Origin: Candidatus Gastranaerophilales bacterium
GTDB taxonomy: Bacteria; Cyanobacteriota; Vampirovibrionia; Gastranaerophilales; UBA9971
Reading direction: 5' to 3'
Assembly (NCBI GenBank): GCA_028278605.1
Contig: JANQEB010000012.1
Span: 1 to 41,351 of the forward strand
Length of the DNA: 41,351 bases
Shown: one piece after another, positions 1 to 41,351 of the stretch
How the letters are laid out: each line of letters opens with the position of its first letter
Position numbering within the stretch: position 1 is the first letter of the stretch
The notes under the pieces: model-generated
The model's input: only the letters and a program-made list of their open reading frames with translations
The model's database searches: none
What the model was told of the DNA's origin: nothing
Made by a program: the position numbers and the translations under genes

Positions 1-99
1 CTACAAAGAAAGCCAGGAAAAACTTTGATAAGTGGACTGAACAACAGTTAACCGATATCTACCTTATCTTTGATCAATCAGCAGATGAAATAGCAAAGC
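1..99. repeat. Terminal direct repeat, copy 1 (identical to 41253..41351): circular-assembly overlap or terminal redundancy
   Basis: Bases 1-99 match 41253-41351 base for base, and an ORF reads through the junction. Confidence 0.95.
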
Positions 100-1022
100 G
101 TATCAATGCACAGGTTAAAGAAGGTAAAATACCACCTGCACGATTAGGCAAGCTGTATACAGATGTAACAACAGAAATCAGAACACTTAGAACTAAGCTT
201 AATTCAAAGATGCTTACCGGTGTTAATCAGTCTATAGACTTAGGAATAGAATCACAAATACGTATTCTTGATGGTAATGTACCAGGTAAAAAAGTACAGG
301 TAGGTACATCTTTCTTTGACAAGAACGGTAATATAAGAAAGTATAATCCTGTCATTCAAACAGCACAAGAATCACAGTGGGCAAAGCTACATGCTAATGC
401 GTTAAAGGCTTATATAAAGTTTTCACCTACAGGACAAACGTTATCAAGTAAAGTATGGGATTTAACATATAATGCTGAAAAGGCTATACGGTCGGCGGTT
501 ACTCGTGGTGTCATATTAGGAGATTCTCCACAAAAGCTTTCACGTGATATCAGACAATTCTTAATCGAACCAGACAAACGTTTTAGACGCATAAGAAAAG
601 GCACTAAGCTTGTACCGTCACAGGCAATGAAAGAGTATACACCAGGCAGGGGCATATATAAATCAGCATACAAGAATGCATTAAGAACAGCCAGGACAGA
701 ATATGCACGGGCTTATAATGAAGGTACAGTACAATACAGTATGTCAAAGAAGTGGATAAAGGGCTGGATATCCCGTGTACAATCAACTAATCCTGCACCA
801 TATGATTTAAGTGTTAATGGTAAGTTTTTTAAAAAGAAAGAAGGTATAGACATACCATACCATCCTAATTGTTTATGCTATGCTGAAATAGTAACAGACG
901 AAACACCATCTGATAAGCTTAAACCAGCACAGTCAAGAATTGAATTTAATAAAGAGCAATTAAAGTTAGAACGAGAGAAAAAGAGATCAAAGAAGAAAAA
1001 ATCAGATAAAAAAGCTGCCTAG
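3..1022 (+). CDS. Minor head / head morphogenesis protein (SPP1 gp7 / Mu F-like), 3' part of the junction-spanning gene
   Basis: The frame is open from base 3, so the track ORF 210..1022 is only the part after an internal Met. The C-terminal 'YHPNCLCY' resembles the HxxCxC motif of this family. The gene lies directly downstream of portal. Confidence 0.65.
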   Translation, partial: TKKARKNFDKWTEQQLTDIYLIFDQSADEIAKRINAQVKEGKIPPARLGKLYTDVTTEIRTLRTKLNSKMLTGVNQSIDLGIESQIRILDGNVPGKKVQVGTSFFDKNGNIRKYNPVIQTAQESQWAKLHANALKAYIKFSPTGQTLSSKVWDLTYNAEKAIRSAVTRGVILGDSPQKLSRDIRQFLIEPDKRFRRIRKGTKLVPSQAMKEYTPGRGIYKSAYKNALRTARTEYARAYNEGTVQYSMSKKWIKGWISRVQSTNPAPYDLSVNGKFFKKKEGIDIPYHPNCLCYAEIVTDETPSDKLKPAQSRIEFNKEQLKLEREKKRSKKKKSDKKAA

Positions 1023-1128
1023 TAAAATATCATGAAAAAGTCAAGCATATTGTATTATTTTAAGTCTTTAAGCCTATATATGGTAGTTAAGTATTCTTAA
1101 GCCACAACATGTAGTATACGTTTTTTAC

Positions 1129-1158
1129 TTGACATGATAAGATATATGTCTTTAAAAT
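1129..1158 (+). promoter_or_regulatory. Sigma70-like promoter (TTGACA, 18-nt spacer, TAAAAT)
   Basis: 'ttgaca' at 1129-1134 and 'taaaat' at 1153-1158, in a 407-bp non-coding gap. Confidence 0.5.
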
Positions 1159-1281
1159 TATGATAATATGTGTAAATTTTTTACATTTAAATTTTTTTAT
1201 ATTTAAACCCTTGCTGTGTGAGACATGTATCTAAATCCTTTTTTCTTTCAATCATCATCTGTTCTTTCTTCATTTGTTTTA

Positions 1282-1333
1282 GCCGTTAACCTCCATTCAG
1301 CTAACGGCAGTCCGTGCCCGGACAGAAAGAGAG
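1282..1333 (+). promoter_or_regulatory. Structured, locally GC-rich leader with two hairpins
   Basis: Hairpin 1: 1282-1288 'gccgtta' pairs with 1302-1308 'taacggc'. Hairpin 2: 1310-1314 'gtccg', tetraloop, 1319-1323 'cggac'. Confidence 0.45.
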
Positions 1334-1370
1334 TCGGTAGTGGCCTTGTCAACCATTGCCGATTCTTTTT
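1334..1370 (+). terminator. Intrinsic terminator/attenuator upstream of the protease-scaffold gene
   Basis: 10-bp stem, 1334-1343 'tcggtagtgg' with 1353-1362 'ccattgccga' (two G-U pairs), 9-nt loop, then 'ttcttttt'. Confidence 0.55.
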
Positions 1371-1429
1371 CACTTCACATGTGAACAACAGTAAAGTTAA
1401 CAGTAAAACCGACAAAGGAATGTAAAGAT

Positions 1430-2875
1430 ATGCCTTTACCGAACTTTCATGCAGCCAGGACAAAAAGTCCTGAGTCCTTTGATAAGATTGTAGTATTGAA
1501 AAAGCTGCCAAACGGTATCATGATTTATGGTGGTAAATTAAAAACTGATACAGCAGGTGATAGCAAACCGCAATCTTACAGATTTCCTAAAGCTAAATTT
1601 ACAATACAGCAAGCTAAATCATGGCTGTCAGAAAATAACATTAAGATAATCCTCTTTGAACCGGCTGAAGGTGATAATCCTACAGAGAAAAAAGCCAAGG
1701 ATACCAAAGATGACAAGGGCAAAGGTGCTGATAAAGATATTAAGGAATCAAAATCTATTCACCTGGAAGAAAGTAGCAATGGCTTAAAAGACATCTTTGA
1801 AGACGGCATAGACAGTGAAGCCAATTTTAATATACTGACAAATCTTTCTGAATCTAAGGTGGACCCTGAAAACATGATTATCCGTGATGTTGTTGTATTA
1901 TCAAAAGTGTCATATGATACAGCAGGGAAGGTAAGGCGCAGATATACAGACAATGCGCTAAAGAGTGCAATTTCAGTATTTGAAGGTGCACCAGCTTATA
2001 TTAACCATGATAAGAAGAGATCAAGAAGTATAGACGGTCGTGGTATTAATGGTATGTATGGTGCATATAAAGGTTTAAGAGATGTTGGTAATAAAGTGAA
2101 GGCCGACTTACATTGCTTTGATTGTGCTGAATCTCGTAAGATAATGTCAATTGCTATGACAGCTCCGGACGTAGCAGGCAATTCAATACATGCTGCTGGA
2201 CGTGGACGGATAGAAAGTGGTGTTGAAGTTATTGAAGAAATCTTGCCTAGAACAAAGTGGGGACACAAGCCAAGTATTGATATGGTGCGTGACCCTGCTA
2301 CAACTATGAACATATTTGAAGACAGTTTACTTGATGACAATAGCGATAATAACAATAATAATAGGAGATCGAAAACAATGAATTATAAAGACATTGAAAT
2401 CAATGAAATGAAGTTAAGACGGCCTGATATTGTTTCTATGTTTCAGGATGAAGGCGCAGTGTCACGTGATGACGAAATCAAAACCTTGACTGAAGAGCGT
2501 GATACCTTAAAGACTGAAAACGATAAGCTGAAAGGCAAAGTGGATGTCTTTGAAGCCAAAGCAAACATGTCAGAAAAGACAGAACTTGTTAACCGGCTGA
2601 TTGATGAAGTCAAATTGCCAAAAGAAGTAATCACAGATCTTTTCAAAAGCCAGCTGATGCAGGTTGAAGAAGCCAAAGATGGTGATAAGGTTATTACGGT
2701 TGAGGAGCAGATTAAAAGTTTGCTTGCTGACCGGAAAGCTATTGCAGGAAATAAAGGCGTGCGGAACATGGGCAGTCATCAGACTGAGATTACAAACCTG
2801 AATGAAAACAAAGGCAATGACACCATTGATATCAATGATGACAAAACTTTTGTGAATGCCTTAAGAAGGCGTTAA
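1430..2875 (+). CDS. Putative prohead protease / scaffolding fusion protein
   Basis: Lies between the minor head and capsid genes. The central 'ALKSAISVFEGAPAYINHD' region looks like HK97-type prohead protease. The C-terminus has a charged coiled coil (EERDTLKTENDKLKGK). Confidence 0.45.
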   Translation: MPLPNFHAARTKSPESFDKIVVLKKLPNGIMIYGGKLKTDTAGDSKPQSYRFPKAKFTIQQAKSWLSENNIKIILFEPAEGDNPTEKKAKDTKDDKGKGADKDIKESKSIHLEESSNGLKDIFEDGIDSEANFNILTNLSESKVDPENMIIRDVVVLSKVSYDTAGKVRRRYTDNALKSAISVFEGAPAYINHDKKRSRSIDGRGINGMYGAYKGLRDVGNKVKADLHCFDCAESRKIMSIAMTAPDVAGNSIHAAGRGRIESGVEVIEEILPRTKWGHKPSIDMVRDPATTMNIFEDSLLDDNSDNNNNNRRSKTMNYKDIEINEMKLRRPDIVSMFQDEGAVSRDDEIKTLTEERDTLKTENDKLKGKVDVFEAKANMSEKTELVNRLIDEVKLPKEVITDLFKSQLMQVEEAKDGDKVITVEEQIKSLLADRKAIAGNKGVRNMGSHQTEITNLNENKGNDTIDINDDKTFVNALRRR

Positions 2876-2905
2876 CCGTTAAAGCTTTTGTATGGGTTAA
2901 AGCTT

Positions 2906-2923
2906 TTATATAGTACGATATAA
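2906..2923. promoter_or_regulatory. 18-bp quasi-palindromic motif, AGTACG class (TTATATAGTACGATATAA)
   Basis: Exact consensus. Intergenic, upstream of 2979. Confidence 0.8.
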
Positions 2924-2978
2924 ATATTTATTAAAATTTTTACTTAACCAAAAACCATAAATAATAGGAGTAAATAAA

Positions 2979-3449
2979 ATGGTAAATCGAAATTCTTTTA
3001 GAACCGGAAAGCCGGTTATTATTGATGTAACTATGCCTTTTGCTACAGCGGTTGAACAGGGTGATATGCTGAAAGCTGCTTTGTCTTCAGGTGTCTGGGG
3101 CGCAATTGATATATGTGATGCACGCCTTGATGCACCTGTGCTTGTTGCACTTGAAGAGCATGTTGCTGCTGCGTCTGCTGCTGCTGATACACGGCCTAAA
3201 ATTGCGTGTGCCCTTGTTTCAAATGATGCTGTATATGAATATCTGGTGGATAATGCTGATTATGCTTCTGACATTACGGTCGGTGATCGTTTTGAAGTTA
3301 CTGCACGCAAGCAGCTTGGACTTGTGACAGAAGATAAGGAAGGTATCGCAATGGCAGTTGAAGCACGTGCAGCAGTGGCAAGTGGTGTTGTCCGGTATTG
3401 CAAAGTTGTATTTATGCAGCCTGCACAGTTTGGCGGTCTTGTAACTTAA
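2979..3449 (+). CDS. Hypothetical head-module protein (Ala-rich; possible decoration or accessory protein)
   Basis: Strong RBS 'ataggag'. Lies between the scaffold and capsid genes. Confidence 0.5.
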   Translation: MVNRNSFRTGKPVIIDVTMPFATAVEQGDMLKAALSSGVWGAIDICDARLDAPVLVALEEHVAAASAAADTRPKIACALVSNDAVYEYLVDNADYASDITVGDRFEVTARKQLGLVTEDKEGIAMAVEARAAVASGVVRYCKVVFMQPAQFGGLVT

Positions 3450-3530
3450 GAGTTATTAACTCAATAGTTATCAAGATTAAGAAGCGATTGATGTTAAATA
3501 GCATATAACTAAAAATAAGGAGTTTATAAA

Positions 3531-4649
3531 ATGTTTGATAAAAATGGAAATCAGCACAGTATACGGGACATTTTTGAAAGCTGTGTAAATGAACATGGAC
3601 CGGCATCAGGTGCAAATTATTTCAACAATAAAATCCGTGACCTTGTTGAAGGTGTAGCAGATGTCAACGATGGTCAGCCACAGTTGAGACCTGAAGATTT
3701 CAGTCTTAAAGAAATCTATGAAGCCGTTGGACCTTCAACCTTTCCAGTAACCACAGGTACACTTATAAGCAAAAAGGTAATGGATGCTTATACACTTGCA
3801 TCAAAGAAGCTCGATAAACTGGTAACACCTTTTGATTCAAACCTTGAGGTTGACCGTGTACCGGGAATGTACACTGAAGGTGATTTGAAACCGATTCGGC
3901 CTGGTCAGCCTTATGATCATTCAGGGGATATCAAGGAAAAGTATGTACAGGTGGTCGGTGAAAAACGTGGTGCTATTCTTGATATCACTGAAGAAATGGT
4001 AACATTTGATCAGACCGGGATTGCCCTAATGCAGGCTTCTCAATTCGGTGAACGTGCTGCGCAGGACCGTGAAAAGCGTGGTATGCTTACTATTCAGGAT
4101 GCAACATACCAGGGTGACAATTATTATGCCTGGTATCCTGCTGCAACTCGTGTAGCTCTTTACAGTACATCAACCACAGCTCCGCACAGGCATTCAAACC
4201 AGGTGACAAATGCCCTTGCTGCCTGGGATGATATAGACGCAGCCGACAAACTTCTTGGACTTATGGAAGCTGAAAACGGTGATGCTTTGGATATTGAAGC
4301 AAATGTCATACTTGTTCCAAGAGCTTTGAAAACTCTTGCAAAACGACTCATTCTGAACACACAGCTTGTTGGTGGCAGTAATGAAGAAATGAATCCTTTT
4401 GCGAATGCTGTTGAAGTTATTGATTCAACATGGCTGGATAAAGTAAGTTCAACTGCCTGGTACTGGGGAGACTTTAAGAAGCAGTTTGTTGAAAAAGTCG
4501 TATATCCGCTTCAGGTAATGGTAAAGAACATGCAGGACAATCAGGACGGTTTTGAGCGTGACATTTTCGCTTCATATAAAGTACGTCATTATACACAGGT
4601 AGCTGCTACTGATTTTACAAATGTTGTAAAATCAACTGGTGCTTCTTAA
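3531..4649 (+). CDS. Major capsid protein (putative)
   Basis: 372 aa, strong RBS 'aaggag', synteny after protease/scaffold, followed by a terminator-like hairpin. Confidence 0.6.
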   Translation: MFDKNGNQHSIRDIFESCVNEHGPASGANYFNNKIRDLVEGVADVNDGQPQLRPEDFSLKEIYEAVGPSTFPVTTGTLISKKVMDAYTLASKKLDKLVTPFDSNLEVDRVPGMYTEGDLKPIRPGQPYDHSGDIKEKYVQVVGEKRGAILDITEEMVTFDQTGIALMQASQFGERAAQDREKRGMLTIQDATYQGDNYYAWYPAATRVALYSTSTTAPHRHSNQVTNALAAWDDIDAADKLLGLMEAENGDALDIEANVILVPRALKTLAKRLILNTQLVGGSNEEMNPFANAVEVIDSTWLDKVSSTAWYWGDFKKQFVEKVVYPLQVMVKNMQDNQDGFERDIFASYKVRHYTQVAATDFTNVVKSTGAS

Positions 4650-4672
4650 GCCGTACCCATAACGTTAAGCAG

Positions 4673-4728
4673 AAAAGGGGATAACGGAATAGTCAGAATA
4701 AACCGATTGTTCCTTGTCCCTTTTTTTT
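4673..4728 (+). terminator. Probable intrinsic terminator after the capsid gene
   Basis: Imperfect long hairpin ('aaaagggg' ... 'cccttttttt') ending in a T8 run at 4721-4728. Confidence 0.45.
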
Positions 4729-4757
4729 ATAAGAATAATCAAGAGGATAGTTAAACC

Positions 4758-4785
4758 AAAGGATGAACTCAAAAGGATGAACTCA
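4758..4785 (+). repeat. 14-bp perfect tandem duplication 'aaaggatgaactca' x2 immediately upstream of a start codon
   Basis: 4758-4771 equals 4772-4785. Each copy contains an SD-like 'aagga' and a short ATG...TGA uORF. Confidence 0.9.
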
Positions 4786-4787
4786 AA

Positions 4788-5318
4788 ATGAATTTTCTTA
4801 AAAAAACAATCCAAATCATTTTAGCTTTTCTTATTATGGTATTTTGTATCGTACCATATAATAGTGCGTTTGGTGCTGACGGTGAAGTTGTTACAACTGA
4901 ACTTTTAGGAACATCAAGAAATAAAGGCACACTGGTTGTCAAGGTCACTTGGACAGCAGCAGCAGGTGGCACTAAAGCAAATTTTGTTTTTAGAACTTCG
5001 ACAAGCTGTACAGGTTCAATGTCATGCTCTGAGATTATGGACAGCTTAACCGGTCAAGGTTATTACCTTTATGCAGTTCGCACTATACCAGGCACTACAG
5101 CACCAGCAGCTAATTATGACATAACAATAATCGATACAGAATCAGTTGATATAATGGGCGGTAAGCTGGCAAACAGAAGTGCTACAGCAGCCGAATATGT
5201 AACAGCACCAGGGAGTCCACAACCTATTTATGATGATCTTACAATCACATGGGCTAATGTAACAAATGCTAATTGTACTGGTACTGTTTATTTGCTATTT
5301 GCTTTATATCCGAATTAA
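4788..5318 (+). CDS. Secreted protein with N-terminal signal peptide, unknown function
   Basis: 'MNFLKKTIQIILAFLIMVFCIVPYNSAFG/ADGE' is signal-peptide-like. The mature part is beta-rich and Thr/Ala-rich. Confidence 0.6.
   Translation: MNFLKKTIQIILAFLIMVFCIVPYNSAFGADGEVVTTELLGTSRNKGTLVVKVTWTAAAGGTKANFVFRTSTSCTGSMSCSEIMDSLTGQGYYLYAVRTIPGTTAPAANYDITIIDTESVDIMGGKLANRSATAAEYVTAPGSPQPIYDDLTITWANVTNANCTGTVYLLFALYPN
4844..4861. promoter_or_regulatory. Degenerate copy of the 18-bp motif inside a CDS (TTGTATCGTACCATATAA)
   Basis: 16 of 18 match, and it shares the upstream 'attt' with the copies at 23079 and 30144. Confidence 0.4.
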
Positions 5319-5342
5319 AACCAATAAAAGGAATCAATAAAT

Positions 5343-5371
5343 AAAGGAAATTATTAAAAAGGAAATTATTA
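5343..5371 (+). repeat. Tandem duplication 'aaaggaaattatta' x2 (15-bp period) upstream of a start codon
   Basis: 5343-5356 and 5358-5371 are identical. The ATG is at 5374. Confidence 0.9.
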
Positions 5372-5373
5372 AA

Positions 5374-6435
5374 ATGAAAAAAATATTTTTATTGATATTA
5401 ACATTTTTTCTGCTTATTGGTATTTCTTTTGCTGGTCCACCTATTTATAGTACTGATGTAGCAGACGTTGATATTTCCACAACATCAAATGACACTGAAT
5501 TACTTTTCAATTCAGATAATGTTATAACCGGAGATGCTAATTTAGTATATGATGCTGACACTGATACTTTAGAGCTAAGAGATACTTTTAATATTTATGA
5601 CAGCACTACACCTGCGACATATTCTATTATTAAACAATCTGATGCTGAAGGCATAACAGATACAAGCCAATTAAGAATAGGTCTTGATGCTACTGATTAT
5701 AGATTAACTATTTTGCCTGCATCTTTAATTGACATTGATGCAGGTCTAGAAGCTGCAACTATTCCTATTATAACTATCTCAGACAACACAGGTGCTTATT
5801 TGGGCCACTATACTGCGATTGGCTTTGAGGGCAATTATTCATATACTATAAGTGCGCCAGTAGCGACTTTTCTTCAAAACGTTGACGGTGGTGGTGCAAT
5901 TTTTTCTTTTTCAAGAGCTTCAGGAGCACATGTTGTTAATAGTTCTGGTCTTAGTAGATTTGTATCTATAACAGCAGATTATGATCAAACTGGAACAGCA
6001 GGAAGTGCAGATCTTTATGTCAACAGAACTGAGACTAATCTAGGTTCAGGTGAACATAATTTTATCAGGTGTGACATTGATAATGTCCAAAAGTGGGGAG
6101 TGAGTCATGTCGGAAAAATTAATGTTGTCTGGTCTAATCCTACACAACTTGCAGCCAATACAAATAACTGGGATCTATCAACGTTTACTTCCCATATAAG
6201 ACTGGATGCTGATGGCAATCATAATATAACAGGTATTGTAGCTGAAGAAGATGGAGCTATAATTTATCTGGTTAATATTAGTGCTAATTCACCAGTTCTC
6301 AAGGATCAAGATGCTAACTCAACAGCAGCCAATAGAATCATCACTACAACTGGGGGAGATTTTACTATGGCACAAGATGCGAGCTGCACTTTAATTTACG
6401 ATTCAACAACTGCCAGGTGGAGGCAACAGAATTAA
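5374..6435 (+). CDS. Secreted protein with signal peptide, unknown function (beta-rich, possibly beta-helical)
   Basis: 'MKKIFLLILTFFLLIGISFAG/PP' signal peptide. Asp/Thr/Asn-rich repetitive sequence. Confidence 0.6.
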   Translation: MKKIFLLILTFFLLIGISFAGPPIYSTDVADVDISTTSNDTELLFNSDNVITGDANLVYDADTDTLELRDTFNIYDSTTPATYSIIKQSDAEGITDTSQLRIGLDATDYRLTILPASLIDIDAGLEAATIPIITISDNTGAYLGHYTAIGFEGNYSYTISAPVATFLQNVDGGGAIFSFSRASGAHVVNSSGLSRFVSITADYDQTGTAGSADLYVNRTETNLGSGEHNFIRCDIDNVQKWGVSHVGKINVVWSNPTQLAANTNNWDLSTFTSHIRLDADGNHNITGIVAEEDGAIIYLVNISANSPVLKDQDANSTAANRIITTTGGDFTMAQDASCTLIYDSTTARWRQQN

Positions 6436-6452
6436 CAAGGAGAGATTCTATT

Positions 6453-6764
6453 ATGAAGAACATTTTTTATTTAATAATTGTTTGTATTTTTGCGATGGGA
6501 GCTATTGCAGCCGAATATAAAGCCGTTACTGCTGACAATACAGTTGATCATATTGATAAAGTTATGGTCGAAAAAACAGATACAATTGAAAGCAAGGAAA
6601 CGACAAGTATTGAATCTTTAAAAGTTAAAAGGGAAATAAGATTAAATAAAATTGCTATCCTTCAATTTCAAATATCAATACTACAAGAAGAGGTTGCTGT
6701 AATTGATTCTGAAATAATTGCAATAACACCTGAAGCAAGTAAAGTTATTTTAAAGAAAAATTAA
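6453..6764 (+). CDS. Small protein with N-terminal TM or signal anchor plus coiled coil (i-spanin-like architecture, speculative)
   Basis: ATG 6453 follows RBS 'aaggagag', whereas the track start 6417 is a GTG inside the previous gene. Sequence: 'MKNIFYLIIVCIFAMGAIAA' followed by heptad-like residues. Confidence 0.5.
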   Translation: MKNIFYLIIVCIFAMGAIAAEYKAVTADNTVDHIDKVMVEKTDTIESKETTSIESLKVKREIRLNKIAILQFQISILQEEVAVIDSEIIAITPEASKVILKKN

Positions 6765-6779
6765 CGAGTATAAATTTAA

Positions 6780-7223
6780 ATGGAAAATTTCAAAGGAAAA
6801 ATATTAAAGAAAGAAATTAAAACCTTTAACGTTGATCTTTTTGCACCTACTGAATATGTGAAGGACTATACTAAAAACCCCGGAAGACTAGCACACATTG
6901 TCAATGGTTGTGGAGCTGCTGGTGCTAAATTTGATTTTGTTCCGGACTCTATATATGGTTTATCGATTAAAGAAGCTTGTAACATTCATGACTATATGTA
7001 TCATGTAGGTGATAACTCAGAGGATAAAATAATATCAGACAGAGTTTTCTTTTATAATACAATAAGAATAATTGACGGAAATGGCGGTCCATTAAAACTA
7101 TTTAGAAAGTTAAGGGCGTTATGGTATTTTTTATCTGTCAATTTTTTTGGTGGTCCTGCTTATTGGAAGACTAAAAATGAAGCAGGTAATATTATAAAGG
7201 TTAAGATAGAAAGTAAATGGTAA
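6780..7223 (+). CDS. Phospholipase A2-like protein (prokaryotic/secreted PLA2 His-Asp motif)
   Basis: 'NGCGAAG' Gly-rich loop, 'ACNIHDYMY' (CxxHDxxY catalytic motif), then 'DKIISDRVFFYN' and a C-terminal 'W.Y...V.FFG', in the order seen in PLA2 families. Confidence 0.45.
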   Translation: MENFKGKILKKEIKTFNVDLFAPTEYVKDYTKNPGRLAHIVNGCGAAGAKFDFVPDSIYGLSIKEACNIHDYMYHVGDNSEDKIISDRVFFYNTIRIIDGNGGPLKLFRKLRALWYFLSVNFFGGPAYWKTKNEAGNIIKVKIESKW

Positions 7224-7231
7224 ATAAGGTA

Positions 7232-7548
7232 ATGACAAATAAGCCAATGACAAGCAAGACAATTATAATCTTTATTCTTTGCCTGTTCATTAATGGTTTA
7301 TTCTTTGCCTGTTCATTAATGGTTGTGGATGGTTCAACATTCCTACAACTATTGAAAAACCAAATGGTCTAAAATATAAAGTTTCAAGCAAGTCTGATAG
7401 TACAGTTGAATATGTAGCTGAAGATAAGGATGGAAATAAAATTACAATTAGAGTTGATAATTCAGGTAGACCAAATCTTTTAGAATCATTTGTTACAGCA
7501 GTACTTGTAATGCTTAAAGATACAACTGTAAAAATAGAAGATGATTAA
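7232..7548 (+). pseudogene. Putative lipoprotein gene disrupted by a 26-bp tandem duplication
   Basis: The frame from ATG 7232 stops at 7370-7372. Removing one 26-bp repeat copy restores a single ORF to TAA 7546-7548 with an 'IILFILCLFINGC' lipobox-like N-terminus. Confidence 0.6.
7271..7322. repeat. Perfect 26-bp tandem duplication 'tttattctttgcctgttcattaatgg' x2
   Basis: 7271-7296 is identical to 7297-7322. The length is not a multiple of 3. Confidence 0.95.
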
Positions 7549-7559
7549 AAAGTTTTGTC

Positions 7560-7940
7560 ATGGATGACTGGATATTAAATGGAGTACAAAAAATCATGTC
7601 ATCAATAACTTTTAGTCCTGATATATTAACAAGTCTTTTATCAAATGCTTTTATTCTTTTTTTAATAGGCTATATTATTAGAAGGGGAGATACTAGGATA
7701 ACAACTCTTGATGATAAGAAAGCAGATGAAGCACAGTGTCTCTTAAAGCATAAAGGCGTAGAAAAGGATTTAAAACGTGGTGAAAAAAAGTTTGAAGCTA
7801 TAATGGAGACTCAAGAAGTTATAAAAGCGCATCTGTCAGATCAATCTCAATATATTGCTTTAATGCGTCAATCAATTGAAGCTATAGAAAAACATATTGA
7901 AGAAGAAGTCAACATAAACAAAAAGGGGAGTGGTGATTAA
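7560..7940 (+). CDS. Membrane protein with one TM helix and a charged coiled-coil tail (holin- or spanin-like candidate)
   Basis: TM segment 'LLSNAFILFLIGYII'. The alternative start ATG 7596 has a 'ggag' upstream. Confidence 0.4.
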   Translation: MDDWILNGVQKIMSSITFSPDILTSLLSNAFILFLIGYIIRRGDTRITTLDDKKADEAQCLLKHKGVEKDLKRGEKKFEAIMETQEVIKAHLSDQSQYIALMRQSIEAIEKHIEEEVNINKKGSGD

Positions 7941-7942
7941 AT

Positions 7943-8158
7943 ATGTCTTCAAGCACTTTGATAACAGCGATAGATGCTCAGTTAGCGATTCTGATTGCTG
8001 ACCCTACTAAAATAGCTGACTGGCAAGAAGGTGATGTTAAATTTAATGCGTCACAGATGATACGTGAGCTCAGGATGCTGCGCAAACAATTACTTGATGG
8101 TCAAGATGCTGACATCTCAATAATGGAGTTTGCTCCAAATATAAGACAGTTTGGATAA
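7943..8158 (+). CDS. Putative head-tail connector / head completion protein
   Basis: 71 aa, RBS 'ggggag', first gene of the connector block. Confidence 0.35.
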   Translation: MSSSTLITAIDAQLAILIADPTKIADWQEGDVKFNASQMIRELRMLRKQLLDGQDADISIMEFAPNIRQFG

Positions 8159-8169
8159 GGATATAAACC

Positions 8170-8568
8170 ATGACACTTGCTAATAACTGGAAAAGTCAAT
8201 TTGAAAGCGCATTGTCACATATTGGTTTTGGTGAAACGTTTACAGTTAAAACTTTAGATGCTGCTTATGGTGATACTGGAATTGGCACAAAAGCTTATAG
8301 CGGTTCAGATACATTCACAGGTGACTGGCAAAGCATGAACGGTGATACAAGAAGGGCTGAAGCTGGTTTAGAACAAAAAAGCGATTTCTTTATAATTGCA
8401 CACAAAGATAGTGTGACAGATGCATTAAATGAATCAGGTGGTGATTTAATTGTTAAGACCGGAGATTTTGCAGGAACATATACAGTTAACTATATAAACA
8501 GATACAACAGTCATAATACAGTATTTGTACATAAAACTAAAGCTGAAGACATCGGCACTATAAGTTAA
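8170..8568 (+). CDS. Putative head-tail adaptor protein
   Basis: 132 aa, synteny before the HK97 gp10-like gene. Confidence 0.35.
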   Translation: MTLANNWKSQFESALSHIGFGETFTVKTLDAAYGDTGIGTKAYSGSDTFTGDWQSMNGDTRRAEAGLEQKSDFFIIAHKDSVTDALNESGGDLIVKTGDFAGTYTVNYINRYNSHNTVFVHKTKAEDIGTIS

Positions 8569-8595
8569 GGAAAGTTAATTTAAAGAAAGTTAATC
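8566..8595 (+). repeat. 15-bp tandem repeat 'taaggaaagttaatt' / 'taaagaaagttaatc' upstream of ATG 8598
   Basis: 13 of 15 positions identical between adjacent units. Confidence 0.8.
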
Positions 8596-8597
8596 TA

Positions 8598-8981
8598 ATG
8601 GCACGTGCATTTGTAACAGGTGAAAATGAAGTAATAAATAATATTTTACGTGCTGCTGATAAGATGATAGACAAGGTAGCAGATGCTACAGAGCGCACTA
8701 CAATTGACGTAGCTAACCATGCAAAGGCTAACCATGAACGAGATAGCGCACATACTAAAGGGCGTTTTGAAACACAGACAGGTACACTTGTTAGATCGAT
8801 TGATCAAGATTTGATGGTCACTGTAAAAGAGATAAAAGGAGTAGTATTTACAAATGTAGTATACGCACCTATCTTAGAATTTGGGACGGTTGATCGTTTT
8901 CCTTGGCCTTTTATGTATCCTGCTTTACGTGCCATGCAAAATAAATTTAATGTTAGGCTAAAAGAAGCATTGAAAGAATAA
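8598..8981 (+). CDS. HK97 gp10-like head-tail joining protein
   Basis: 'TGTLVRSI' and 'VVYAPILEFGT' are typical of the HK97 gp10 family. Confidence 0.6.
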   Translation: MARAFVTGENEVINNILRAADKMIDKVADATERTTIDVANHAKANHERDSAHTKGRFETQTGTLVRSIDQDLMVTVKEIKGVVFTNVVYAPILEFGTVDRFPWPFMYPALRAMQNKFNVRLKEALKE

Positions 8982-8995
8982 ACTTGAAAGAATAA
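8970..8995 (+). repeat. 12-bp direct repeat 'ttgaaagaataa' x2 (14-bp period) duplicating the last codons and stop of the preceding gene
   Basis: 8970-8981 and 8984-8995 are identical. Confidence 0.9.
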
Positions 8996-8998
8996 GCC

Positions 8999-9412
8999 AT
9001 GAATGAAATTGACGAGCACATTTATAAAACGTTGAAAGCTGACACCACCTTGCGTAGCTTGTTAAGTAAAGTGGCTGACCCTTATGGTATTTATTTTTTT
9101 ATGCCACCTGTTCAACCACCTTTACCAATAGTTACATACAGACCTGAAACCGTTATTAATGACGGTGGTATAAATGAGCTGCCAAGACAAGAAGAATATT
9201 TGTTAACTGTATATGGTGATAATTTTAATGCTGTTCTTGAAGGCGTGTATGATGCACTACAAAATAATACAGACTTAAGTACTTATATATCAGTACCTAC
9301 ATTATCATTGCTAATGCTTAAGTGGACTTGGACCGGTAGTGTTATGTATGATGAAAATTTTAAAGTTTACTTTAGACCGTCACGCTTTACAGTGAAATAC
9401 GCAAGACTGTAA
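8999..9412 (+). CDS. Tail completion / tail terminator protein (DUF3168-like)
   Basis: The N-terminal pattern 'IYKTLKAD...IYFFMPPVQPPLPIVTY' resembles DUF3168, and the synteny fits. Confidence 0.5.
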   Translation: MNEIDEHIYKTLKADTTLRSLLSKVADPYGIYFFMPPVQPPLPIVTYRPETVINDGGINELPRQEEYLLTVYGDNFNAVLEGVYDALQNNTDLSTYISVPTLSLLMLKWTWTGSVMYDENFKVYFRPSRFTVKYARL

Positions 9413-9415
9413 AAC

Positions 9416-10030
9416 ATGCAAGGCTATGATATGGAAAACGCAAAAACTGGTATTTTAGATTCCTACAAGTGGGACAAAGTTAAAAAGGAATATGCATCTA
9501 TTGTTATTGAAAGCCTGTTAAAACATTTACCATCTATAAAAAGTGCTCATGACTTTGGTTGTGGTACTGGGATATATATTGAAGAGTTATTGAAGCATAA
9601 AGTAAAGGTAACTGGTTTTGATTTGAGTCCGAATGCTTTTTATGAAGCAAAAACAAATATGGACAACATACATCAAATAGATGTATCAGGACAAATACCA
9701 GAAGATTTTAAAATGCGTGATTTAAGTTTAGCAATAGAGGTATCAGAACATATACCACCACAAAGAGTACAATTGTTTATAGAAAATTTATGCAATTTAT
9801 CTTCTAAATATATCTTTATGACATCGACAAATAAACCAGGTAAGTACCATTTAAATCCGCAACCAAAAAAATACTGGATAAAAAAAATTGAAGATATCGG
9901 TACACATTATCATTCGCCAACTTTATCAAATGAATTAATGGAGATATATAAAAAATCAATTCCTGACAAGCATGGTTTATTATGGTTTAAATATGACCTT
10001 ATGATTTTTATTAGGAATTTAAGAGTATGA
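9416..10030 (+). CDS. Class I SAM-dependent methyltransferase
   Basis: Motif I 'DFGCGTGIYIEEL' and post-I 'VTGFDLS'. No DNA-MTase DPPY/PCQ motifs seen. Confidence 0.65.
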   Translation: MQGYDMENAKTGILDSYKWDKVKKEYASIVIESLLKHLPSIKSAHDFGCGTGIYIEELLKHKVKVTGFDLSPNAFYEAKTNMDNIHQIDVSGQIPEDFKMRDLSLAIEVSEHIPPQRVQLFIENLCNLSSKYIFMTSTNKPGKYHLNPQPKKYWIKKIEDIGTHYHSPTLSNELMEIYKKSIPDKHGLLWFKYDLMIFIRNLRV

Positions 10031-10365
10031 GTAAACGAAAAAAAATATTATGGTTTTGCTATTCTGTTAATTGGGCTTATGAGATTCGCACACATAACCT
10101 AATAAGGTTATTACCTGAATATGATCACACAGTAATGTATCCGGTTAAGCGCCTTGAAATAATTGAAGGCATTATAGCTGAACATGATATAGTTATTTGT
10201 TGGGACAAATTCCATTACAAAGATATTAAGGAAAAACATAAAATCATACAGTGTTTTCCTGGTATGAGAATGTTTGAAAAAATAATGGAAAATGAAATTA
10301 ATAGCATTGAACCTTTAAAAAGAGAATATACAGACCAGCATAAAAAGCTGCTTGGACCAACTTGA
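10027..10365 (+). CDS. Hypothetical protein, possibly a glycosyltransferase N-terminal-domain fragment
   Basis: ATGA overlap with the methyltransferase stop. The 'KKILWFCYSVNWAYEIR' pattern resembles a GT-B N-terminus. Confidence 0.3.
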   Translation: MSKRKKILWFCYSVNWAYEIRTHNLIRLLPEYDHTVMYPVKRLEIIEGIIAEHDIVICWDKFHYKDIKEKHKIIQCFPGMRMFEKIMENEINSIEPLKREYTDQHKKLLGPT

Positions 10366-10366
10366 T

Positions 10367-10384
10367 TTATATGGTACGATATGA
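10367..10384. promoter_or_regulatory. 18-bp motif variant (TTATATGGTACGATATGA) overlapping the glycosyltransferase start codon
   Basis: 16 of 18 match. Confidence 0.55.
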
Positions 10385-11427
10385 CAATTAATAAGAACAA
10401 GTACACTGTTTTGTCAATTGAAAATTCCTATGTATGGTCATGGTCTTTTGGTCTTATAGCCTTGAAGGATGTTATGGATTATGATTTTATTCGAATTAAA
10501 AGAATACCAGCATGTAGAATTCCTATTGATTTGGTGAAATACTTTGATATAACATTATTACAAAACCTTGATACAATAAAACAGATTCAAAGTGATTATA
10601 AAAAGGTAATTGCAAGGATAGGGGGAATGGTGATTGATGACAAGAATAAAGCTGACAGACATAATTTAGCACTTAACAAAGTAGGTGCTGTGATTGCCAC
10701 CAATAATCAGTTATATGAAATAGGAAAGACTGTTAATGGTAAGACTTTTTTAATCCCAAATGGCGTAGACCTTGATTTGTTTTATCCCAAAGAAAAGAGT
10801 CCATACCAGAAAGATCAAAGGGAAAATTTTACTGTTGGTTTTGCTGGTAATATATGGGGACCGGGACAAATATATAAAGGATGGAATTATTATTCTAAAG
10901 CAATTGATAGATTGATAGGTGAAGTTGATCATTATGAGGTACTCTTTGATTATAACCAGCTTGAACATGATGATATGCCAGAAAAGTTTTTTCATAAAAT
11001 TGATTGTTTAATATTACCATCTAAAGGTGAAGGTTGTTCGAATATAACAATGGAAGCTTTGGCGTGTGGTGTTCCGGTTCTTACAACAAAAGTAGGTTTT
11101 CATGGTGAAATGTTAAAAAATGGTGTTGATTGTCTTTTTATAGAACGAAATGTTGCTGACATAGTTGAAAAGGTTTTAAAGCTAAGAGGCAGCAAGAAGC
11201 TTCAAGAAACACTGTCTAAAAATGGTCGTGAGTTTGCAGAAAAAAACCATGACATAAGAATGATAGCAAGGATGTATGATCAAGTTTTTAAAACAGTTTT
11301 AAATAATACACGTAGAAAAGTAAATCGTGAAGCAAATGAAAGATTGGCTGAAAATAAAAGATTAAAAAGCAAAAAGAAAAGAAGACGCAAGATAAATAAA
11401 TTTGATGGTAAATCAAGAGTTAAATAA
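10381..11427 (+). CDS. Glycosyltransferase, GT-B fold (GT4 / glycos_transf_1-like)
   Basis: 'LPSKGEGCSNITMEALACGVPVLTT' is the canonical EX7E region. Lys/Arg-rich C-terminal tail. Confidence 0.7.
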   Translation: MTINKNKYTVLSIENSYVWSWSFGLIALKDVMDYDFIRIKRIPACRIPIDLVKYFDITLLQNLDTIKQIQSDYKKVIARIGGMVIDDKNKADRHNLALNKVGAVIATNNQLYEIGKTVNGKTFLIPNGVDLDLFYPKEKSPYQKDQRENFTVGFAGNIWGPGQIYKGWNYYSKAIDRLIGEVDHYEVLFDYNQLEHDDMPEKFFHKIDCLILPSKGEGCSNITMEALACGVPVLTTKVGFHGEMLKNGVDCLFIERNVADIVEKVLKLRGSKKLQETLSKNGREFAEKNHDIRMIARMYDQVFKTVLNNTRRKVNREANERLAENKRLKSKKKRRRKINKFDGKSRVK

Positions 11428-11467
11428 TTACAACAGGCAATAATAACAAAACATAGGAGTAGATAAA

Positions 11468-12013
11468 ATGGCAGCAGAAACCGAAAATGTAACGCTTGGA
11501 AGTGGCGTATTGTACTTAAACAATGTTGATGTAGGTCATTTAAAAGGTGACGTAGAATTAACAATGGCACGTGAGCAGCTTGAATTTAAACCTTCAAATA
11601 TGACAGGTGCGGTAAAATCATTTATTATAGGTGAAAATATTCAGCTTAAGGCTTCAGTTGCAGAACTAAACCTTGACAATATAAAATTAGCCTATGGTGT
11701 GACAACAGCTATACAGGCAAGCCTCACGTCATTATCATATGATCCTTCAAGTTTTTCCTTTGGTGGCAATTCATATGATGCGCTTACGATTGGTGGCAGC
11801 AAGACACAGAATGAAGTACCATTGCGATTTGAGCACACCAGACCAAACGGTAATAAAGTAGTAGTAATTTTCTATAACGCTGTATCAATTACTGAGCTGG
11901 TTGTACCCTTTAAAGAGGTTGATATCACAATGTACGATGTTGTGTTTAAAGGTCTTGCAGATGAAGACCGGTCAGAAGGTGACATGGTAGGCGTGTTGCT
12001 TGAAGGTGTTTAA
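11468..12013 (+). CDS. Major tail protein
   Basis: 181 aa, strong RBS 'ataggag', directly upstream of the chaperone and tape measure genes, terminator-like hairpin downstream. Confidence 0.6.
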   Translation: MAAETENVTLGSGVLYLNNVDVGHLKGDVELTMAREQLEFKPSNMTGAVKSFIIGENIQLKASVAELNLDNIKLAYGVTTAIQASLTSLSYDPSSFSFGGNSYDALTIGGSKTQNEVPLRFEHTRPNGNKVVVIFYNAVSITELVVPFKEVDITMYDVVFKGLADEDRSEGDMVGVLLEGV

Positions 12014-12020
12014 CAATGGT

Positions 12021-12058
12021 AGGGACTGGTGTCTATACTGAGCCGGTCCTTATTTCTA
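12021..12058 (+). terminator. Probable leaky intrinsic terminator after the major tail gene
   Basis: Stem 12023-12029 'ggactgg' with 12043-12049 'ccggtcc' (one G-U pair), then a T-rich tail. Confidence 0.4.
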
Positions 12059-12096
12059 ATATAAAACATTAACAGCCGTAAAAGGGAATAACAATC

Positions 12097-12513
12097 ATGA
12101 CAATAGACAATGACAAGGAAGCTCAAAAAAAAGCAAAACGTTTAATGGAGTTAGGAATTGAAGAGCATAAAATATGTGAAGGCTTGATCATCCATAGCAA
12201 AATGCTTGTTAAAACTATTAGACGTGCTGAAAAAATTTTTCAATGTCCTGTAACTGAGTTTGATAAAATTGATTTAGACAGCTTGGACAATATTGTAAAC
12301 CTGGTATATCTTCTTGCATGGCAGCGTGACAATTCAGTAATAGAAGAAGACATTGAGGACATTTTTGATACACCTGGTAATATTCAAAAAGCCGGTGAAG
12401 TGATACAGAAAATATTTGAAACACATTTAAAAAAAAACACAGACGAAAGCCAATTGGCATTACCGATAGAAACGGAAACAGCAAAGCCAATAAAAGAGAT
12501 AGCGAAAACCTAG
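12097..12513 (+). CDS. Tail assembly chaperone (gpG-like, zero-frame product)
   Basis: 138-aa acidic protein immediately upstream of the tape measure gene. Confidence 0.65.
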   Translation: MTIDNDKEAQKKAKRLMELGIEEHKICEGLIIHSKMLVKTIRRAEKIFQCPVTEFDKIDLDSLDNIVNLVYLLAWQRDNSVIEEDIEDIFDTPGNIQKAGEVIQKIFETHLKKNTDESQLALPIETETAKPIKEIAKT

Positions 12514-12923
12514 ATACTGATTGGCCACAAGTTTTTTATCAGTTATCTTCTGAATTTGGATGGACACCAAACCAGATAGATAATTTAACATGGCAACAAG
12601 TATTGCATTACCTTGAAGAAATTTCTTTATATAGAGAAATTATACCAAGAGCTGAAATAGAAATAAAAAAGATTAGACAAGTTTTATTTTCATTTTTTAA
12701 AGTCAAAGAAAAGAAGACAGGTCATGAATTTGAAAAAGAAATTTCAAATTTTAACAATGCCATTGAAAAGAATAAACGAAAAGATTCTTTTAGTGTACAA
12801 AGACTGCCAGGGTATTTAATTGACAAATGGATTAAAAAGGGTATGCCAAATTTACCAGGTTTTATAAAGCAGCACAATAAGGAAATTGCAGCATACAAAT
12901 CTAAATCTATAAAGATGGAGTAA
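12097..12923 (+). CDS. Tail assembly chaperone -1 frameshift fusion (gpGT-like)
   Basis: I read the -1 frame codon by codon from the A-run to 12923 and found no stop. It encodes 'LDTDWPQVFYQLSSEFGWTPNQIDNLTWQQVLHYL', which is typical of T-extension sequences. Confidence 0.6.
12429..12438 (+). promoter_or_regulatory. -1 programmed ribosomal frameshift slippery site (A9 run, A_AAA_AAC)
   Basis: In the zero frame it reads tta aaa aaa aac. The -1 frame is open from 12420 to 12923, and this is the only slippery run in the overlap. Confidence 0.65.
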
Positions 12924-12929
12924 TTTAAA

Positions 12930-14837
12930 ATGGCTATTGATGCAGGTTCTTTGGTAGCACATGTTGTCAGTGATATAGGCGGTCTTACAAGCGGTTTAAA
13001 AAAAGGTGCTCTCCAAATAAAGCAGTTTTCTGCTGAAACAAATACAAGTTTAAAATCATGGACTGAAACAAACAAGGCACAATTTAAAGCCCTTGGAGTT
13101 GCTGTTGGTGCGTTTGCGGTAGCAGCAGGTATAGCATTAAAAAAGGTATCAGGTGAAGCAATCAAGGCAGCTTCAGACCTTGAAGAAACTACAGCAAAAT
13201 TTGTAACTGTTTTTGGTAGTCAAGCTGAAGAAATGGACAAGGTGACTCAGGAGTTAAGAAAAGGTTATGCTATGTCCACAGAAGAAGCACGAAAAAATTT
13301 AGCAGCCGTTCAAGATTTGCTTGTTCCTATGGGAATGAATAAAAAAGAAGCTGCTGGCCTTTCTTCAGAAATTGTTAAACTAACAGCAGATTTAGGTTCT
13401 TTTAACAATTTACCAACAGCAGATGTGATGCGTGATGTTCAGAGTGCTCTTACTGGTGAATTCCAAACTATGAAAAAATATGGTGTTGTCTTGAATGCTG
13501 CCAATGTAGAACAGGAAGTATTTAATCTTGGACTAGCAAAGACAAAGGATGATATAACCGCAGCCGACAAAGCACAAGCAGCATATAACTTAGTTGTTAA
13601 AGGTTCACAAGCTGCTATCGGTGACATGTCCCGCACTCAAGATAGTTATGCTAATGTAACAAAGAAAACACAAGCACTTCAGAAAGACTTTCTTGCTGCA
13701 CTTGGTAAACAATTTTTGCCAATGGCAACACAGGCAAAGCAAAAATTAATTGAGTGGGCTGAAGCTTCAGGTGGTGTGGGTGAAAAGGCACGTACAGTAG
13801 CTATTTTTATAGTTCAAGGAATGAAAGCTATTACAAATGCTTTTCAAGGTTTTAAAATTTTAGGTGAAGCAGCTATATTGTCAGTAGCCGTAAGAATTGA
13901 AAAGTTTTTAGTGCCATTAAGCTTAATGCTTGATGGTCTTCAAAAGATTGGTGTTATAGACTTTAATCCTTTAACATTGTTTGTAGAGTCAGCTAAAGAA
14001 GGATTAAGAGAAACAGTTGAAGAGACTGAAGCCCTTAACGAAAAGTTTGACAATCTAATATCAACCTTAAGAACAGCTAAAGAAGAGAATGTATTTAAAA
14101 TAAAGCCAGCCATTGAAGGTGAAGATGACGAAGGGGACGAAGACGGTGTTGACAAAGCAATGAAATTCTTAACAGGTGCTACTGTTTCCGAATTTGAAGA
14201 AGCTTTATTAACCTGGGATGGTATAAAACAAACTTTTGCTGACAGTGAATTAGTAAGAGCTGAAGAAGCTGTACGAACTGCTAAAACGTCTGAAGAAAAA
14301 AAGATAGCTATACAAAAAGGTGCAGCAACATTAGCAGCTACCACAGCACAAAATCTTACAAAAATATTAGGTAAAGAATCCAAAGCAGCTTTTCTTATTA
14401 TGCAAGCTGCAAAGGTAGCCGAATCGATTGTTAATGCCTGGGCTGCACATAACCTTGCACTAGCGGTTATTCCACCACCTTTTAATATTGCAGTAGCAAA
14501 TGTTGTTCTAGGTATCGGTCTTGCAGCAGCAGCAACAGAAGCAGCCGTTGGCATACAGGGCTTTCAAGAAGGTGGCGTAACTTTAGGTGCTGGTAGGCAA
14601 GATACTATAGGTCCGGCTATGCTTAGACCAAATGAAGTTATAGCACCATTAGAAAAGCTGCCAGACCTTATACCCAAAATAGTAGTGCCAGGACTTGCAG
14701 AAGGTGCAACAACTGGAAAAGGTGAAATAAATATAACGTTTAGTAACTATGGTAACATCAGGACCGAACAAGACAAAGACGCATTATTTCAAGAAATGGC
14801 AGACATGATAATTGAAAATGTACGTGGTGAAATATAA
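12930..14837 (+). CDS. Tape measure protein
   Basis: 635 aa, Ala-rich, helical, with hydrophobic segments, located after the G/GT pair. Confidence 0.85.
   Translation: MAIDAGSLVAHVVSDIGGLTSGLKKGALQIKQFSAETNTSLKSWTETNKAQFKALGVAVGAFAVAAGIALKKVSGEAIKAASDLEETTAKFVTVFGSQAEEMDKVTQELRKGYAMSTEEARKNLAAVQDLLVPMGMNKKEAAGLSSEIVKLTADLGSFNNLPTADVMRDVQSALTGEFQTMKKYGVVLNAANVEQEVFNLGLAKTKDDITAADKAQAAYNLVVKGSQAAIGDMSRTQDSYANVTKKTQALQKDFLAALGKQFLPMATQAKQKLIEWAEASGGVGEKARTVAIFIVQGMKAITNAFQGFKILGEAAILSVAVRIEKFLVPLSLMLDGLQKIGVIDFNPLTLFVESAKEGLRETVEETEALNEKFDNLISTLRTAKEENVFKIKPAIEGEDDEGDEDGVDKAMKFLTGATVSEFEEALLTWDGIKQTFADSELVRAEEAVRTAKTSEEKKIAIQKGAATLAATTAQNLTKILGKESKAAFLIMQAAKVAESIVNAWAAHNLALAVIPPPFNIAVANVVLGIGLAAAATEAAVGIQGFQEGGVTLGAGRQDTIGPAMLRPNEVIAPLEKLPDLIPKIVVPGLAEGATTGKGEINITFSNYGNIRTEQDKDALFQEMADMIIENVRGEI
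14193..14249 (+). repeat. 57-bp segment of the tape measure gene with a perfect inverted copy at 20540..20596
   Basis: I derived the reverse complement base by base and it is identical to 20540-20596. Confidence 0.95.
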
Positions 14838-14852
14838 CAGGGAAAAATAACA

Positions 14853-15647
14853 ATGGAAAGAATGAAGATAGTGAAAGACGCTTTTGAGTATTCATTAGGC
14901 TATGCCTTTACATTGCGTGACAATAATTTTACTGTACGGTCTAAAATGCAAAAGCGTGCTTTTCAAGATGGTGGTCTTGATATTTCTGATGGTAGAATTG
15001 ATTTTAGAACTATTCGAATTATGGGAATGATACAAGGCACAAGTCGATCTAATTATCTTACTAACATTCGTGCATTTGAGACAGCTATCAATAAACGTGA
15101 TTATCAATTATTTTTTGGAGACCCTGCAACATATGATCATTATGTTAACATAGAAAAACCTTTAAAGATTCGTGTTACTCCAATTGAAGGGCAAGACTAT
15201 GAAGCTTCAATGATAAGAGCTTCATTGTTAGCTGCTGATCCTTATTGGTATTATAAAACAGATGACGACACAACCATAACAGTTGATTCAAGTCCTAAGT
15301 CTGGAACGGTGGCAAACAATGGCAATGTAGATGCATATCCAGTCATAACAGTGACAGCAGATACAACCATAACTTCTTTACAGATTGAGAATGAAACGGA
15401 TGTACCTGAAGGTGAATCAGATGGTTTACAATTTACATATGCTGACAATGCTTTTTTTAATACTGATGAATTAATTATTGATTGTCAAGCTGGAACGGTT
15501 GAAAGGGAGTCATCAAATACCATAAGGTTTTTTGAAGGTGCTTTCTTAAAACTGTTACCAGGAAACAATACAATAACTGTTACCTGTCAGACTTCAGGCG
15601 CAACAACTGTTAAATTTGATTATGCTAAACGTTTCTTGTCACCTTAA
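14853..15647 (+). CDS. Distal tail protein (Dit / siphovirus tail family)
   Basis: 264 aa, first gene after the tape measure gene. Confidence 0.55.
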   Translation: MERMKIVKDAFEYSLGYAFTLRDNNFTVRSKMQKRAFQDGGLDISDGRIDFRTIRIMGMIQGTSRSNYLTNIRAFETAINKRDYQLFFGDPATYDHYVNIEKPLKIRVTPIEGQDYEASMIRASLLAADPYWYYKTDDDTTITVDSSPKSGTVANNGNVDAYPVITVTADTTITSLQIENETDVPEGESDGLQFTYADNAFFNTDELIIDCQAGTVERESSNTIRFFEGAFLKLLPGNNTITVTCQTSGATTVKFDYAKRFLSP

Positions 15648-15651
15648 TATA

Positions 15652-15680
15652 AGAGGTAATTGAATCTGAGAGGTAATTGA
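15652..15680 (+). repeat. 12-bp direct repeat 'agaggtaattga' x2 (17-bp period) containing the SD for GTG 15682
   Basis: 15652-15663 and 15669-15680 are identical. Confidence 0.9.
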
Positions 15681-15681
15681 C

Positions 15682-16896
15682 GTGACGGCTTTTACAAACA
15701 ATCCTTCATATCATGGTTATATACATTTAGGTTCAGGGTATTTAGGTGGTTATGCACCTGTTTATAATCGGCCTGATTATCCTTTGACAGATGGATACAA
15801 TATAATTTTTTATGATAGGGCAGGTCAAAAGGTAGCTGAAATTTCAAGCCAGATTCAAAACACTGTATTGTTAGATTGTTTTTTTGAATTGCTACCTACT
15901 GGTTGCGGTACTTTTCAAATGAAGTTGAGAGGCTTGACAAATGCACTTGAAGATTTAACTTATAATTATAGAATTGACATACATCCTTTTAATGATATTA
16001 ATCCCTGGTATTCAGGATATATAATTGAAAAACCTTTAGCTGGTGACACTTCAAACATCTATACGATTAAAGGCTATGGATATTTTAACCAATTAAAAGA
16101 TATCATGATTGAAGATGACTTTACAAGTGATAGGGTTGATGATATTGTTAAAAGTTTAATGACTTCAGATGTTGAAGATAAAACAGACATAATTTATAAA
16201 GAAATTCGAATTGAAGAAGCAGACTATGTTGTTCAATCTATTTCATGGCAGCATGTTACAGCTAAAGAGGTTATGAAGCAGTTAAGTGAATTAATGTTAG
16301 GTTATGAATTTGGAGTTAATGAATTTAGACAATTTTTCTTTAGACCAAAAGTAACAACCATTCAAGATGAAGCTCAATTATTTGTGGGTAAGCATGTTAA
16401 AAAATTTATACCTAAAGAAAACATTGATAAAGTAAGAAATAGGCTTCACATCTATGGTGGTGAAGTTACCGGTACACCACCTTCTAATTATGTAGCAACA
16501 GTTGAGGATACAGACTCACAAGATACTTATGGATTAAGAGAGGCTAAGTTAACGATTCCATCTGTTTTAGATGCTACTGATGCTGAACAGTGGGGAGATT
16601 TTAAATTGGCAGAATTAAAAGATGCTGAACAATCAGCACGAATTGATGGTGTTGACATAAATATTAAAAAGAAAAAAATAGATGCAAGAGGCAATGCTCG
16701 AATTACTTCAGATGACGGACTAAACGAGTATACATTACCAATTAAAAGTGTGCGATATACGATTAATGCTGATGGTGTAACAGCACGTGTTCAGCTTGGA
16801 AAAAAGGATAAATTGTTTACAGAACTGCAATTAGAACTTCAGCAAGAAATAATTACACAAGAACAGCTAGGAGATCAAAGAGTTTCACAATCATAA
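15682..16896 (+). CDS. Tail-associated protein (Tal / baseplate hub-like)
   Basis: 404 aa, GTG start with SD 'gagagg', synteny after Dit. Confidence 0.45.
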   Translation: MTAFTNNPSYHGYIHLGSGYLGGYAPVYNRPDYPLTDGYNIIFYDRAGQKVAEISSQIQNTVLLDCFFELLPTGCGTFQMKLRGLTNALEDLTYNYRIDIHPFNDINPWYSGYIIEKPLAGDTSNIYTIKGYGYFNQLKDIMIEDDFTSDRVDDIVKSLMTSDVEDKTDIIYKEIRIEEADYVVQSISWQHVTAKEVMKQLSELMLGYEFGVNEFRQFFFRPKVTTIQDEAQLFVGKHVKKFIPKENIDKVRNRLHIYGGEVTGTPPSNYVATVEDTDSQDTYGLREAKLTIPSVLDATDAEQWGDFKLAELKDAEQSARIDGVDINIKKKKIDARGNARITSDDGLNEYTLPIKSVRYTINADGVTARVQLGKKDKLFTELQLELQQEIITQEQLGDQRVSQS

Positions 16897-16913
16897 AATA
16901 GAAAGGTAAAAAA

Positions 16914-18611
16914 ATGACATCAAGCATTGATCATGAAAACGACATTAATGAAGACAAGATCGATATTCGCTTTGACCCTTTTACAGAATCGGATGACAGT
17001 GTTGCTATAACTGGCGAATCACATGTTATACCAGGTGCAAGCCCTTATTATATCCAATTAAATGAAGTGCCAAAGGAAGACACACCATCTCTTACAGCTA
17101 TTCGAAAGATAGGGCAGCTAGATGAAGACCTTGACGATTCTGAAACTGGTGTTGATGTAGTGCGTGGTGCAGACTGGGCTGTTGATGATGTTTTTGCAAT
17201 TGATAGCGAAAAGATGCAGGTAACAAATGTTGTTAGCAACACTTTAACCGTTACACGTGGATATGACAGCACGACTCCTGCTGCGCACAATCAATATGAA
17301 AATGTTGAGACTGGCACATTATCTGATGATGGTTCAAATGTAAGAGCACAAGATGATACAAAAGACTTTGTTGATGAAGGTGTTAAAGAAGGTGATATAT
17401 TCGAGAACACAACAAATAGTCAAACAGCTACTATTACTGGTATTAGAACAACCACAAATAAAAATGATACACTATGCTTTTCTACTGGCACTGCTACTTC
17501 AAACGATAATGGTGATTCATATGTTGTAAAACGGCCTAGACTTTTAATTGATGATAGTGATTTTACAGAGGTATTTACCGCACCTTCAGCCGGTGAATAT
17601 GAAGTACATTATGGTACTGCTGATGTTCCTTACAAGCGTGGTTTAATCCGCTTCCATGAAGATGATAAAGATAAAACTATGCAATGTGATTACACTAAAA
17701 CAGGGCACTATAATTGGGCTGAGTTTATAAATGATATTCAAGATGCTCTTAGAAGTCGTTTTTATGGTTATGATTTAAGACCTGAAATTATAACAAATGA
17801 GCATTTGCAAGATAATATAATAGAGCATGATCAGATGTCAAATAATGCTATTCATCAAGCAGAGCTTTATACTACAACTGCTGAAGTAAACACAAGTTCA
17901 TCTAATAATTTAACTTTGACAGGTGGTACATACATTTTTTATCCACAAGTGAAAACACAAAATACCGGTGCCATTACATTTGATTCACGACTAGCTAATT
18001 ATGCTAGCAATCCACCTGTTTCATATGTTTCTAATGTTTATTTATCTGCTAGCTCTGGATTGGCATATGCTCAAGCAAGGTACGTAAGGTCGTCAGGTCA
18101 TATAAATTGGTATTATCTTTTAAGAGATGTAAAAACTAAAAAGATTATAGCTTCATCAATTGCTAAAGATCATCCATGTTATGGCAATGGTGGCAAGCCC
18201 GAGCTAATGCAGCATCCTTTTTTAAGTGTCTATACTGTAAATAATAAGCAATACATTGGTGATGACATAAATATTATAGAGGTTGAAATTCTTGTACACA
18301 ATCTTAGTGATGAAATGTATATTTATTGTGTTGATGAATCTGTTATAGCTGATAATTTGATACCAGATAAATCAATACTTGAAATTCTTAGTAGTAATTT
18401 TATTTTGGATGATAATGATCAACCTGAATGGCCTAAGGACGAAGTTATTGTAGGTTTGCCCAGACATGCTATAAATGAAAATGGTGAAAAAGAAGTTATT
18501 GAGGATTGGACAAAGGAATATTATCAAGGTAGAAACTTGTTGATAGAACCAATAAAAAGGGAAATCATTCAACCTAGCCATATTAAAACAATTGGTATAA
18601 AAGAAAGGTAG
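16914..18611 (+). CDS. Putative receptor-binding protein / tail fibre
   Basis: 565 aa, last large structural gene, Asp/Thr/Asn-rich. Confidence 0.4.
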   Translation: MTSSIDHENDINEDKIDIRFDPFTESDDSVAITGESHVIPGASPYYIQLNEVPKEDTPSLTAIRKIGQLDEDLDDSETGVDVVRGADWAVDDVFAIDSEKMQVTNVVSNTLTVTRGYDSTTPAAHNQYENVETGTLSDDGSNVRAQDDTKDFVDEGVKEGDIFENTTNSQTATITGIRTTTNKNDTLCFSTGTATSNDNGDSYVVKRPRLLIDDSDFTEVFTAPSAGEYEVHYGTADVPYKRGLIRFHEDDKDKTMQCDYTKTGHYNWAEFINDIQDALRSRFYGYDLRPEIITNEHLQDNIIEHDQMSNNAIHQAELYTTTAEVNTSSSNNLTLTGGTYIFYPQVKTQNTGAITFDSRLANYASNPPVSYVSNVYLSASSGLAYAQARYVRSSGHINWYYLLRDVKTKKIIASSIAKDHPCYGNGGKPELMQHPFLSVYTVNNKQYIGDDINIIEVEILVHNLSDEMYIYCVDESVIADNLIPDKSILEILSSNFILDDNDQPEWPKDEVIVGLPRHAINENGEKEVIEDWTKEYYQGRNLLIEPIKREIIQPSHIKTIGIKER

Positions 18612-18619
18612 GTAAAAAA

Positions 18620-19069
18620 ATGATAAAGCCAATAAAACTTTTTAGACTAGAAAGAGATGGTTATGCTACATTTGGTTCGTTGATTATTGAAAACAAATTA
18701 ATTTGTAATACCCTAGAGCTTCCCTGGTTAAATAATATACCGTTTAAATCCTGTGTGCCCATTGGATGTTATAAGCTGGCTATACGTACAAAGTGGAAGC
18801 ATTCAGATGATTATGGACACACGTTTGAATTGAAAGGTGAAGGTGTAAAAGACCGGCCTGGATGTTTGATTCATCCTGCTAATTGGCCCTATCAACTGCA
18901 TGGATGTATAGCACCTGGTCATGCTATTGGTGACTTATCTGGTAAGCGTGCAATCAAAGACAGTCGGAATGCATTCTTTAAAGTCATTAATGCTATTAAA
19001 GAAATACCATTTGAAACTATTGGTGGTAATGTAACCAACATCCCTTTCGTAATTACAGATCATAGTTAA
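18620..19069 (+). CDS. DUF5675-like protein, candidate cell-wall hydrolase (lysin position)
   Basis: 'ATFGSLII...CNTLELPW.NN...SCVPIGCY' and 'GCLIHPANW...LHGCIAPG' match my recollection of DUF5675. It is the last gene of the late block. Confidence 0.45.
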   Translation: MIKPIKLFRLERDGYATFGSLIIENKLICNTLELPWLNNIPFKSCVPIGCYKLAIRTKWKHSDDYGHTFELKGEGVKDRPGCLIHPANWPYQLHGCIAPGHAIGDLSGKRAIKDSRNAFFKVINAIKEIPFETIGGNVTNIPFVITDHS

Positions 19070-19087
19070 CTATATAGTACGATATAA
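19070..19087. promoter_or_regulatory. 18-bp motif, AGTACG class (CTATATAGTACGATATAA)
   Basis: 17 of 18 match. Lies immediately after the stop of the last late gene. Confidence 0.75.
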
Positions 19088-19092
19088 AAAAG

Positions 19093-19130
19093 TAGCATTC
19101 AGAAAAAAATAAAGGATGCTATCTTTTTTT
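19093..19130 (+). terminator. Intrinsic terminator ending the late operon
   Basis: Stem 19093-19100 'tagcattc' with 19114-19121 'ggatgcta', 13-nt A-rich loop, then 'tcttttttt'. Confidence 0.7.
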
Positions 19131-19131
19131 C

Positions 19132-19162
19132 TTGACATCTAATTAATTGTGTGCACAATTAA
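19132..19162 (+). promoter_or_regulatory. Sigma70-like early promoter with an overlapping 20-bp palindromic operator
   Basis: 'ttgaca' at 19132-19137. Palindrome 'ttaattgtg tg cacaattaa' at 19143-19162 covers the -10 region. Confidence 0.55.
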
Positions 19163-19204
19163 AATCACGTTAACAAAAAAAACAGATGACAGCAAACAGA
19201 CAAC

Positions 19205-19222
19205 TTAGATAGTACGATATAA
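19205..19222. promoter_or_regulatory. 18-bp motif, AGTACG class (TTAGATAGTACGATATAA)
   Basis: 17 of 18 match. Ends 4 nt before ATG 19227, which has no SD. Confidence 0.75.
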
Positions 19223-19226
19223 AAAA

Positions 19227-19430
19227 ATGCCAAGAAGAAAACAAAGTGAAAAAAAATATGATGATAGGTTTAATATCAGAACTTATAAAACTTTTAAAGA
19301 CCAGGTAAGAGAAGCAGCGGAAAAAGAAGGTCTTTCCGTTTCAGGGTTTATTACAAATGTTTTACATATGGCATTAGATGTAGAAATAAAAAAGGCTACA
19401 GCTAAAAAGAAGGCAAAGGTAGTTCATTGA
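19227..19430 (+). CDS. Ribbon-helix-helix (CopG/Arc-like) transcriptional regulator
   Basis: Beta strand 'RFNIRT' followed by two helices, 'KTFKDQVREAAEKEG' and 'SVSGFITNVLHMAL'. First gene after the promoter/operator. Confidence 0.65.
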   Translation: MPRRKQSEKKYDDRFNIRTYKTFKDQVREAAEKEGLSVSGFITNVLHMALDVEIKKATAKKKAKVVH

Positions 19431-19451
19431 TAACAAGGACATCGGGCACGG

Positions 19452-20444
19452 ATGACAAAGAAGATAAAAACTTGTGATTTTAGAATCACTAATCATAGCA
19501 GAAAGTGTGACCATTATATTGAAGGTAAAATAGATGGTCTAGGCAATGAGCTTGAAGCAGGGTTTTGCAGATTGCCAAAAGAATTTAGATGTATTGAATC
19601 CTTAAAACATCACCTTCCCAGGGTTAGCCATTCATCAAGAAAATCTTTTATTCAATGCAGGATGAAGTATTATTACAACCAGATCGAAGGTCGTGTATTG
19701 TTGCCACACAGGCAAACAGATGCTATTAAAGCAGGTGCGATATGGGATAAGTTTCTTGAACTAAAACATGAAGGCAAGCCGACTAAAGAAACCATTCATA
19801 AATTATTTGTCAAATATAAAGTAAGTCCTGTTCTTGAAGCCAAACTAACCGCAATCATAAAGGCATACATCACACTTGAAATAGAACACAATGAACCGAA
19901 CCTGGTGAACTGCCAGCATGAATTTGTATATCCTATTTATGATGTAATTACTTATGGGAAAATTGATCGTGCATATATTGAAAGTTTTACAGAATCCAAA
20001 TTAACCACAAACCCTGACTTTCATAGAAAACTTCATTATCTTCAGGCACAGCTATCTACATATTTTTTGTCAAATGAAAATTATAAAAGCTGTATAGTTG
20101 AGATAGTTAAAATGCATAAAGGCAAACCAAAGGCTAACGAGTCTGTTGAAAGTTTTCAGAAGAGATTATACCATAGCTATATAGCCAGACCTAAAAGCGT
20201 TTTTTTAGAATACAAAGAAGAAACTAAAACATTTGGGTATAAGTTCTGGCGTACTGAATTTGATTTGCCACAAATTTTAAGGACATATGAAATTGTAAAC
20301 CGTGACATATCAAGAGCTATTAAAAATAATGAATGGTATAGAAATGATTTAGCATGTCATGTACCTACTGATTGTGAGTATTTGCATAGGTGTGATACTG
20401 GTAGTTTTAGTAAAATGCTGTATGGGTATAAAGATAAACATTAA
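19452..20444 (+). CDS. PD-(D/E)XK nuclease, Cas4/RecB-like, with Cys cluster
   Basis: 'GKIDRAYIESFTESKLT' gives the D...E.K motif. C-terminal 'CHVPTDCEYLHRC' plus N-terminal Cys residues. Confidence 0.6.
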   Translation: MTKKIKTCDFRITNHSRKCDHYIEGKIDGLGNELEAGFCRLPKEFRCIESLKHHLPRVSHSSRKSFIQCRMKYYYNQIEGRVLLPHRQTDAIKAGAIWDKFLELKHEGKPTKETIHKLFVKYKVSPVLEAKLTAIIKAYITLEIEHNEPNLVNCQHEFVYPIYDVITYGKIDRAYIESFTESKLTTNPDFHRKLHYLQAQLSTYFLSNENYKSCIVEIVKMHKGKPKANESVESFQKRLYHSYIARPKSVFLEYKEETKTFGYKFWRTEFDLPQILRTYEIVNRDISRAIKNNEWYRNDLACHVPTDCEYLHRCDTGSFSKMLYGYKDKH

Positions 20445-20459
20445 TAAAGAGGTAAAAAC

Positions 20460-20717
20460 ATGGATTTAATTTTAAAGTTAAACGATAGGGAAAAACAAAT
20501 AATTAAAAATTTTATATCAAAAGAACTTGAATATACTTTTTCACTGTCAGCAAAAGTTTGTTTTATACCATCCCAGGTTAATAAAGCTTCTTCAAAATCT
20601 TCAGAATCTTCAAGGGCTAGAGAAGACCTTGAGTATAAAGAGATGTTTGAATATATAGATAGTCTTGTTGGCAAGGCTTATGTTTTTGAAAAAAAAATTT
20701 ATGGTATCAAAACATAG
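20460..20717 (+). CDS. Small hypothetical protein carrying an in-frame 102-bp insert that contains the tape-measure antisense segment
   Basis: RBS 'aaagagg'. Residues 'FSLSAKVCFIPSQVNKASS' are encoded by the reverse complement of tape-measure codons. Confidence 0.45.
   Translation: MDLILKLNDREKQIIKNFISKELEYTFSLSAKVCFIPSQVNKASSKSSESSRAREDLEYKEMFEYIDSLVGKAYVFEKKIYGIKT
20540..20596 (-). repeat. Perfect 57-bp inverted copy of tape measure segment 14193..14249
   Basis: 57 of 57 bases identical to the reverse complement. Flanked by imperfect direct repeats 'cttgaatata' (20526) and 'cttgagtata' (20628), 102 bp apart. Confidence 0.95.
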
Positions 20718-20752
20718 AACAAGTTGGTGGTGTAATTAAAATAAAGGAATAA

Positions 20753-21550
20753 GTGACTATGGACGTACTAACCTTAAAAGATTTTTCCTCAGATGGTGTA
20801 ATGATATTTTTGTATGGTGAAACAAACGTAGGTAAGTCAACCAGTATATTACAATCGGCGCCTGACCCTATTTTTTATGCAATGGGAGAATTGAGAAATC
20901 CAAAGAAAGTACTTGAAGCTGTTAACAGACCAGGTTTAAAAATTAGATTTGGTCACTATAAAAATTGGCTTGACTTTATGGACTTCTTGGCACAACCAGA
21001 AAAACTTAATCCCTACAAATCCCTTATTATCGATAGCATGACTCAATTTATGGGATTGCTATCGATTGAGATCGAAAATGAAACCTTCCAAGCTTTAGGC
21101 AAAAAGAAACAAGTAAAGAAAACTTTATCACGGCAAACAAAAAAAGATTATTCAGGGTGGGGCGGTCTTGCCAGTCAAACACTTAGACTAACAAAACTGC
21201 TTGGCAAATTATCGCAGATACACGGTAAGATAATCATTTGTACAGCATTAGAGACAGAGCGTCCTAAGTGGGATTTAGAGCTTGCAGCAGCACCTAAGTT
21301 GAGTGGACGTGATTATGCTGAATCGATGCCTGAGAATTTTGATCTTATCGGGCGTGTAACTTCAAGATATAAGAAATGCGTCAATGAAGATGGCTGTATA
21401 ATTCCTGATGAATACAGAATAGTTTATCCACCCATGGTAAGCTTTGAGTGTGACGATCCTGATAGAAAGTTCATGGCTAAATATACTGGTGGTGGTGACA
21501 AAAGGAAGGGACCGTTAAATATTTCAAAGATATTAGAAAGTAAGAAGTAA
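20753..21550 (+). CDS. RecA-fold AAA ATPase (Sak4-like recombination ATPase)
   Basis: Walker A 'GETNVGKST' and Walker B-like 'LIIDSM'. ATG 20759 is the more likely start. Confidence 0.6.
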   Translation: MTMDVLTLKDFSSDGVMIFLYGETNVGKSTSILQSAPDPIFYAMGELRNPKKVLEAVNRPGLKIRFGHYKNWLDFMDFLAQPEKLNPYKSLIIDSMTQFMGLLSIEIENETFQALGKKKQVKKTLSRQTKKDYSGWGGLASQTLRLTKLLGKLSQIHGKIIICTALETERPKWDLELAAAPKLSGRDYAESMPENFDLIGRVTSRYKKCVNEDGCIIPDEYRIVYPPMVSFECDDPDRKFMAKYTGGGDKRKGPLNISKILESKK

Positions 21551-21662
21551 GAAACTTGAAAATCCAAAATGTCTAGAAGTAGTGTATTATTTTCTAATTT
21601 TATAAGTCGATAAGTATAAAAGCAAATATTTTTAATGTAAAAAATTTTATAAGGATAAGAAA

Positions 21663-22214
21663 GTGTCAGAAAAAATCTTAAACGCATTTAATAAAATCAG
21701 AGCTTATAATATTTTACGGAACAGAAATAACATAGCGGTATCAAGTCCAAACTTCTATACTAAATTATGGATACTTGGCAAGTATACCTGCGTAACTGAT
21801 GGTGCGTTATTTTTACGCTGGCCTGAAATATTAATCAAAGAACAAGGTTTTAAACTTCCAGTAGATCAATTAAAAACGGTTAAGTTTAATAAGCTTTTGA
21901 ATGCATCTGATAATGATAAGATAAGAACAGACCTGGAAGCATTTAAAATTTTCAAGCAAGAACATATATGCAGCCATAAGTCAAACAAAGACAAGTGTAA
22001 AATATGTTATGGTACAGGCATATCACATAAAAAACATTCTACATGGCAAATAGGTGAATGGCTGTTTGATGCTCAATACATATATTTATTATTGCGGTAT
22101 TTGAAAGATGTAACATTTTATGATGTGAACAAAATATGTATAGCTTCAAATTCAATAGCTTTTACATTTAATGGTGTAGGGCAAGGTATATTAATGAGGT
22201 TAAAAGATGAATAA
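21663..22214 (+). CDS. Hypothetical protein
   Basis: GTG start with SD 'aagga'. Contains 'CKICYGTG'. Confidence 0.5.
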   Translation: MSEKILNAFNKIRAYNILRNRNNIAVSSPNFYTKLWILGKYTCVTDGALFLRWPEILIKEQGFKLPVDQLKTVKFNKLLNASDNDKIRTDLEAFKIFKQEHICSHKSNKDKCKICYGTGISHKKHSTWQIGEWLFDAQYIYLLLRYLKDVTFYDVNKICIASNSIAFTFNGVGQGILMRLKDE

Positions 22215-22216
22215 CA

Positions 22217-22408
22217 ATGAAGGACTGGTATATAAAAATAGACAAAAACAATTGCCCGTACAAGCCTATGAAAGCGGTATGCACAAACAAAGACAATAAT
22301 AAATTAGGTATATGCACTTTTGATTTATGTACTGAAAAGATAATTAAAAAAAATAAACGTGGACAACTTAGACAACTATCATTTTTAGACAAGGACAATA
22401 AACCATGA
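22217..22408 (+). CDS. Hypothetical small Cys-containing protein
   Basis: 63 aa, tightly packed between neighbouring genes. Confidence 0.45.
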   Translation: MKDWYIKIDKNNCPYKPMKAVCTNKDNNKLGICTFDLCTEKIIKKNKRGQLRQLSFLDKDNKP

Positions 22409-23067
22409 GAACAGCAAAAAGAGTTTTAGCATTTGATCTTGAAACCATAGCAGATAAATCAATCATAGACTATTTACCTGAACCTAAACCAAAAGCAAAT
22501 CTAAAAGATACAGCCAAGATAGAAGCTGACATTGAAGCTAAAAAAGAAGCACAGATAAAAAAACTTGGCTTATCTCCCTGGACAGGTCGCATATGCTGTT
22601 TTGGTTATGCCTGGAAAGAAGGCGGTGAAATATCAACAAGACACCTTATGCTCAAAGAAGAAACTGATGAAGAAGAGCAGCAGTTAATATATATCATCTG
22701 GCATATGATAAATAGCTTTGATGTCTTCATAACTTTTAATGGCAATGGTTTTGATGTACCTTTTTTAAAAGGTCGATCAGTAAGACACAGAATGAAACAG
22801 ACTGTAAATATATCAATGGCTAAATATCGTGTAACCAATCACCTTGATGTCAAAGCAGTTTTGTCAAACTGGCAACCATATGAACCAGGTACACTTGATT
22901 TTTATAGTCAAATACTTTTGAACAAAACAAAGACTGAAGGCATTGATGGTTCAATGGTTCAAGAATTTTGGGACAAGGGCAAGTATAAAGAAATAGGCAA
23001 ATATTGTGAAGATGATTGCCGGTTAACTTTTGAACTTGGATTACTGACAAAAAAATATTACCTTTAG
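22405..23067 (+). CDS. 3'-5' exonuclease related to the PolB exonuclease domain (RNase H fold)
   Basis: ExoI 'FDLET', ExoII 'FNGNGFDVPFL', ExoIII-like 'YCEDDCRLTFEL'. Confidence 0.6.
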   Translation: MRTAKRVLAFDLETIADKSIIDYLPEPKPKANLKDTAKIEADIEAKKEAQIKKLGLSPWTGRICCFGYAWKEGGEISTRHLMLKEETDEEEQQLIYIIWHMINSFDVFITFNGNGFDVPFLKGRSVRHRMKQTVNISMAKYRVTNHLDVKAVLSNWQPYEPGTLDFYSQILLNKTKTEGIDGSMVQEFWDKGKYKEIGKYCEDDCRLTFELGLLTKKYYL

Positions 23068-23078
23068 AATTTATAATT

Positions 23079-23096
23079 TTATATCGTACTATATAA
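23079..23096. promoter_or_regulatory. 18-bp motif, CGTACT class (TTATATCGTACTATATAA)
   Basis: Exact. Followed by an A-run, RBS and ATG 23111. Confidence 0.8.
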
Positions 23097-23110
23097 AAAA
23101 AGAGGATAAC

Positions 23111-23389
23111 ATGAATCAAAAGACAAGAATAAACCGAAAGTCGAAAAAGAAAAGATTTATTTCATCACCAACAAGTAAGCCTATGGAATTAACTGTTCAA
23201 GAATTTATGGACCTTGAAAACAGGTCTTGTGAAGCATGTGGACATGAATATTTTAAAAAGCGCACTATTGCAAAATTGTTACCCATGACACATCCTTCAA
23301 ATAATACTGGTGAAGCAATACCATTTACACTGGAAGTATATATTTGTGATAAGTGTCATGCTAAACAGGAAAAATTAAAAGTAGTATAA
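23111..23389 (+). CDS. Hypothetical zinc-ribbon protein
   Basis: CxxC ... CxxC pairs ('CEACGH', 'CDKCH'). RBS 'agagga'. Confidence 0.5.
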   Translation: MNQKTRINRKSKKKRFISSPTSKPMELTVQEFMDLENRSCEACGHEYFKKRTIAKLLPMTHPSNNTGEAIPFTLEVYICDKCHAKQEKLKVV

Positions 23390-23414
23390 ACCAATAAAAA
23401 AAAGGTGGTGCTGA

Positions 23415-23612
23415 ATGGATAATCAAGAAAAACAATTTCAAAGAGTTGTTTTAAAAGGTCTACTATCATGTATGCTTGCTTCCGTTACAATTTTGTTAGA
23501 TGAAGACTATGATGAAGAGACATCAGAGATAAGTAAGAATGATGTAGCAGAACAGATAACAATGTCAGCAGCAGAAATAAAAGCATATGACAAAAAGTAT
23601 TTAAACGATTAA
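23415..23612 (+). CDS. Hypothetical small protein
   Basis: RBS 'aaggtggtg'. Confidence 0.5.
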   Translation: MDNQEKQFQRVVLKGLLSCMLASVTILLDEDYDEETSEISKNDVAEQITMSAAEIKAYDKKYLND

Positions 23613-23638
23613 TAATAAAGAAAAGGAATTAACTGACA

Positions 23639-24892
23639 ATGGCAAAGGAAAAATCAAATATCAAAATTGAAAGCATACATGTAACTGGCTTTGAAGGTGT
23701 ATTAGATATTGAAATAATACCGACTCAAAGTATGGTCACATTATCAGGTGCTAATGGTGCAGGTAAATCAAGTATACTTCATGCTATTTCTATTCTTTTT
23801 TTTGGTGGCAGCTTTGAAGAGCCTATTATTCATAAGGGTAAAGACCGTGCGGAGATTAATACTGACCTGGGAGAATTTAGTGTAACCTGGTATAAAACTA
23901 AAAAGAGTCCACCTAAAATTAAGATAGAACGTAAAGACGGTCAGCCGATTGAAAACACCAGACGTGCCTTAAATGATCTTATAGGTGGTAAAGTATTGGC
24001 TGACCCTATGGCATTAGTTAATGAAAAAGATTTATCAAAACAGCGTCAAAAGTTTCTTGAAGCCTTAAACATTAATACTTCTGATATTGACAAAAAGATA
24101 AAGAATGAAATTGAAAATAGGAAGAGTACAAAAAAAGAGATTAAAGCCCTTGAAGCAAAAATATCTGCTATCGATTTTAACCCCAGTATAACAGAAAGAG
24201 TTGTCATACTTGAACTGACAGATAGCCTTAATTCTGCAAACCTTCACAATCAATCATTAGAGATGAAACAAAAAGCACAGAAGCGTAAACGTAAAGCATA
24301 TGACCAAAAAAAAGCTGAAGTTGAAGCATTGCAGCAAGAGATGAAAGATTTAAAGTCTGAAGGGCTAAAGTTGAAATCTGAAATTGAAGGTTTTGAGATG
24401 ATCGATACTGAAAAGATAGAACAGCAAATTAAAGACGCTGAAACTATTAACGAACAGTATAGGGCAAACCAAGAGCACATAGCATTACTTAAACAAGTAG
24501 CTGCTGAAAAAAGCAAGCTAAAAGATGTTGAAGTGTTGATATCAAACTTAAAAACAGACCGTGATAATCTTTTATCATCAGCCAGTTTGCCAGACATAGG
24601 GATAACTATTGATGATGAAGCAGTGCTATACAATGGTTTACCATTGGTTAAAGCCAGTACTGGCGAAAAAATAAAGGTATGCTTTCAATACTTGTCAACC
24701 ATATCTTCAAACTTTAAAGTATTATGGATTGAAGACGGTGATAAGCTGGATAAAAAAACACGCAAGTTAATCATAAAAATAGCTGAAGAGAATAACATCC
24801 AAGTATGGAATGAGCGTGTGGATGAATCTGGAAAGATAGGTATTTACATTGAAGAGGGCCAGGTGGCTAAAAATAATTACATAGAAGAGTAA
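23639..24892 (+). CDS. SMC/RecN/SbcC-like AAA ATPase with coiled-coil insert
   Basis: Walker A 'GANGAGKSS', long charged coiled coil, C-terminal 'VLWIEDGDKLD'. Confidence 0.6.
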   Translation: MAKEKSNIKIESIHVTGFEGVLDIEIIPTQSMVTLSGANGAGKSSILHAISILFFGGSFEEPIIHKGKDRAEINTDLGEFSVTWYKTKKSPPKIKIERKDGQPIENTRRALNDLIGGKVLADPMALVNEKDLSKQRQKFLEALNINTSDIDKKIKNEIENRKSTKKEIKALEAKISAIDFNPSITERVVILELTDSLNSANLHNQSLEMKQKAQKRKRKAYDQKKAEVEALQQEMKDLKSEGLKLKSEIEGFEMIDTEKIEQQIKDAETINEQYRANQEHIALLKQVAAEKSKLKDVEVLISNLKTDRDNLLSSASLPDIGITIDDEAVLYNGLPLVKASTGEKIKVCFQYLSTISSNFKVLWIEDGDKLDKKTRKLIIKIAEENNIQVWNERVDESGKIGIYIEEGQVAKNNYIEE

Positions 24893-24934
24893 ACAGTAGC
24901 TAGGGATGAATAAACAATAACTAAAGGTGACGAC

Positions 24935-25171
24935 ATGAAAGATGATTTATCAAAAGAAGATTTGGAAATAATACATATTAATTATGGGAGGATTCTAGCT
25001 TTTAAAGATTATGAAAAAGAATTAAGAGATAAAGCTTGTGATTATTTTGCAAGGAACAAAGATGATCTTGCAGTCCTTTACAGAGATGAAGCAAACAATC
25101 TCAAGAAAAGAATAGAAAAGTTAATAGATAATCTTACAAATCTTTACAACATAAGGGACATGTTGCTTTAG
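24935..25171 (+). CDS. Hypothetical small protein
   Basis: RBS 'aaaggtga'. Confidence 0.5.
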   Translation: MKDDLSKEDLEIIHINYGRILAFKDYEKELRDKACDYFARNKDDLAVLYRDEANNLKKRIEKLIDNLTNLYNIRDMLL

Positions 25172-25324
25172 CTTTTAACCTTTAACTTTTAACCCTTAGA
25201 CAAAAAGGTGGTGATGCCTGGGACTAGTAAATAATTTTATATCAAACATGAATTAACTTTTATTATCAAACAAAAACTTTAACTAGAAAATTAATTAAAC
25301 TTAAAACAAAAAAGGATTAAAAAC

Positions 25325-25861
25325 ATGAAACTTAATACAGGAAAAGACACACTTGATCTTGGTTTCCCGGTCCCTGAAGCTGGTGTATCAAACATGCAGA
25401 TAATGGATGTTGACTACTCAGAAAATGAAGAGACCGGAGCGTTAAACCTGAAACTAAAAATGGTTATTCTTGAAAATGTTGAAGGACCGGCAGACAATGT
25501 AAACATGCAGCCAATGTACAATATCAATTTGGTTGATGGTGAAGGCAAACCGAATGCATTTGGTGAAAAAACAATTTGTAGTCTTTTAACGGTATGTGAC
25601 TTGGCTGATGCGTTTGAAAAGAAATTTCCAGATGATACGGCCTTTACCGATGAGAAGTTTATCAGTGCCTTGCAAATGAAGCTCCCCAAAAATGTTGTAC
25701 AGTTCAAACATGACCAGGGAGAATTCAATAATAAACCTTCAATGGAATGGTTACAGTTAAGCAGGGTAGCCAAGAACAAAGCAGCCGGTAAAAAGGCAGC
25801 AGCCAAGAAGGAAAATACAAAACCGGCTGAAGATGCAGTGGCCGATGACGATGACTGGTAA
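25325..25861 (+). CDS. Putative ssDNA-binding protein (DUF669-like) with acidic C-terminal tail
   Basis: C-terminal 'AEDAVADDDDW' (acidic tail ending in an aromatic residue). Located in the recombination module. Confidence 0.4.
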   Translation: MKLNTGKDTLDLGFPVPEAGVSNMQIMDVDYSENEETGALNLKLKMVILENVEGPADNVNMQPMYNINLVDGEGKPNAFGEKTICSLLTVCDLADAFEKKFPDDTAFTDEKFISALQMKLPKNVVQFKHDQGEFNNKPSMEWLQLSRVAKNKAAGKKAAAKKENTKPAEDAVADDDDW

Positions 25862-25897
25862 ACTGTCACAACAACTGTAATTAAACTAAATAAACGG

Positions 25898-25922
25898 GGC
25901 CGGTGAAAGTCCGGCCTTGTTT
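25898..25922 (+). terminator. Intrinsic terminator
   Basis: 'ggccgg' tgaaagt 'ccggcc' followed by 'ttgttt'. Confidence 0.7.
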
Positions 25923-25936
25923 AGAAGGAAATTATT

Positions 25937-26155
25937 ATGAAGTATAAAAACAGATGTGAAGGATGGATAAGAAAAGGCGGTGCTTTTACTTTGGGGCCGG
26001 TTGAGTGGACTCAATGTGAAAATGAAAGTATCGTAATGATTAAATTCAAACAAGGTGATGAAGACGTAACCACTTTACCAGCATGTAAAGGATGTTGGCA
26101 AAGATGTATTGATTCAAATGATATAAAAATACTTTCAGCAAAACCAATAGTATGA
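25937..26155 (+). CDS. Hypothetical small Cys-rich protein
   Basis: 72 aa, RBS 'gaagga'. Confidence 0.5.
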   Translation: MKYKNRCEGWIRKGGAFTLGPVEWTQCENESIVMIKFKQGDEDVTTLPACKGCWQRCIDSNDIKILSAKPIV

Positions 26156-26448
26156 ATCCAAAAAGACAAATAGACAGACTTAGTGACAAAGATTTTAAAG
26201 CAATAGAAGATGTTTTATATTTTGATGTTAAATACAACACACAATCTTGCCCTTTTATAGACCTTCAAAGAAATAAGCATTGTAATAAATGTATTTATAT
26301 CTTCCCTGCAATAAGATTATGGATTACTGATTTTTCGTGCAGCATTAGAGACCAGGCTTGTCCGTGCTTTCATTATTCAAAAAAATATATTCGTAAAGTA
26401 ATTAGAAAGATATTAAAAGACTATGAGAATAAAAAACAGAGCAGCTAA
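26152..26448 (+). CDS. Hypothetical Cys-rich protein
   Basis: ATGA overlap with the upstream gene. Confidence 0.5.
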   Translation: MNPKRQIDRLSDKDFKAIEDVLYFDVKYNTQSCPFIDLQRNKHCNKCIYIFPAIRLWITDFSCSIRDQACPCFHYSKKYIRKVIRKILKDYENKKQSS

Positions 26449-26956
26449 AAGCGTACAGCAGGACAATAAGCCATACAAATTTAAACCTTGTATATTTCCT
26501 GATGACTTCCATTTAATAGTAGACACACAAGAGAAGAAACCATTATTTACAAGAACACCAGGTTTGACGCTGACTCGTAAAACATTAAAAGATGGTGACT
26601 ACAGTATTAAAGGGTTTGAAAATTGTTTTTTTATTGAACGCAAAATGACTTCAGATTTTTATACATACATAGGAGTCGAAAGATCAAAGACAATTAAAAA
26701 AGTAGAAAGAATGTCACAAGCTATACAAGATCATGATGGTTTTGCAGCACTTGTGATTGAAGCAGATATATATGAATTATTCAGTTTGCAGTATTATACA
26801 GAGATGACACCTGAACATGCAGCCGGTTTTATAACTTCATTAAATTTAAAATGCAACATCCACACATTTATAAGCAATGATAGAAAGCTTCTTGAAAAGT
26901 GGATACTAGACAGAGCTATTAAGTTTTATAAGTTAAAACGTGGTTTAACAAAGTAA
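26423..26956 (+). CDS. ERCC4-type (XPF/Mus81-like) nuclease, possible junction resolvase
   Basis: 'IVDTQEKKP', 'GDYSI' and 'FFIERKMTSD' give the GDY...ERKxxxD motif. Confidence 0.55.
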   Translation: MRIKNRAAKSVQQDNKPYKFKPCIFPDDFHLIVDTQEKKPLFTRTPGLTLTRKTLKDGDYSIKGFENCFFIERKMTSDFYTYIGVERSKTIKKVERMSQAIQDHDGFAALVIEADIYELFSLQYYTEMTPEHAAGFITSLNLKCNIHTFISNDRKLLEKWILDRAIKFYKLKRGLTK

Positions 26957-26979
26957 CATTTAAATAAGGGTGGTGCTTT

Positions 26980-27582
26980 ATGAAAATAAAAGGCAAGGGT
27001 AAGGAGAACATGAATCTGCGTGAATCCTGGGGTAAACGGATAGCACGTGATAACATGCATAATGTACCGATCATCACCAGTTTACCGAAAGACGCTGAAA
27101 AAGCTGATGTCAGAGTCCGTGTCATTGGAAGACTAGCGCATATGGCAAAAACGATTTGTCAATGTAATCGGCAGCGGTTTAAAAATGTTGGTGATGTATA
27201 TCGTGCTGGTCTTTATTTTTCAATCATCATTTTATTTGAAATGTATGGTGGTGAACCGGATAGTAAGGATACTGCGTATGGACATGAAGTGTATGATATT
27301 TTAAAGAAGAATGAAAAATATCGTGCCATGTCAACGTTATTAGACGACATCGTAACCTCAGCAAATGATGTTATTAAAGCTGCTGATGATAGCATAATAT
27401 CGATGAAGAGCATGAGACAAGAGCTTGAAGAGTTGATTGAAGAGATGCCAGGGAACGTACAAAAAGCTGCTGAAAACCGGATTAAAAGATTATTGGATGG
27501 TAGTAAAATGTCAGACATCAGGGATAATCAATTTCGTGGTGGAGACCGAAAAAGTAAAGTATACAAGAGGAACAATCGTTAG
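26980..27582 (+). CDS. Hypothetical protein adjacent to the 8-bp repeat array (candidate DNA-binding or initiator protein, speculative)
   Basis: 200 aa, RBS 'aagggtggtg'. The array starts 10 bp after its stop. Confidence 0.4.
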   Translation: MKIKGKGKENMNLRESWGKRIARDNMHNVPIITSLPKDAEKADVRVRVIGRLAHMAKTICQCNRQRFKNVGDVYRAGLYFSIIILFEMYGGEPDSKDTAYGHEVYDILKKNEKYRAMSTLLDDIVTSANDVIKAADDSIISMKSMRQELEELIEEMPGNVQKAAENRIKRLLDGSKMSDIRDNQFRGGDRKSKVYKRNNR

Positions 27583-27591
27583 AAACAATCG

Positions 27592-27723
27592 TTGATATAT
27601 TGACATATTGATACTTTGATATTTTGATTTATTGATATTATGATACATTGATACTTTGATTTTAATATAGGGATAATTGATAATTGTCATATTGATATTA
27701 TGATGTGTTGATACTTTGATGCC
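27592..27723 (+). repeat. Array of TTGATAnn-type octamers with an exact 8-bp period (iteron/operator-like)
   Basis: TTGAT/TTGAC/ATGAT cores start at 27592, 27600, 27608, 27616, 27624, 27632, 27640, 27648 and 27656, then at 27677, 27692, 27700, 27708 and 27716. A 29-bp block at 27632-27660 recurs at 27692-27720. Confidence 0.9.
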
Positions 27724-27768
27724 GATCAACCATCCCTAATAGTAATAGTATAAGTATAATTATAAAGG

Positions 27769-28008
27769 ATGTCAGAAATGAATGTTTTAAGATTTATAAT
27801 AACATCAGCTAAATTGATAATTGCATTGGTTTATATGGTAGTTTCCTTTATTCTTATCGTACCATTTACTTTTACGGGGATATACTTTTTTAAGATGGAA
27901 ATGAAGCAGCTTGAAAAAATTTGTGCTTATCAATCTGCAATCTTTCATGTCATCCTGGGAAGCAAACTAAAAGGAATTAAAAATGAAGATCAAAAACTAC
28001 AAGATTAA
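27769..28008 (+). CDS. Small membrane protein (two predicted TM helices)
   Basis: Hydrophobic stretches 'LIIALVYMVVSFILIVPFTFTGIYFF'. Confidence 0.5.
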   Translation: MSEMNVLRFIITSAKLIIALVYMVVSFILIVPFTFTGIYFFKMEMKQLEKICAYQSAIFHVILGSKLKGIKNEDQKLQD

Positions 28009-28177
28009 TCCGGACCCTAGTACAATTAAAATGCCAAGAGGTAAACATAAAGGTGAATATATTTGTGATCTGCCTACTGACTATTTATTATGGATAGCTG
28101 AAAATTGGTCAGAGAAATCAGACCAAGATAAATCGATATGTATGGCTGCTGATATTGAATATCAGGATAGGGTTTAA
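27983..28177 (+). CDS. DUF3820-like protein
   Basis: 'MPRGKHKGEYICDLPTDYLLWIAENW' matches the conserved FGKYKG...YLxW motif. Confidence 0.55.
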   Translation: MKIKNYKINPDPSTIKMPRGKHKGEYICDLPTDYLLWIAENWSEKSDQDKSICMAADIEYQDRV

Positions 28178-28298
28178 TCAACAGAATTGGAGACAAGGCT
28201 ATCTTCAAGATATAATCAGGTGCTCTAAAATAAAGTGGCTGAAAATCGCACCTGAGAGCGCTAATGTTACAGATATATAAAAAGGAATATATATTATT

Positions 28299-28454
28299 AT
28301 GGCACAAAAATATCAGACATTAAAGGTTACTGGTATGTTTCCGCAAAAACATTGTCCAACTTGTGGAGAATATAGAAATTATGAATTCACAGGCAATGTT
28401 ATGTTTGCTTATTTTTCATGTTTGGGATTAGTTGAGAGCGATTTTACGGTTTAG
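28299..28454 (+). CDS. Small hypothetical protein (51 aa, not in the track)
   Basis: ATG 28299 follows 'aaaagga'. Contains 'CPTCG'. Manually translated to TAG 28452-28454. Confidence 0.35.
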   Translation: MAQKYQTLKVTGMFPQKHCPTCGEYRNYEFTGNVMFAYFSCLGLVESDFTV

Positions 28455-28504
28455 AGACCTTACAAAATAAAAATAAAAAAAGTGAAAATAATTGAAAAAA
28501 TGTC

Positions 28505-28533
28505 TTGACATTTAATCAAAGATGGTTTAGTAT
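28505..28533 (+). promoter_or_regulatory. Near-consensus sigma70-like early promoter (TTGACA, 17-nt spacer, TAGTAT) with A-rich UP-like region
   Basis: 'ttgaca' at 28505-28510 and 'tagtat' at 28528-28533, preceded by 'aaaataaaaataaaaaaa'. Confidence 0.65.
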
Positions 28534-28589
28534 TTAAATCAAGATGACAGAAAATACTAACCATAATAAAAAGGAAAAGGAGACATTAA

Positions 28590-28820
28590 ATGGCATATGT
28601 AATTTATCAAGAGGGATACGTAATTTATGGTTATGGACAAACAAAAGAAGAGGCTATAAATGATGCATCGGAATGGACTGACATTGATAAGGACAACCTA
28701 AAAGAAACCCATGAAGCAAATCATGGCGACATGGTTATTGAAAAAATAACAAAGAAACATCTGATTTGTTTAGAGGCACAATCAGATGTTTCTGAAGCAT
28801 TCCATTGTTTTTGTAATTAA
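28590..28820 (+). CDS. Small acidic hypothetical protein (first gene of an early operon)
   Basis: RBS 'aaaggag'. Confidence 0.55.
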   Translation: MAYVIYQEGYVIYGYGQTKEEAINDASEWTDIDKDNLKETHEANHGDMVIEKITKKHLICLEAQSDVSEAFHCFCN

Positions 28821-28996
28821 ATATTAAAAAAAGGAGAACAAAATGGAAGAAATTATTAATGAAGTTTATAAAAAATTAGTCGAACAAAAAAGTACGTAAA
28901 AGCCGTTTGTAAAAAATTTAATTGCAAAACCGAACAAGAACTTCTGCGGGCTGTATAAATTATTTTTTTCAAAAAATTTAAAAAGGAAATATCGAA

Positions 28997-29209
28997 ATGC
29001 CAAGAAAAAAAACAATAACACACACAAACAAGGCAAAGAGAGAATACATTGATCGGTGGTCATCTCATTTTGATGAAATGAGTCAGCTCGTACTTGTAAT
29101 ACCAGACAACGTTGGTGTTGATTTTGTAGTATGGCTAAAAAAGCAAAAAGCTGAGTTTAATGTTTGGCTTAAACTTGCTGCTGATGAAATTTATGGTATT
29201 GATGATTGA
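28997..29209 (+). CDS. Hypothetical small protein
   Basis: 70-aa ORF in the early operon. Confidence 0.45.
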   Translation: MPRKKTITHTNKAKREYIDRWSSHFDEMSQLVLVIPDNVGVDFVVWLKKQKAEFNVWLKLAADEIYGIDD

Positions 29210-29231
29210 AACAATAAGAAAGGTACAGACA

Positions 29232-30140
29232 ATGACAACTGATACTATCGAAATTTTAACCATCACAAAACTAAAAGATCTTAAATCGTACAATACAAAA
29301 ATATTGCTTGCCAAATATAATGAGTTGGCAGAACGTCCAATTAAAGCGGTCAAGACATCAAGAAAAGAATTTTGTAAAAGACTGCTTTCGTTAATCCTTG
29401 AAAAAAACAATAAGGCACGATCAAGGGCAGCATCTTCAGACAAAGACAAAACTAAAAACAAAGACAGTAAACCTAAAACCACAGATGAATCAAAGACAGT
29501 TTCGATATCTACTGATTCGATAGGAGAATATAAAGAACTTGATCGTGCCTTTAAATTCTACAATGAAAGATTATTCAAGGGCGCACTGCCTGATACCATT
29601 ATCTCTTTACGTGGGCGCAAATCATGTAATGGTTTTTTTCGTGCTCAATCATTTAAATCAAGAGAAAACGAAGAGGTTGAACCAGATGAAATAGCAATGA
29701 ACCCTGAACACTTCAGCCGGTCGATTGAAGAAATCTTGTCAACCCTGGTACATGAGATGGTACACAGTTGGCAATTTCATTGTGGTAAAAAAAAGAAGGT
29801 AACAAAATATCATAACAAAGAATGGGCTGAACAAATGGAGCTAGTTGGTCTTGTTCCTTCTGTTACTGGTGCTGAAGGTGGTAAGAAGACCGGGCAAAGC
29901 ATGACGCATTATATTGAAGAAGGCGGTATCTTTGAAACAGTAACCGCTGAACTCCTTAAGTCAGGTCTCAATCTTAAATGGGTAAGACTTCAAAATTTAA
30001 CCAAGACAAAAAAATCTAAAGTAAAATACACTTGTCCTGATTGCGACCAGAACGCATGGGCTAAACCTGATGCAGTATTAAGATGTGGCTTATGCTGTGA
30101 TGATATGGGAGAAGCTGTTTTGATGAAATCTGAAGAATAG
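29232..30140 (+). CDS. SprT-like zinc metalloprotease domain protein (ArdC-C-terminal-like)
   Basis: 'LVHEMVHSWQ' (HExxH) and 'YHNKEWAEQMELVGL'. C-terminal CxxC...CxxC. ATG 29232 with RBS 'agaaagg' is preferred over the track start 29160. Confidence 0.6.
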   Translation: MTTDTIEILTITKLKDLKSYNTKILLAKYNELAERPIKAVKTSRKEFCKRLLSLILEKNNKARSRAASSDKDKTKNKDSKPKTTDESKTVSISTDSIGEYKELDRAFKFYNERLFKGALPDTIISLRGRKSCNGFFRAQSFKSRENEEVEPDEIAMNPEHFSRSIEEILSTLVHEMVHSWQFHCGKKKKVTKYHNKEWAEQMELVGLVPSVTGAEGGKKTGQSMTHYIEEGGIFETVTAELLKSGLNLKWVRLQNLTKTKKSKVKYTCPDCDQNAWAKPDAVLRCGLCCDDMGEAVLMKSEE

Positions 30141-30143
30141 ATT

Positions 30144-30161
30144 TTATATCGTACTATATAA
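30144..30161. promoter_or_regulatory. 18-bp motif, CGTACT class (TTATATCGTACTATATAA)
   Basis: Exact. Followed by an A-run, RBS and ATG 30179. Confidence 0.8.
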
Positions 30162-30178
30162 AAAAAAGGAGAACAAAA

Positions 30179-30364
30179 ATGACTGCTATTAAATCTTCAA
30201 ACAAAAAATGTAACGAATGCTTACTAGCTTCTAAATTCAATCTTTATGATGAAGAAGATTTATTACATATATTTGTTGTTTGTTGTGAATTGAAATCTGA
30301 TCATTATTGTCATGTATTAGATTCTGACCATCAAGGATGTAATTGTTTTATTGAAAAGGAATAA
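30179..30364 (+). CDS. Hypothetical small Cys-rich protein
   Basis: RBS 'aaggag'. Preceded by the 18-bp motif. Confidence 0.5.
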   Translation: MTAIKSSNKKCNECLLASKFNLYDEEDLLHIFVVCCELKSDHYCHVLDSDHQGCNCFIEKE

Positions 30365-30370
30365 AAAAAA

Positions 30371-30640
30371 ATGAACTCACTATACAAGCTTGAACAAGAG
30401 CAACAAGCAGTGCTTGAAGCTATGGCTAATCTTCATATATGTGGAACAAAGCCAGTTATCATAATTCATAAAAATGGTACATATGAATTTGATTATGAAT
30501 GGATTAATGAAAAAGACAAAAAATTGTTCAACCAGTCAGTTGAATTGTTAAAATTTTTATCAACCAAAATTCAAAAAGCATTACTAAAAGAAACATACAA
30601 AGAAGAATTTAAATCTATAAACATAGCAAGGATTAGCTAA
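30371..30640 (+). CDS. Hypothetical protein
   Basis: 89 aa, tightly packed. Confidence 0.5.
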   Translation: MNSLYKLEQEQQAVLEAMANLHICGTKPVIIIHKNGTYEFDYEWINEKDKKLFNQSVELLKFLSTKIQKALLKETYKEEFKSINIARIS

Positions 30641-30641
30641 C

Positions 30642-30839
30642 ATGAAATCAAGAGAACAATATAAAAACAGAACATATACTAAAATTATTCTTGAAGACGG
30701 CCTAACCATTATTCAATGCAATGACTGCAATGCTTATGCTGAAAAACCTGGTGGCATAAAACATCATGATACATGTCAACCTGGTGAAGCTGCATATTGG
30801 CGTGACTTTTATCGTGAAGCAAGCTTGGAGTATGAGTGA
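30642..30839 (+). CDS. Hypothetical small protein
   Basis: 65 aa. Its stop overlaps the next start. Confidence 0.5.
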   Translation: MKSREQYKNRTYTKIILEDGLTIIQCNDCNAYAEKPGGIKHHDTCQPGEAAYWRDFYREASLEYE

Positions 30840-31033
30840 TGTCGAGGGGTGGAAAGCGAAAAGGCGCAGGTAGACCAAGGGGAAAAGTTATTCCGGAAAG
30901 TTTAAGACGTAAAAAGTTTTCAATTAGAATACCAGCGTATCTAATAAGACTGTTAAAAATGGCAAGTATAAATAGACAGCTCTCACAAGGCAAAATAGTT
31001 GAAAGGGCTTTAAAAAAATATTTAGGACTATAA
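30836..31033 (+). CDS. Ribbon-helix-helix (CopG-like) DNA-binding protein with basic N-terminal arm
   Basis: Strand 'KFSIRIP' and helices 'AYLIRLLKMAS' and 'SQGKIVERALKKYL'. Confidence 0.6.
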   Translation: MMSRGGKRKGAGRPRGKVIPESLRRKKFSIRIPAYLIRLLKMASINRQLSQGKIVERALKKYLGL

Positions 31034-31149
31034 CAGACCTAGAGCTATAACAGGCAAGAAAGGAAAAAAATGAGAAATAAAAAATATTCAAACTGTAAAG
31101 TGTAATCAATTTTTTAAGGTGGGGTGGGCATGAAATGACACTGCACTTG

Positions 31150-31184
31150 ATTAGCTTTGTACAGTACTTAATTAGCTTTGTACA
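31150..31184 (+). repeat. 14-bp direct repeat 'attagctttgtaca' x2 with 21-bp spacing (candidate operator)
   Basis: 31150-31163 and 31171-31184 are identical. Intergenic, downstream of the RHH gene. Confidence 0.85.
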
Positions 31185-31215
31185 AAATAAACTATGAAAG
31201 GTGGTGATATACAAA

Positions 31216-31446
31216 ATGATTAACTCAATACTCAAATGTCAAAAAGGTGCGTCAACACTGCTGCTTATGGTAGTTATCTGGACAACAATTACAGGTGGTT
31301 CAATACTTGGCAAAAAGGTTAAAGATCTTAAAGACTGTGAAGAGCGCTTGAAAAAGTATGAAGTATCTGAAGTTGCACAGCCGGTATCTTTTGAAGTGAC
31401 TGCCGACATAGACAATACAGACAGCACTACTGTTCAGCGCAGGTAA
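31216..31446 (+). CDS. Small membrane protein
   Basis: ATG 31216 follows 'aaaggtggtga'. TM segment 'STLLLMVVIWTTITGGSIL'. Confidence 0.5.
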   Translation: MINSILKCQKGASTLLLMVVIWTTITGGSILGKKVKDLKDCEERLKKYEVSEVAQPVSFEVTADIDNTDSTTVQRR

Positions 31447-31491
31447 ACATTTAGATAAGTCCTTAACTAAACATTTAACCGTGTCCGGTTT

Positions 31492-31902
31492 GTGGCTTAC
31501 ACAGCATGGACCGGGCACACATCAAAAAAAACAATGATAGAATACATTCAAAATATAGCACCACCTGCAAACTTAAATACAACTGCCGAAATGTTTATTG
31601 TTATGCATCGGCTTTACAAACATATAAGGATAGATAAAAATGATTGTTGGAATTTTGAAGGTCTCTTGGTTAATGGCTATGGTCGTATTAGCGTTGATAA
31701 CAAAAAATACCGCAGCCATAGGTTATCTTATGCTATTTTTCATATAGATGAAGATATAAGCAATAAGGTAATTTTACATACCTGTGACAATCCGTCTTGT
31801 ATAAATCCTTCTCATTTAAGAAGCGGTACACAAAGAGAAAATATACAAGACTGTATTAATAAAGGTAGGTTTAGTTTCAATTTGGGTAATCTTAAAAGGT
31901 AG
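31492..31902 (+). CDS. HNH homing endonuclease (HNH_3-like)
   Basis: 'NGYGRISVDNKKYRSHRLSY' and 'HTCDNPSCINPSHL'. The start is uncertain (GTG 31492 or ATG 31534). Confidence 0.8.
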   Translation: MAYTAWTGHTSKKTMIEYIQNIAPPANLNTTAEMFIVMHRLYKHIRIDKNDCWNFEGLLVNGYGRISVDNKKYRSHRLSYAIFHIDEDISNKVILHTCDNPSCINPSHLRSGTQRENIQDCINKGRFSFNLGNLKR

Positions 31903-31937
31903 TTCTAATACAAAGATGATATTATAAAGGTGACACC

Positions 31938-32078
31938 ATGAAACTTATAGTATTCATAGCAGGTTTTATTTTGGGCTTTCTTCTTGGAGTATTCACAAAG
32001 GCAAGAAAACTTAAATCTGAAAAAGACTTGTTTGAATATCGTAGCTGGAAAGATATGAAAAAAGATGAAGATGAATAA
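31938..32078 (+). CDS. Small membrane protein (46 aa, not in the track)
   Basis: RBS 'aaaggtga'. 'MKLIVFIAGFILGFLLGVF' TM helix followed by a charged tail. Confidence 0.45.
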   Translation: MKLIVFIAGFILGFLLGVFTKARKLKSEKDLFEYRSWKDMKKDEDE

Positions 32079-32097
32079 GGCAAGGGCAAGTAACTAA

Positions 32098-32655
32098 ATG
32101 ATATACATTACAAACTCAAATACTAAAATAGGAAACACGGGGAATATCAGCTTGCCACCTATAAAGACATGTTTTGATTTTCCATGTCATCAAGAATGTT
32201 ATGCTGTAAAGTTTTATAAGATGACTAATGTTAAGAAAAGCTGGGACACTAATCTAGCTCAGTTAAAAGAAAACAGAAGAATATACTTCGAGTTAATCAG
32301 AAGATACTTATTAAAAAAGAGGGTAAGATATTTTCGTTGGCACGTGTCAGGTGATATTATAGACCAAGATTATTTAGAGCGAATGAAGATATTGGCTTAT
32401 CATTATTACTTTACAAATTTTCTTGTTTACACAAAAGGATATCATTTAGATTTCAATAATACGCCTGGAAATTTGTCAATCATATTATCTGTGTGGCCTG
32501 GGGTTGATGTTCCTAAAAAGAACTTACCATTAGCATTTATCAAGACAAAAGAAGAAACAAGAATATTTAATGCTATTGATTGTCCAGGTCAATGTGAAGA
32601 GTGTAGAATATGTTGGAACATAAAAGATAAAAATATAGCACTAGAGAAGCACTAA
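32098..32655 (+). CDS. Conserved phage protein with N-terminal Cys cluster (GP88-like, function unknown)
   Basis: 'SLPPIKTCFDFPCHQECYA' and 'RWHVSGD', as I recall for the GP88 family. Confidence 0.35.
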   Translation: MIYITNSNTKIGNTGNISLPPIKTCFDFPCHQECYAVKFYKMTNVKKSWDTNLAQLKENRRIYFELIRRYLLKKRVRYFRWHVSGDIIDQDYLERMKILAYHYYFTNFLVYTKGYHLDFNNTPGNLSIILSVWPGVDVPKKNLPLAFIKTKEETRIFNAIDCPGQCEECRICWNIKDKNIALEKH

Positions 32656-32708
32656 AGAAACACTAGAGAAAAGCATTAACATAAAACAATGAATGGAGAC
32701 AATGACAA

Positions 32709-32961
32709 ATGCGCTACTTTATAGAGACAGCTTACCAAGTGTCAGAGCTTGAACAAAAAATTAAAACCAAAGAAGTTGAACCGGTTTTTCCAGGTACTAC
32801 TTAAAGACAGTGGACATATTAAAAGATTTACCTGGATGTTATTAAAACGTGATATAAATTTTGAACGAAAGCCATTAGGTTCAGGCATAACAATTTTTTA
32901 TATTGATTTGGATGTCGCTTTCTTTATGCCGAAAAAGGATTCCAAGAAACAAGACAAATAA
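32709..32961 (+). pseudogene. Possible frameshifted small gene (two frames joined at a T5 run)
   Basis: ATG 32709 with SD 'ggaga' stops after 31 codons. The +1 frame (track ORF 32749..32961, TTG start, no SD) continues. Removing one T from 'ggtttttcc' would fuse them. Confidence 0.3.
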
Positions 32962-32976
32962 AAGGGATGATCAATC

Positions 32977-34701
32977 ATGAAGTTGCAAACAGGCGATACA
33001 GAATTTAGCTTAATAGAAGAACAAGAGCAAGCAAATTTAGAATCAGAATTAATGATCAAGCGTGCACGTGATGCATTTAAAAGGTTTAGAAACTGTGATT
33101 TTAGAGTCAATCAATATGAAACAGTAGAATTTGTAAACGAGTCTAAAAAACCTATCACTATAATTCAAGCACCTACTGGCTTTGGCAAGTCATTGGTAGG
33201 TGTAGTATCCGGTGCTTTATTTGGTCAATTCACATACCTGGTATCATCCAAACAGCTCCAAGATCAATTGGAAAAAGATTTCCCTGAAGTCGAGATCATG
33301 AAAGGTCGCAACAACTATGCATGTACCTTAATGCCTGGTAAAATGGCTGATGCTTGTACACATTCAAAAAAGATGCCATGCCCGTTTAGAAAGAAAATGT
33401 GTCCGTATGATAGAAAAAAGAAAAAGGTATTAAAAGCTAAATACCGTGTACTCAATTATCATTATTTTTTAACTGAAGCAAATTACATAGGTGGTTTTAG
33501 CGGAAATCAAATTCTAATCTGTGATGAAGCTGATTTACTCGAGTCTATTTTAACAGACTTTGTAAACCTTCAGATATCAGGAAAACTTATGCGTGAATTT
33601 AAAATAGAACCACCTAAATTTAAAACTGCTGAAGCTAAAGAAGGCGTTAAAAACTGGAAGCATTGGGCTGAAGTTCAAGTGGCACCAAAACTAGTAGATA
33701 GAATGGCAGAACTTGAACAGCACATTGACCCGTGGAATGATGAAAATACAAACAGTAAAGCTACTAAAGAACAAAACCGGCTTAAGGGCATACTGACAAA
33801 AATAAAAATGTTTATTGAAAACGTTGATGAAACATGGATAATGGAAGAAAGTTTTTATACAAACAAAGGTGCAAATACAAAAGGCTTTAAACAATTACCT
33901 GCCTTAATTTTCAAACCTATTTGGTTAACACCACAGCTGTCAGAGATGTATTTTTTTAAACATACATTAAAAACAGTTTTGATGTCAGCCACCTTTCCAC
34001 CTATACGTGTTATGACAAAATTGCTAGGTCGTGAATTTTCAGCTTTTGATTATCCTGAATTTGACAATGATAAATTTGGTATACCTACTTCATTCCCGAT
34101 AGAAAACAGACCTATCATATTAAGACCAGTAGCAGACATGTCATTTAAGACTTTCAACAAAGAGCTACCTATATTGATAGATGAAATAATCCAAATTCTT
34201 GAAGAGCATAAAGGACAAAGAGGTATTATTCATTCGGTCTCATATAAACTTAATCGACACATAATGAATATCGGTCAGCAGCGGTTAATGACTCATGACT
34301 CCACAAACAGAAACCAGGTGATAGAAAATTTTAAAAATGCATTCCGTGAAGATACAGTACTGGTCAGCCCATCTATTCAGCGTGGTGTAGATTTGCCAGG
34401 CAAAGAGTGTGAGTTTGTTATACATGCCAAAGTGCCATACAAATCATTGGCAGACAAGCTTACAAGGCGCAGAGTCTATAGTTCTAAGGTGGGCAATTTA
34501 TGGTATACTTCACTTACAACTCAAGAGATTGTGCAAGGCTGCGGACGTGGTAACAGAAAGAAAAGTGATTACTGTGTTAACTATCTATTAGACAAACAAT
34601 TCTTAAGAATGCTTGGACTGGGCAAGAAGAAATATAAATCACCTGTTAATATGAAAAAGCTTTATCCGAATTACTGGTATGAAGCACTTGAGAGGTATTA
34701 G
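32977..34701 (+). CDS. DinG/XPD (Rad3)-family Fe-S DNA helicase
   Basis: Walker A 'APTGFGKS', 'CDEAD' box, four-Cys cluster region 'CTLMPGKMADACTHSKKMPCPFRKKMCPY', motif VI 'QGCGRGNR'. Confidence 0.7.
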   Translation: MKLQTGDTEFSLIEEQEQANLESELMIKRARDAFKRFRNCDFRVNQYETVEFVNESKKPITIIQAPTGFGKSLVGVVSGALFGQFTYLVSSKQLQDQLEKDFPEVEIMKGRNNYACTLMPGKMADACTHSKKMPCPFRKKMCPYDRKKKKVLKAKYRVLNYHYFLTEANYIGGFSGNQILICDEADLLESILTDFVNLQISGKLMREFKIEPPKFKTAEAKEGVKNWKHWAEVQVAPKLVDRMAELEQHIDPWNDENTNSKATKEQNRLKGILTKIKMFIENVDETWIMEESFYTNKGANTKGFKQLPALIFKPIWLTPQLSEMYFFKHTLKTVLMSATFPPIRVMTKLLGREFSAFDYPEFDNDKFGIPTSFPIENRPIILRPVADMSFKTFNKELPILIDEIIQILEEHKGQRGIIHSVSYKLNRHIMNIGQQRLMTHDSTNRNQVIENFKNAFREDTVLVSPSIQRGVDLPGKECEFVIHAKVPYKSLADKLTRRRVYSSKVGNLWYTSLTTQEIVQGCGRGNRKKSDYCVNYLLDKQFLRMLGLGKKKYKSPVNMKKLYPNYWYEALERY

Positions 34702-34703
34702 AA

Positions 34704-34904
34704 ATGACAATATGTTTTAGATGCAAAAAAGAAATGAAGTCAGCTTATGTTTCAATGGTTACTGAATATTGTGATGATGGTGAAACAAATATTTTTGTAG
34801 GTGAAAATGGTTATGTTCAGTTGATGGTTGAATGTACAAACTGTATCTATAAACATTTTGTATACATACCGATTGAAAAGATTATTAATAAGATAGGAAA
34901 ATAA
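34704..34904 (+). CDS. Hypothetical small zinc-ribbon-like protein
   Basis: 'CFRC' ... 'CTNC'. Confidence 0.45.
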   Translation: MTICFRCKKEMKSAYVSMVTEYCDDGETNIFVGENGYVQLMVECTNCIYKHFVYIPIEKIINKIGK

Positions 34905-34907
34905 AAA

Positions 34908-35150
34908 ATGAAAATTGAACCAGAAAAAATCATAACATGTAACAGCAATCGACTTAAAAACGGTATAGCACTTTTTATATCAGAGCATAGATATATATTC
35001 TTTTCTCATGAATGCATAGCAGATGGAATGTTATTGAATTTGATAAAAAGAAACATCAAGATGAATGCTATATCAAACCATCAAAAAAGGCTACTAATAA
35101 AACTAGGACAGCAACTTGTATTATTAAATGAAACCGGTGAAGAGGTTTAA
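34908..35150 (+). CDS. Hypothetical protein
   Basis: 80-aa ORF, tightly packed. Confidence 0.45.
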   Translation: MKIEPEKIITCNSNRLKNGIALFISEHRYIFFSHECIADGMLLNLIKRNIKMNAISNHQKRLLIKLGQQLVLLNETGEEV

Positions 35151-35154
35151 CATT

Positions 35155-35532
35155 ATGCAAAGAGCAAGAGTTATATTAATACTGACAATGATAGGGTTGT
35201 TATGGTTAATAGGCTTTATGTTTATCATGTCTAGTTCTTCATCAGTTCAAAAAGATAAAGCTGAACGGATTAAAAAAGAACATGCCTTAAACATAGAGAC
35301 AGACAGCGACAAACGAATAGTTATAGTACCAAGAATCGAATCCTATCAATCTGTATCCCTTCAATTGGATAACCCTGCATTATGGATAACCTGTGATGAT
35401 ATAATGATAGTAATCAAGTCAAGCGAAGTGGAACACCTAACCGAACAAGAAGCAAAATTACATTTAAGATTCTTGATACAAACTATCAGTAAGTGTTTTG
35501 AAGATATTATAATGATTGCAAAAGTCAAGTAG
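35155..35532 (+). CDS. Membrane-anchored hypothetical protein
   Basis: 'MQRARVILILTMIGLLWLIGFMFIM' signal anchor. The track start is 35128. Confidence 0.45.
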   Translation: MQRARVILILTMIGLLWLIGFMFIMSSSSSVQKDKAERIKKEHALNIETDSDKRIVIVPRIESYQSVSLQLDNPALWITCDDIMIVIKSSEVEHLTEQEAKLHLRFLIQTISKCFEDIIMIAKVK

Positions 35533-35557
35533 ACATCTATTATCAGGAGATAAAAAA

Positions 35558-36025
35558 ATGAAAGAATTACCACCAGGGCAAGAAAAAAGATTTCCAGGTA
35601 AATTTAAGGTATTTAAGGTGTGGTGCAAGACTGAAAAACAATGGGAAAAGCACGAATGTCTGTTAACGAACAAAGGTATTCTATATCAAATGGTAGGGAA
35701 AAACCTTATAAAATGCAATCCTGATACACACCTTATCTTTTTTTTCACAGGACTATACGACAAAAAAGGAATGCCAATCTTTGAAGGTGACTTTATAAAG
35801 CATCCACAATATAATAGACCATATTCAATTTCAAGAAAATCTTGTGATGTTATAAGTCTTGTAACCTGGTTTGATGGTGGCAGTGCTCCCCATTATCAGC
35901 AACCATGTTTTCAAGGTTATGAGATAAAAAACGAAAAAGGGTATGGCTATGGTGATTGGTCAGAGTTTTTCAGGTGTGAGGTAATAGGTAATATATGTGA
36001 AAACCTTGAGTTGTTAGAAATATAA
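35558..36025 (+). CDS. YopX family protein
   Basis: 'GLYDKKGMPIFEGDFIKH' and C-terminal 'EVIGNICENLELLE'. ATG 35558 follows 'caggag'. Confidence 0.7.
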   Translation: MKELPPGQEKRFPGKFKVFKVWCKTEKQWEKHECLLTNKGILYQMVGKNLIKCNPDTHLIFFFTGLYDKKGMPIFEGDFIKHPQYNRPYSISRKSCDVISLVTWFDGGSAPHYQQPCFQGYEIKNEKGYGYGDWSEFFRCEVIGNICENLELLEI

Positions 36026-36067
36026 ACAATTATTAAAAAGAGATTAAAAAGAGGAGAATTAAAGATT

Positions 36068-36370
36068 ATGCTTATTACAAACAAGAAAAACTGGAAAGAC
36101 ATCAAGATCAAATACCATTATACTGAAGCTGGACAGCAGATAGAAGGTGAAATATCTCTTGACCTGCTTTATGTATTATTCGCAAGAGAATATACAGATG
36201 AAATGTTGACACCTGCCAGGGAAGGCTTAAAGGATTTGATAGACCTATTGAAACAAATGGTTGATAATAATTCAAATGCCATAAAAGAATTGATCGCTTT
36301 GTCAAAATTAAAAAGTTGGCAGAACATAGAAGGCACAAATCAAGATATTGATTTAAGCGAAGGGAATTAA
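36068..36370 (+). CDS. Hypothetical protein
   Basis: RBS 'agaggag'. Confidence 0.5.
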   Translation: MLITNKKNWKDIKIKYHYTEAGQQIEGEISLDLLYVLFAREYTDEMLTPAREGLKDLIDLLKQMVDNNSNAIKELIALSKLKSWQNIEGTNQDIDLSEGN

Positions 36371-36374
36371 TCAA

Positions 36375-36677
36375 ATGAAAATCAAACATTTTCCAGAATC
36401 AAATATTACATTTGCCAGAGATCAACCGGAATACCAGCCATTACCAGCATTTTATGTAGGTGACAACCAGGGCATCGTTATTTCATGCTGGTCATTATCA
36501 ATCAAGGAACGCATCAAGGTGTTATTTACCGGCTGTATATGGCTGCATGTGCTGACTTTTAATAATCCATTACAACCACAGTTAATGCAAACCGATTATC
36601 CATTTATAAGAAAGTCGATAAAGGACAAAATATTAGAAGCACTTACGAAGAAACGGTACTTCTTTAAAGACGATTAA
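36375..36677 (+). CDS. Conserved hypothetical phage protein
   Basis: 100-aa ORF, 'FPESNITFARDQPEYQPLPA'. Confidence 0.45.
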   Translation: MKIKHFPESNITFARDQPEYQPLPAFYVGDNQGIVISCWSLSIKERIKVLFTGCIWLHVLTFNNPLQPQLMQTDYPFIRKSIKDKILEALTKKRYFFKDD

Positions 36678-36691
36678 AACTTGACTAAATC

Positions 36692-36721
36692 TTGACTAAA
36701 AATTAATTGTGTGTACATAAT
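36692..36721 (+). promoter_or_regulatory. Sigma70-like promoter (TTGACT, 18-nt spacer, CATAAT) with the same AATTAATTGTGTG box as the promoter at 19132
   Basis: 'ttgact' is duplicated at 36681 and 36692. 'aattaattgtgtgtaca' at 36701-36717 compares with 'aattaattgtgtgcaca' at 19141-19157. Confidence 0.55.
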
Positions 36722-36761
36722 AAAAATAGCGCAACAAATTATGAGTTGGGAAGGTTGATAA

Positions 36762-36932
36762 ATGAAATCATATTATCAATTGTTTAGAAGTTATCATTTT
36801 TTTAGATATTATATAGGATTTAGTGTCTATGAAGCATATTATCATGCTGTTCACTTGCAAAGACTACATAATGATGTAACTATTTTTATGCGTAAACAAA
36901 ACCAGGCAATGTGTGTGAATGAAAAAAACTGA
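36762..36932 (+). CDS. Small hypothetical protein (56 aa, not in the track)
   Basis: ATG 36762 follows 'ggaagg'. Manually translated. Confidence 0.35.
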   Translation: MKSYYQLFRSYHFFRYYIGFSVYEAYYHAVHLQRLHNDVTIFMRKQNQAMCVNEKN

Positions 36933-37149
36933 AGTCATAGCCGATTTAGTTGACATGCGAAAACGTCTAAAAGAAAAAGTACCACAGGATATAAAAGGAC
37001 GTGCAGCATTGTTAACCAGTTTTAAAAAGTCAATTAACCAGTTATCAAGATATAAGGTTACAAAGAGTGTGGGCTTATTAATATATAAAGAGCGCATAGA
37101 TGATTTTAACAAGTTTTTAGAATCTATTAACATGAAAGGTATGGTATAA
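36919..37149 (+). CDS. Hypothetical protein
   Basis: 76-aa ORF overlapping the previous stop. Confidence 0.45.
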   Translation: MKKTEVIADLVDMRKRLKEKVPQDIKGRAALLTSFKKSINQLSRYKVTKSVGLLIYKERIDDFNKFLESINMKGMV

Positions 37150-37319
37150 TGGTTAGAGATAAATATAAAATGATTGAAGGCAATAAAAAAACAATTGAAA
37201 AAGAACTTAATGACATTAATAATACGTTTCCTGGGGTTGAAGTTGTATCAATGGTTATTGCTGACTGTAAAGAAAACTTGTATTATGGAATACTCTTAAA
37301 AATATCTACAAAAGTATAA
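37149..37319 (+). CDS. Small hypothetical protein (56 aa, not in the track)
   Basis: ATG overlaps the upstream stop ('taATGg'). Manually translated to TAA 37317-37319. Confidence 0.35.
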   Translation: MVRDKYKMIEGNKKTIEKELNDINNTFPGVEVVSMVIADCKENLYYGILLKISTKV

Positions 37320-37345
37320 CCTTAATTTAAAGGCAACTACTTAAA

Positions 37346-37864
37346 ATGAGATACAAAATACCAGGTTTAATTATATTCGATTTAAAAAACGAAGGTGGCA
37401 CAGTTATTTATGATGTTGGACAAAAGACAAAGTACACAGATGACTTTCCCTTACTGGTTCAAGGCTATGCACGTGATGGATTAAACAACGAGCAAATAGC
37501 TGAAAAACTTGGAATAGGTGAAACATCTTTTTATAAATATTTAAATCTATATCCGAAAATGGCAAAGGCATTACGTGAAGGGCGTACACCTGTTGACGTA
37601 AAAGTTGAGAATGCCATGCTACAAATAGCACTTGGCTATGACTACAGAGAAGAAAAGCAAGAAGGTATATTTGACAAAGATGGTAATATGCTTGATATCA
37701 CAAAGCGTACAATCACTGAAAAGCATATCCCACCTAATTTTAATGCTGGCAAGTTCTGGCTGACCAATCGTAAACCTGGTAAGTGGACAAAAGATTTTGT
37801 TAATCCATTAGAGTCCGGTGATGTTGAAATAGAAGTATGTGATGTTGATGATATGGAAGATTAG
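37346..37864 (+). CDS. terS: Terminase small subunit
   Basis: HTH 'NNEQIAEKLGIGETSFYKYL' and 'FWLTNRKPGKW'. Lies upstream of the large terminase. Confidence 0.65.
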   Translation: MRYKIPGLIIFDLKNEGGTVIYDVGQKTKYTDDFPLLVQGYARDGLNNEQIAEKLGIGETSFYKYLNLYPKMAKALREGRTPVDVKVENAMLQIALGYDYREEKQEGIFDKDGNMLDITKRTITEKHIPPNFNAGKFWLTNRKPGKWTKDFVNPLESGDVEIEVCDVDDMED

Positions 37865-37897
37865 TTTGCAATAAAAACAGGAGAAAATGAATATATA

Positions 37898-38128
37898 ATG
37901 TATGACTGTGTACAATATTTTAACTTCATGAAGCGTGGTATTTATGGGACACAGTTTGTAGTAGAGCAGTATGAGTTCTCAAAATACTATTCTGCTGGTG
38001 CTTATTATGTTAGAAGAGGTGCAAAGTTTATTAAGTGTTTCAATTGCAGCACGGTATTTGTTGTTGTTAAGGCAGACCATGTTTGTCCATTCTGTCATAG
38101 CAATAATGAACTGAAGACTTTTATATAG
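37898..38128 (+). CDS. Hypothetical zinc-ribbon protein
   Basis: 'CFNC' ... 'CPFC'. Confidence 0.45.
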   Translation: MYDCVQYFNFMKRGIYGTQFVVEQYEFSKYYSAGAYYVRRGAKFIKCFNCSTVFVVVKADHVCPFCHSNNELKTFI

Positions 38129-38138
38129 TACGATATAA
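38121..38138. promoter_or_regulatory. 18-bp motif, AGTACG class (TTATATAGTACGATATAA)
   Basis: Exact. Overlaps the stop at 38126-38128, upstream of terL. Confidence 0.8.
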
Positions 38139-38220
38139 AAGCACAAAACAACCACAAACAAGACAACCACAAGGGCACGGACTACATGACAATGACAGTA
38201 ACATGTAGACAGGTATTACA

Positions 38221-39531
38221 GTGCCCAAACTTAAAGTAAACTTTAGACGCTCCATATTTAATCAACTCTATTATCCATTTAGAAATCTAACTACACGTAT
38301 ACAAATATTCTTCGGTGGCAGCTCTTCAGGCAAATCAAAATTCTTAGCACAGCGTGATATATATGATCTATTAAAAGGCGGTCGCAACTTTTTAATCTTA
38401 CGTAATGTAGCCGATACACTTAGATCATCAGTATATAATGAGATGCGACAAGTGATAGACCAATATAACCTTGATCGCTTTTTTGTCTGTACAGTGTCAC
38501 CAATGCAGATTACCTGTGTCAATGGCTATTGCGCTATATTTAAAGGTATGGATGAAATAGAAAAGGTTAAGTCTATCATACCACCAAAAGGCGTTATTAC
38601 AGATGTACGCATTGAAGAAGCCACAGAAGTTAAAGATGAAAACAGCATCAAGCAATTAAAGAAGCGTTTAAGAGGTATAGCCAAATATAAGGACAAGAAA
38701 ACCGGTAAAGTAATAGAAATCAAGAAACGTCTTACCATGTCATTCAATCCAATATACAAGACGCACTGGATATATAAAACATACTTCAAAGGCAAATGGA
38801 CAGATGAAGATACGCAATACCATGATGACGAATTATTCATATTACATTCAACATATAAAGACAATCGTTTCTTAGCACCTGATGACATTAAAGAGTTAGA
38901 AGATGAAACAGATCAATACTTTTATGATGTTTATACTCTGGGCAAGTGGGGCATACTTGGAGATCGCATTTTTAATAACTTCTTTTCAGCCGATTTGTCA
39001 GACAAGATACCATATTTCAATTATATCCGTAATGGTCTTGACTTTGGCTTTAGTAATCATCCTACTGCGTATAATCGTACACACTATGACAGCAAGAAGC
39101 GTATATTGTATATCTTTAAAGAGTTTCAAGGATTAGGACTAACAAACTATATGATAGCTGAACGATTGAAACCAATAATAGGTTATGGTCATCGTGGTGA
39201 AATAGTTGTATGTGACAGTGCTGAACCTAAATCAATAGAAGAGCTTATACAGTATGGCATTAATGCAATAGGAGCTATGAAGGGTAAAGATTCTGTTAAC
39301 TTTGGCATTCAGTGGCTTCAAGGATTGACTGCTATAATAATAGATAAGTCTTGCCAGAATACATTAAACGAGTTTGAATTATATCACTGGAAAAAGAACA
39401 AGCAGGGTGAAGTATTAAACATTCCTGTTGACAAAGACAATCATCACATTGATAATATCAGGTATCAGTATGAAGATGAAGCACTAAACTTACAGGAACC
39501 AGAAGTGTATGTTGTTGGTACTTATAACTAG
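38221..39531 (+). CDS. terL: Terminase large subunit (PBSX / Terminase_3-like)
   Basis: Walker A 'FFGGSSSGKSKF', Walker B-like 'ITDVRIEEA', C-terminal nuclease region ending with 'DNHHIDNIRY'. Confidence 0.85.
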   Translation: MPKLKVNFRRSIFNQLYYPFRNLTTRIQIFFGGSSSGKSKFLAQRDIYDLLKGGRNFLILRNVADTLRSSVYNEMRQVIDQYNLDRFFVCTVSPMQITCVNGYCAIFKGMDEIEKVKSIIPPKGVITDVRIEEATEVKDENSIKQLKKRLRGIAKYKDKKTGKVIEIKKRLTMSFNPIYKTHWIYKTYFKGKWTDEDTQYHDDELFILHSTYKDNRFLAPDDIKELEDETDQYFYDVYTLGKWGILGDRIFNNFFSADLSDKIPYFNYIRNGLDFGFSNHPTAYNRTHYDSKKRILYIFKEFQGLGLTNYMIAERLKPIIGYGHRGEIVVCDSAEPKSIEELIQYGINAIGAMKGKDSVNFGIQWLQGLTAIIIDKSCQNTLNEFELYHWKKNKQGEVLNIPVDKDNHHIDNIRYQYEDEALNLQEPEVYVVGTYN

Positions 39532-39589
39532 TCAGGGAGTTTTAAAAATAATAACCTTGAATATCAATTACAACTATGAGGTATAAATC

Positions 39590-41125
39590 ATGTTTGAAAA
39601 ATGGAAAGCCAAACGCTTAAGAAATAAGATAGAAGTTAAACGTCTTGAAAGCATGCTTGAAGTATTAGAGTCGACAAGCAATAGAGTACGAGACGATGAC
39701 ACAGCCGACAATTGGAGAATACTACAAGGCGGTAAAGCTTATTACACTGAACCTGAAATGAAAGAGATGCAGGGCGCAGCATCAAAGCATTATTACACAA
39801 ACCCTATAGCTTATGGTGTTATTGAGACCATGATTAACTTTATCATAGGTGAATCAATGACCATAACGCCTTGTGATGAAGCACAAGAAGTTAAAGACTA
39901 CTGGCAGGAATTCTATGAGCTTAACAACTTAGATATGCGAATTAAAGAGCTGGTAAGACGTGCATTCAGAGATGGTGAAAGCTTTTTACGCTTCTTTGAA
40001 AATTTTGATAATAAACCACCTTTTATCCGGTTTGTCAATCCTACTGAAATAGTAGATTGGACCGGTATGAATACTTATGGCATACAGACTGACCCTGATG
40101 ACATTGAAAAAGTAATAAAATATTATCGTGAATGGCAGTTATATACAAGCCTTAATAAAACCGAAATACAAAGAGAAACCATTGAAGCAGATGATATCAT
40201 CCATACAAAGATCAAGGTAGACTCAGATGTTAAACGTGGTGTGTCTTTCTTTGTTGGTATAGCTCCATATCTTACTAAGTATCAACGTTGGCTTGATGAC
40301 CGTATAGAGCTTAACCGTTTACGTACTATATTTAATGTAGTAGCCAATATCAAAGCACCTACAGGCGCAGCCAATGTCAAAGCTATGTTTCCAGATATAA
40401 GCCCTACAGATGATACAGGGGTTAATGATAGATTACGTAAAGAAGCACCAAAGTCAGGAAGTGTACTGTTTGCCAAAGGCGTTGAATGGGATTTAAAAAA
40501 CCTTAATATTCAAGCACAGGATGCCAAAGCCGATGGACGTGCAATATTATTAATGGTAACAGCTGGTACTAACCTTGCTGAATATGTAGTAACTGGTGAC
40601 ACGTCAAATGCTAATTATGCTTCAACGATGGTTAGTGAATCACCAATGGTAAAGACCTTTGAGTCATGGCAAGATTTCTTTGGTAAAACAATACAGCAGA
40701 TATACAGTAAAGTTATTGAAGGTGGTATTAAAAATGGTGCTATCAAAGAACGATCGACTAAGACAATAAAAGAATATGACCCTGAGACCAAAACCGAAAC
40801 AGAGAGAACCGAACCATGCGATACAGATTTAACCTGTCAAGTTGACTTTCCAGTCCTTATACATCGTGATATAAAAAGTGAAACAGAATCCTTAGTATTG
40901 CAGGTCAATGAAGGATGGGCAAGTAACCGCACAGCTTCATCTAAGTTAGGATATGATTATGATGAAGAGCAAAGGCAGTTAGAAAAGGAATCTGCTGAAG
41001 GTGAAAGCCAGGTCAATCAGGAAGGTGACGAAACACTAAAGCAAGAATTCATTGCACGTCAGACCGCTAATGGTGATATGAGCGAGGAAGAAGCTGCAAT
41101 GCTGTTTGATAGTGGTCAGCGATAA
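39590..41125 (+). CDS. Portal protein (SPP1 gp6-like)
   Basis: 511 aa, immediately after the large terminase and before the gp7-like gene, acidic C-terminus. Confidence 0.75.
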   Translation: MFEKWKAKRLRNKIEVKRLESMLEVLESTSNRVRDDDTADNWRILQGGKAYYTEPEMKEMQGAASKHYYTNPIAYGVIETMINFIIGESMTITPCDEAQEVKDYWQEFYELNNLDMRIKELVRRAFRDGESFLRFFENFDNKPPFIRFVNPTEIVDWTGMNTYGIQTDPDDIEKVIKYYREWQLYTSLNKTEIQRETIEADDIIHTKIKVDSDVKRGVSFFVGIAPYLTKYQRWLDDRIELNRLRTIFNVVANIKAPTGAANVKAMFPDISPTDDTGVNDRLRKEAPKSGSVLFAKGVEWDLKNLNIQAQDAKADGRAILLMVTAGTNLAEYVVTGDTSNANYASTMVSESPMVKTFESWQDFFGKTIQQIYSKVIEGGIKNGAIKERSTKTIKEYDPETKTETERTEPCDTDLTCQVDFPVLIHRDIKSETESLVLQVNEGWASNRTASSKLGYDYDEEQRQLEKESAEGESQVNQEGDETLKQEFIARQTANGDMSEEEAAMLFDSGQR

Positions 41126-41148
41126 GTGATCAGTGATAATTAATAATC

Positions 41149-41166
41149 TTATATCGTACTATTTAA
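41149..41166. promoter_or_regulatory. 18-bp motif, CGTACT class (TTATATCGTACTATTTAA)
   Basis: 17 of 18 match. First of a tandem pair 36 bp apart. Confidence 0.75.
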
Positions 41167-41184
41167 AACTATTTAAAATATTTC

Positions 41185-41202
41185 TTATATCGTACTGTAT
41201 AA
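41185..41202. promoter_or_regulatory. 18-bp motif, CGTACT class (TTATATCGTACTGTATAA)
   Basis: 17 of 18 match. Ends 10 nt before ATG 41213. Confidence 0.75.
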
Positions 41203-41212
41203 AGGTAAAACC

Positions 41213-41351
41213 ATGGCTACACCAAAGCAAAGATCATTAAATATTCAACGTGCTACAAAGAAAGCCAGGAAAAACTTTGATAAGTGGACTGAACAACAGT
41301 TAACCGATATCTACCTTATCTTTGATCAATCAGCAGATGAAATAGCAAAGC
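41213..41351 (+). CDS. Minor head / head morphogenesis protein (SPP1 gp7 / Mu F-like), 5' part; continues at base 3 of the window
   Basis: ATG at 41213 preceded by 'aaaggt'. The frame maps through the 99-bp overlap onto the frame of 210..1022 with no stop. The full gene would be 1062 nt on the circular map. Confidence 0.7.
   Translation, partial: MATPKQRSLNIQRATKKARKNFDKWTEQQLTDIYLIFDQSADEIAK
41253..41351. repeat. Terminal direct repeat, copy 2 (identical to 1..99)
   Basis: Exact 99-bp identity with the window start. Confidence 0.95.

Follow-up and report, generated by a model that had tools for sequence, protein, structure and literature searches.

An exact inverted copy of a tape measure gene segment inside a small orphan phage gene, possibly placed there by templated insertion

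The locus considered here raises the question of how a small accessory gene of a phage came to carry, in antisense, an exact piece of the tape measure gene of the same genome, and whether this piece serves any function in its new location. The window, i.e., the whole stretch of 41,351 nt that was analysed, is a circularly assembled phage genome of ~41.25 kb, in which positions 1-99 recur at 41253-41351 (a 99-nt overlap). The ORF listing places all of the credible genes of this window on the + strand, in agreement with the single-strand layout described in an earlier note on this DNA, and the features needed for the argument are as follows.

12930-14837, + strand: tape measure protein gene, 635 aa, the donor (tblastn, homologue count and SPP1_Dit directly downstream)
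14193-14249, + strand: donor segment, codons 422-440, FEEALLTWDGIKQTFADSE (exact 57-mer; +0.71 bit/codon)
19227-19430, + strand: Arc-like regulator, first gene of its module
19452-20444, + strand: exonuclease-like gene, upstream neighbour (PHROG 1218 exonuclease, E=3.9e-6)
20460-20717, + strand: 85-aa orphan ORF hosting the copy (coding-like flanks; Shine-Dalgarno-like AAAGAGG)
20523-20535, + strand: left 13-nt imperfect direct repeat, gaacttgaatata (11/13 against 20625-20637; weakly significant at best)
20540-20596, - strand (the tape-measure-sense strand): inverted copy of the tape measure segment (57/57; the + strand mRNA carries the antisense)
20589-20615, + strand: 9-nt tandem repeat TCTTCAAAA/TCTTCAGAA/TCTTCAAGG, read as SSK-SSE-SSR in the ORF frame, spanning the right junction
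20625-20637, + strand: right 13-nt imperfect direct repeat, gaccttgagtata (11/13 against 20523-20535)
20759-21550, + strand: Sak4-like single-strand annealing protein (AAA_24), downstream neighbour (PHROG 124, E=6.5e-15; PF13479)
Downstream of the Sak4-like gene: DNA polymerase exonuclease-like, SbcC-like and other genes

The segment at 20540-20596 is the exact reverse complement of 14193-14249, with identity at all 57 of 57 positions, and this pair is the longest inverted repeat of the genome, which the repeat search extends to 66 nt at 95% when the flanks are included. The earlier note had reported an exact antisense copy that could not arise by chance in 41 kb, and both statements hold, given that the 57-mer match was found in none of 100 dinucleotide shuffles and that the longest exact inverted repeat in each of 10 shuffled genomes was only 14-20 nt. 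Chance is thus ruled out as the source of the repeat. The edges of the copy are sharp and the flanks are unrelated, as an anchored extension of the alignment into either flank gave homology at the random level (P=0.35). An old duplicate homogenised by gene conversion, which would be surrounded by decayed homology, was rejected on this same result. A search for a second source of the rest of the small ORF by blastn-short within the genome returned none, and the length of the copy, whether it is taken as 57 nt or as 48 nt, is a multiple of three.

The direction of the transfer can be read from the two genes involved. The ORF at 12930-14837 has 27,062 homologues in a representative library, and its residues 77-334 match annotated tape measure proteins by tblastn among the best phage database matches, by which it is identified as the tape measure gene; the donor segment lies within this confirmed coding sequence, as the earlier note had stated. 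The coding character of each part was scored as a codon-usage log-likelihood trained on 28 long genes of this phage, with the following results.

57-mer, tape measure frame: +0.71 bit/codon
57-mer, small-ORF frame: -0.04 bit/codon
Left flank of the copy in the small ORF, ORF frame: +0.50 bit/codon
Right flank of the copy in the small ORF, ORF frame: +0.62 bit/codon
Rest of the proposed 102-bp insert, ORF frame: about +0.41 bit/codon
Real genes, 25-codon windows, own frame: 0.41 ± 0.21 bit/codon
Antisense windows: -0.64 ± 0.54 bit/codon

Among the tape measure homologues, the closest is P0013 (53% identity), encoded on a syntenic 44-kb contig (L008); its residues ESFEEQKTAF..EQFVDG align with SEFEEALLTWDGIKQTFADSE at the donor segment. 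Both its codon usage and the homologous residues in P0013 thus mark the segment as native to the tape measure gene, which is identified as the donor of a piece that was copied, inverted, into an otherwise coding-like small gene. The C-terminal half of the tape measure protein, used as a query for homologues, retrieved no sequence, itself included, and that search is hence uninformative.

The recipient is the third gene of the Arc/exonuclease/Sak4 module, which follows a terminator-like hairpin and a TTGACA promoter-like site (19132); the position given for the ORF in the earlier note is confirmed. The hairpin, which has a T-run, and the TTGACA-16-CACAAT site that directly follows it (19085-19160) mark off the tail/DUF5675 module from the Arc/exonuclease/Sak4 module. 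The AAAGAGG lies a few nt before the ATG of the small ORF. In a search of 5.8 billion protein clusters this ORF retrieved no protein other than its own, and it has no Pfam or PHROG family; with the insert removed, it still has no Pfam match, and its PHROG matches are found only at E 0.05 or worse. The copy encodes residues 28-46 of the 85-aa protein (SLSAKVCFIPSQVNKASSK). The protein was modelled by AF2 from its single sequence, at low confidence (mean pLDDT 64), as a helix at residues 9-34, a loop and a second helix at 50-81, and the loop (residues 33-47, pLDDT <50) is covered by the antisense-encoded residues, which are thus predicted to form a tolerated linker between the two helices.

Similarity of the small ORF to tape measure proteins in the sense direction was also considered. 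The small ORF at 20460-20600 is 34% identical over 47 aa to positions 11165-11305 of L008, a stretch that directly precedes the counterpart of the 57-mer (residues 389-435 of the L008 tape measure protein; tblastn E=0.014-0.036, P about 0.002 against shuffles). No sense similarity was found to the tape measure protein of the phage itself (P about 0.7-0.99), and the similarity to L008 was set aside as probably a chance likeness between charged, Lys/Glu-rich helices.

The slot between the exonuclease-like and Sak4-like genes is a variable one, according to the sequences of five distant relatives (L004-L008, at 32-49% protein identity). The exonuclease-like gene is kept beside Sak4 in these relatives, at 32-46% identity, and the two genes abut directly in L004, L005 and L007, leaving the slot empty; it holds an unrelated Cys-rich 81-aa ORF in L006, and unrelated ORFs of 76 and 162 aa in L008. 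These relatives lack the whole small ORF. A comparable inverted repeat was found in neither of the large loci scanned, which in L008 spans the tape measure gene to Sak4 and in L004 covers the early module, without an identified tape measure gene.

Closer relatives that might show the allele before the insertion were sought in several collections, and none was found. Blastn against INPHARED gave no close relative, and Sak4 peptide-pattern scans of IMG/VR and the JGI metagenomes yielded no close one. The exact 57-mer was not found in IMG/VR, and a degenerate pattern for the first 17 residues of the 19-aa peptide matched nothing in IMG/VR, the JGI metagenomes or the GTDB genomes. Nine phage proteins looked up at 90% identity were all singletons among about 15 billion proteins, and the closest relatives in the collections searched are ~47% identical, with none above about 50% protein identity. 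One of the relatives, L004 (a contig of JGI 3300045741), encodes at 2514-2723 a protein of the Acb2/Tad1-hairpin family, the anti-CBASS/anti-Thoeris sponge family, of which no counterpart was noticed in the window.

Other features of the window deserve mention in their own right. A near-palindromic 20-nt motif, TTTATATAGTACGATATAAA (reverse complement TTTATATCGTACTATATAAA), occurs in about ten copies and in both orientations, at 2904-2924, 10367-10400, 19071-19091, 19205-19224, 23078-23098, 29273-29299, 30143-30163, 38119-38140, 41149-41168 and 41185-41203. Most of these copies lie in gaps directly 5' of genes, and the motif is probably an operator or a phage-specific promoter element, possibly bound by the Arc-like protein of 19227-19430. 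In a gap of the replication module, at 27590-27720, an iteron-like array of TTGATAnn with an 8-nt period (some 6-7 copies, plus one 60 nt downstream) is a likely origin of replication. The 92-aa protein of 23111-23389 shows a weak likeness to multihaem cytochrome c families, with NapB at E=1e-4 falling short of the Pfam cut-off; if real, this would be an unusual find in the replication module of a phage. A SAM-methyltransferase (9416-10030) and a group-1 glycosyltransferase (10381-11427) are placed between the genes for the head and those for the tail; they occupy the same place in the distant relative L008 (6174-6758 and 7379-8440) and hint at the glycosylation of the virion or of the host surface. 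In addition, a perfect 26-nt tandem duplication (TTTATTCTTTGCCTGTTCATTAATGG, two copies, 7271-7322) is found in a mechanical 51-aa ORF (7217-7372), within an otherwise unannotated stretch between a gene end at 7223 and a gene start at 7560, and is apparently another recent slippage-type event.

The extent of the foreign piece bears directly on its origin. The earlier note had placed the copy within a discrete acquired segment of 102 bp, bounded by near-identical direct repeats. The two 13-mers are indeed present, and the removal of 102 nt does leave a 51-aa ORF reading ...KELEYKEMFEYID..., and the notion of an acquired segment is upheld to the extent that the 57-mer codes in the tape measure frame, and not in that of the small ORF, while the ORF flanks are coding-like. 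The 102-bp unit itself fares poorly, given that a pair of 13-mers just as good encloses ~4% of the 57-nt anchors drawn at random from this genome, and that a divergence of 2/13 in the direct repeats cannot be reconciled with 0/57 in the core under one shared event (P ~7e-5). The part of the proposed insert outside the core, moreover, has native coding character in the ORF frame, and its remaining 28 nt have no other source in the genome. Given the lack of homology in the flanks, the weakness of the direct repeats and the native-like character of the remainder, we conclude that what was acquired is the 57-nt core (or 48 nt together with microhomology) rather than a 102-bp cassette.

The junctions of this shorter piece have a structure of their own. 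At the right junction, the 9-nt tandem repeat is described by TRF as an array of period 9 with 2.8 copies, 87% matches and a score of 43; arrays of an equal or better score number only about 20 in 41 kb, and the chance of such an array overlapping one given junction is estimated at ~2%. Its first unit takes in the final 8 nt of the core and one further base. The left end of the core, in turn, lies inside a run of five T; TTC is present at both 20540-42 and 20588-90, and TCTTCAAA lies within the tandem repeat.

We consider it somewhat more probable than all of the other explanations combined that the copy is a recent, lineage-specific templated insertion, without a selected function. In this reading, a nascent strand would have left the small accessory gene, during either replication or the repair of a double-strand break, taken on 48-57 nt by copying the other strand of the tape measure gene at a distance of 6.3 kb, and then switched back, probably through short microhomologies, that is, the TTC in the T-run on the left and TCTTCAAA in the tandem repeat on the right, which would make the tandem repeat a possible microhomology for the return switch. 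The ancestral ORF would then have read ...ACT TTT TCT TCA AAA TCT TCA GAA... (T F S S K S S E), with 48 nt placed between two TTC triplets by means of the microhomologies TTC and TTCAAA, and the insert-free allele expected under this post hoc model is ...ACTTTTTCTTCAAAATCTTCAGAA.... The absence of any divergence between the two copies points to recency, or else to continuing homogenisation. The phage encodes exonuclease/Sak4 recombination proteins and an HNH endonuclease (31492-31902) of its own, which makes breaks and strand exchange plausible, and these proteins may have taken part in the event.

The survival of such a patch could be explained by its form and its location. Being a multiple of three and stop-free in its frame, one of two open antisense frames, it would have left the gene readable, and it would sit between the two predicted helices of a small and dispensable orphan protein. 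Its consequences would include a Ser-rich loop of 19 residues in the protein, a stretch of 57 nt in the module mRNA that is able to pair with the tape measure mRNA, and a 57-bp inverted repeat through which an occasional inversion of 14250-20539 would be lethal to the genome; all of these are probably side effects rather than a selected function. The template-switch mechanism, the microhomologies and the recency of the insertion are what we infer from the structure of the locus, together with its neutrality, which is assumed, and the ancestry, recency and function of the copy are all read here from a single sequence.

Events of a comparable kind are known from other organisms. Quasipalindrome template-switch mutations in bacteria rely on a template no more than tens of bases distant, in contrast to the template proposed here, which is 6.3 kb away. 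Parallels may also be found in microhomology-mediated template switches (MMBIR/FoSTeS) and in templated insertions at double-strand breaks (e.g., PMC2621351, PMC11724301). The present case would resemble such events in being a short inverted segment from the same genome, with sharp boundaries and possible microhomologies of 3-8 nt, and here with neither a transposase nor a convincing target-site duplication. It would differ from them in that its setting is a phage genome, with the insertion fixed in the consensus, and in that its junction microhomologies are proposed from the sequence. By analogy, then, the event would best be filed as a further example of templated insertion or template switching, in this case in a phage.

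A similar arrangement may also be produced at the bench. The possibility that the copy is an artefact of the library or of the assembly, such as a double template switch in MDA that was over-amplified into the consensus, gains some weight from the fact that MDA chimeras typically join inverted sequences a few kb apart, which the orientation and the 6.3-kb distance resemble, and from the limited material, given that the phage is represented by one run (SRR20820740) and one deposited contig. The literature search found no paper linked to the run accession. A further assembly of this run was checked in the form of its Logan contigs (k=31), on which the exact proteins beside the repeat were located. 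Three of these contigs (L001-L003) agree with the window at every base and stop precisely 30 nt into each arm of the repeat, as a k=31 graph must at a repeat of 57 nt. One of them (L003) ends at 14222, the second (L002) covers 14220-20569 and runs through 20539/20540, and the third (L001) starts at 20567 and runs through 20596/20597, so that all four junctions are carried by read k-mers. The Logan contigs and the window probably derive from the same reads. The junction k-mers survive the abundance filtering and graph cleaning of the Logan assembly, in which no competing insert-free branch was kept after cleaning. The 99-nt closure overlap suggests, in addition, that the window was assembled at a k of about 99, in which case single reads would span the whole 57-mer together with both of its flanks. 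An artefact would also have had to produce two precise junctions that return to the same locus, in frame and stop-free. A 9-nt tandem repeat that looks like native coding sequence also adjoins the junction. Given all of this, an artefact at the level of the library is unlikely.

On the other hand, the copy may have been retained for what its transcript does. According to this reading, the mRNA that runs through 20540-20596 would pair in trans with the late tape measure mRNA, and the duplex would be cut by RNase III, which may either lower or delay the expression of the tape measure protein, of which a virion requires few copies, or allow the abundant late mRNA to shut off the recombination operon. 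The complementarity is perfect over 57 nt, with a duplex energy of -95.6 kcal/mol; both loci are transcribed from the same strand, with the ORF in a module that is preceded by a terminator-like hairpin and a promoter-like site, and the lack of any mismatch would fit selection for pairing, but this is explained equally well by recency. The copy region has no Rfam family, its local fold is no better than that of shuffles (z=-0.02), and its promoter-like and terminator-like sites are at the shuffle expectation, which marks out no discrete small RNA; the search for a tRNA in the region was also negative. The segment lies within a translated ORF, and its target is the middle of a coding sequence (codons 422-440) rather than a ribosome-binding site. 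The two scanned relatives (L008 and L004) lack a comparable repeat, and the slot is empty or filled with unrelated ORFs in all five.

The known antisense RNA regulators of phages, such as the c4 RNA of P1/P7 acting on ant, the CI RNA of P4, the sar of P22 and the OOP of lambda, are short, structured and dedicated RNAs that target ribosome-binding sites or nascent leaders and are conserved within their groups, and two of them, P1 c4 and P4 CI, act in trans at other sites of the phage genome. The present locus shares with these regulators a phage RNA complementary to another phage transcript, but the complement here is 57 nt long, perfect, unstructured and embedded in a coding region, its target is the mid-coding sequence of a structural gene, and the repeat is absent from the scanned relatives. 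Literature searches on the antisense regulation of tape measure genes in phages returned no title or abstract that describes such an arrangement. While some regulatory effect of so stable a duplex is plausible, a dedicated antisense module appears, from the sequence features considered, to be quite unlikely, more so than an artefact.

All further explanations, jointly, are fairly unlikely, and one of them, which is very improbable on its own, would have the 57-bp repeats serve as inversion sites for the 6.3-kb segment 14250-20539, through either a site-specific invertase or the Sak4/exonuclease system of the phage, with the inversion acting as a genetic switch. The inverted repeats do bracket a defined segment, with the copy lying between two recombination genes, and in this they recall the invertible segments of phages and plasmids (the G segment of Mu with Gin, the C segment of P1 with Cin, and the shufflons), in that a multi-kb segment with tail genes lies between inverted repeats. 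In contrast to these systems, no recombinase gene was found here, in that no ORF of at least 170 aa has a resolvase, invertase, integrase or reverse transcriptase domain, and the inversion would destroy the tape measure protein, rather than swap a C-terminus, by fusing its codon 440 to 32 junk codons (KVYSSSFDIKFL...PLY*). The tail, lysis-region and early genes would also be reversed, resulting in a defective genome, and only one orientation is present in the assembly.

Least probable of all is a minus-strand gene of 77 aa (20674-20441) that would carry the tape measure peptide FEEALLTWDGIKQTFADSE, e.g., as a decoy or assembly competitor, for while the minus-strand frame that keeps the phase of the tape measure codons runs for 77 codons without a stop, it begins with a TTG that lacks an upstream Shine-Dalgarno sequence, all of the other genes are on the + strand, and the residues on either side of the tape measure peptide are read from the strand opposite to good coding sequence. 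A diversity-generating retroelement was rejected outright: the presence of a short stretch of a structural gene as a non-native copy at a second place in the genome is reminiscent of the template repeat/variable repeat pairs of such elements, but no reverse transcriptase was found among the ORFs of at least 170 aa, there are zero mismatches and hence none at adenines, the copy is inverted, and the target is not a receptor-binding domain.

The meaning of the locus depends on which of these readings is true. In practical terms, a 57-bp inverted repeat breaks short-k assemblers, which the Logan contigs demonstrate directly. If the antisense reading were true, a regulator would have been born by the copying of a piece of its target gene into another operon, which would represent a new way for a phage to couple the expression of two gene modules. 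If, on the other hand, the copy is a templated insertion, as is favoured here, it would be a clean natural example of an inverted insertion of this type fixed in a phage genome, in which accessory genes in variable slots would gain coding sequence from the antisense strand of other genes, and it would thus bear on the raw material for phage mosaicism and for the emergence of new small proteins.

Follow-up and report, generated by a model that had tools for sequence, protein, structure and literature searches.

An array of 8-bp TTGAT repeats beside an unannotated gene family in an uncultured phage is a candidate iteron-type replication origin

The stretch of DNA analysed here (the window, 41,351 nucleotides) represents a circular phage genome of ~41.25 kb from a coral metagenome. 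All genes lie on one strand, so the monotonic GC skew is uninformative about the origin. An ERCC4-type nuclease gene (26423..26956, plus strand; Pfam ERCC4, E=1.5e-5), the conserved upstream neighbour, is followed by a gene for a 200-aa protein, F200 (26980..27582, plus strand), and then by a gap of 186 bp (27583–27768) that holds the repeat array. The first gene past the gap (27769..28008, plus strand) encodes a hydrophobic protein of 79 aa, whose likely true start is the ATG at 27778, behind an AAGGA ribosome-binding site (RBS). It opens a variable set of small genes, ~5 kb in all, that separates the array from the gene of a DinG/XPD-like SF2 helicase (32977..34701, plus strand; Helicase_C_2 and DEAD_2, phrog_2488 with E=1.3e-79). 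The original prediction described a cluster of small membrane proteins downstream; only the first of these genes looks membrane-like. No homologues of the window's small genes were found in relatives, and the gap appears to be a hot spot for insertion of variable small genes. Contigs from public runs over the region are fragmentary and of low depth (2–5x), and give no information on read depth or variants.

The array is genuine, highly non-random and unique in the genome. It comprises 14 units on the plus strand (27592–27723), nine head to tail and five more, and begins 9 bp past the F200 stop codon. Sub-array A (27592..27663) consists of nine contiguous octamers of the form WTGAYnnn in a single register, in the order TTGATATA TTGACATA TTGATACT TTGATATT TTGATTTA TTGATATT ATGATACA TTGATACT TTGATTTT. 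After a 13-bp break, AATATAGGGATAA (27664..27676, plus strand), comes an isolated unit, TTGATAAT (27677..27684, plus strand), 21 bp beyond the final unit of sub-array A, and then a 7-bp break, TGTCATA. Sub-array B (27692..27723, plus strand) has four contiguous octamers, TTGATATT ATGATGTG TTGATACT TTGATGCC. Reading the sequence thus bears out the nine octamers predicted from 27592 and the further units at 27677 and 27692–27716. The proposed check of period and copy number with Tandem Repeats Finder agreed, returning for 27592–27662 a period of 8 (6.6 copies, score 57), along with periods of 16 (score 82) and 32 (score 100). Over the 14 units, which include 10 distinct sequences, the first five positions read T in 12, T in 14, G in 14, A in 14 and T in 13, and the remaining three bases vary. 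From base frequency, ~1.6e-14 nine-octamer WTGAY runs would be expected. Nowhere else in the 41 kb do more than two TTGA[TC] follow one another at 8-bp spacing, and the density of TTGAT reaches 11 per 140 bp here, compared to a maximum of five in any other 140-bp window of the genome.

Several further features overlap the repeats. A 29-bp composite, said to recur at 27632 and 27692, does so imperfectly, with 26 of 29 positions identical and the three middle bases all different (ACA versus GTG). The array ends in a palindrome, TTGAT-GCCG-ATCAA (27716..27729), made of the last unit and one inverted unit at 27725–29, which is the sole minus-strand TTGAT of the region; two ATCAA sequences follow a promoter match at 28505. 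Equivalent terminal palindromes are found in the relatives L123 (CCTTGGAACGACCAAGG) and L134 (CCACTTGGTTCGAACCAAGTGG). An inverted repeat of 14 nt, 86% complementary, joins 27668–27681 with 27725–27738; the TAGGGAT of its left arm, which lies in the break, pairs with ATCCCTA at 27732–27738, and the break motif ATATAGGG(G)AT also occurs in the relative L126. The 72-aa minus-strand ORF across the array (27511..27729), suspected from the start to be an artefact, is indeed spurious, with a low-complexity translation; it is a by-product of the repeat, since the units carry TGA in all three plus-strand frames and no minus-strand stop. The region has no Rfam match below E=0.78 and no stable RNA fold (folding z-score of −0.03). 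A search for a terminator downstream of F200 found none, nor did the gap contain DnaA boxes (TTATCCACA-like), whose genome-wide counts are at or below chance.

The array is adjoined by a conserved block, ATCAACCATCCCTAATAGTAATAGTATAAGTATAATTATAAAGG (27725..27768, plus strand), which runs into the RBS of the next gene and is a candidate DNA unwinding element. It aligns with AATCAAACATCCGTAATAGTAATAAG in L126 and AATCAACCATCCGTAGTAGTTCTAG in L135, and (TAATAG)n-like blocks occur in L122, L123, L134 and L120. By nearest-neighbour energy, 27736–27766 is the second least stable 30-mer in the 41-kb genome. In the two close relatives L126 and L135, direct and inverted arrays lie on either side of the conserved block ATCAAnCATCCnTAATAGTAATA.

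By sequence similarity, F200 is a previously unnamed family of about 60 members. An exhaustive HMMER scan of 1.84 billion representative proteins gave 62 homologues of ~190–200 aa, all metagenomic, and was the only search to reveal the family; word-indexed protein searches returned little besides F200 itself. The alignment shows the conserved features IPxxTxxPK, RFKTxSDVxRAAxYIG, LPxxL and a GGDRKS tail. An AF2 model built with the alignment is all-helical (pLDDT 86), and the structure prediction without it was poor (pLDDT 40). No match to the model was found by Foldseek in PDB or BFVD, none to the protein in Pfam or PHROG or by tblastn against cultured phages, and structure and domain searches detected no similarity to any initiator or DNA-binding fold. 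At the DNA level the genome has no similarity to cultured phages. IMG/VR scans with F200 and three relatives returned a single locus, identical to L126, and no homologue of the helicase was found in IMG/VR. Residues 41–90, in the N-terminal region, fit a beta-alpha-alpha pattern, which hhalign places weakly in ribbon-helix-helix (RHH) register (P=0.03–0.16); one of 35 family members matches Pfam RHH_1 (E=0.003), with no PDB match. An RHH fold for the N-terminal domain was tried in four ways, none of which was significant.

In the relatives, the gene order is Sak4, SSB-like, ERCC4 nuclease, F200, noncoding gap and DinG-like helicase. F200 lies downstream of the ERCC4 nuclease gene, with at most four small genes in between, in 8 of the 9 lineages with an upstream flank on record, and upstream of the helicase gene in 8 of 11 with a downstream flank; the helicase gene comes directly after the array or past one to four small genes. 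The nucleases of the relatives are 43–47% identical to that of the window and the helicases 39–48%. The array had been taken to close the replication and recombination block, but in relatives it sits within it, between the F200 and helicase genes. Together, Sak4, SSB-like, ERCC4, F200, the array and the DinG-like helicase define a conserved replication cassette in uncultured low-GC phages.

Short-repeat clusters occupy the gap after F200 in 10 of 12 lineages, and in six of these 12 the arrays are strongly 8-bp-periodic, with a core that is mostly TTGA(T/C). Over 12 loci (114 kb), seven of the nine strongly 8-bp-periodic segments, from six lineages, start no more than ~520 bp from the F200 stop codon; in L133 and L130, F200 is present and an array was not found within the DNA fetched. 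L126 and L135, whose F200 is ~43% identical, retain both the TTGAT core and the 8-bp spacing. The expectation that the array would be kept in close relatives therefore holds, at the same genomic position in the related phages. The TTGA(C/T) core is also common to lineages with F200 only 24–29% identical, as TTGACnnn in L136, TTGACC in L134 and TTGATACA in L120, and cores at the equivalent place are unrelated in L122 (AAGGTATT) and L128 (GAAAATAATT). The idea that the repeat motif tracks F200 divergence was dropped, as L120 (25% identity) keeps its TTGATACA and both L136 and L134 use TTGAC. The comparison supports the array as a cis element that is conserved and bears the marks of protein-binding iterons, i.e. 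a fixed core with variable spacers.

Three gene products had been put forward as binders, and they fared differently. The product of 26980–27582, F200, is strongly favoured by its conserved adjacency to the array. The other two are the true RHH genes of the genome: 19227–19430 has its own palindromic operator, and no homologue of 30836–31033 lies close to the corresponding TTGAT arrays in L126 and L127, so that among genes without a known function F200 alone is consistently linked. Scans with Pfam and PHROG brought up no other candidate for an initiator in the ORFs covered, i.e. the neighbouring replication and recombination ORFs and the largest structural ORFs, with ~25 mostly of the structural module left out; in the same set, the only P-loop proteins are a Sak4-like AAA_24 and an SbcC-like ATPase.

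Most likely, the array is a control site that is coated by protein, and it is probably the replication origin of the phage. To the full reading, an iteron-type origin coated by F200, we assign a probability of roughly 0.45. The iterons would offer a phage-encoded protein one binding site per 8 bp; this protein is most probably F200, whose gene ends 9 bp upstream. In head-to-tail order, F200 would cooperatively coat the 14 TTGAT units, and as an 8-bp step rotates each neighbour by ~274 degrees, the proteins would spiral round the DNA as in the MetJ, ParG and omega complexes. The resulting complex would adjoin the conserved, very easily melted block ATCAACCATCCCTAATAGTAATAGTATAAGTATAAT (27725–27768), and the two together would form the origin of the Sak4, SSB-like, ERCC4, F200 and DinG-like helicase module. 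As the repeats double as sigma-70-like promoters, coating by F200 probably also governs how far the downstream genes are transcribed. We infer F200 binding to the array, its cooperativity and the start of replication at this site. The linkage to the array offers a first functional handle on this unannotated family, whose members are all metagenomic and lack relatives in Pfam, in PHROG and by structure.

An origin agrees with the location, the genome-unique array and the adjacent easily melted block. Two features sought in an origin are present, namely repeated short sites with a conserved core (14 units, 10 distinct sequences, unique) and an adjacent AT-rich region that melts easily (27736–27766, in a block kept in relatives); the position of the array inside the replication and recombination module also counts in favour. 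Opposite iterons flanking an AT-rich centre, as in staphylococcal pathogenicity island (SaPI) origins, are present in L126 and L135, but the window has only one inverted unit, and this incomplete two-sided layout counts against the origin. Furthermore, runs of 14–30 contiguous 8-bp units are found more typically in RHH operators and centromeres than in origins known so far, and to our knowledge DinG-like SF2 helicases do not serve as replicative helicases. The missing initiator or DNA-binding similarity of F200, the two lineages in which F200 came with no array in the DNA fetched (L133 and L130) and the TTGA(C/T) core common to lineages with divergent F200, which a host factor such as sigma could read, weigh against the F200-coated origin as well.

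Among known origins, those of SaPIs have 6–12 iterons right after the rep ORF; their centre is AT-rich, and the iterons point in opposite directions (PMC9371898). The present locus resembles them in its short iterons that begin directly after the ORF of the (here putative) origin-binding protein, in its AT-rich centre, in the opposite iterons on both sides seen in L126 and L135, and in an iteron sequence that is lineage-specific (PMC9371898). The SaPI binder, however, is the winged-helix domain of a self-loading SF3-type Rep helicase acting on penta- or hexanucleotide iterons, whereas here the candidate is a 200-aa helical protein with no known fold match, the helicase is a separate DinG-like SF2 gene, and the units are of 8 bp and number 14–30, with a single inverted unit in the window. 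In lambda, the origin combines an AT-rich region with four 19-bp iterons that lie within the O gene, and its origin-binding protein is encoded by the phage. The likeness lies in the iterons, the AT-rich region and the candidate phage-encoded binder, and nearby transcription may activate the origin (PMC7466680, Stx phages); the difference is that here 14 contiguous 8-bp units lie outside a gene.

A true origin here would pack its 8-bp iterons unusually densely and would tie an SF2 DinG-like helicase to origin function. We regard as rather unlikely a more specific version, in which F200 would found a novel class of origin-binding proteins in phages. Such a protein, perhaps with an N-terminal domain of RHH type, would form a head-to-tail spiral filament on 8-bp iterons, melt the TAATAG-rich block and recruit the DinG/XPD-like SF2 helicase, which would act as replicative helicase or open the fork. 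We know of no initiator paired with a DinG/XPD-like helicase in this manner in any replicon.

The main rival, somewhat less probable than an F200-coated origin, is that the array is an operator only. A repressor, F200 or another small phage protein, would polymerise on the 8-bp repeats and silence the promoters embedded in them, thereby timing the downstream small genes and the helicase operon. Three sigma-70-like promoter matches made of repeats (27616..27704, plus strand), each with 10 of 12 consensus positions, suit this reading: TTGATA-17-TATGAT (27616–27644), TTGATA-18-GATAAT (27648–27677) and TTGATA-16-TATGAT (27677–27704), the TATGAT −10 hexamers being supplied by the two ATGAT variant units. 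In L126 and L135, moreover, the inverted array fills the space between a TTGAC(A/C)-17-TAnnAT promoter match and the RBS. Such matches are an automatic by-product of a repeating TTGATA, however, and over the whole region they are not enriched (24 found versus 19 expected from shuffles). The other operon boundaries of the genome use a recurrent 20-bp quasi-palindrome instead of TTGAT repeats, the regulator gene would lie upstream of its target, whereas in typical autoregulated RHH operons it lies downstream, and an operator leaves the conserved easily melted block and the two-sided inverted layout of the relatives unexplained.

The geometry is nevertheless that of such operators. The met-boxes of MetJ are tandem 8-bp head-to-tail units, each bound by one RHH dimer with dimer–dimer contacts, but they are palindromic (AGACGTCT), occur in 2–5 copies and depend on a co-repressor, compared to the 14 asymmetric units of the array. 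Contiguous 7–8-bp repeats, as found here, are a hallmark of RHH operators (PMC3130281, PMC4627068), and the likeness to 8-bp RHH arrays noted in the original prediction is apt: the operator and centromere sites of ParG are ACTC boxes with 4-bp spacers (PMC3130281). In TP228, OF and parH have 8 and 12 degenerate boxes, mostly direct and occasionally inverted, each coated cooperatively by one small dimer, and the array adjoins the gene of its binder (PMC3130281). The 8-bp period is thus shared, as 4-bp box plus 4-bp AT-rich spacer in TP228 (PMC3130281); the core is ACTC there and TTGAT here, ParG is a 76-aa RHH protein that works with the ParF ATPase whereas no ParA-type gene was found among the ORFs scanned and an RHH nature of F200 is putative, and the context here is phage replication and recombination. 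Omega of pSM19035 binds 6–10 unspaced short repeats, direct or inverted, that overlap −35 regions, its dimers spiralling round straight DNA (PMC4627068). Its heptad WATCACW resembles the complement of the array unit (TATCAA), but the period is 7 bp rather than 8, and omega is a proven RHH protein and centromere binder that acts with the delta ATPase in a plasmid copy-control and partition system. The beta-alpha-alpha pattern of F200, with its weak RHH register and the one RHH_1 match in the family, would also agree with an operator, as would the related phage L134, in which an RHH_5 gene is preceded by a 6 x 10-bp array. If an operator is the true function, polymerisation of the MetJ/ParG type on 8-bp sites would extend to a larger protein of a different type; as origin or as operator, the locus would represent a compact, putative protein–DNA recognition system whose motif varies by lineage.

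An improbable alternative dispenses with a phage binder. The TTGA(C/T) core, which persists in lineages with divergent F200 (24–29% identical in L136, L134 and L120), resembles the −35 hexamer TTGACA, so a conserved host factor such as sigma could be the reader, and the array would be a bank of −35-like TTGA(T/C)A elements acting as a very strong or multi-start early promoter or as an RNA polymerase sink. The core TTGAYA is within 0–1 mismatches of the −35 consensus, and canonical TTGACA promoters exist at ~1128, 19131 and 28505. On the other hand, we know of no promoter that needs 14 phased −35 elements, and with an 8-bp period no hexamers other than the two derived from ATGAT fall at a proper −10 distance. 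In the relatives, no matching −10 elements accompany the inverted arrays, and the unrelated cores in L122 and L128 also disagree with this explanation.

A partition centromere for plasmid-like maintenance, modelled on TP228 parH and RedRock parS, would be very unlikely. The geometry is similar to that of parH and OF (8-bp period, 8–12 boxes, PMC3130281) and to that of the mycobacteriophage RedRock, where parS-L and parS-R are built from an 8-bp motif in eight direct copies, to which a phage protein binds (PMC7157519). The RedRock arrays, however, flank parA and parB in an extrachromosomal prophage. The centromere suggested in the original prediction found no partner here, as no ParA, ParM or ParB-type gene and no integrase or plasmid-replication gene occurs among the ORFs scanned (Pfam, PHROGs; the neighbouring replication and recombination ORFs and the largest structural ones), all genes are on one strand and the genes conserved next to the array serve recombination and replication.

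Viral contigs often carry tandem 8-bp TTGAT repeats as microsatellites: when IMG/VR was scanned for five TTGAT spaced at 8 bp, the first 119 matches listed proved to be arrays whose units are identical or nearly so, many of them in giant-virus bins and with no F200 gene nearby, and on these grounds they were rejected as relatives of the array. Least likely of all is that the array is a non-functional slippage microsatellite or a packaging-related terminase (pac) recognition array, as its units are degenerate outside a fixed core rather than identical, its position and core are kept across proteins only 25–43% identical, it lies ~10 kb from the terminase genes (37346–39531) and is always linked to replication genes, and the three L126-type samples are identical to each other, with no length polymorphism.

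The 8-bp repeat was confirmed as originally described, with nine octamers in one register from 27592 to 27663 and further units at 27677, 27692, 27700, 27708 and 27716, and Tandem Repeats Finder returned periods of 8, 16 and 32. The array contains 11 TTGAT motifs per 140 bp compared to five or fewer elsewhere in the genome, and is the sole long 8-bp-phased run of the genome, with ~1.6e-14 such runs expected by chance. Positions 2–4 of the unit are invariant, positions 1 and 5 are nearly so and positions 6–8 vary, with 10 distinct sequences among the 14 units. The array ends in the palindrome TTGAT-GCCG-ATCAA (27716–27729), and its last four contiguous octamers (sub-array B, 27692–27723) are flanked on both sides by the inverted repeat TAGGGATAATTGAT / ATCAACCATCCCTA. 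By nearest-neighbour energies, 27736–27766 is the second least stable 30-mer genome-wide, and the whole noncoding gap (27583–27768) ranks third for low stability among 180-bp windows. The array region has no Rfam match, RNA folding signal or DnaA box, and no terminator was found between it and the gene directly upstream (26980–27582), whose 200-aa product belongs to the family we call F200. The 72-aa minus-strand ORF is an artefact, as earlier noted: TGA occurs in every plus-strand frame of the repeat, and its minus strand is free of stops.

Since the ends of the 41,351-bp window are identical (41253–41351 and 1–99), the sequence is a circularly assembled phage genome of ~41,252 bp, with a GC content of 34% and all convincing genes on the plus strand; a public-run index gives coral metagenomes as its source. 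The large terminase (38221–39531) shares ~50% identity with Marinitoga and Clostridium phage terminases, and no DNA-level similarity to any cultured phage was found. Portal, head and tail genes occupy 39590–41125 and 210–19069, and the apparent gap before 210 is not real, as the minor-head-protein gene probably starts near 41208 and crosses the junction. Within 19092–19226, a terminator-like hairpin (AGCAT..ATGCT with a T-run) ends the structural operon and is followed, just 5′ of the RHH gene 19227–19430, by a TTGACA promoter match with a perfect palindrome; this interval is probably the autoregulated start of the recombination/replication operon. The block (19227–27582) encodes the RHH protein, a PD-(D/E)XK exonuclease, a Sak4-like AAA_24 protein, a PolB-exonuclease-like protein, an SbcC-like ATPase, a 178-aa protein, an ERCC4 nuclease and the 200-aa ORF. 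The 178-aa protein (25325–25861) has no family match and is kept at the equivalent position in relatives at 23–38% identity; its acidic tail (...EDAVADDDDW) recalls T7 gp2.5-type single-strand-binding proteins. On the 3′ side of the array, ~5 kb of mostly small genes precede a DinG/XPD-like helicase gene (32977–34701).

DNA context was gathered for 11 lineages besides the window. The recurrent order is Sak4, SSB-like, ERCC4 and F200, with the ERCC4 gene 5′ of F200 in eight of the nine relatives for which upstream flanking sequence is available. On its 3′ side, F200 borders either a noncoding gap or a handful of unrelated small genes, and next, in 8/11 relatives, comes a DinG-like helicase gene. 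Identity to the window's proteins is 39–48% for the flanking ERCC4 nuclease and helicase and 24–43% for F200. Defence-type genes occupy variable regions round this cassette, including DarT and a Macro domain immediately 3′ of the helicase gene in relative L134 (6629–7483) and Gad2-like genes in L123 (695–1432) and L133 (6328–7068).

Comparison with these genomes bore out the array, as five relatives carry strong 8-bp-periodic arrays after F200. L126, identical in sequence to L127 and L131 (three samples), has ~18 direct TTGATGnn/TTGCTGnn units and the block AATCAAACATCCGTAATAGTAATAAG, followed by a TTGACA-17-TAGGAT promoter match and ~6 inverted nnCATCAA units up to the ribosome-binding site. 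L135 has ~9 direct TTGATnnn units, 5 inverted units, AATCAACCATCCGTAGTAG..., TTGACC-17-TATAAA and 9 inverted units, and in L120/L121 TTGATACA-type units flank a CCCCCT plus AT-rich block on both sides. The 11 TTGACnnn units of L136 begin within the last F200 codons, with 3 more further on, and L122 has six AAGGTATT units, then GATATTA units, inverted ATACCTTA units and GTAATAGTAATAGTTAATAG. Clusters that are weaker or differently spaced follow F200 in four relatives: L134 (TCTTGACC units, then the palindrome CCACTTGGTTCGAACCAAGTGG and CACTATAGTAGTAACTAGTAAATAGTTAATAG, immediately 5′ of the helicase gene), L123 (2–3 TGGATAnn units, then a palindrome and TCCCTAATATATATATAG), L132 (~15 CTTGA/TCAAG motifs in both orientations) and L128 (three 10-bp units). 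Within the DNA fetched for L133 and L130 no array follows F200; in L133, a 12-bp repeat lies 3′ of the ERCC4 gene. Across 12 loci and 114 kb, seven of nine strong lag-8-identity segments begin at most ~520 bp from the F200 stop codon. The common plan starts with the array, which ends in a palindrome or in inverted units, continues with a C-rich clamp and a (TAATAG)n-type AT-rich block, and leads to the next gene. In the window, a TTGACA-17-TAGTAT promoter match and then two ATCAA (inverted TTGAT) motifs lie at 28455–28589; this segment aligns loosely with the promoter and inverted-array segment of L126 and L135, and thus the four small ORFs at 27769–28454 may be an insertion splitting an ancestral two-sided array. 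In L126, moreover, 27 bp comprising the last F200 codons and stop are perfectly duplicated in tandem (5565–5618, AAGAGCAAAAAGGCGCTGGGTTAACAA twice).

The F200 gene is the sole consistently adjacent gene without an assigned function. Word-indexed protein searches with F200 returned the query itself only; an exhaustive HMMER search against 1.84 billion representative proteins recovered 62 homologues of ~190–200 aa (best identity 44%). Their alignment conserves IPxxTxxPK, RFKTxSDVxRAAxYIG, LPxxL and a basic GGDRKS tail, and F200 has no Pfam or PHROG match. The AlphaFold model obtained with the alignment is confident and all-helical (pLDDT 86, pTM 0.73), with no resembling structure in PDB or BFVD. 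Residues 41–90 fit an RHH pattern (VRVRVIGR strand, LAHMAKTI helix 1, DVYRAGLYF... helix 2), and in the monomer model residues 41–49 are confidently extended, with no strand to pair with. The hhalign comparison of this domain with RHH was weak, in the expected register (P = 0.16 and 0.034), one of 35 F200 domain sequences matched Pfam RHH_1 weakly (E = 0.003), and no PDB match was found for the region. As these statistics are weak, we regard the RHH fold as a lead rather than an established result. Of small proteins that are genuinely RHH, the genome encodes two; these, also proposed as binders, are less likely readers of the array. The 65-aa CopG-type protein (30836–31033), which has an AT-hook-like N-terminal tail (KRKGAGRPRGK), has no homologue in the protein collection by word-indexed search, nor in L126/L127 despite the same TTGAT arrays there, and the protein at 19227–19430 has its own promoter with the palindrome AATTGTGTGCACAATT. 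As a TTGA(T/C) core that looks like the −35 consensus is common to lineages with F200 only 24–29% identical, the reader of the array could be conserved F200 residues or the host sigma factor.

We favour, with a probability of about 0.45, an iteron-type origin with F200 as the proposed coating protein. F200 would coat the 8-bp units, with 274° of rotation per step giving a spiral like those of MetJ, ParG or omega complexes, and this coat would destabilise the adjoining conserved AT-rich block. The complex would hand over to the helicase and host replisome, with transcription driven by the embedded promoters either modulated or serving in activation. Among documented arrangements, SaPI origins come nearest: their iterons lie directly 3′ of the rep ORF and point in opposite directions around an AT-rich centre (PMC9371898). 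The strongest alternative, though a less likely one, is that the array serves purely as an operator, like ParG OF or omega arrays (PMC3130281, PMC4627068); origin and operator functions are not mutually exclusive. The repeats generate three sigma-70-like matches, each 10/12, with the two ATGAT variant units turning TTGAT into a TATGAT −10 hexamer 16–17 bp past a TTGATA, and these matches may be functional; any TTGATA repeat would yield them, and the surrounding 3.5 kb is not enriched in promoter-like matches (24 versus 19 expected). That RNA polymerase reads the array as a bank of −35 elements is improbable. A centromere role, on the model of TP228 or of mycobacteriophage RedRock with its parS sites of eight direct 8-bp repeats (PMC7157519), is very unlikely, since the ORFs scanned yielded no ParA or ParB gene. 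Slippage or a pac site is the least probable reading. The fixed core, variable positions 6–8 and unlike units point to selection acting on a recognition core and not to replication slippage, and the other TTGAT 8-bp arrays among the IMG/VR matches listed are made of identical or near-identical units. Such perfect TTGATnnn microsatellites (5–19 identical units) are frequent in IMG/VR viral contigs (L001–L119), especially giant-virus bins, and have no relation to F200.

The element is of a known kind, a tandem short-repeat protein-coating site acting as origin or operator. In the libraries and papers searchable, we found no description of its combination of an unannotated protein family of unmatched fold, 14–30 contiguous 8-bp units, a conserved TAATAG-rich block and a partner helicase of the DinG-like type. 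A second, independent tandem-repeat site beside an RHH gene in this phage group is found in L134, where six 10-bp units (TTTCAATAAC / AGTTAATAAA, 522–612) directly precede a promoter match and then the RHH_5 gene at 665–823.

Finally, the 20-bp quasi-palindrome TTTATATAGTACGATATAAA (centre GTAC, one mismatch) has ~10 copies in the window, mostly intergenic, at 2905–2924, 4843–4857, 10366–10380, 19074–19088, 19209–19223, 23078–23097, 30143–30162, 38120–38139, 41148–41162 and 41184–41198, giving 14 strand-matches where 0.26 would be expected. The element resembles an operator for a global phage regulator, or else a promoter element specific to the phage, and a single-mismatch copy adjoins the array of L135 (1072–1087).

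Follow-up and report, generated by a model that had tools for sequence, protein, structure and literature searches.

Promoters of the T7 type, which are read by a single-subunit RNA polymerase, and the late promoters of phage T4 (TATAAATA) are dispersed, near-identical and information-rich sequences located at gene starts. The T4-type late promoter consists of a -10 box only, TATAAATA, and depends on gp55/gp33-like factors. In the temperate Streptomyces phage phiC31, conserved inverted repeats (CIRs) of about 17 bp are found at many intergenic positions, where they are bound by the phage repressor, an HTH protein; they are concentrated in the early region beside a special class of promoters. 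The repressor Arc acts on a single operator.

[quoted passage not shown] Each stoperator is a 13-mer, the repressor that binds it is a monomeric HTH protein of a temperate phage, and function requires an orientation that tracks transcription (PMC9283540). Furthermore, ribbon-helix-helix (RHH) proteins serve as master regulators of several promoters on one replicon, as described for ArtA of pSK41 (PMC2777438) and Reg576 of p576 (PMC6294495). The sites of both proteins are located at mapped sigma-70 promoters (PMC2777438; PMC6294495).

The window, i.e., the whole stretch of 41,351 nucleotides analyzed here, represents a complete phage genome that closes into a circle of 41,252 bp, as its first and last 99 bases are identical (99-bp terminal overlap). 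Its source is an uncultivated phage with a GC content of about 33%. All plausible genes are located on the plus strand and are transcribed in one direction. The biggest ORFs encode the tape measure, a helicase, tail proteins, the portal and the terminase. The following genes were assigned by profile searches, with the HNH endonuclease of the early region listed alongside:

37346, plus strand: small terminase with HTH
38221 (GTG start), plus strand: large terminase (TerL)
39590, plus strand: portal
41213 (ATG), plus strand: minor head gene, wrapping through the window start to 1022
3531, plus strand: major capsid protein
14853, plus strand: Dit tail protein
31492..31902, plus strand: HNH endonuclease

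The early region extends from 19227 to 38128 and encodes an exonuclease, an AAA_24 ATPase, a 3'-5' exonuclease, an SMC-like ATPase, an ERCC4 nuclease, a SprT-like protein, the HNH endonuclease and a helicase. Rfam and tRNA scans were empty. The tetranucleotide CGCG is absent from the whole window (0 vs. 9.6 expected) and GATC is depleted (75 vs. 125), which suggests that restriction sites of the host are avoided. In addition, a 66-nt inverted repeat was found (14190-14255 and 20534-20599; 95% complementary, about 60 nt identical), with one arm in the tape-measure gene and the other in the small early ORF 20460..20717. The 6.3 kb between the arms contain tail genes, the late/early junction and the gene of an Arc-like protein, and an independent Logan contig (L048) ends exactly within both arms. 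The segment may be able to invert; alternatively, its orientation may have been chosen by the assembly.

According to the original prediction, this genome carries an 18-bp quasi-palindrome in nine strong copies and one degenerate copy. All ten coordinates and sequences are as described there. With up to two mismatches, the proposed pattern TTATATMGTACKATATAA matches 10 times, compared to 0.01 matches expected from 100 dinucleotide-preserving shuffles. An oriented descriptor, TTATATCGTACYATATAA, fits each of the ten copies with at most one mismatch in its best orientation. The copies, and a possible weak eleventh one, are as follows:

2906..2923, minus strand: perfect match to TTATATCGTACTATATAA, stop of 1430..2875 30 nt upstream, next start codon (ATG, 2979) 55 nt downstream
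4844..4861, plus strand: one mismatch (TTGTATCGTACCATATAA), the only copy wholly within an ORF (4788..5318, signal-peptide-like N-terminus)
10367..10384, minus strand: one mismatch (TCATATCGTACCATATAA), 1 nt past the stop of 10027..10365, including the ATG of 10381..11427
19070..19087, minus strand: one mismatch, directly adjoining the stop codon of 18620..19069, which is the last late gene; a terminator-like hairpin and the early promoter follow downstream
19205..19222, minus strand: one mismatch, ending 4 nt short of the start codon (ATG) of the Arc-like RHH gene, with an A-run and no Shine-Dalgarno sequence in between
23079..23096, plus strand: perfect, stop codon 11 nt upstream, ATG (23111) 14 nt downstream, followed by an A-run and GAGG
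30144..30161, plus strand: perfect, stop codon 3 nt upstream, ATG (30179) 17 nt downstream
38121..38138, minus strand: perfect, positions 6-8 forming the stop codon (TAG) of 37898..38128; the GTG of TerL follows after 82 nt
41149..41166, plus strand: one mismatch, first of a tandem pair 36 bp apart, 23 nt past the portal stop
41185..41202, plus strand: one mismatch, second of the tandem pair, with 10 nt between its end and the minor head gene (ATG at 41213)
29281..29298, plus strand: possible weak eleventh copy (TTAAATCGTACAATACAA), three mismatches, within ORF 29160..30140

Four copies are perfect (2906 and 38121 on the minus strand, 23079 and 30144 on the plus strand). Both orientations are used five times each, 4844, 23079, 30144, 41149 and 41185 being plus and 2906, 10367, 19070, 19205 and 38121 minus copies. 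Oriented to the strand that reads CGTAC, the copies have the consensus ttTTATATCGTACYATATAAaa. The arms TTATAT and ATATAA flank a central GTAC with their centres about 11 bp apart, and the dyad symmetry covers 16 of the 18 positions and is prolonged by the flanks (TT...AA). The remaining asymmetry is conserved, with position 7 always being C and position 12 being T or C, but never G. A symmetric core (CGTACG or AGTACT) is found in no copy, as the original prediction had it. The two mirror classes of core which it distinguished, CGTACT and AGTACG, apply to eight copies and not to 10367 (GGTACG) and 4844 (CGTACC), whose cores are mirror images of one variant; the two classes are a single asymmetric motif of which both orientations are used. 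Copy 4844, called degenerate there, has one mismatch to the oriented pattern and by this measure is no more degenerate than the other copies. Restriction avoidance was rejected as the source of the asymmetry, since GTAC (112 vs. 101 expected) and AGTACT (7 vs. 8) are not avoided; the count of CGTACG (0 vs. 2.5 expected) is uninformative.

The ten copies differ from the oriented pattern by eight substitutions, at positions 2, 3, 12, 12, 13, 15, 15 and 18. None of them falls within positions 4-11, for which the chance under uniform drift over 18 positions is (10/18)^8, i.e., about 0.009. The core of the motif is under selection, because TATCGTAC is invariant in all ten copies and all eight substitutions lie elsewhere. 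As an 8-mer, TATCGTAC occurs 11 times compared to 0.5 times expected.

Only one of the ten copies is fully coding, the other nine being either intergenic or overlapping a start or stop codon (P ~3e-8, with a baseline of 11% of the 18-mers of the genome not being fully coding). This location had been claimed for all strong copies; counted over all copies it holds for nine, with 4844 lying inside an ORF. The further claim that most copies are followed by an A-run, an RBS and an ATG applies only to 23079, 30144 and 41185, after which the ATG follows at 10-17 nt from the copy end and carries a Shine-Dalgarno sequence. It does not apply to 19205, which is followed by an A-run and an ATG without an RBS, to 19070, which is followed by the terminator-like hairpin, to 2906 and 38121 with their start codons 55 and 82 nt further on, or to 10367, which includes the ATG. 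An orientation code, with plus copies at gene starts and minus copies at stops, is not supported, as the distances of the five plus and five minus copies overlap. The description of the sites as module boundaries is only loosely correct, as 38121, the tandem pair 41149/41185 and 2906 are located within one conserved syntenic block of packaging and head genes.

A search for relatives by megablast and by tblastn with the capsid protein found none among 50,697 cultured phages. Searches with TerL in IMG/VR, JGI metagenomes, GTDB genomes and a protein set of 5.8 billion clusters gave a best match of 63% identity. The only contigs identical to the window (100%) come from a single run, SRR20820740. 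The motif is absent from the relatives, the nearest of which, at only 63% TerL identity, is too distant for a fair conservation test. In two of these relatives, L009 and L168, homology with the window is continuous from the small terminase to the capsid gene, and the motif-bearing spacers are absent at the equivalent junctions. An origin of the motif sites as mosaic junctions was rejected on the grounds that this homology is unbroken across 38121, 41149/41185 and 2906.

The missing spacers would fit the motif being a site of recombination, nicking or copying at the DNA level, either as an element spread by duplication or as a target of the HNH endonuclease (31492..31902), which is encoded in the same genome. 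In that case, descent from a common sequence or the choice of strand, and not regulation, would account for the asymmetry. This is quite unlikely, although the random orientation of the copies is in line with it, as are four copies which are identical over 21-22 nt within otherwise unrelated flanks and the local tandem duplications at 2877-2911 and 41141-41212. The homology of L009 and L168 on both sides of 38121, 41149/41185 and 2906 leaves no mosaic breakpoints at these sites, the substitutions avoid the core, which argues for functional selection, and neither a transposase nor an integrase was found. Furthermore, conservation stops about 2 nt outside the 18-mer, the flanks being unconserved beyond TT/AA, target-site duplications are missing, and about 22 bp are too short for a mobile element. 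The end of conservation and the missing target-site duplications also led to the rejection of a miniature mobile element.

The first of the tandem duplications comprises GTTAAAGCTTTTGTAT and GTTAAAGCTTTTATAT, 19 nt apart, and is located ahead of copy 2906. In the second one, two occurrences of ACTATTTAAA lie between the members of the tandem pair. New copies of the motif may originate by slippage, because tandem duplications adjoin motif copies.

Outside this phage the motif is rare. The exact 18-mer was found in seven stretches of IMG/VR, none of which shares a protein with the window at E <= 1e-5; only L004 among them contains two exact copies. In the prophage-like stretches L003, L004 and L006 (43-48% GC), the 18-mer lies inside a 26-bp palindrome, TATA-TTATATCGTACTATATAA-TATA, with flanks that are conserved among the three. 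These are a separate contig family unrelated to the window, and the 18-mer is common to both by chance or convergence. The 185,579 reference genomes contain six exact matches, each single-copy and in unrelated phyla, and the 14-mer TTATATCGTACTAT gave single matches only among the 120 matches listed. A widespread box of a host regulator was rejected, as the 18-mer is essentially absent from the reference genomes and IMG/VR. A literature search for the motif sequence returned only unrelated sequence strings.

The dispersed, information-rich layout at gene starts is what the motif shares with T7-type and T4 late promoters, and it is all that it shares with them as a class. In addition, the right arm and the A-run resemble the T4 late box TATAAATA, with right arm and flank reading ATATAAAA in five of ten copies. 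The motif could on this basis be the core of a phage-specific promoter without a -35 region, used by the host RNA polymerase together with an unrecognized phage factor, in which transcription would start in or just after the AT-rich right arm (TAYRATATAAAA) and give short-leader or leaderless mRNAs. Such starts are conceivable, as no Shine-Dalgarno sequence precedes the gene at 19227 and copy 10367 includes the ATG at 10381, and the junctions lack canonical promoters. The motif contains hexamers of the -10 type with A2 and T6, namely TACTAT or TACGAT in one orientation and TATAGT in the other, but they come by construction in any (TA)n-rich palindrome.

Several findings speak against a promoter core, which is rather unlikely. 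Neither an RNA polymerase nor a sigma factor, a late activator or an integrase was found in Pfam, PHROGs and precomputed annotations, the direct scan covering the window outside the structural stretch 5374-14220; a gp55-like protein was not detected either, and small divergent factors could escape detection. The asymmetric core is used 5:5 although all genes lie on one strand, and a promoter is not expected on both strands; unlike T7-type and T4 late promoters, the copies are thus not co-oriented, and the site is palindromic. A promoter at 19070 would fire directly into the terminator-like hairpin, and 4844 lies inside a gene. Comparison of the flanks and reading of the sequences revealed no upstream element (-35, ECF-type or sigma-D-type) conserved across the copies, and sigma-70-like sites (9 of 12 matches) are not enriched around the copies, with 20% compared to 18% at random positions. 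The geometry of a class-II activator was rejected, as at 23079 and 30144 there is no space for a -10 box between the motif and the ATG.

The host seems to use ordinary promoters in this phage, because good sigma-70-like promoters occur in gaps and at gene ends without the motif (1129, 19132, 28505, 36692 and 39428). Only one of them is a clear early promoter:

19132..19159, plus strand: sigma-70-like early promoter, TTGACA-16-CACAAT

The promoter at 1129 (TTGACA-18-TAAAAT, 1129-1158), a strong sigma-70-like one, lies in a non-coding stretch of 400 bp in the head module (1023-1429), in which it is followed by a more GC-rich segment ending in a T-run. The ORF 1225..1425, listed in this stretch, looks non-coding. 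A TTGACA or TTGACT promoter together with GC-rich hairpins is likewise found in L009 (~14640-14800) and L168 (~15894-16044), ahead of the homologue of 1430..2875. The consensus fold of the three sequences is unconvincing (-4.6 kcal/mol).

The original prediction also considered a hairpin for RNA processing. Taken more broadly as an RNA hairpin for processing, termination or translational control, this reading is most improbable, although the arms of the motif are complementary and lie in transcribed junctions beside ribosome-binding sites. Folding of seven single copies gave -5.8 kcal/mol (z = -3.9) for 38121 and no better than 0 to -2.7 kcal/mol, with z near 0 as in shuffles, for the other six, and the 74-nt stretch of the tandem pair is no better than shuffles (z = -0.49). 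In the alignment of the ten copies no pair is changed on both sides, i.e., there are no compensated changes in the arms, and 82% of the cells are paired compared to 85% in shuffles. Pairs in the middle of the stem are broken in 19205 and 41149. The loops differ by orientation (CGUACU or AGUACG) although the loop is the invariant part. The stems consist of A-U pairs only and are followed by A-runs instead of a T-run, so that they do not form intrinsic terminators, and they are too short for RNase III. No Rfam family matched.

Beyond the small terminase, the only specific DNA binders recognizable in the genome are two RHH proteins. Their presence had been predicted and is backed by profile, sequence and fold searches:

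19227..19430, plus strand: candidate binder 1, Arc-like RHH protein of 67 aa, first early gene (profile, sequence and fold searches)
30836..31033, plus strand: candidate binder 2, CopG-family RHH protein of 65 aa (profile and sequence/structure searches)

The product of 19227 matches the Arc-like PHROG (9e-5) and Pfam HicB above the curated cut-off, as well as NikA and Arc below theirs. It aligns to residues 9-41 of P22 Arc (E = 0.07) with the beta strand RFNIRT corresponding to QFNLRW of Arc, and the top fold matches of its model are all RHH proteins (NikA, Arc, CopG, AmrZ and AtaR). These matches are individually weak and mutually consistent. The product of 30836 matches the Arc-like PHROG (2e-5), the CopG-family structure 9kkd (E = 0.009) and Pfam RHH_1 with 18.5 bits, below the curated cut-off of 20.5. 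Homologues of either protein were not found by searching. Among the fold matches, solved complexes of RHH tetramers with DNA have sites of 18-22 bp (AmrZ 18 bp, CopG 22 bp).

Among the three readings offered by the original prediction, an operator of a dimeric phage regulator is the best supported one, given the near-dyad of 18-22 bp, the use of both orientations and the two RHH proteins, with binding itself as a candidate function. A site on duplex DNA for a phage protein is indicated, because the motif is a near-dyad of 18-22 bp, indifferent to orientation, with an invariant core and located at junctions; the 5:5 orientation with all genes on one strand fits a duplex-DNA function that is independent of orientation. 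We give about an even chance to the motif being a phage-private operator of this kind, with an RHH protein as the likeliest binder. Which of the proteins binds, and whether binding represses or activates, we infer.

In their likely biochemistry, RHH operators such as those of P22 Arc and Mnt, CopG, AmrZ, ArtA and Reg576 would be the nearest known systems. As in these, a small RHH gene adjoins a site, and the site measures 18-22 bp, has an approximate dyad and contains subsites about one helical turn apart. Unlike the sites of ArtA and Reg576, most of the ten copies are not located at a recognizable promoter, and binding by an RHH protein is a candidate assignment. Judged by analogy of layout, stoperators are the nearest counterpart. 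Like these, the phage motif is short, asymmetric and nearly invariant and is present in many copies; there are ten copies and a weak eleventh, with an oriented consensus which the ten match with at most one mismatch and an invariant asymmetric core, and nine of the ten copies are at gene junctions, two of them flanking the early promoter. It differs from stoperators in that its sites are 18-22 bp long, near-palindromic and distributed 5:5 over the strands of a genome with one direction of transcription. In addition, an integrase or repressor homologue was not found, and the candidate binders are RHH proteins; a search for an HTH immunity repressor of the stoperator type in Pfam, PHROGs and precomputed annotations, with the direct scan covering the window outside 5374-14220, was negative. 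With the CIRs of phiC31 the motif family shares the form of conserved inverted repeats at many intergenic positions.

[quoted passage not shown] The copies 19070 and 19205 bracket the early promoter at 19132 just upstream of the Arc-like gene; they have the same orientation and are 135 bp apart, i.e., about 13 helical turns and thus in helical phase. The Arc-like protein, as the first early product, could occupy both and shut off the early promoter by looping or blocking, which would amount to autoregulation. At the remaining sites, in short junctions inside transcription units, the bound protein would meet the elongating RNA polymerase of the host and might serve as a roadblock or contribute to a non-canonical start site. 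Copy 30144 heads the gene run which includes the second RHH gene. The outcome would be a genome transcribed in one direction, yet split into separately controlled blocks.

Some features are difficult for an RHH operator. A symmetric homodimer does not obviously explain the asymmetry of C at position 7 and T or C at position 12. Most sites lack a recognizable adjacent promoter, so that an operator there would have no obvious regulatory output. The tandem pair 41149/41185 with its spacing of 36 bp is out of helical phase. Repression of late junctions by an early protein would require an added step of relief. Moreover, a separate single-copy palindrome, TTAATTGTG tg CACAATTAA at 19141-19160, overlaps the spacer and the -10 region of the early promoter and could be the real operator of the Arc-like protein. 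It is a second, different operator-like site beside the Arc-like gene. In the relative L013, two palindromes of the sequence GTGTGCACA with a spacing of 22 bp lie about 500 bp ahead of the terminase gene.

The asymmetry would be accommodated by two proteins, with one RHH dimer on the half-site TTATATCGT and a second one on TTATATRGT. The orientation-free sites would then serve as roadblocks, and replication would titrate the regulator, so that a copy-number timer would free the late genes without a phage polymerase, sigma factor or antiterminator. This elaboration is highly unlikely.

The relative L168 (63% TerL identity) has a private dispersed motif of its own, AATCACTACC, with 9 matches compared to 1.1 expected. 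This motif, yAATCACTACC with the heptad AATCACT inside, occurs in both orientations and at gene junctions (1292-1301, 4127-4238, 6206-6292 and 15842-15885 of L168). Three of its copies surround a TTGACA promoter located between the terminase and portal genes, one lying upstream, one over the promoter and one downstream. The design matches that of the window in another sequence, which favours the operator reading and fits a joint turnover of regulators and sites. A Pfam search of the small ORFs of L168 for a matching regulator yielded nothing. L168 also contains a homologue of ORF 26980..27582 (200 aa), which in the window is followed by a gap with an array of repeats with a period of 8 bp (TTGATAyw, at least seven registers, 27591-27720) and in L168 by a different repeat array of its own (GCTGTATTGC, L168 1411-1722). 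In the window, the array and the ORF are probably a replication origin with its initiator.

The finding is statistically very strong but of a familiar kind, i.e., a set of genome-wide phage regulatory sites, with a new sequence and in a lineage without cultured or close metagenomic relatives. Its conserved asymmetry together with free orientation contrasts with the orientation-dependent stoperators. As the 18-22 bp site is essentially absent elsewhere, it could serve as part of an orthogonal protein-DNA pair in synthetic biology. If the motif is a regulon-wide operator, the ten sites and two tiny candidate regulators would be a compact system for the timing of gene expression in a phage that relies on the polymerase of its host.
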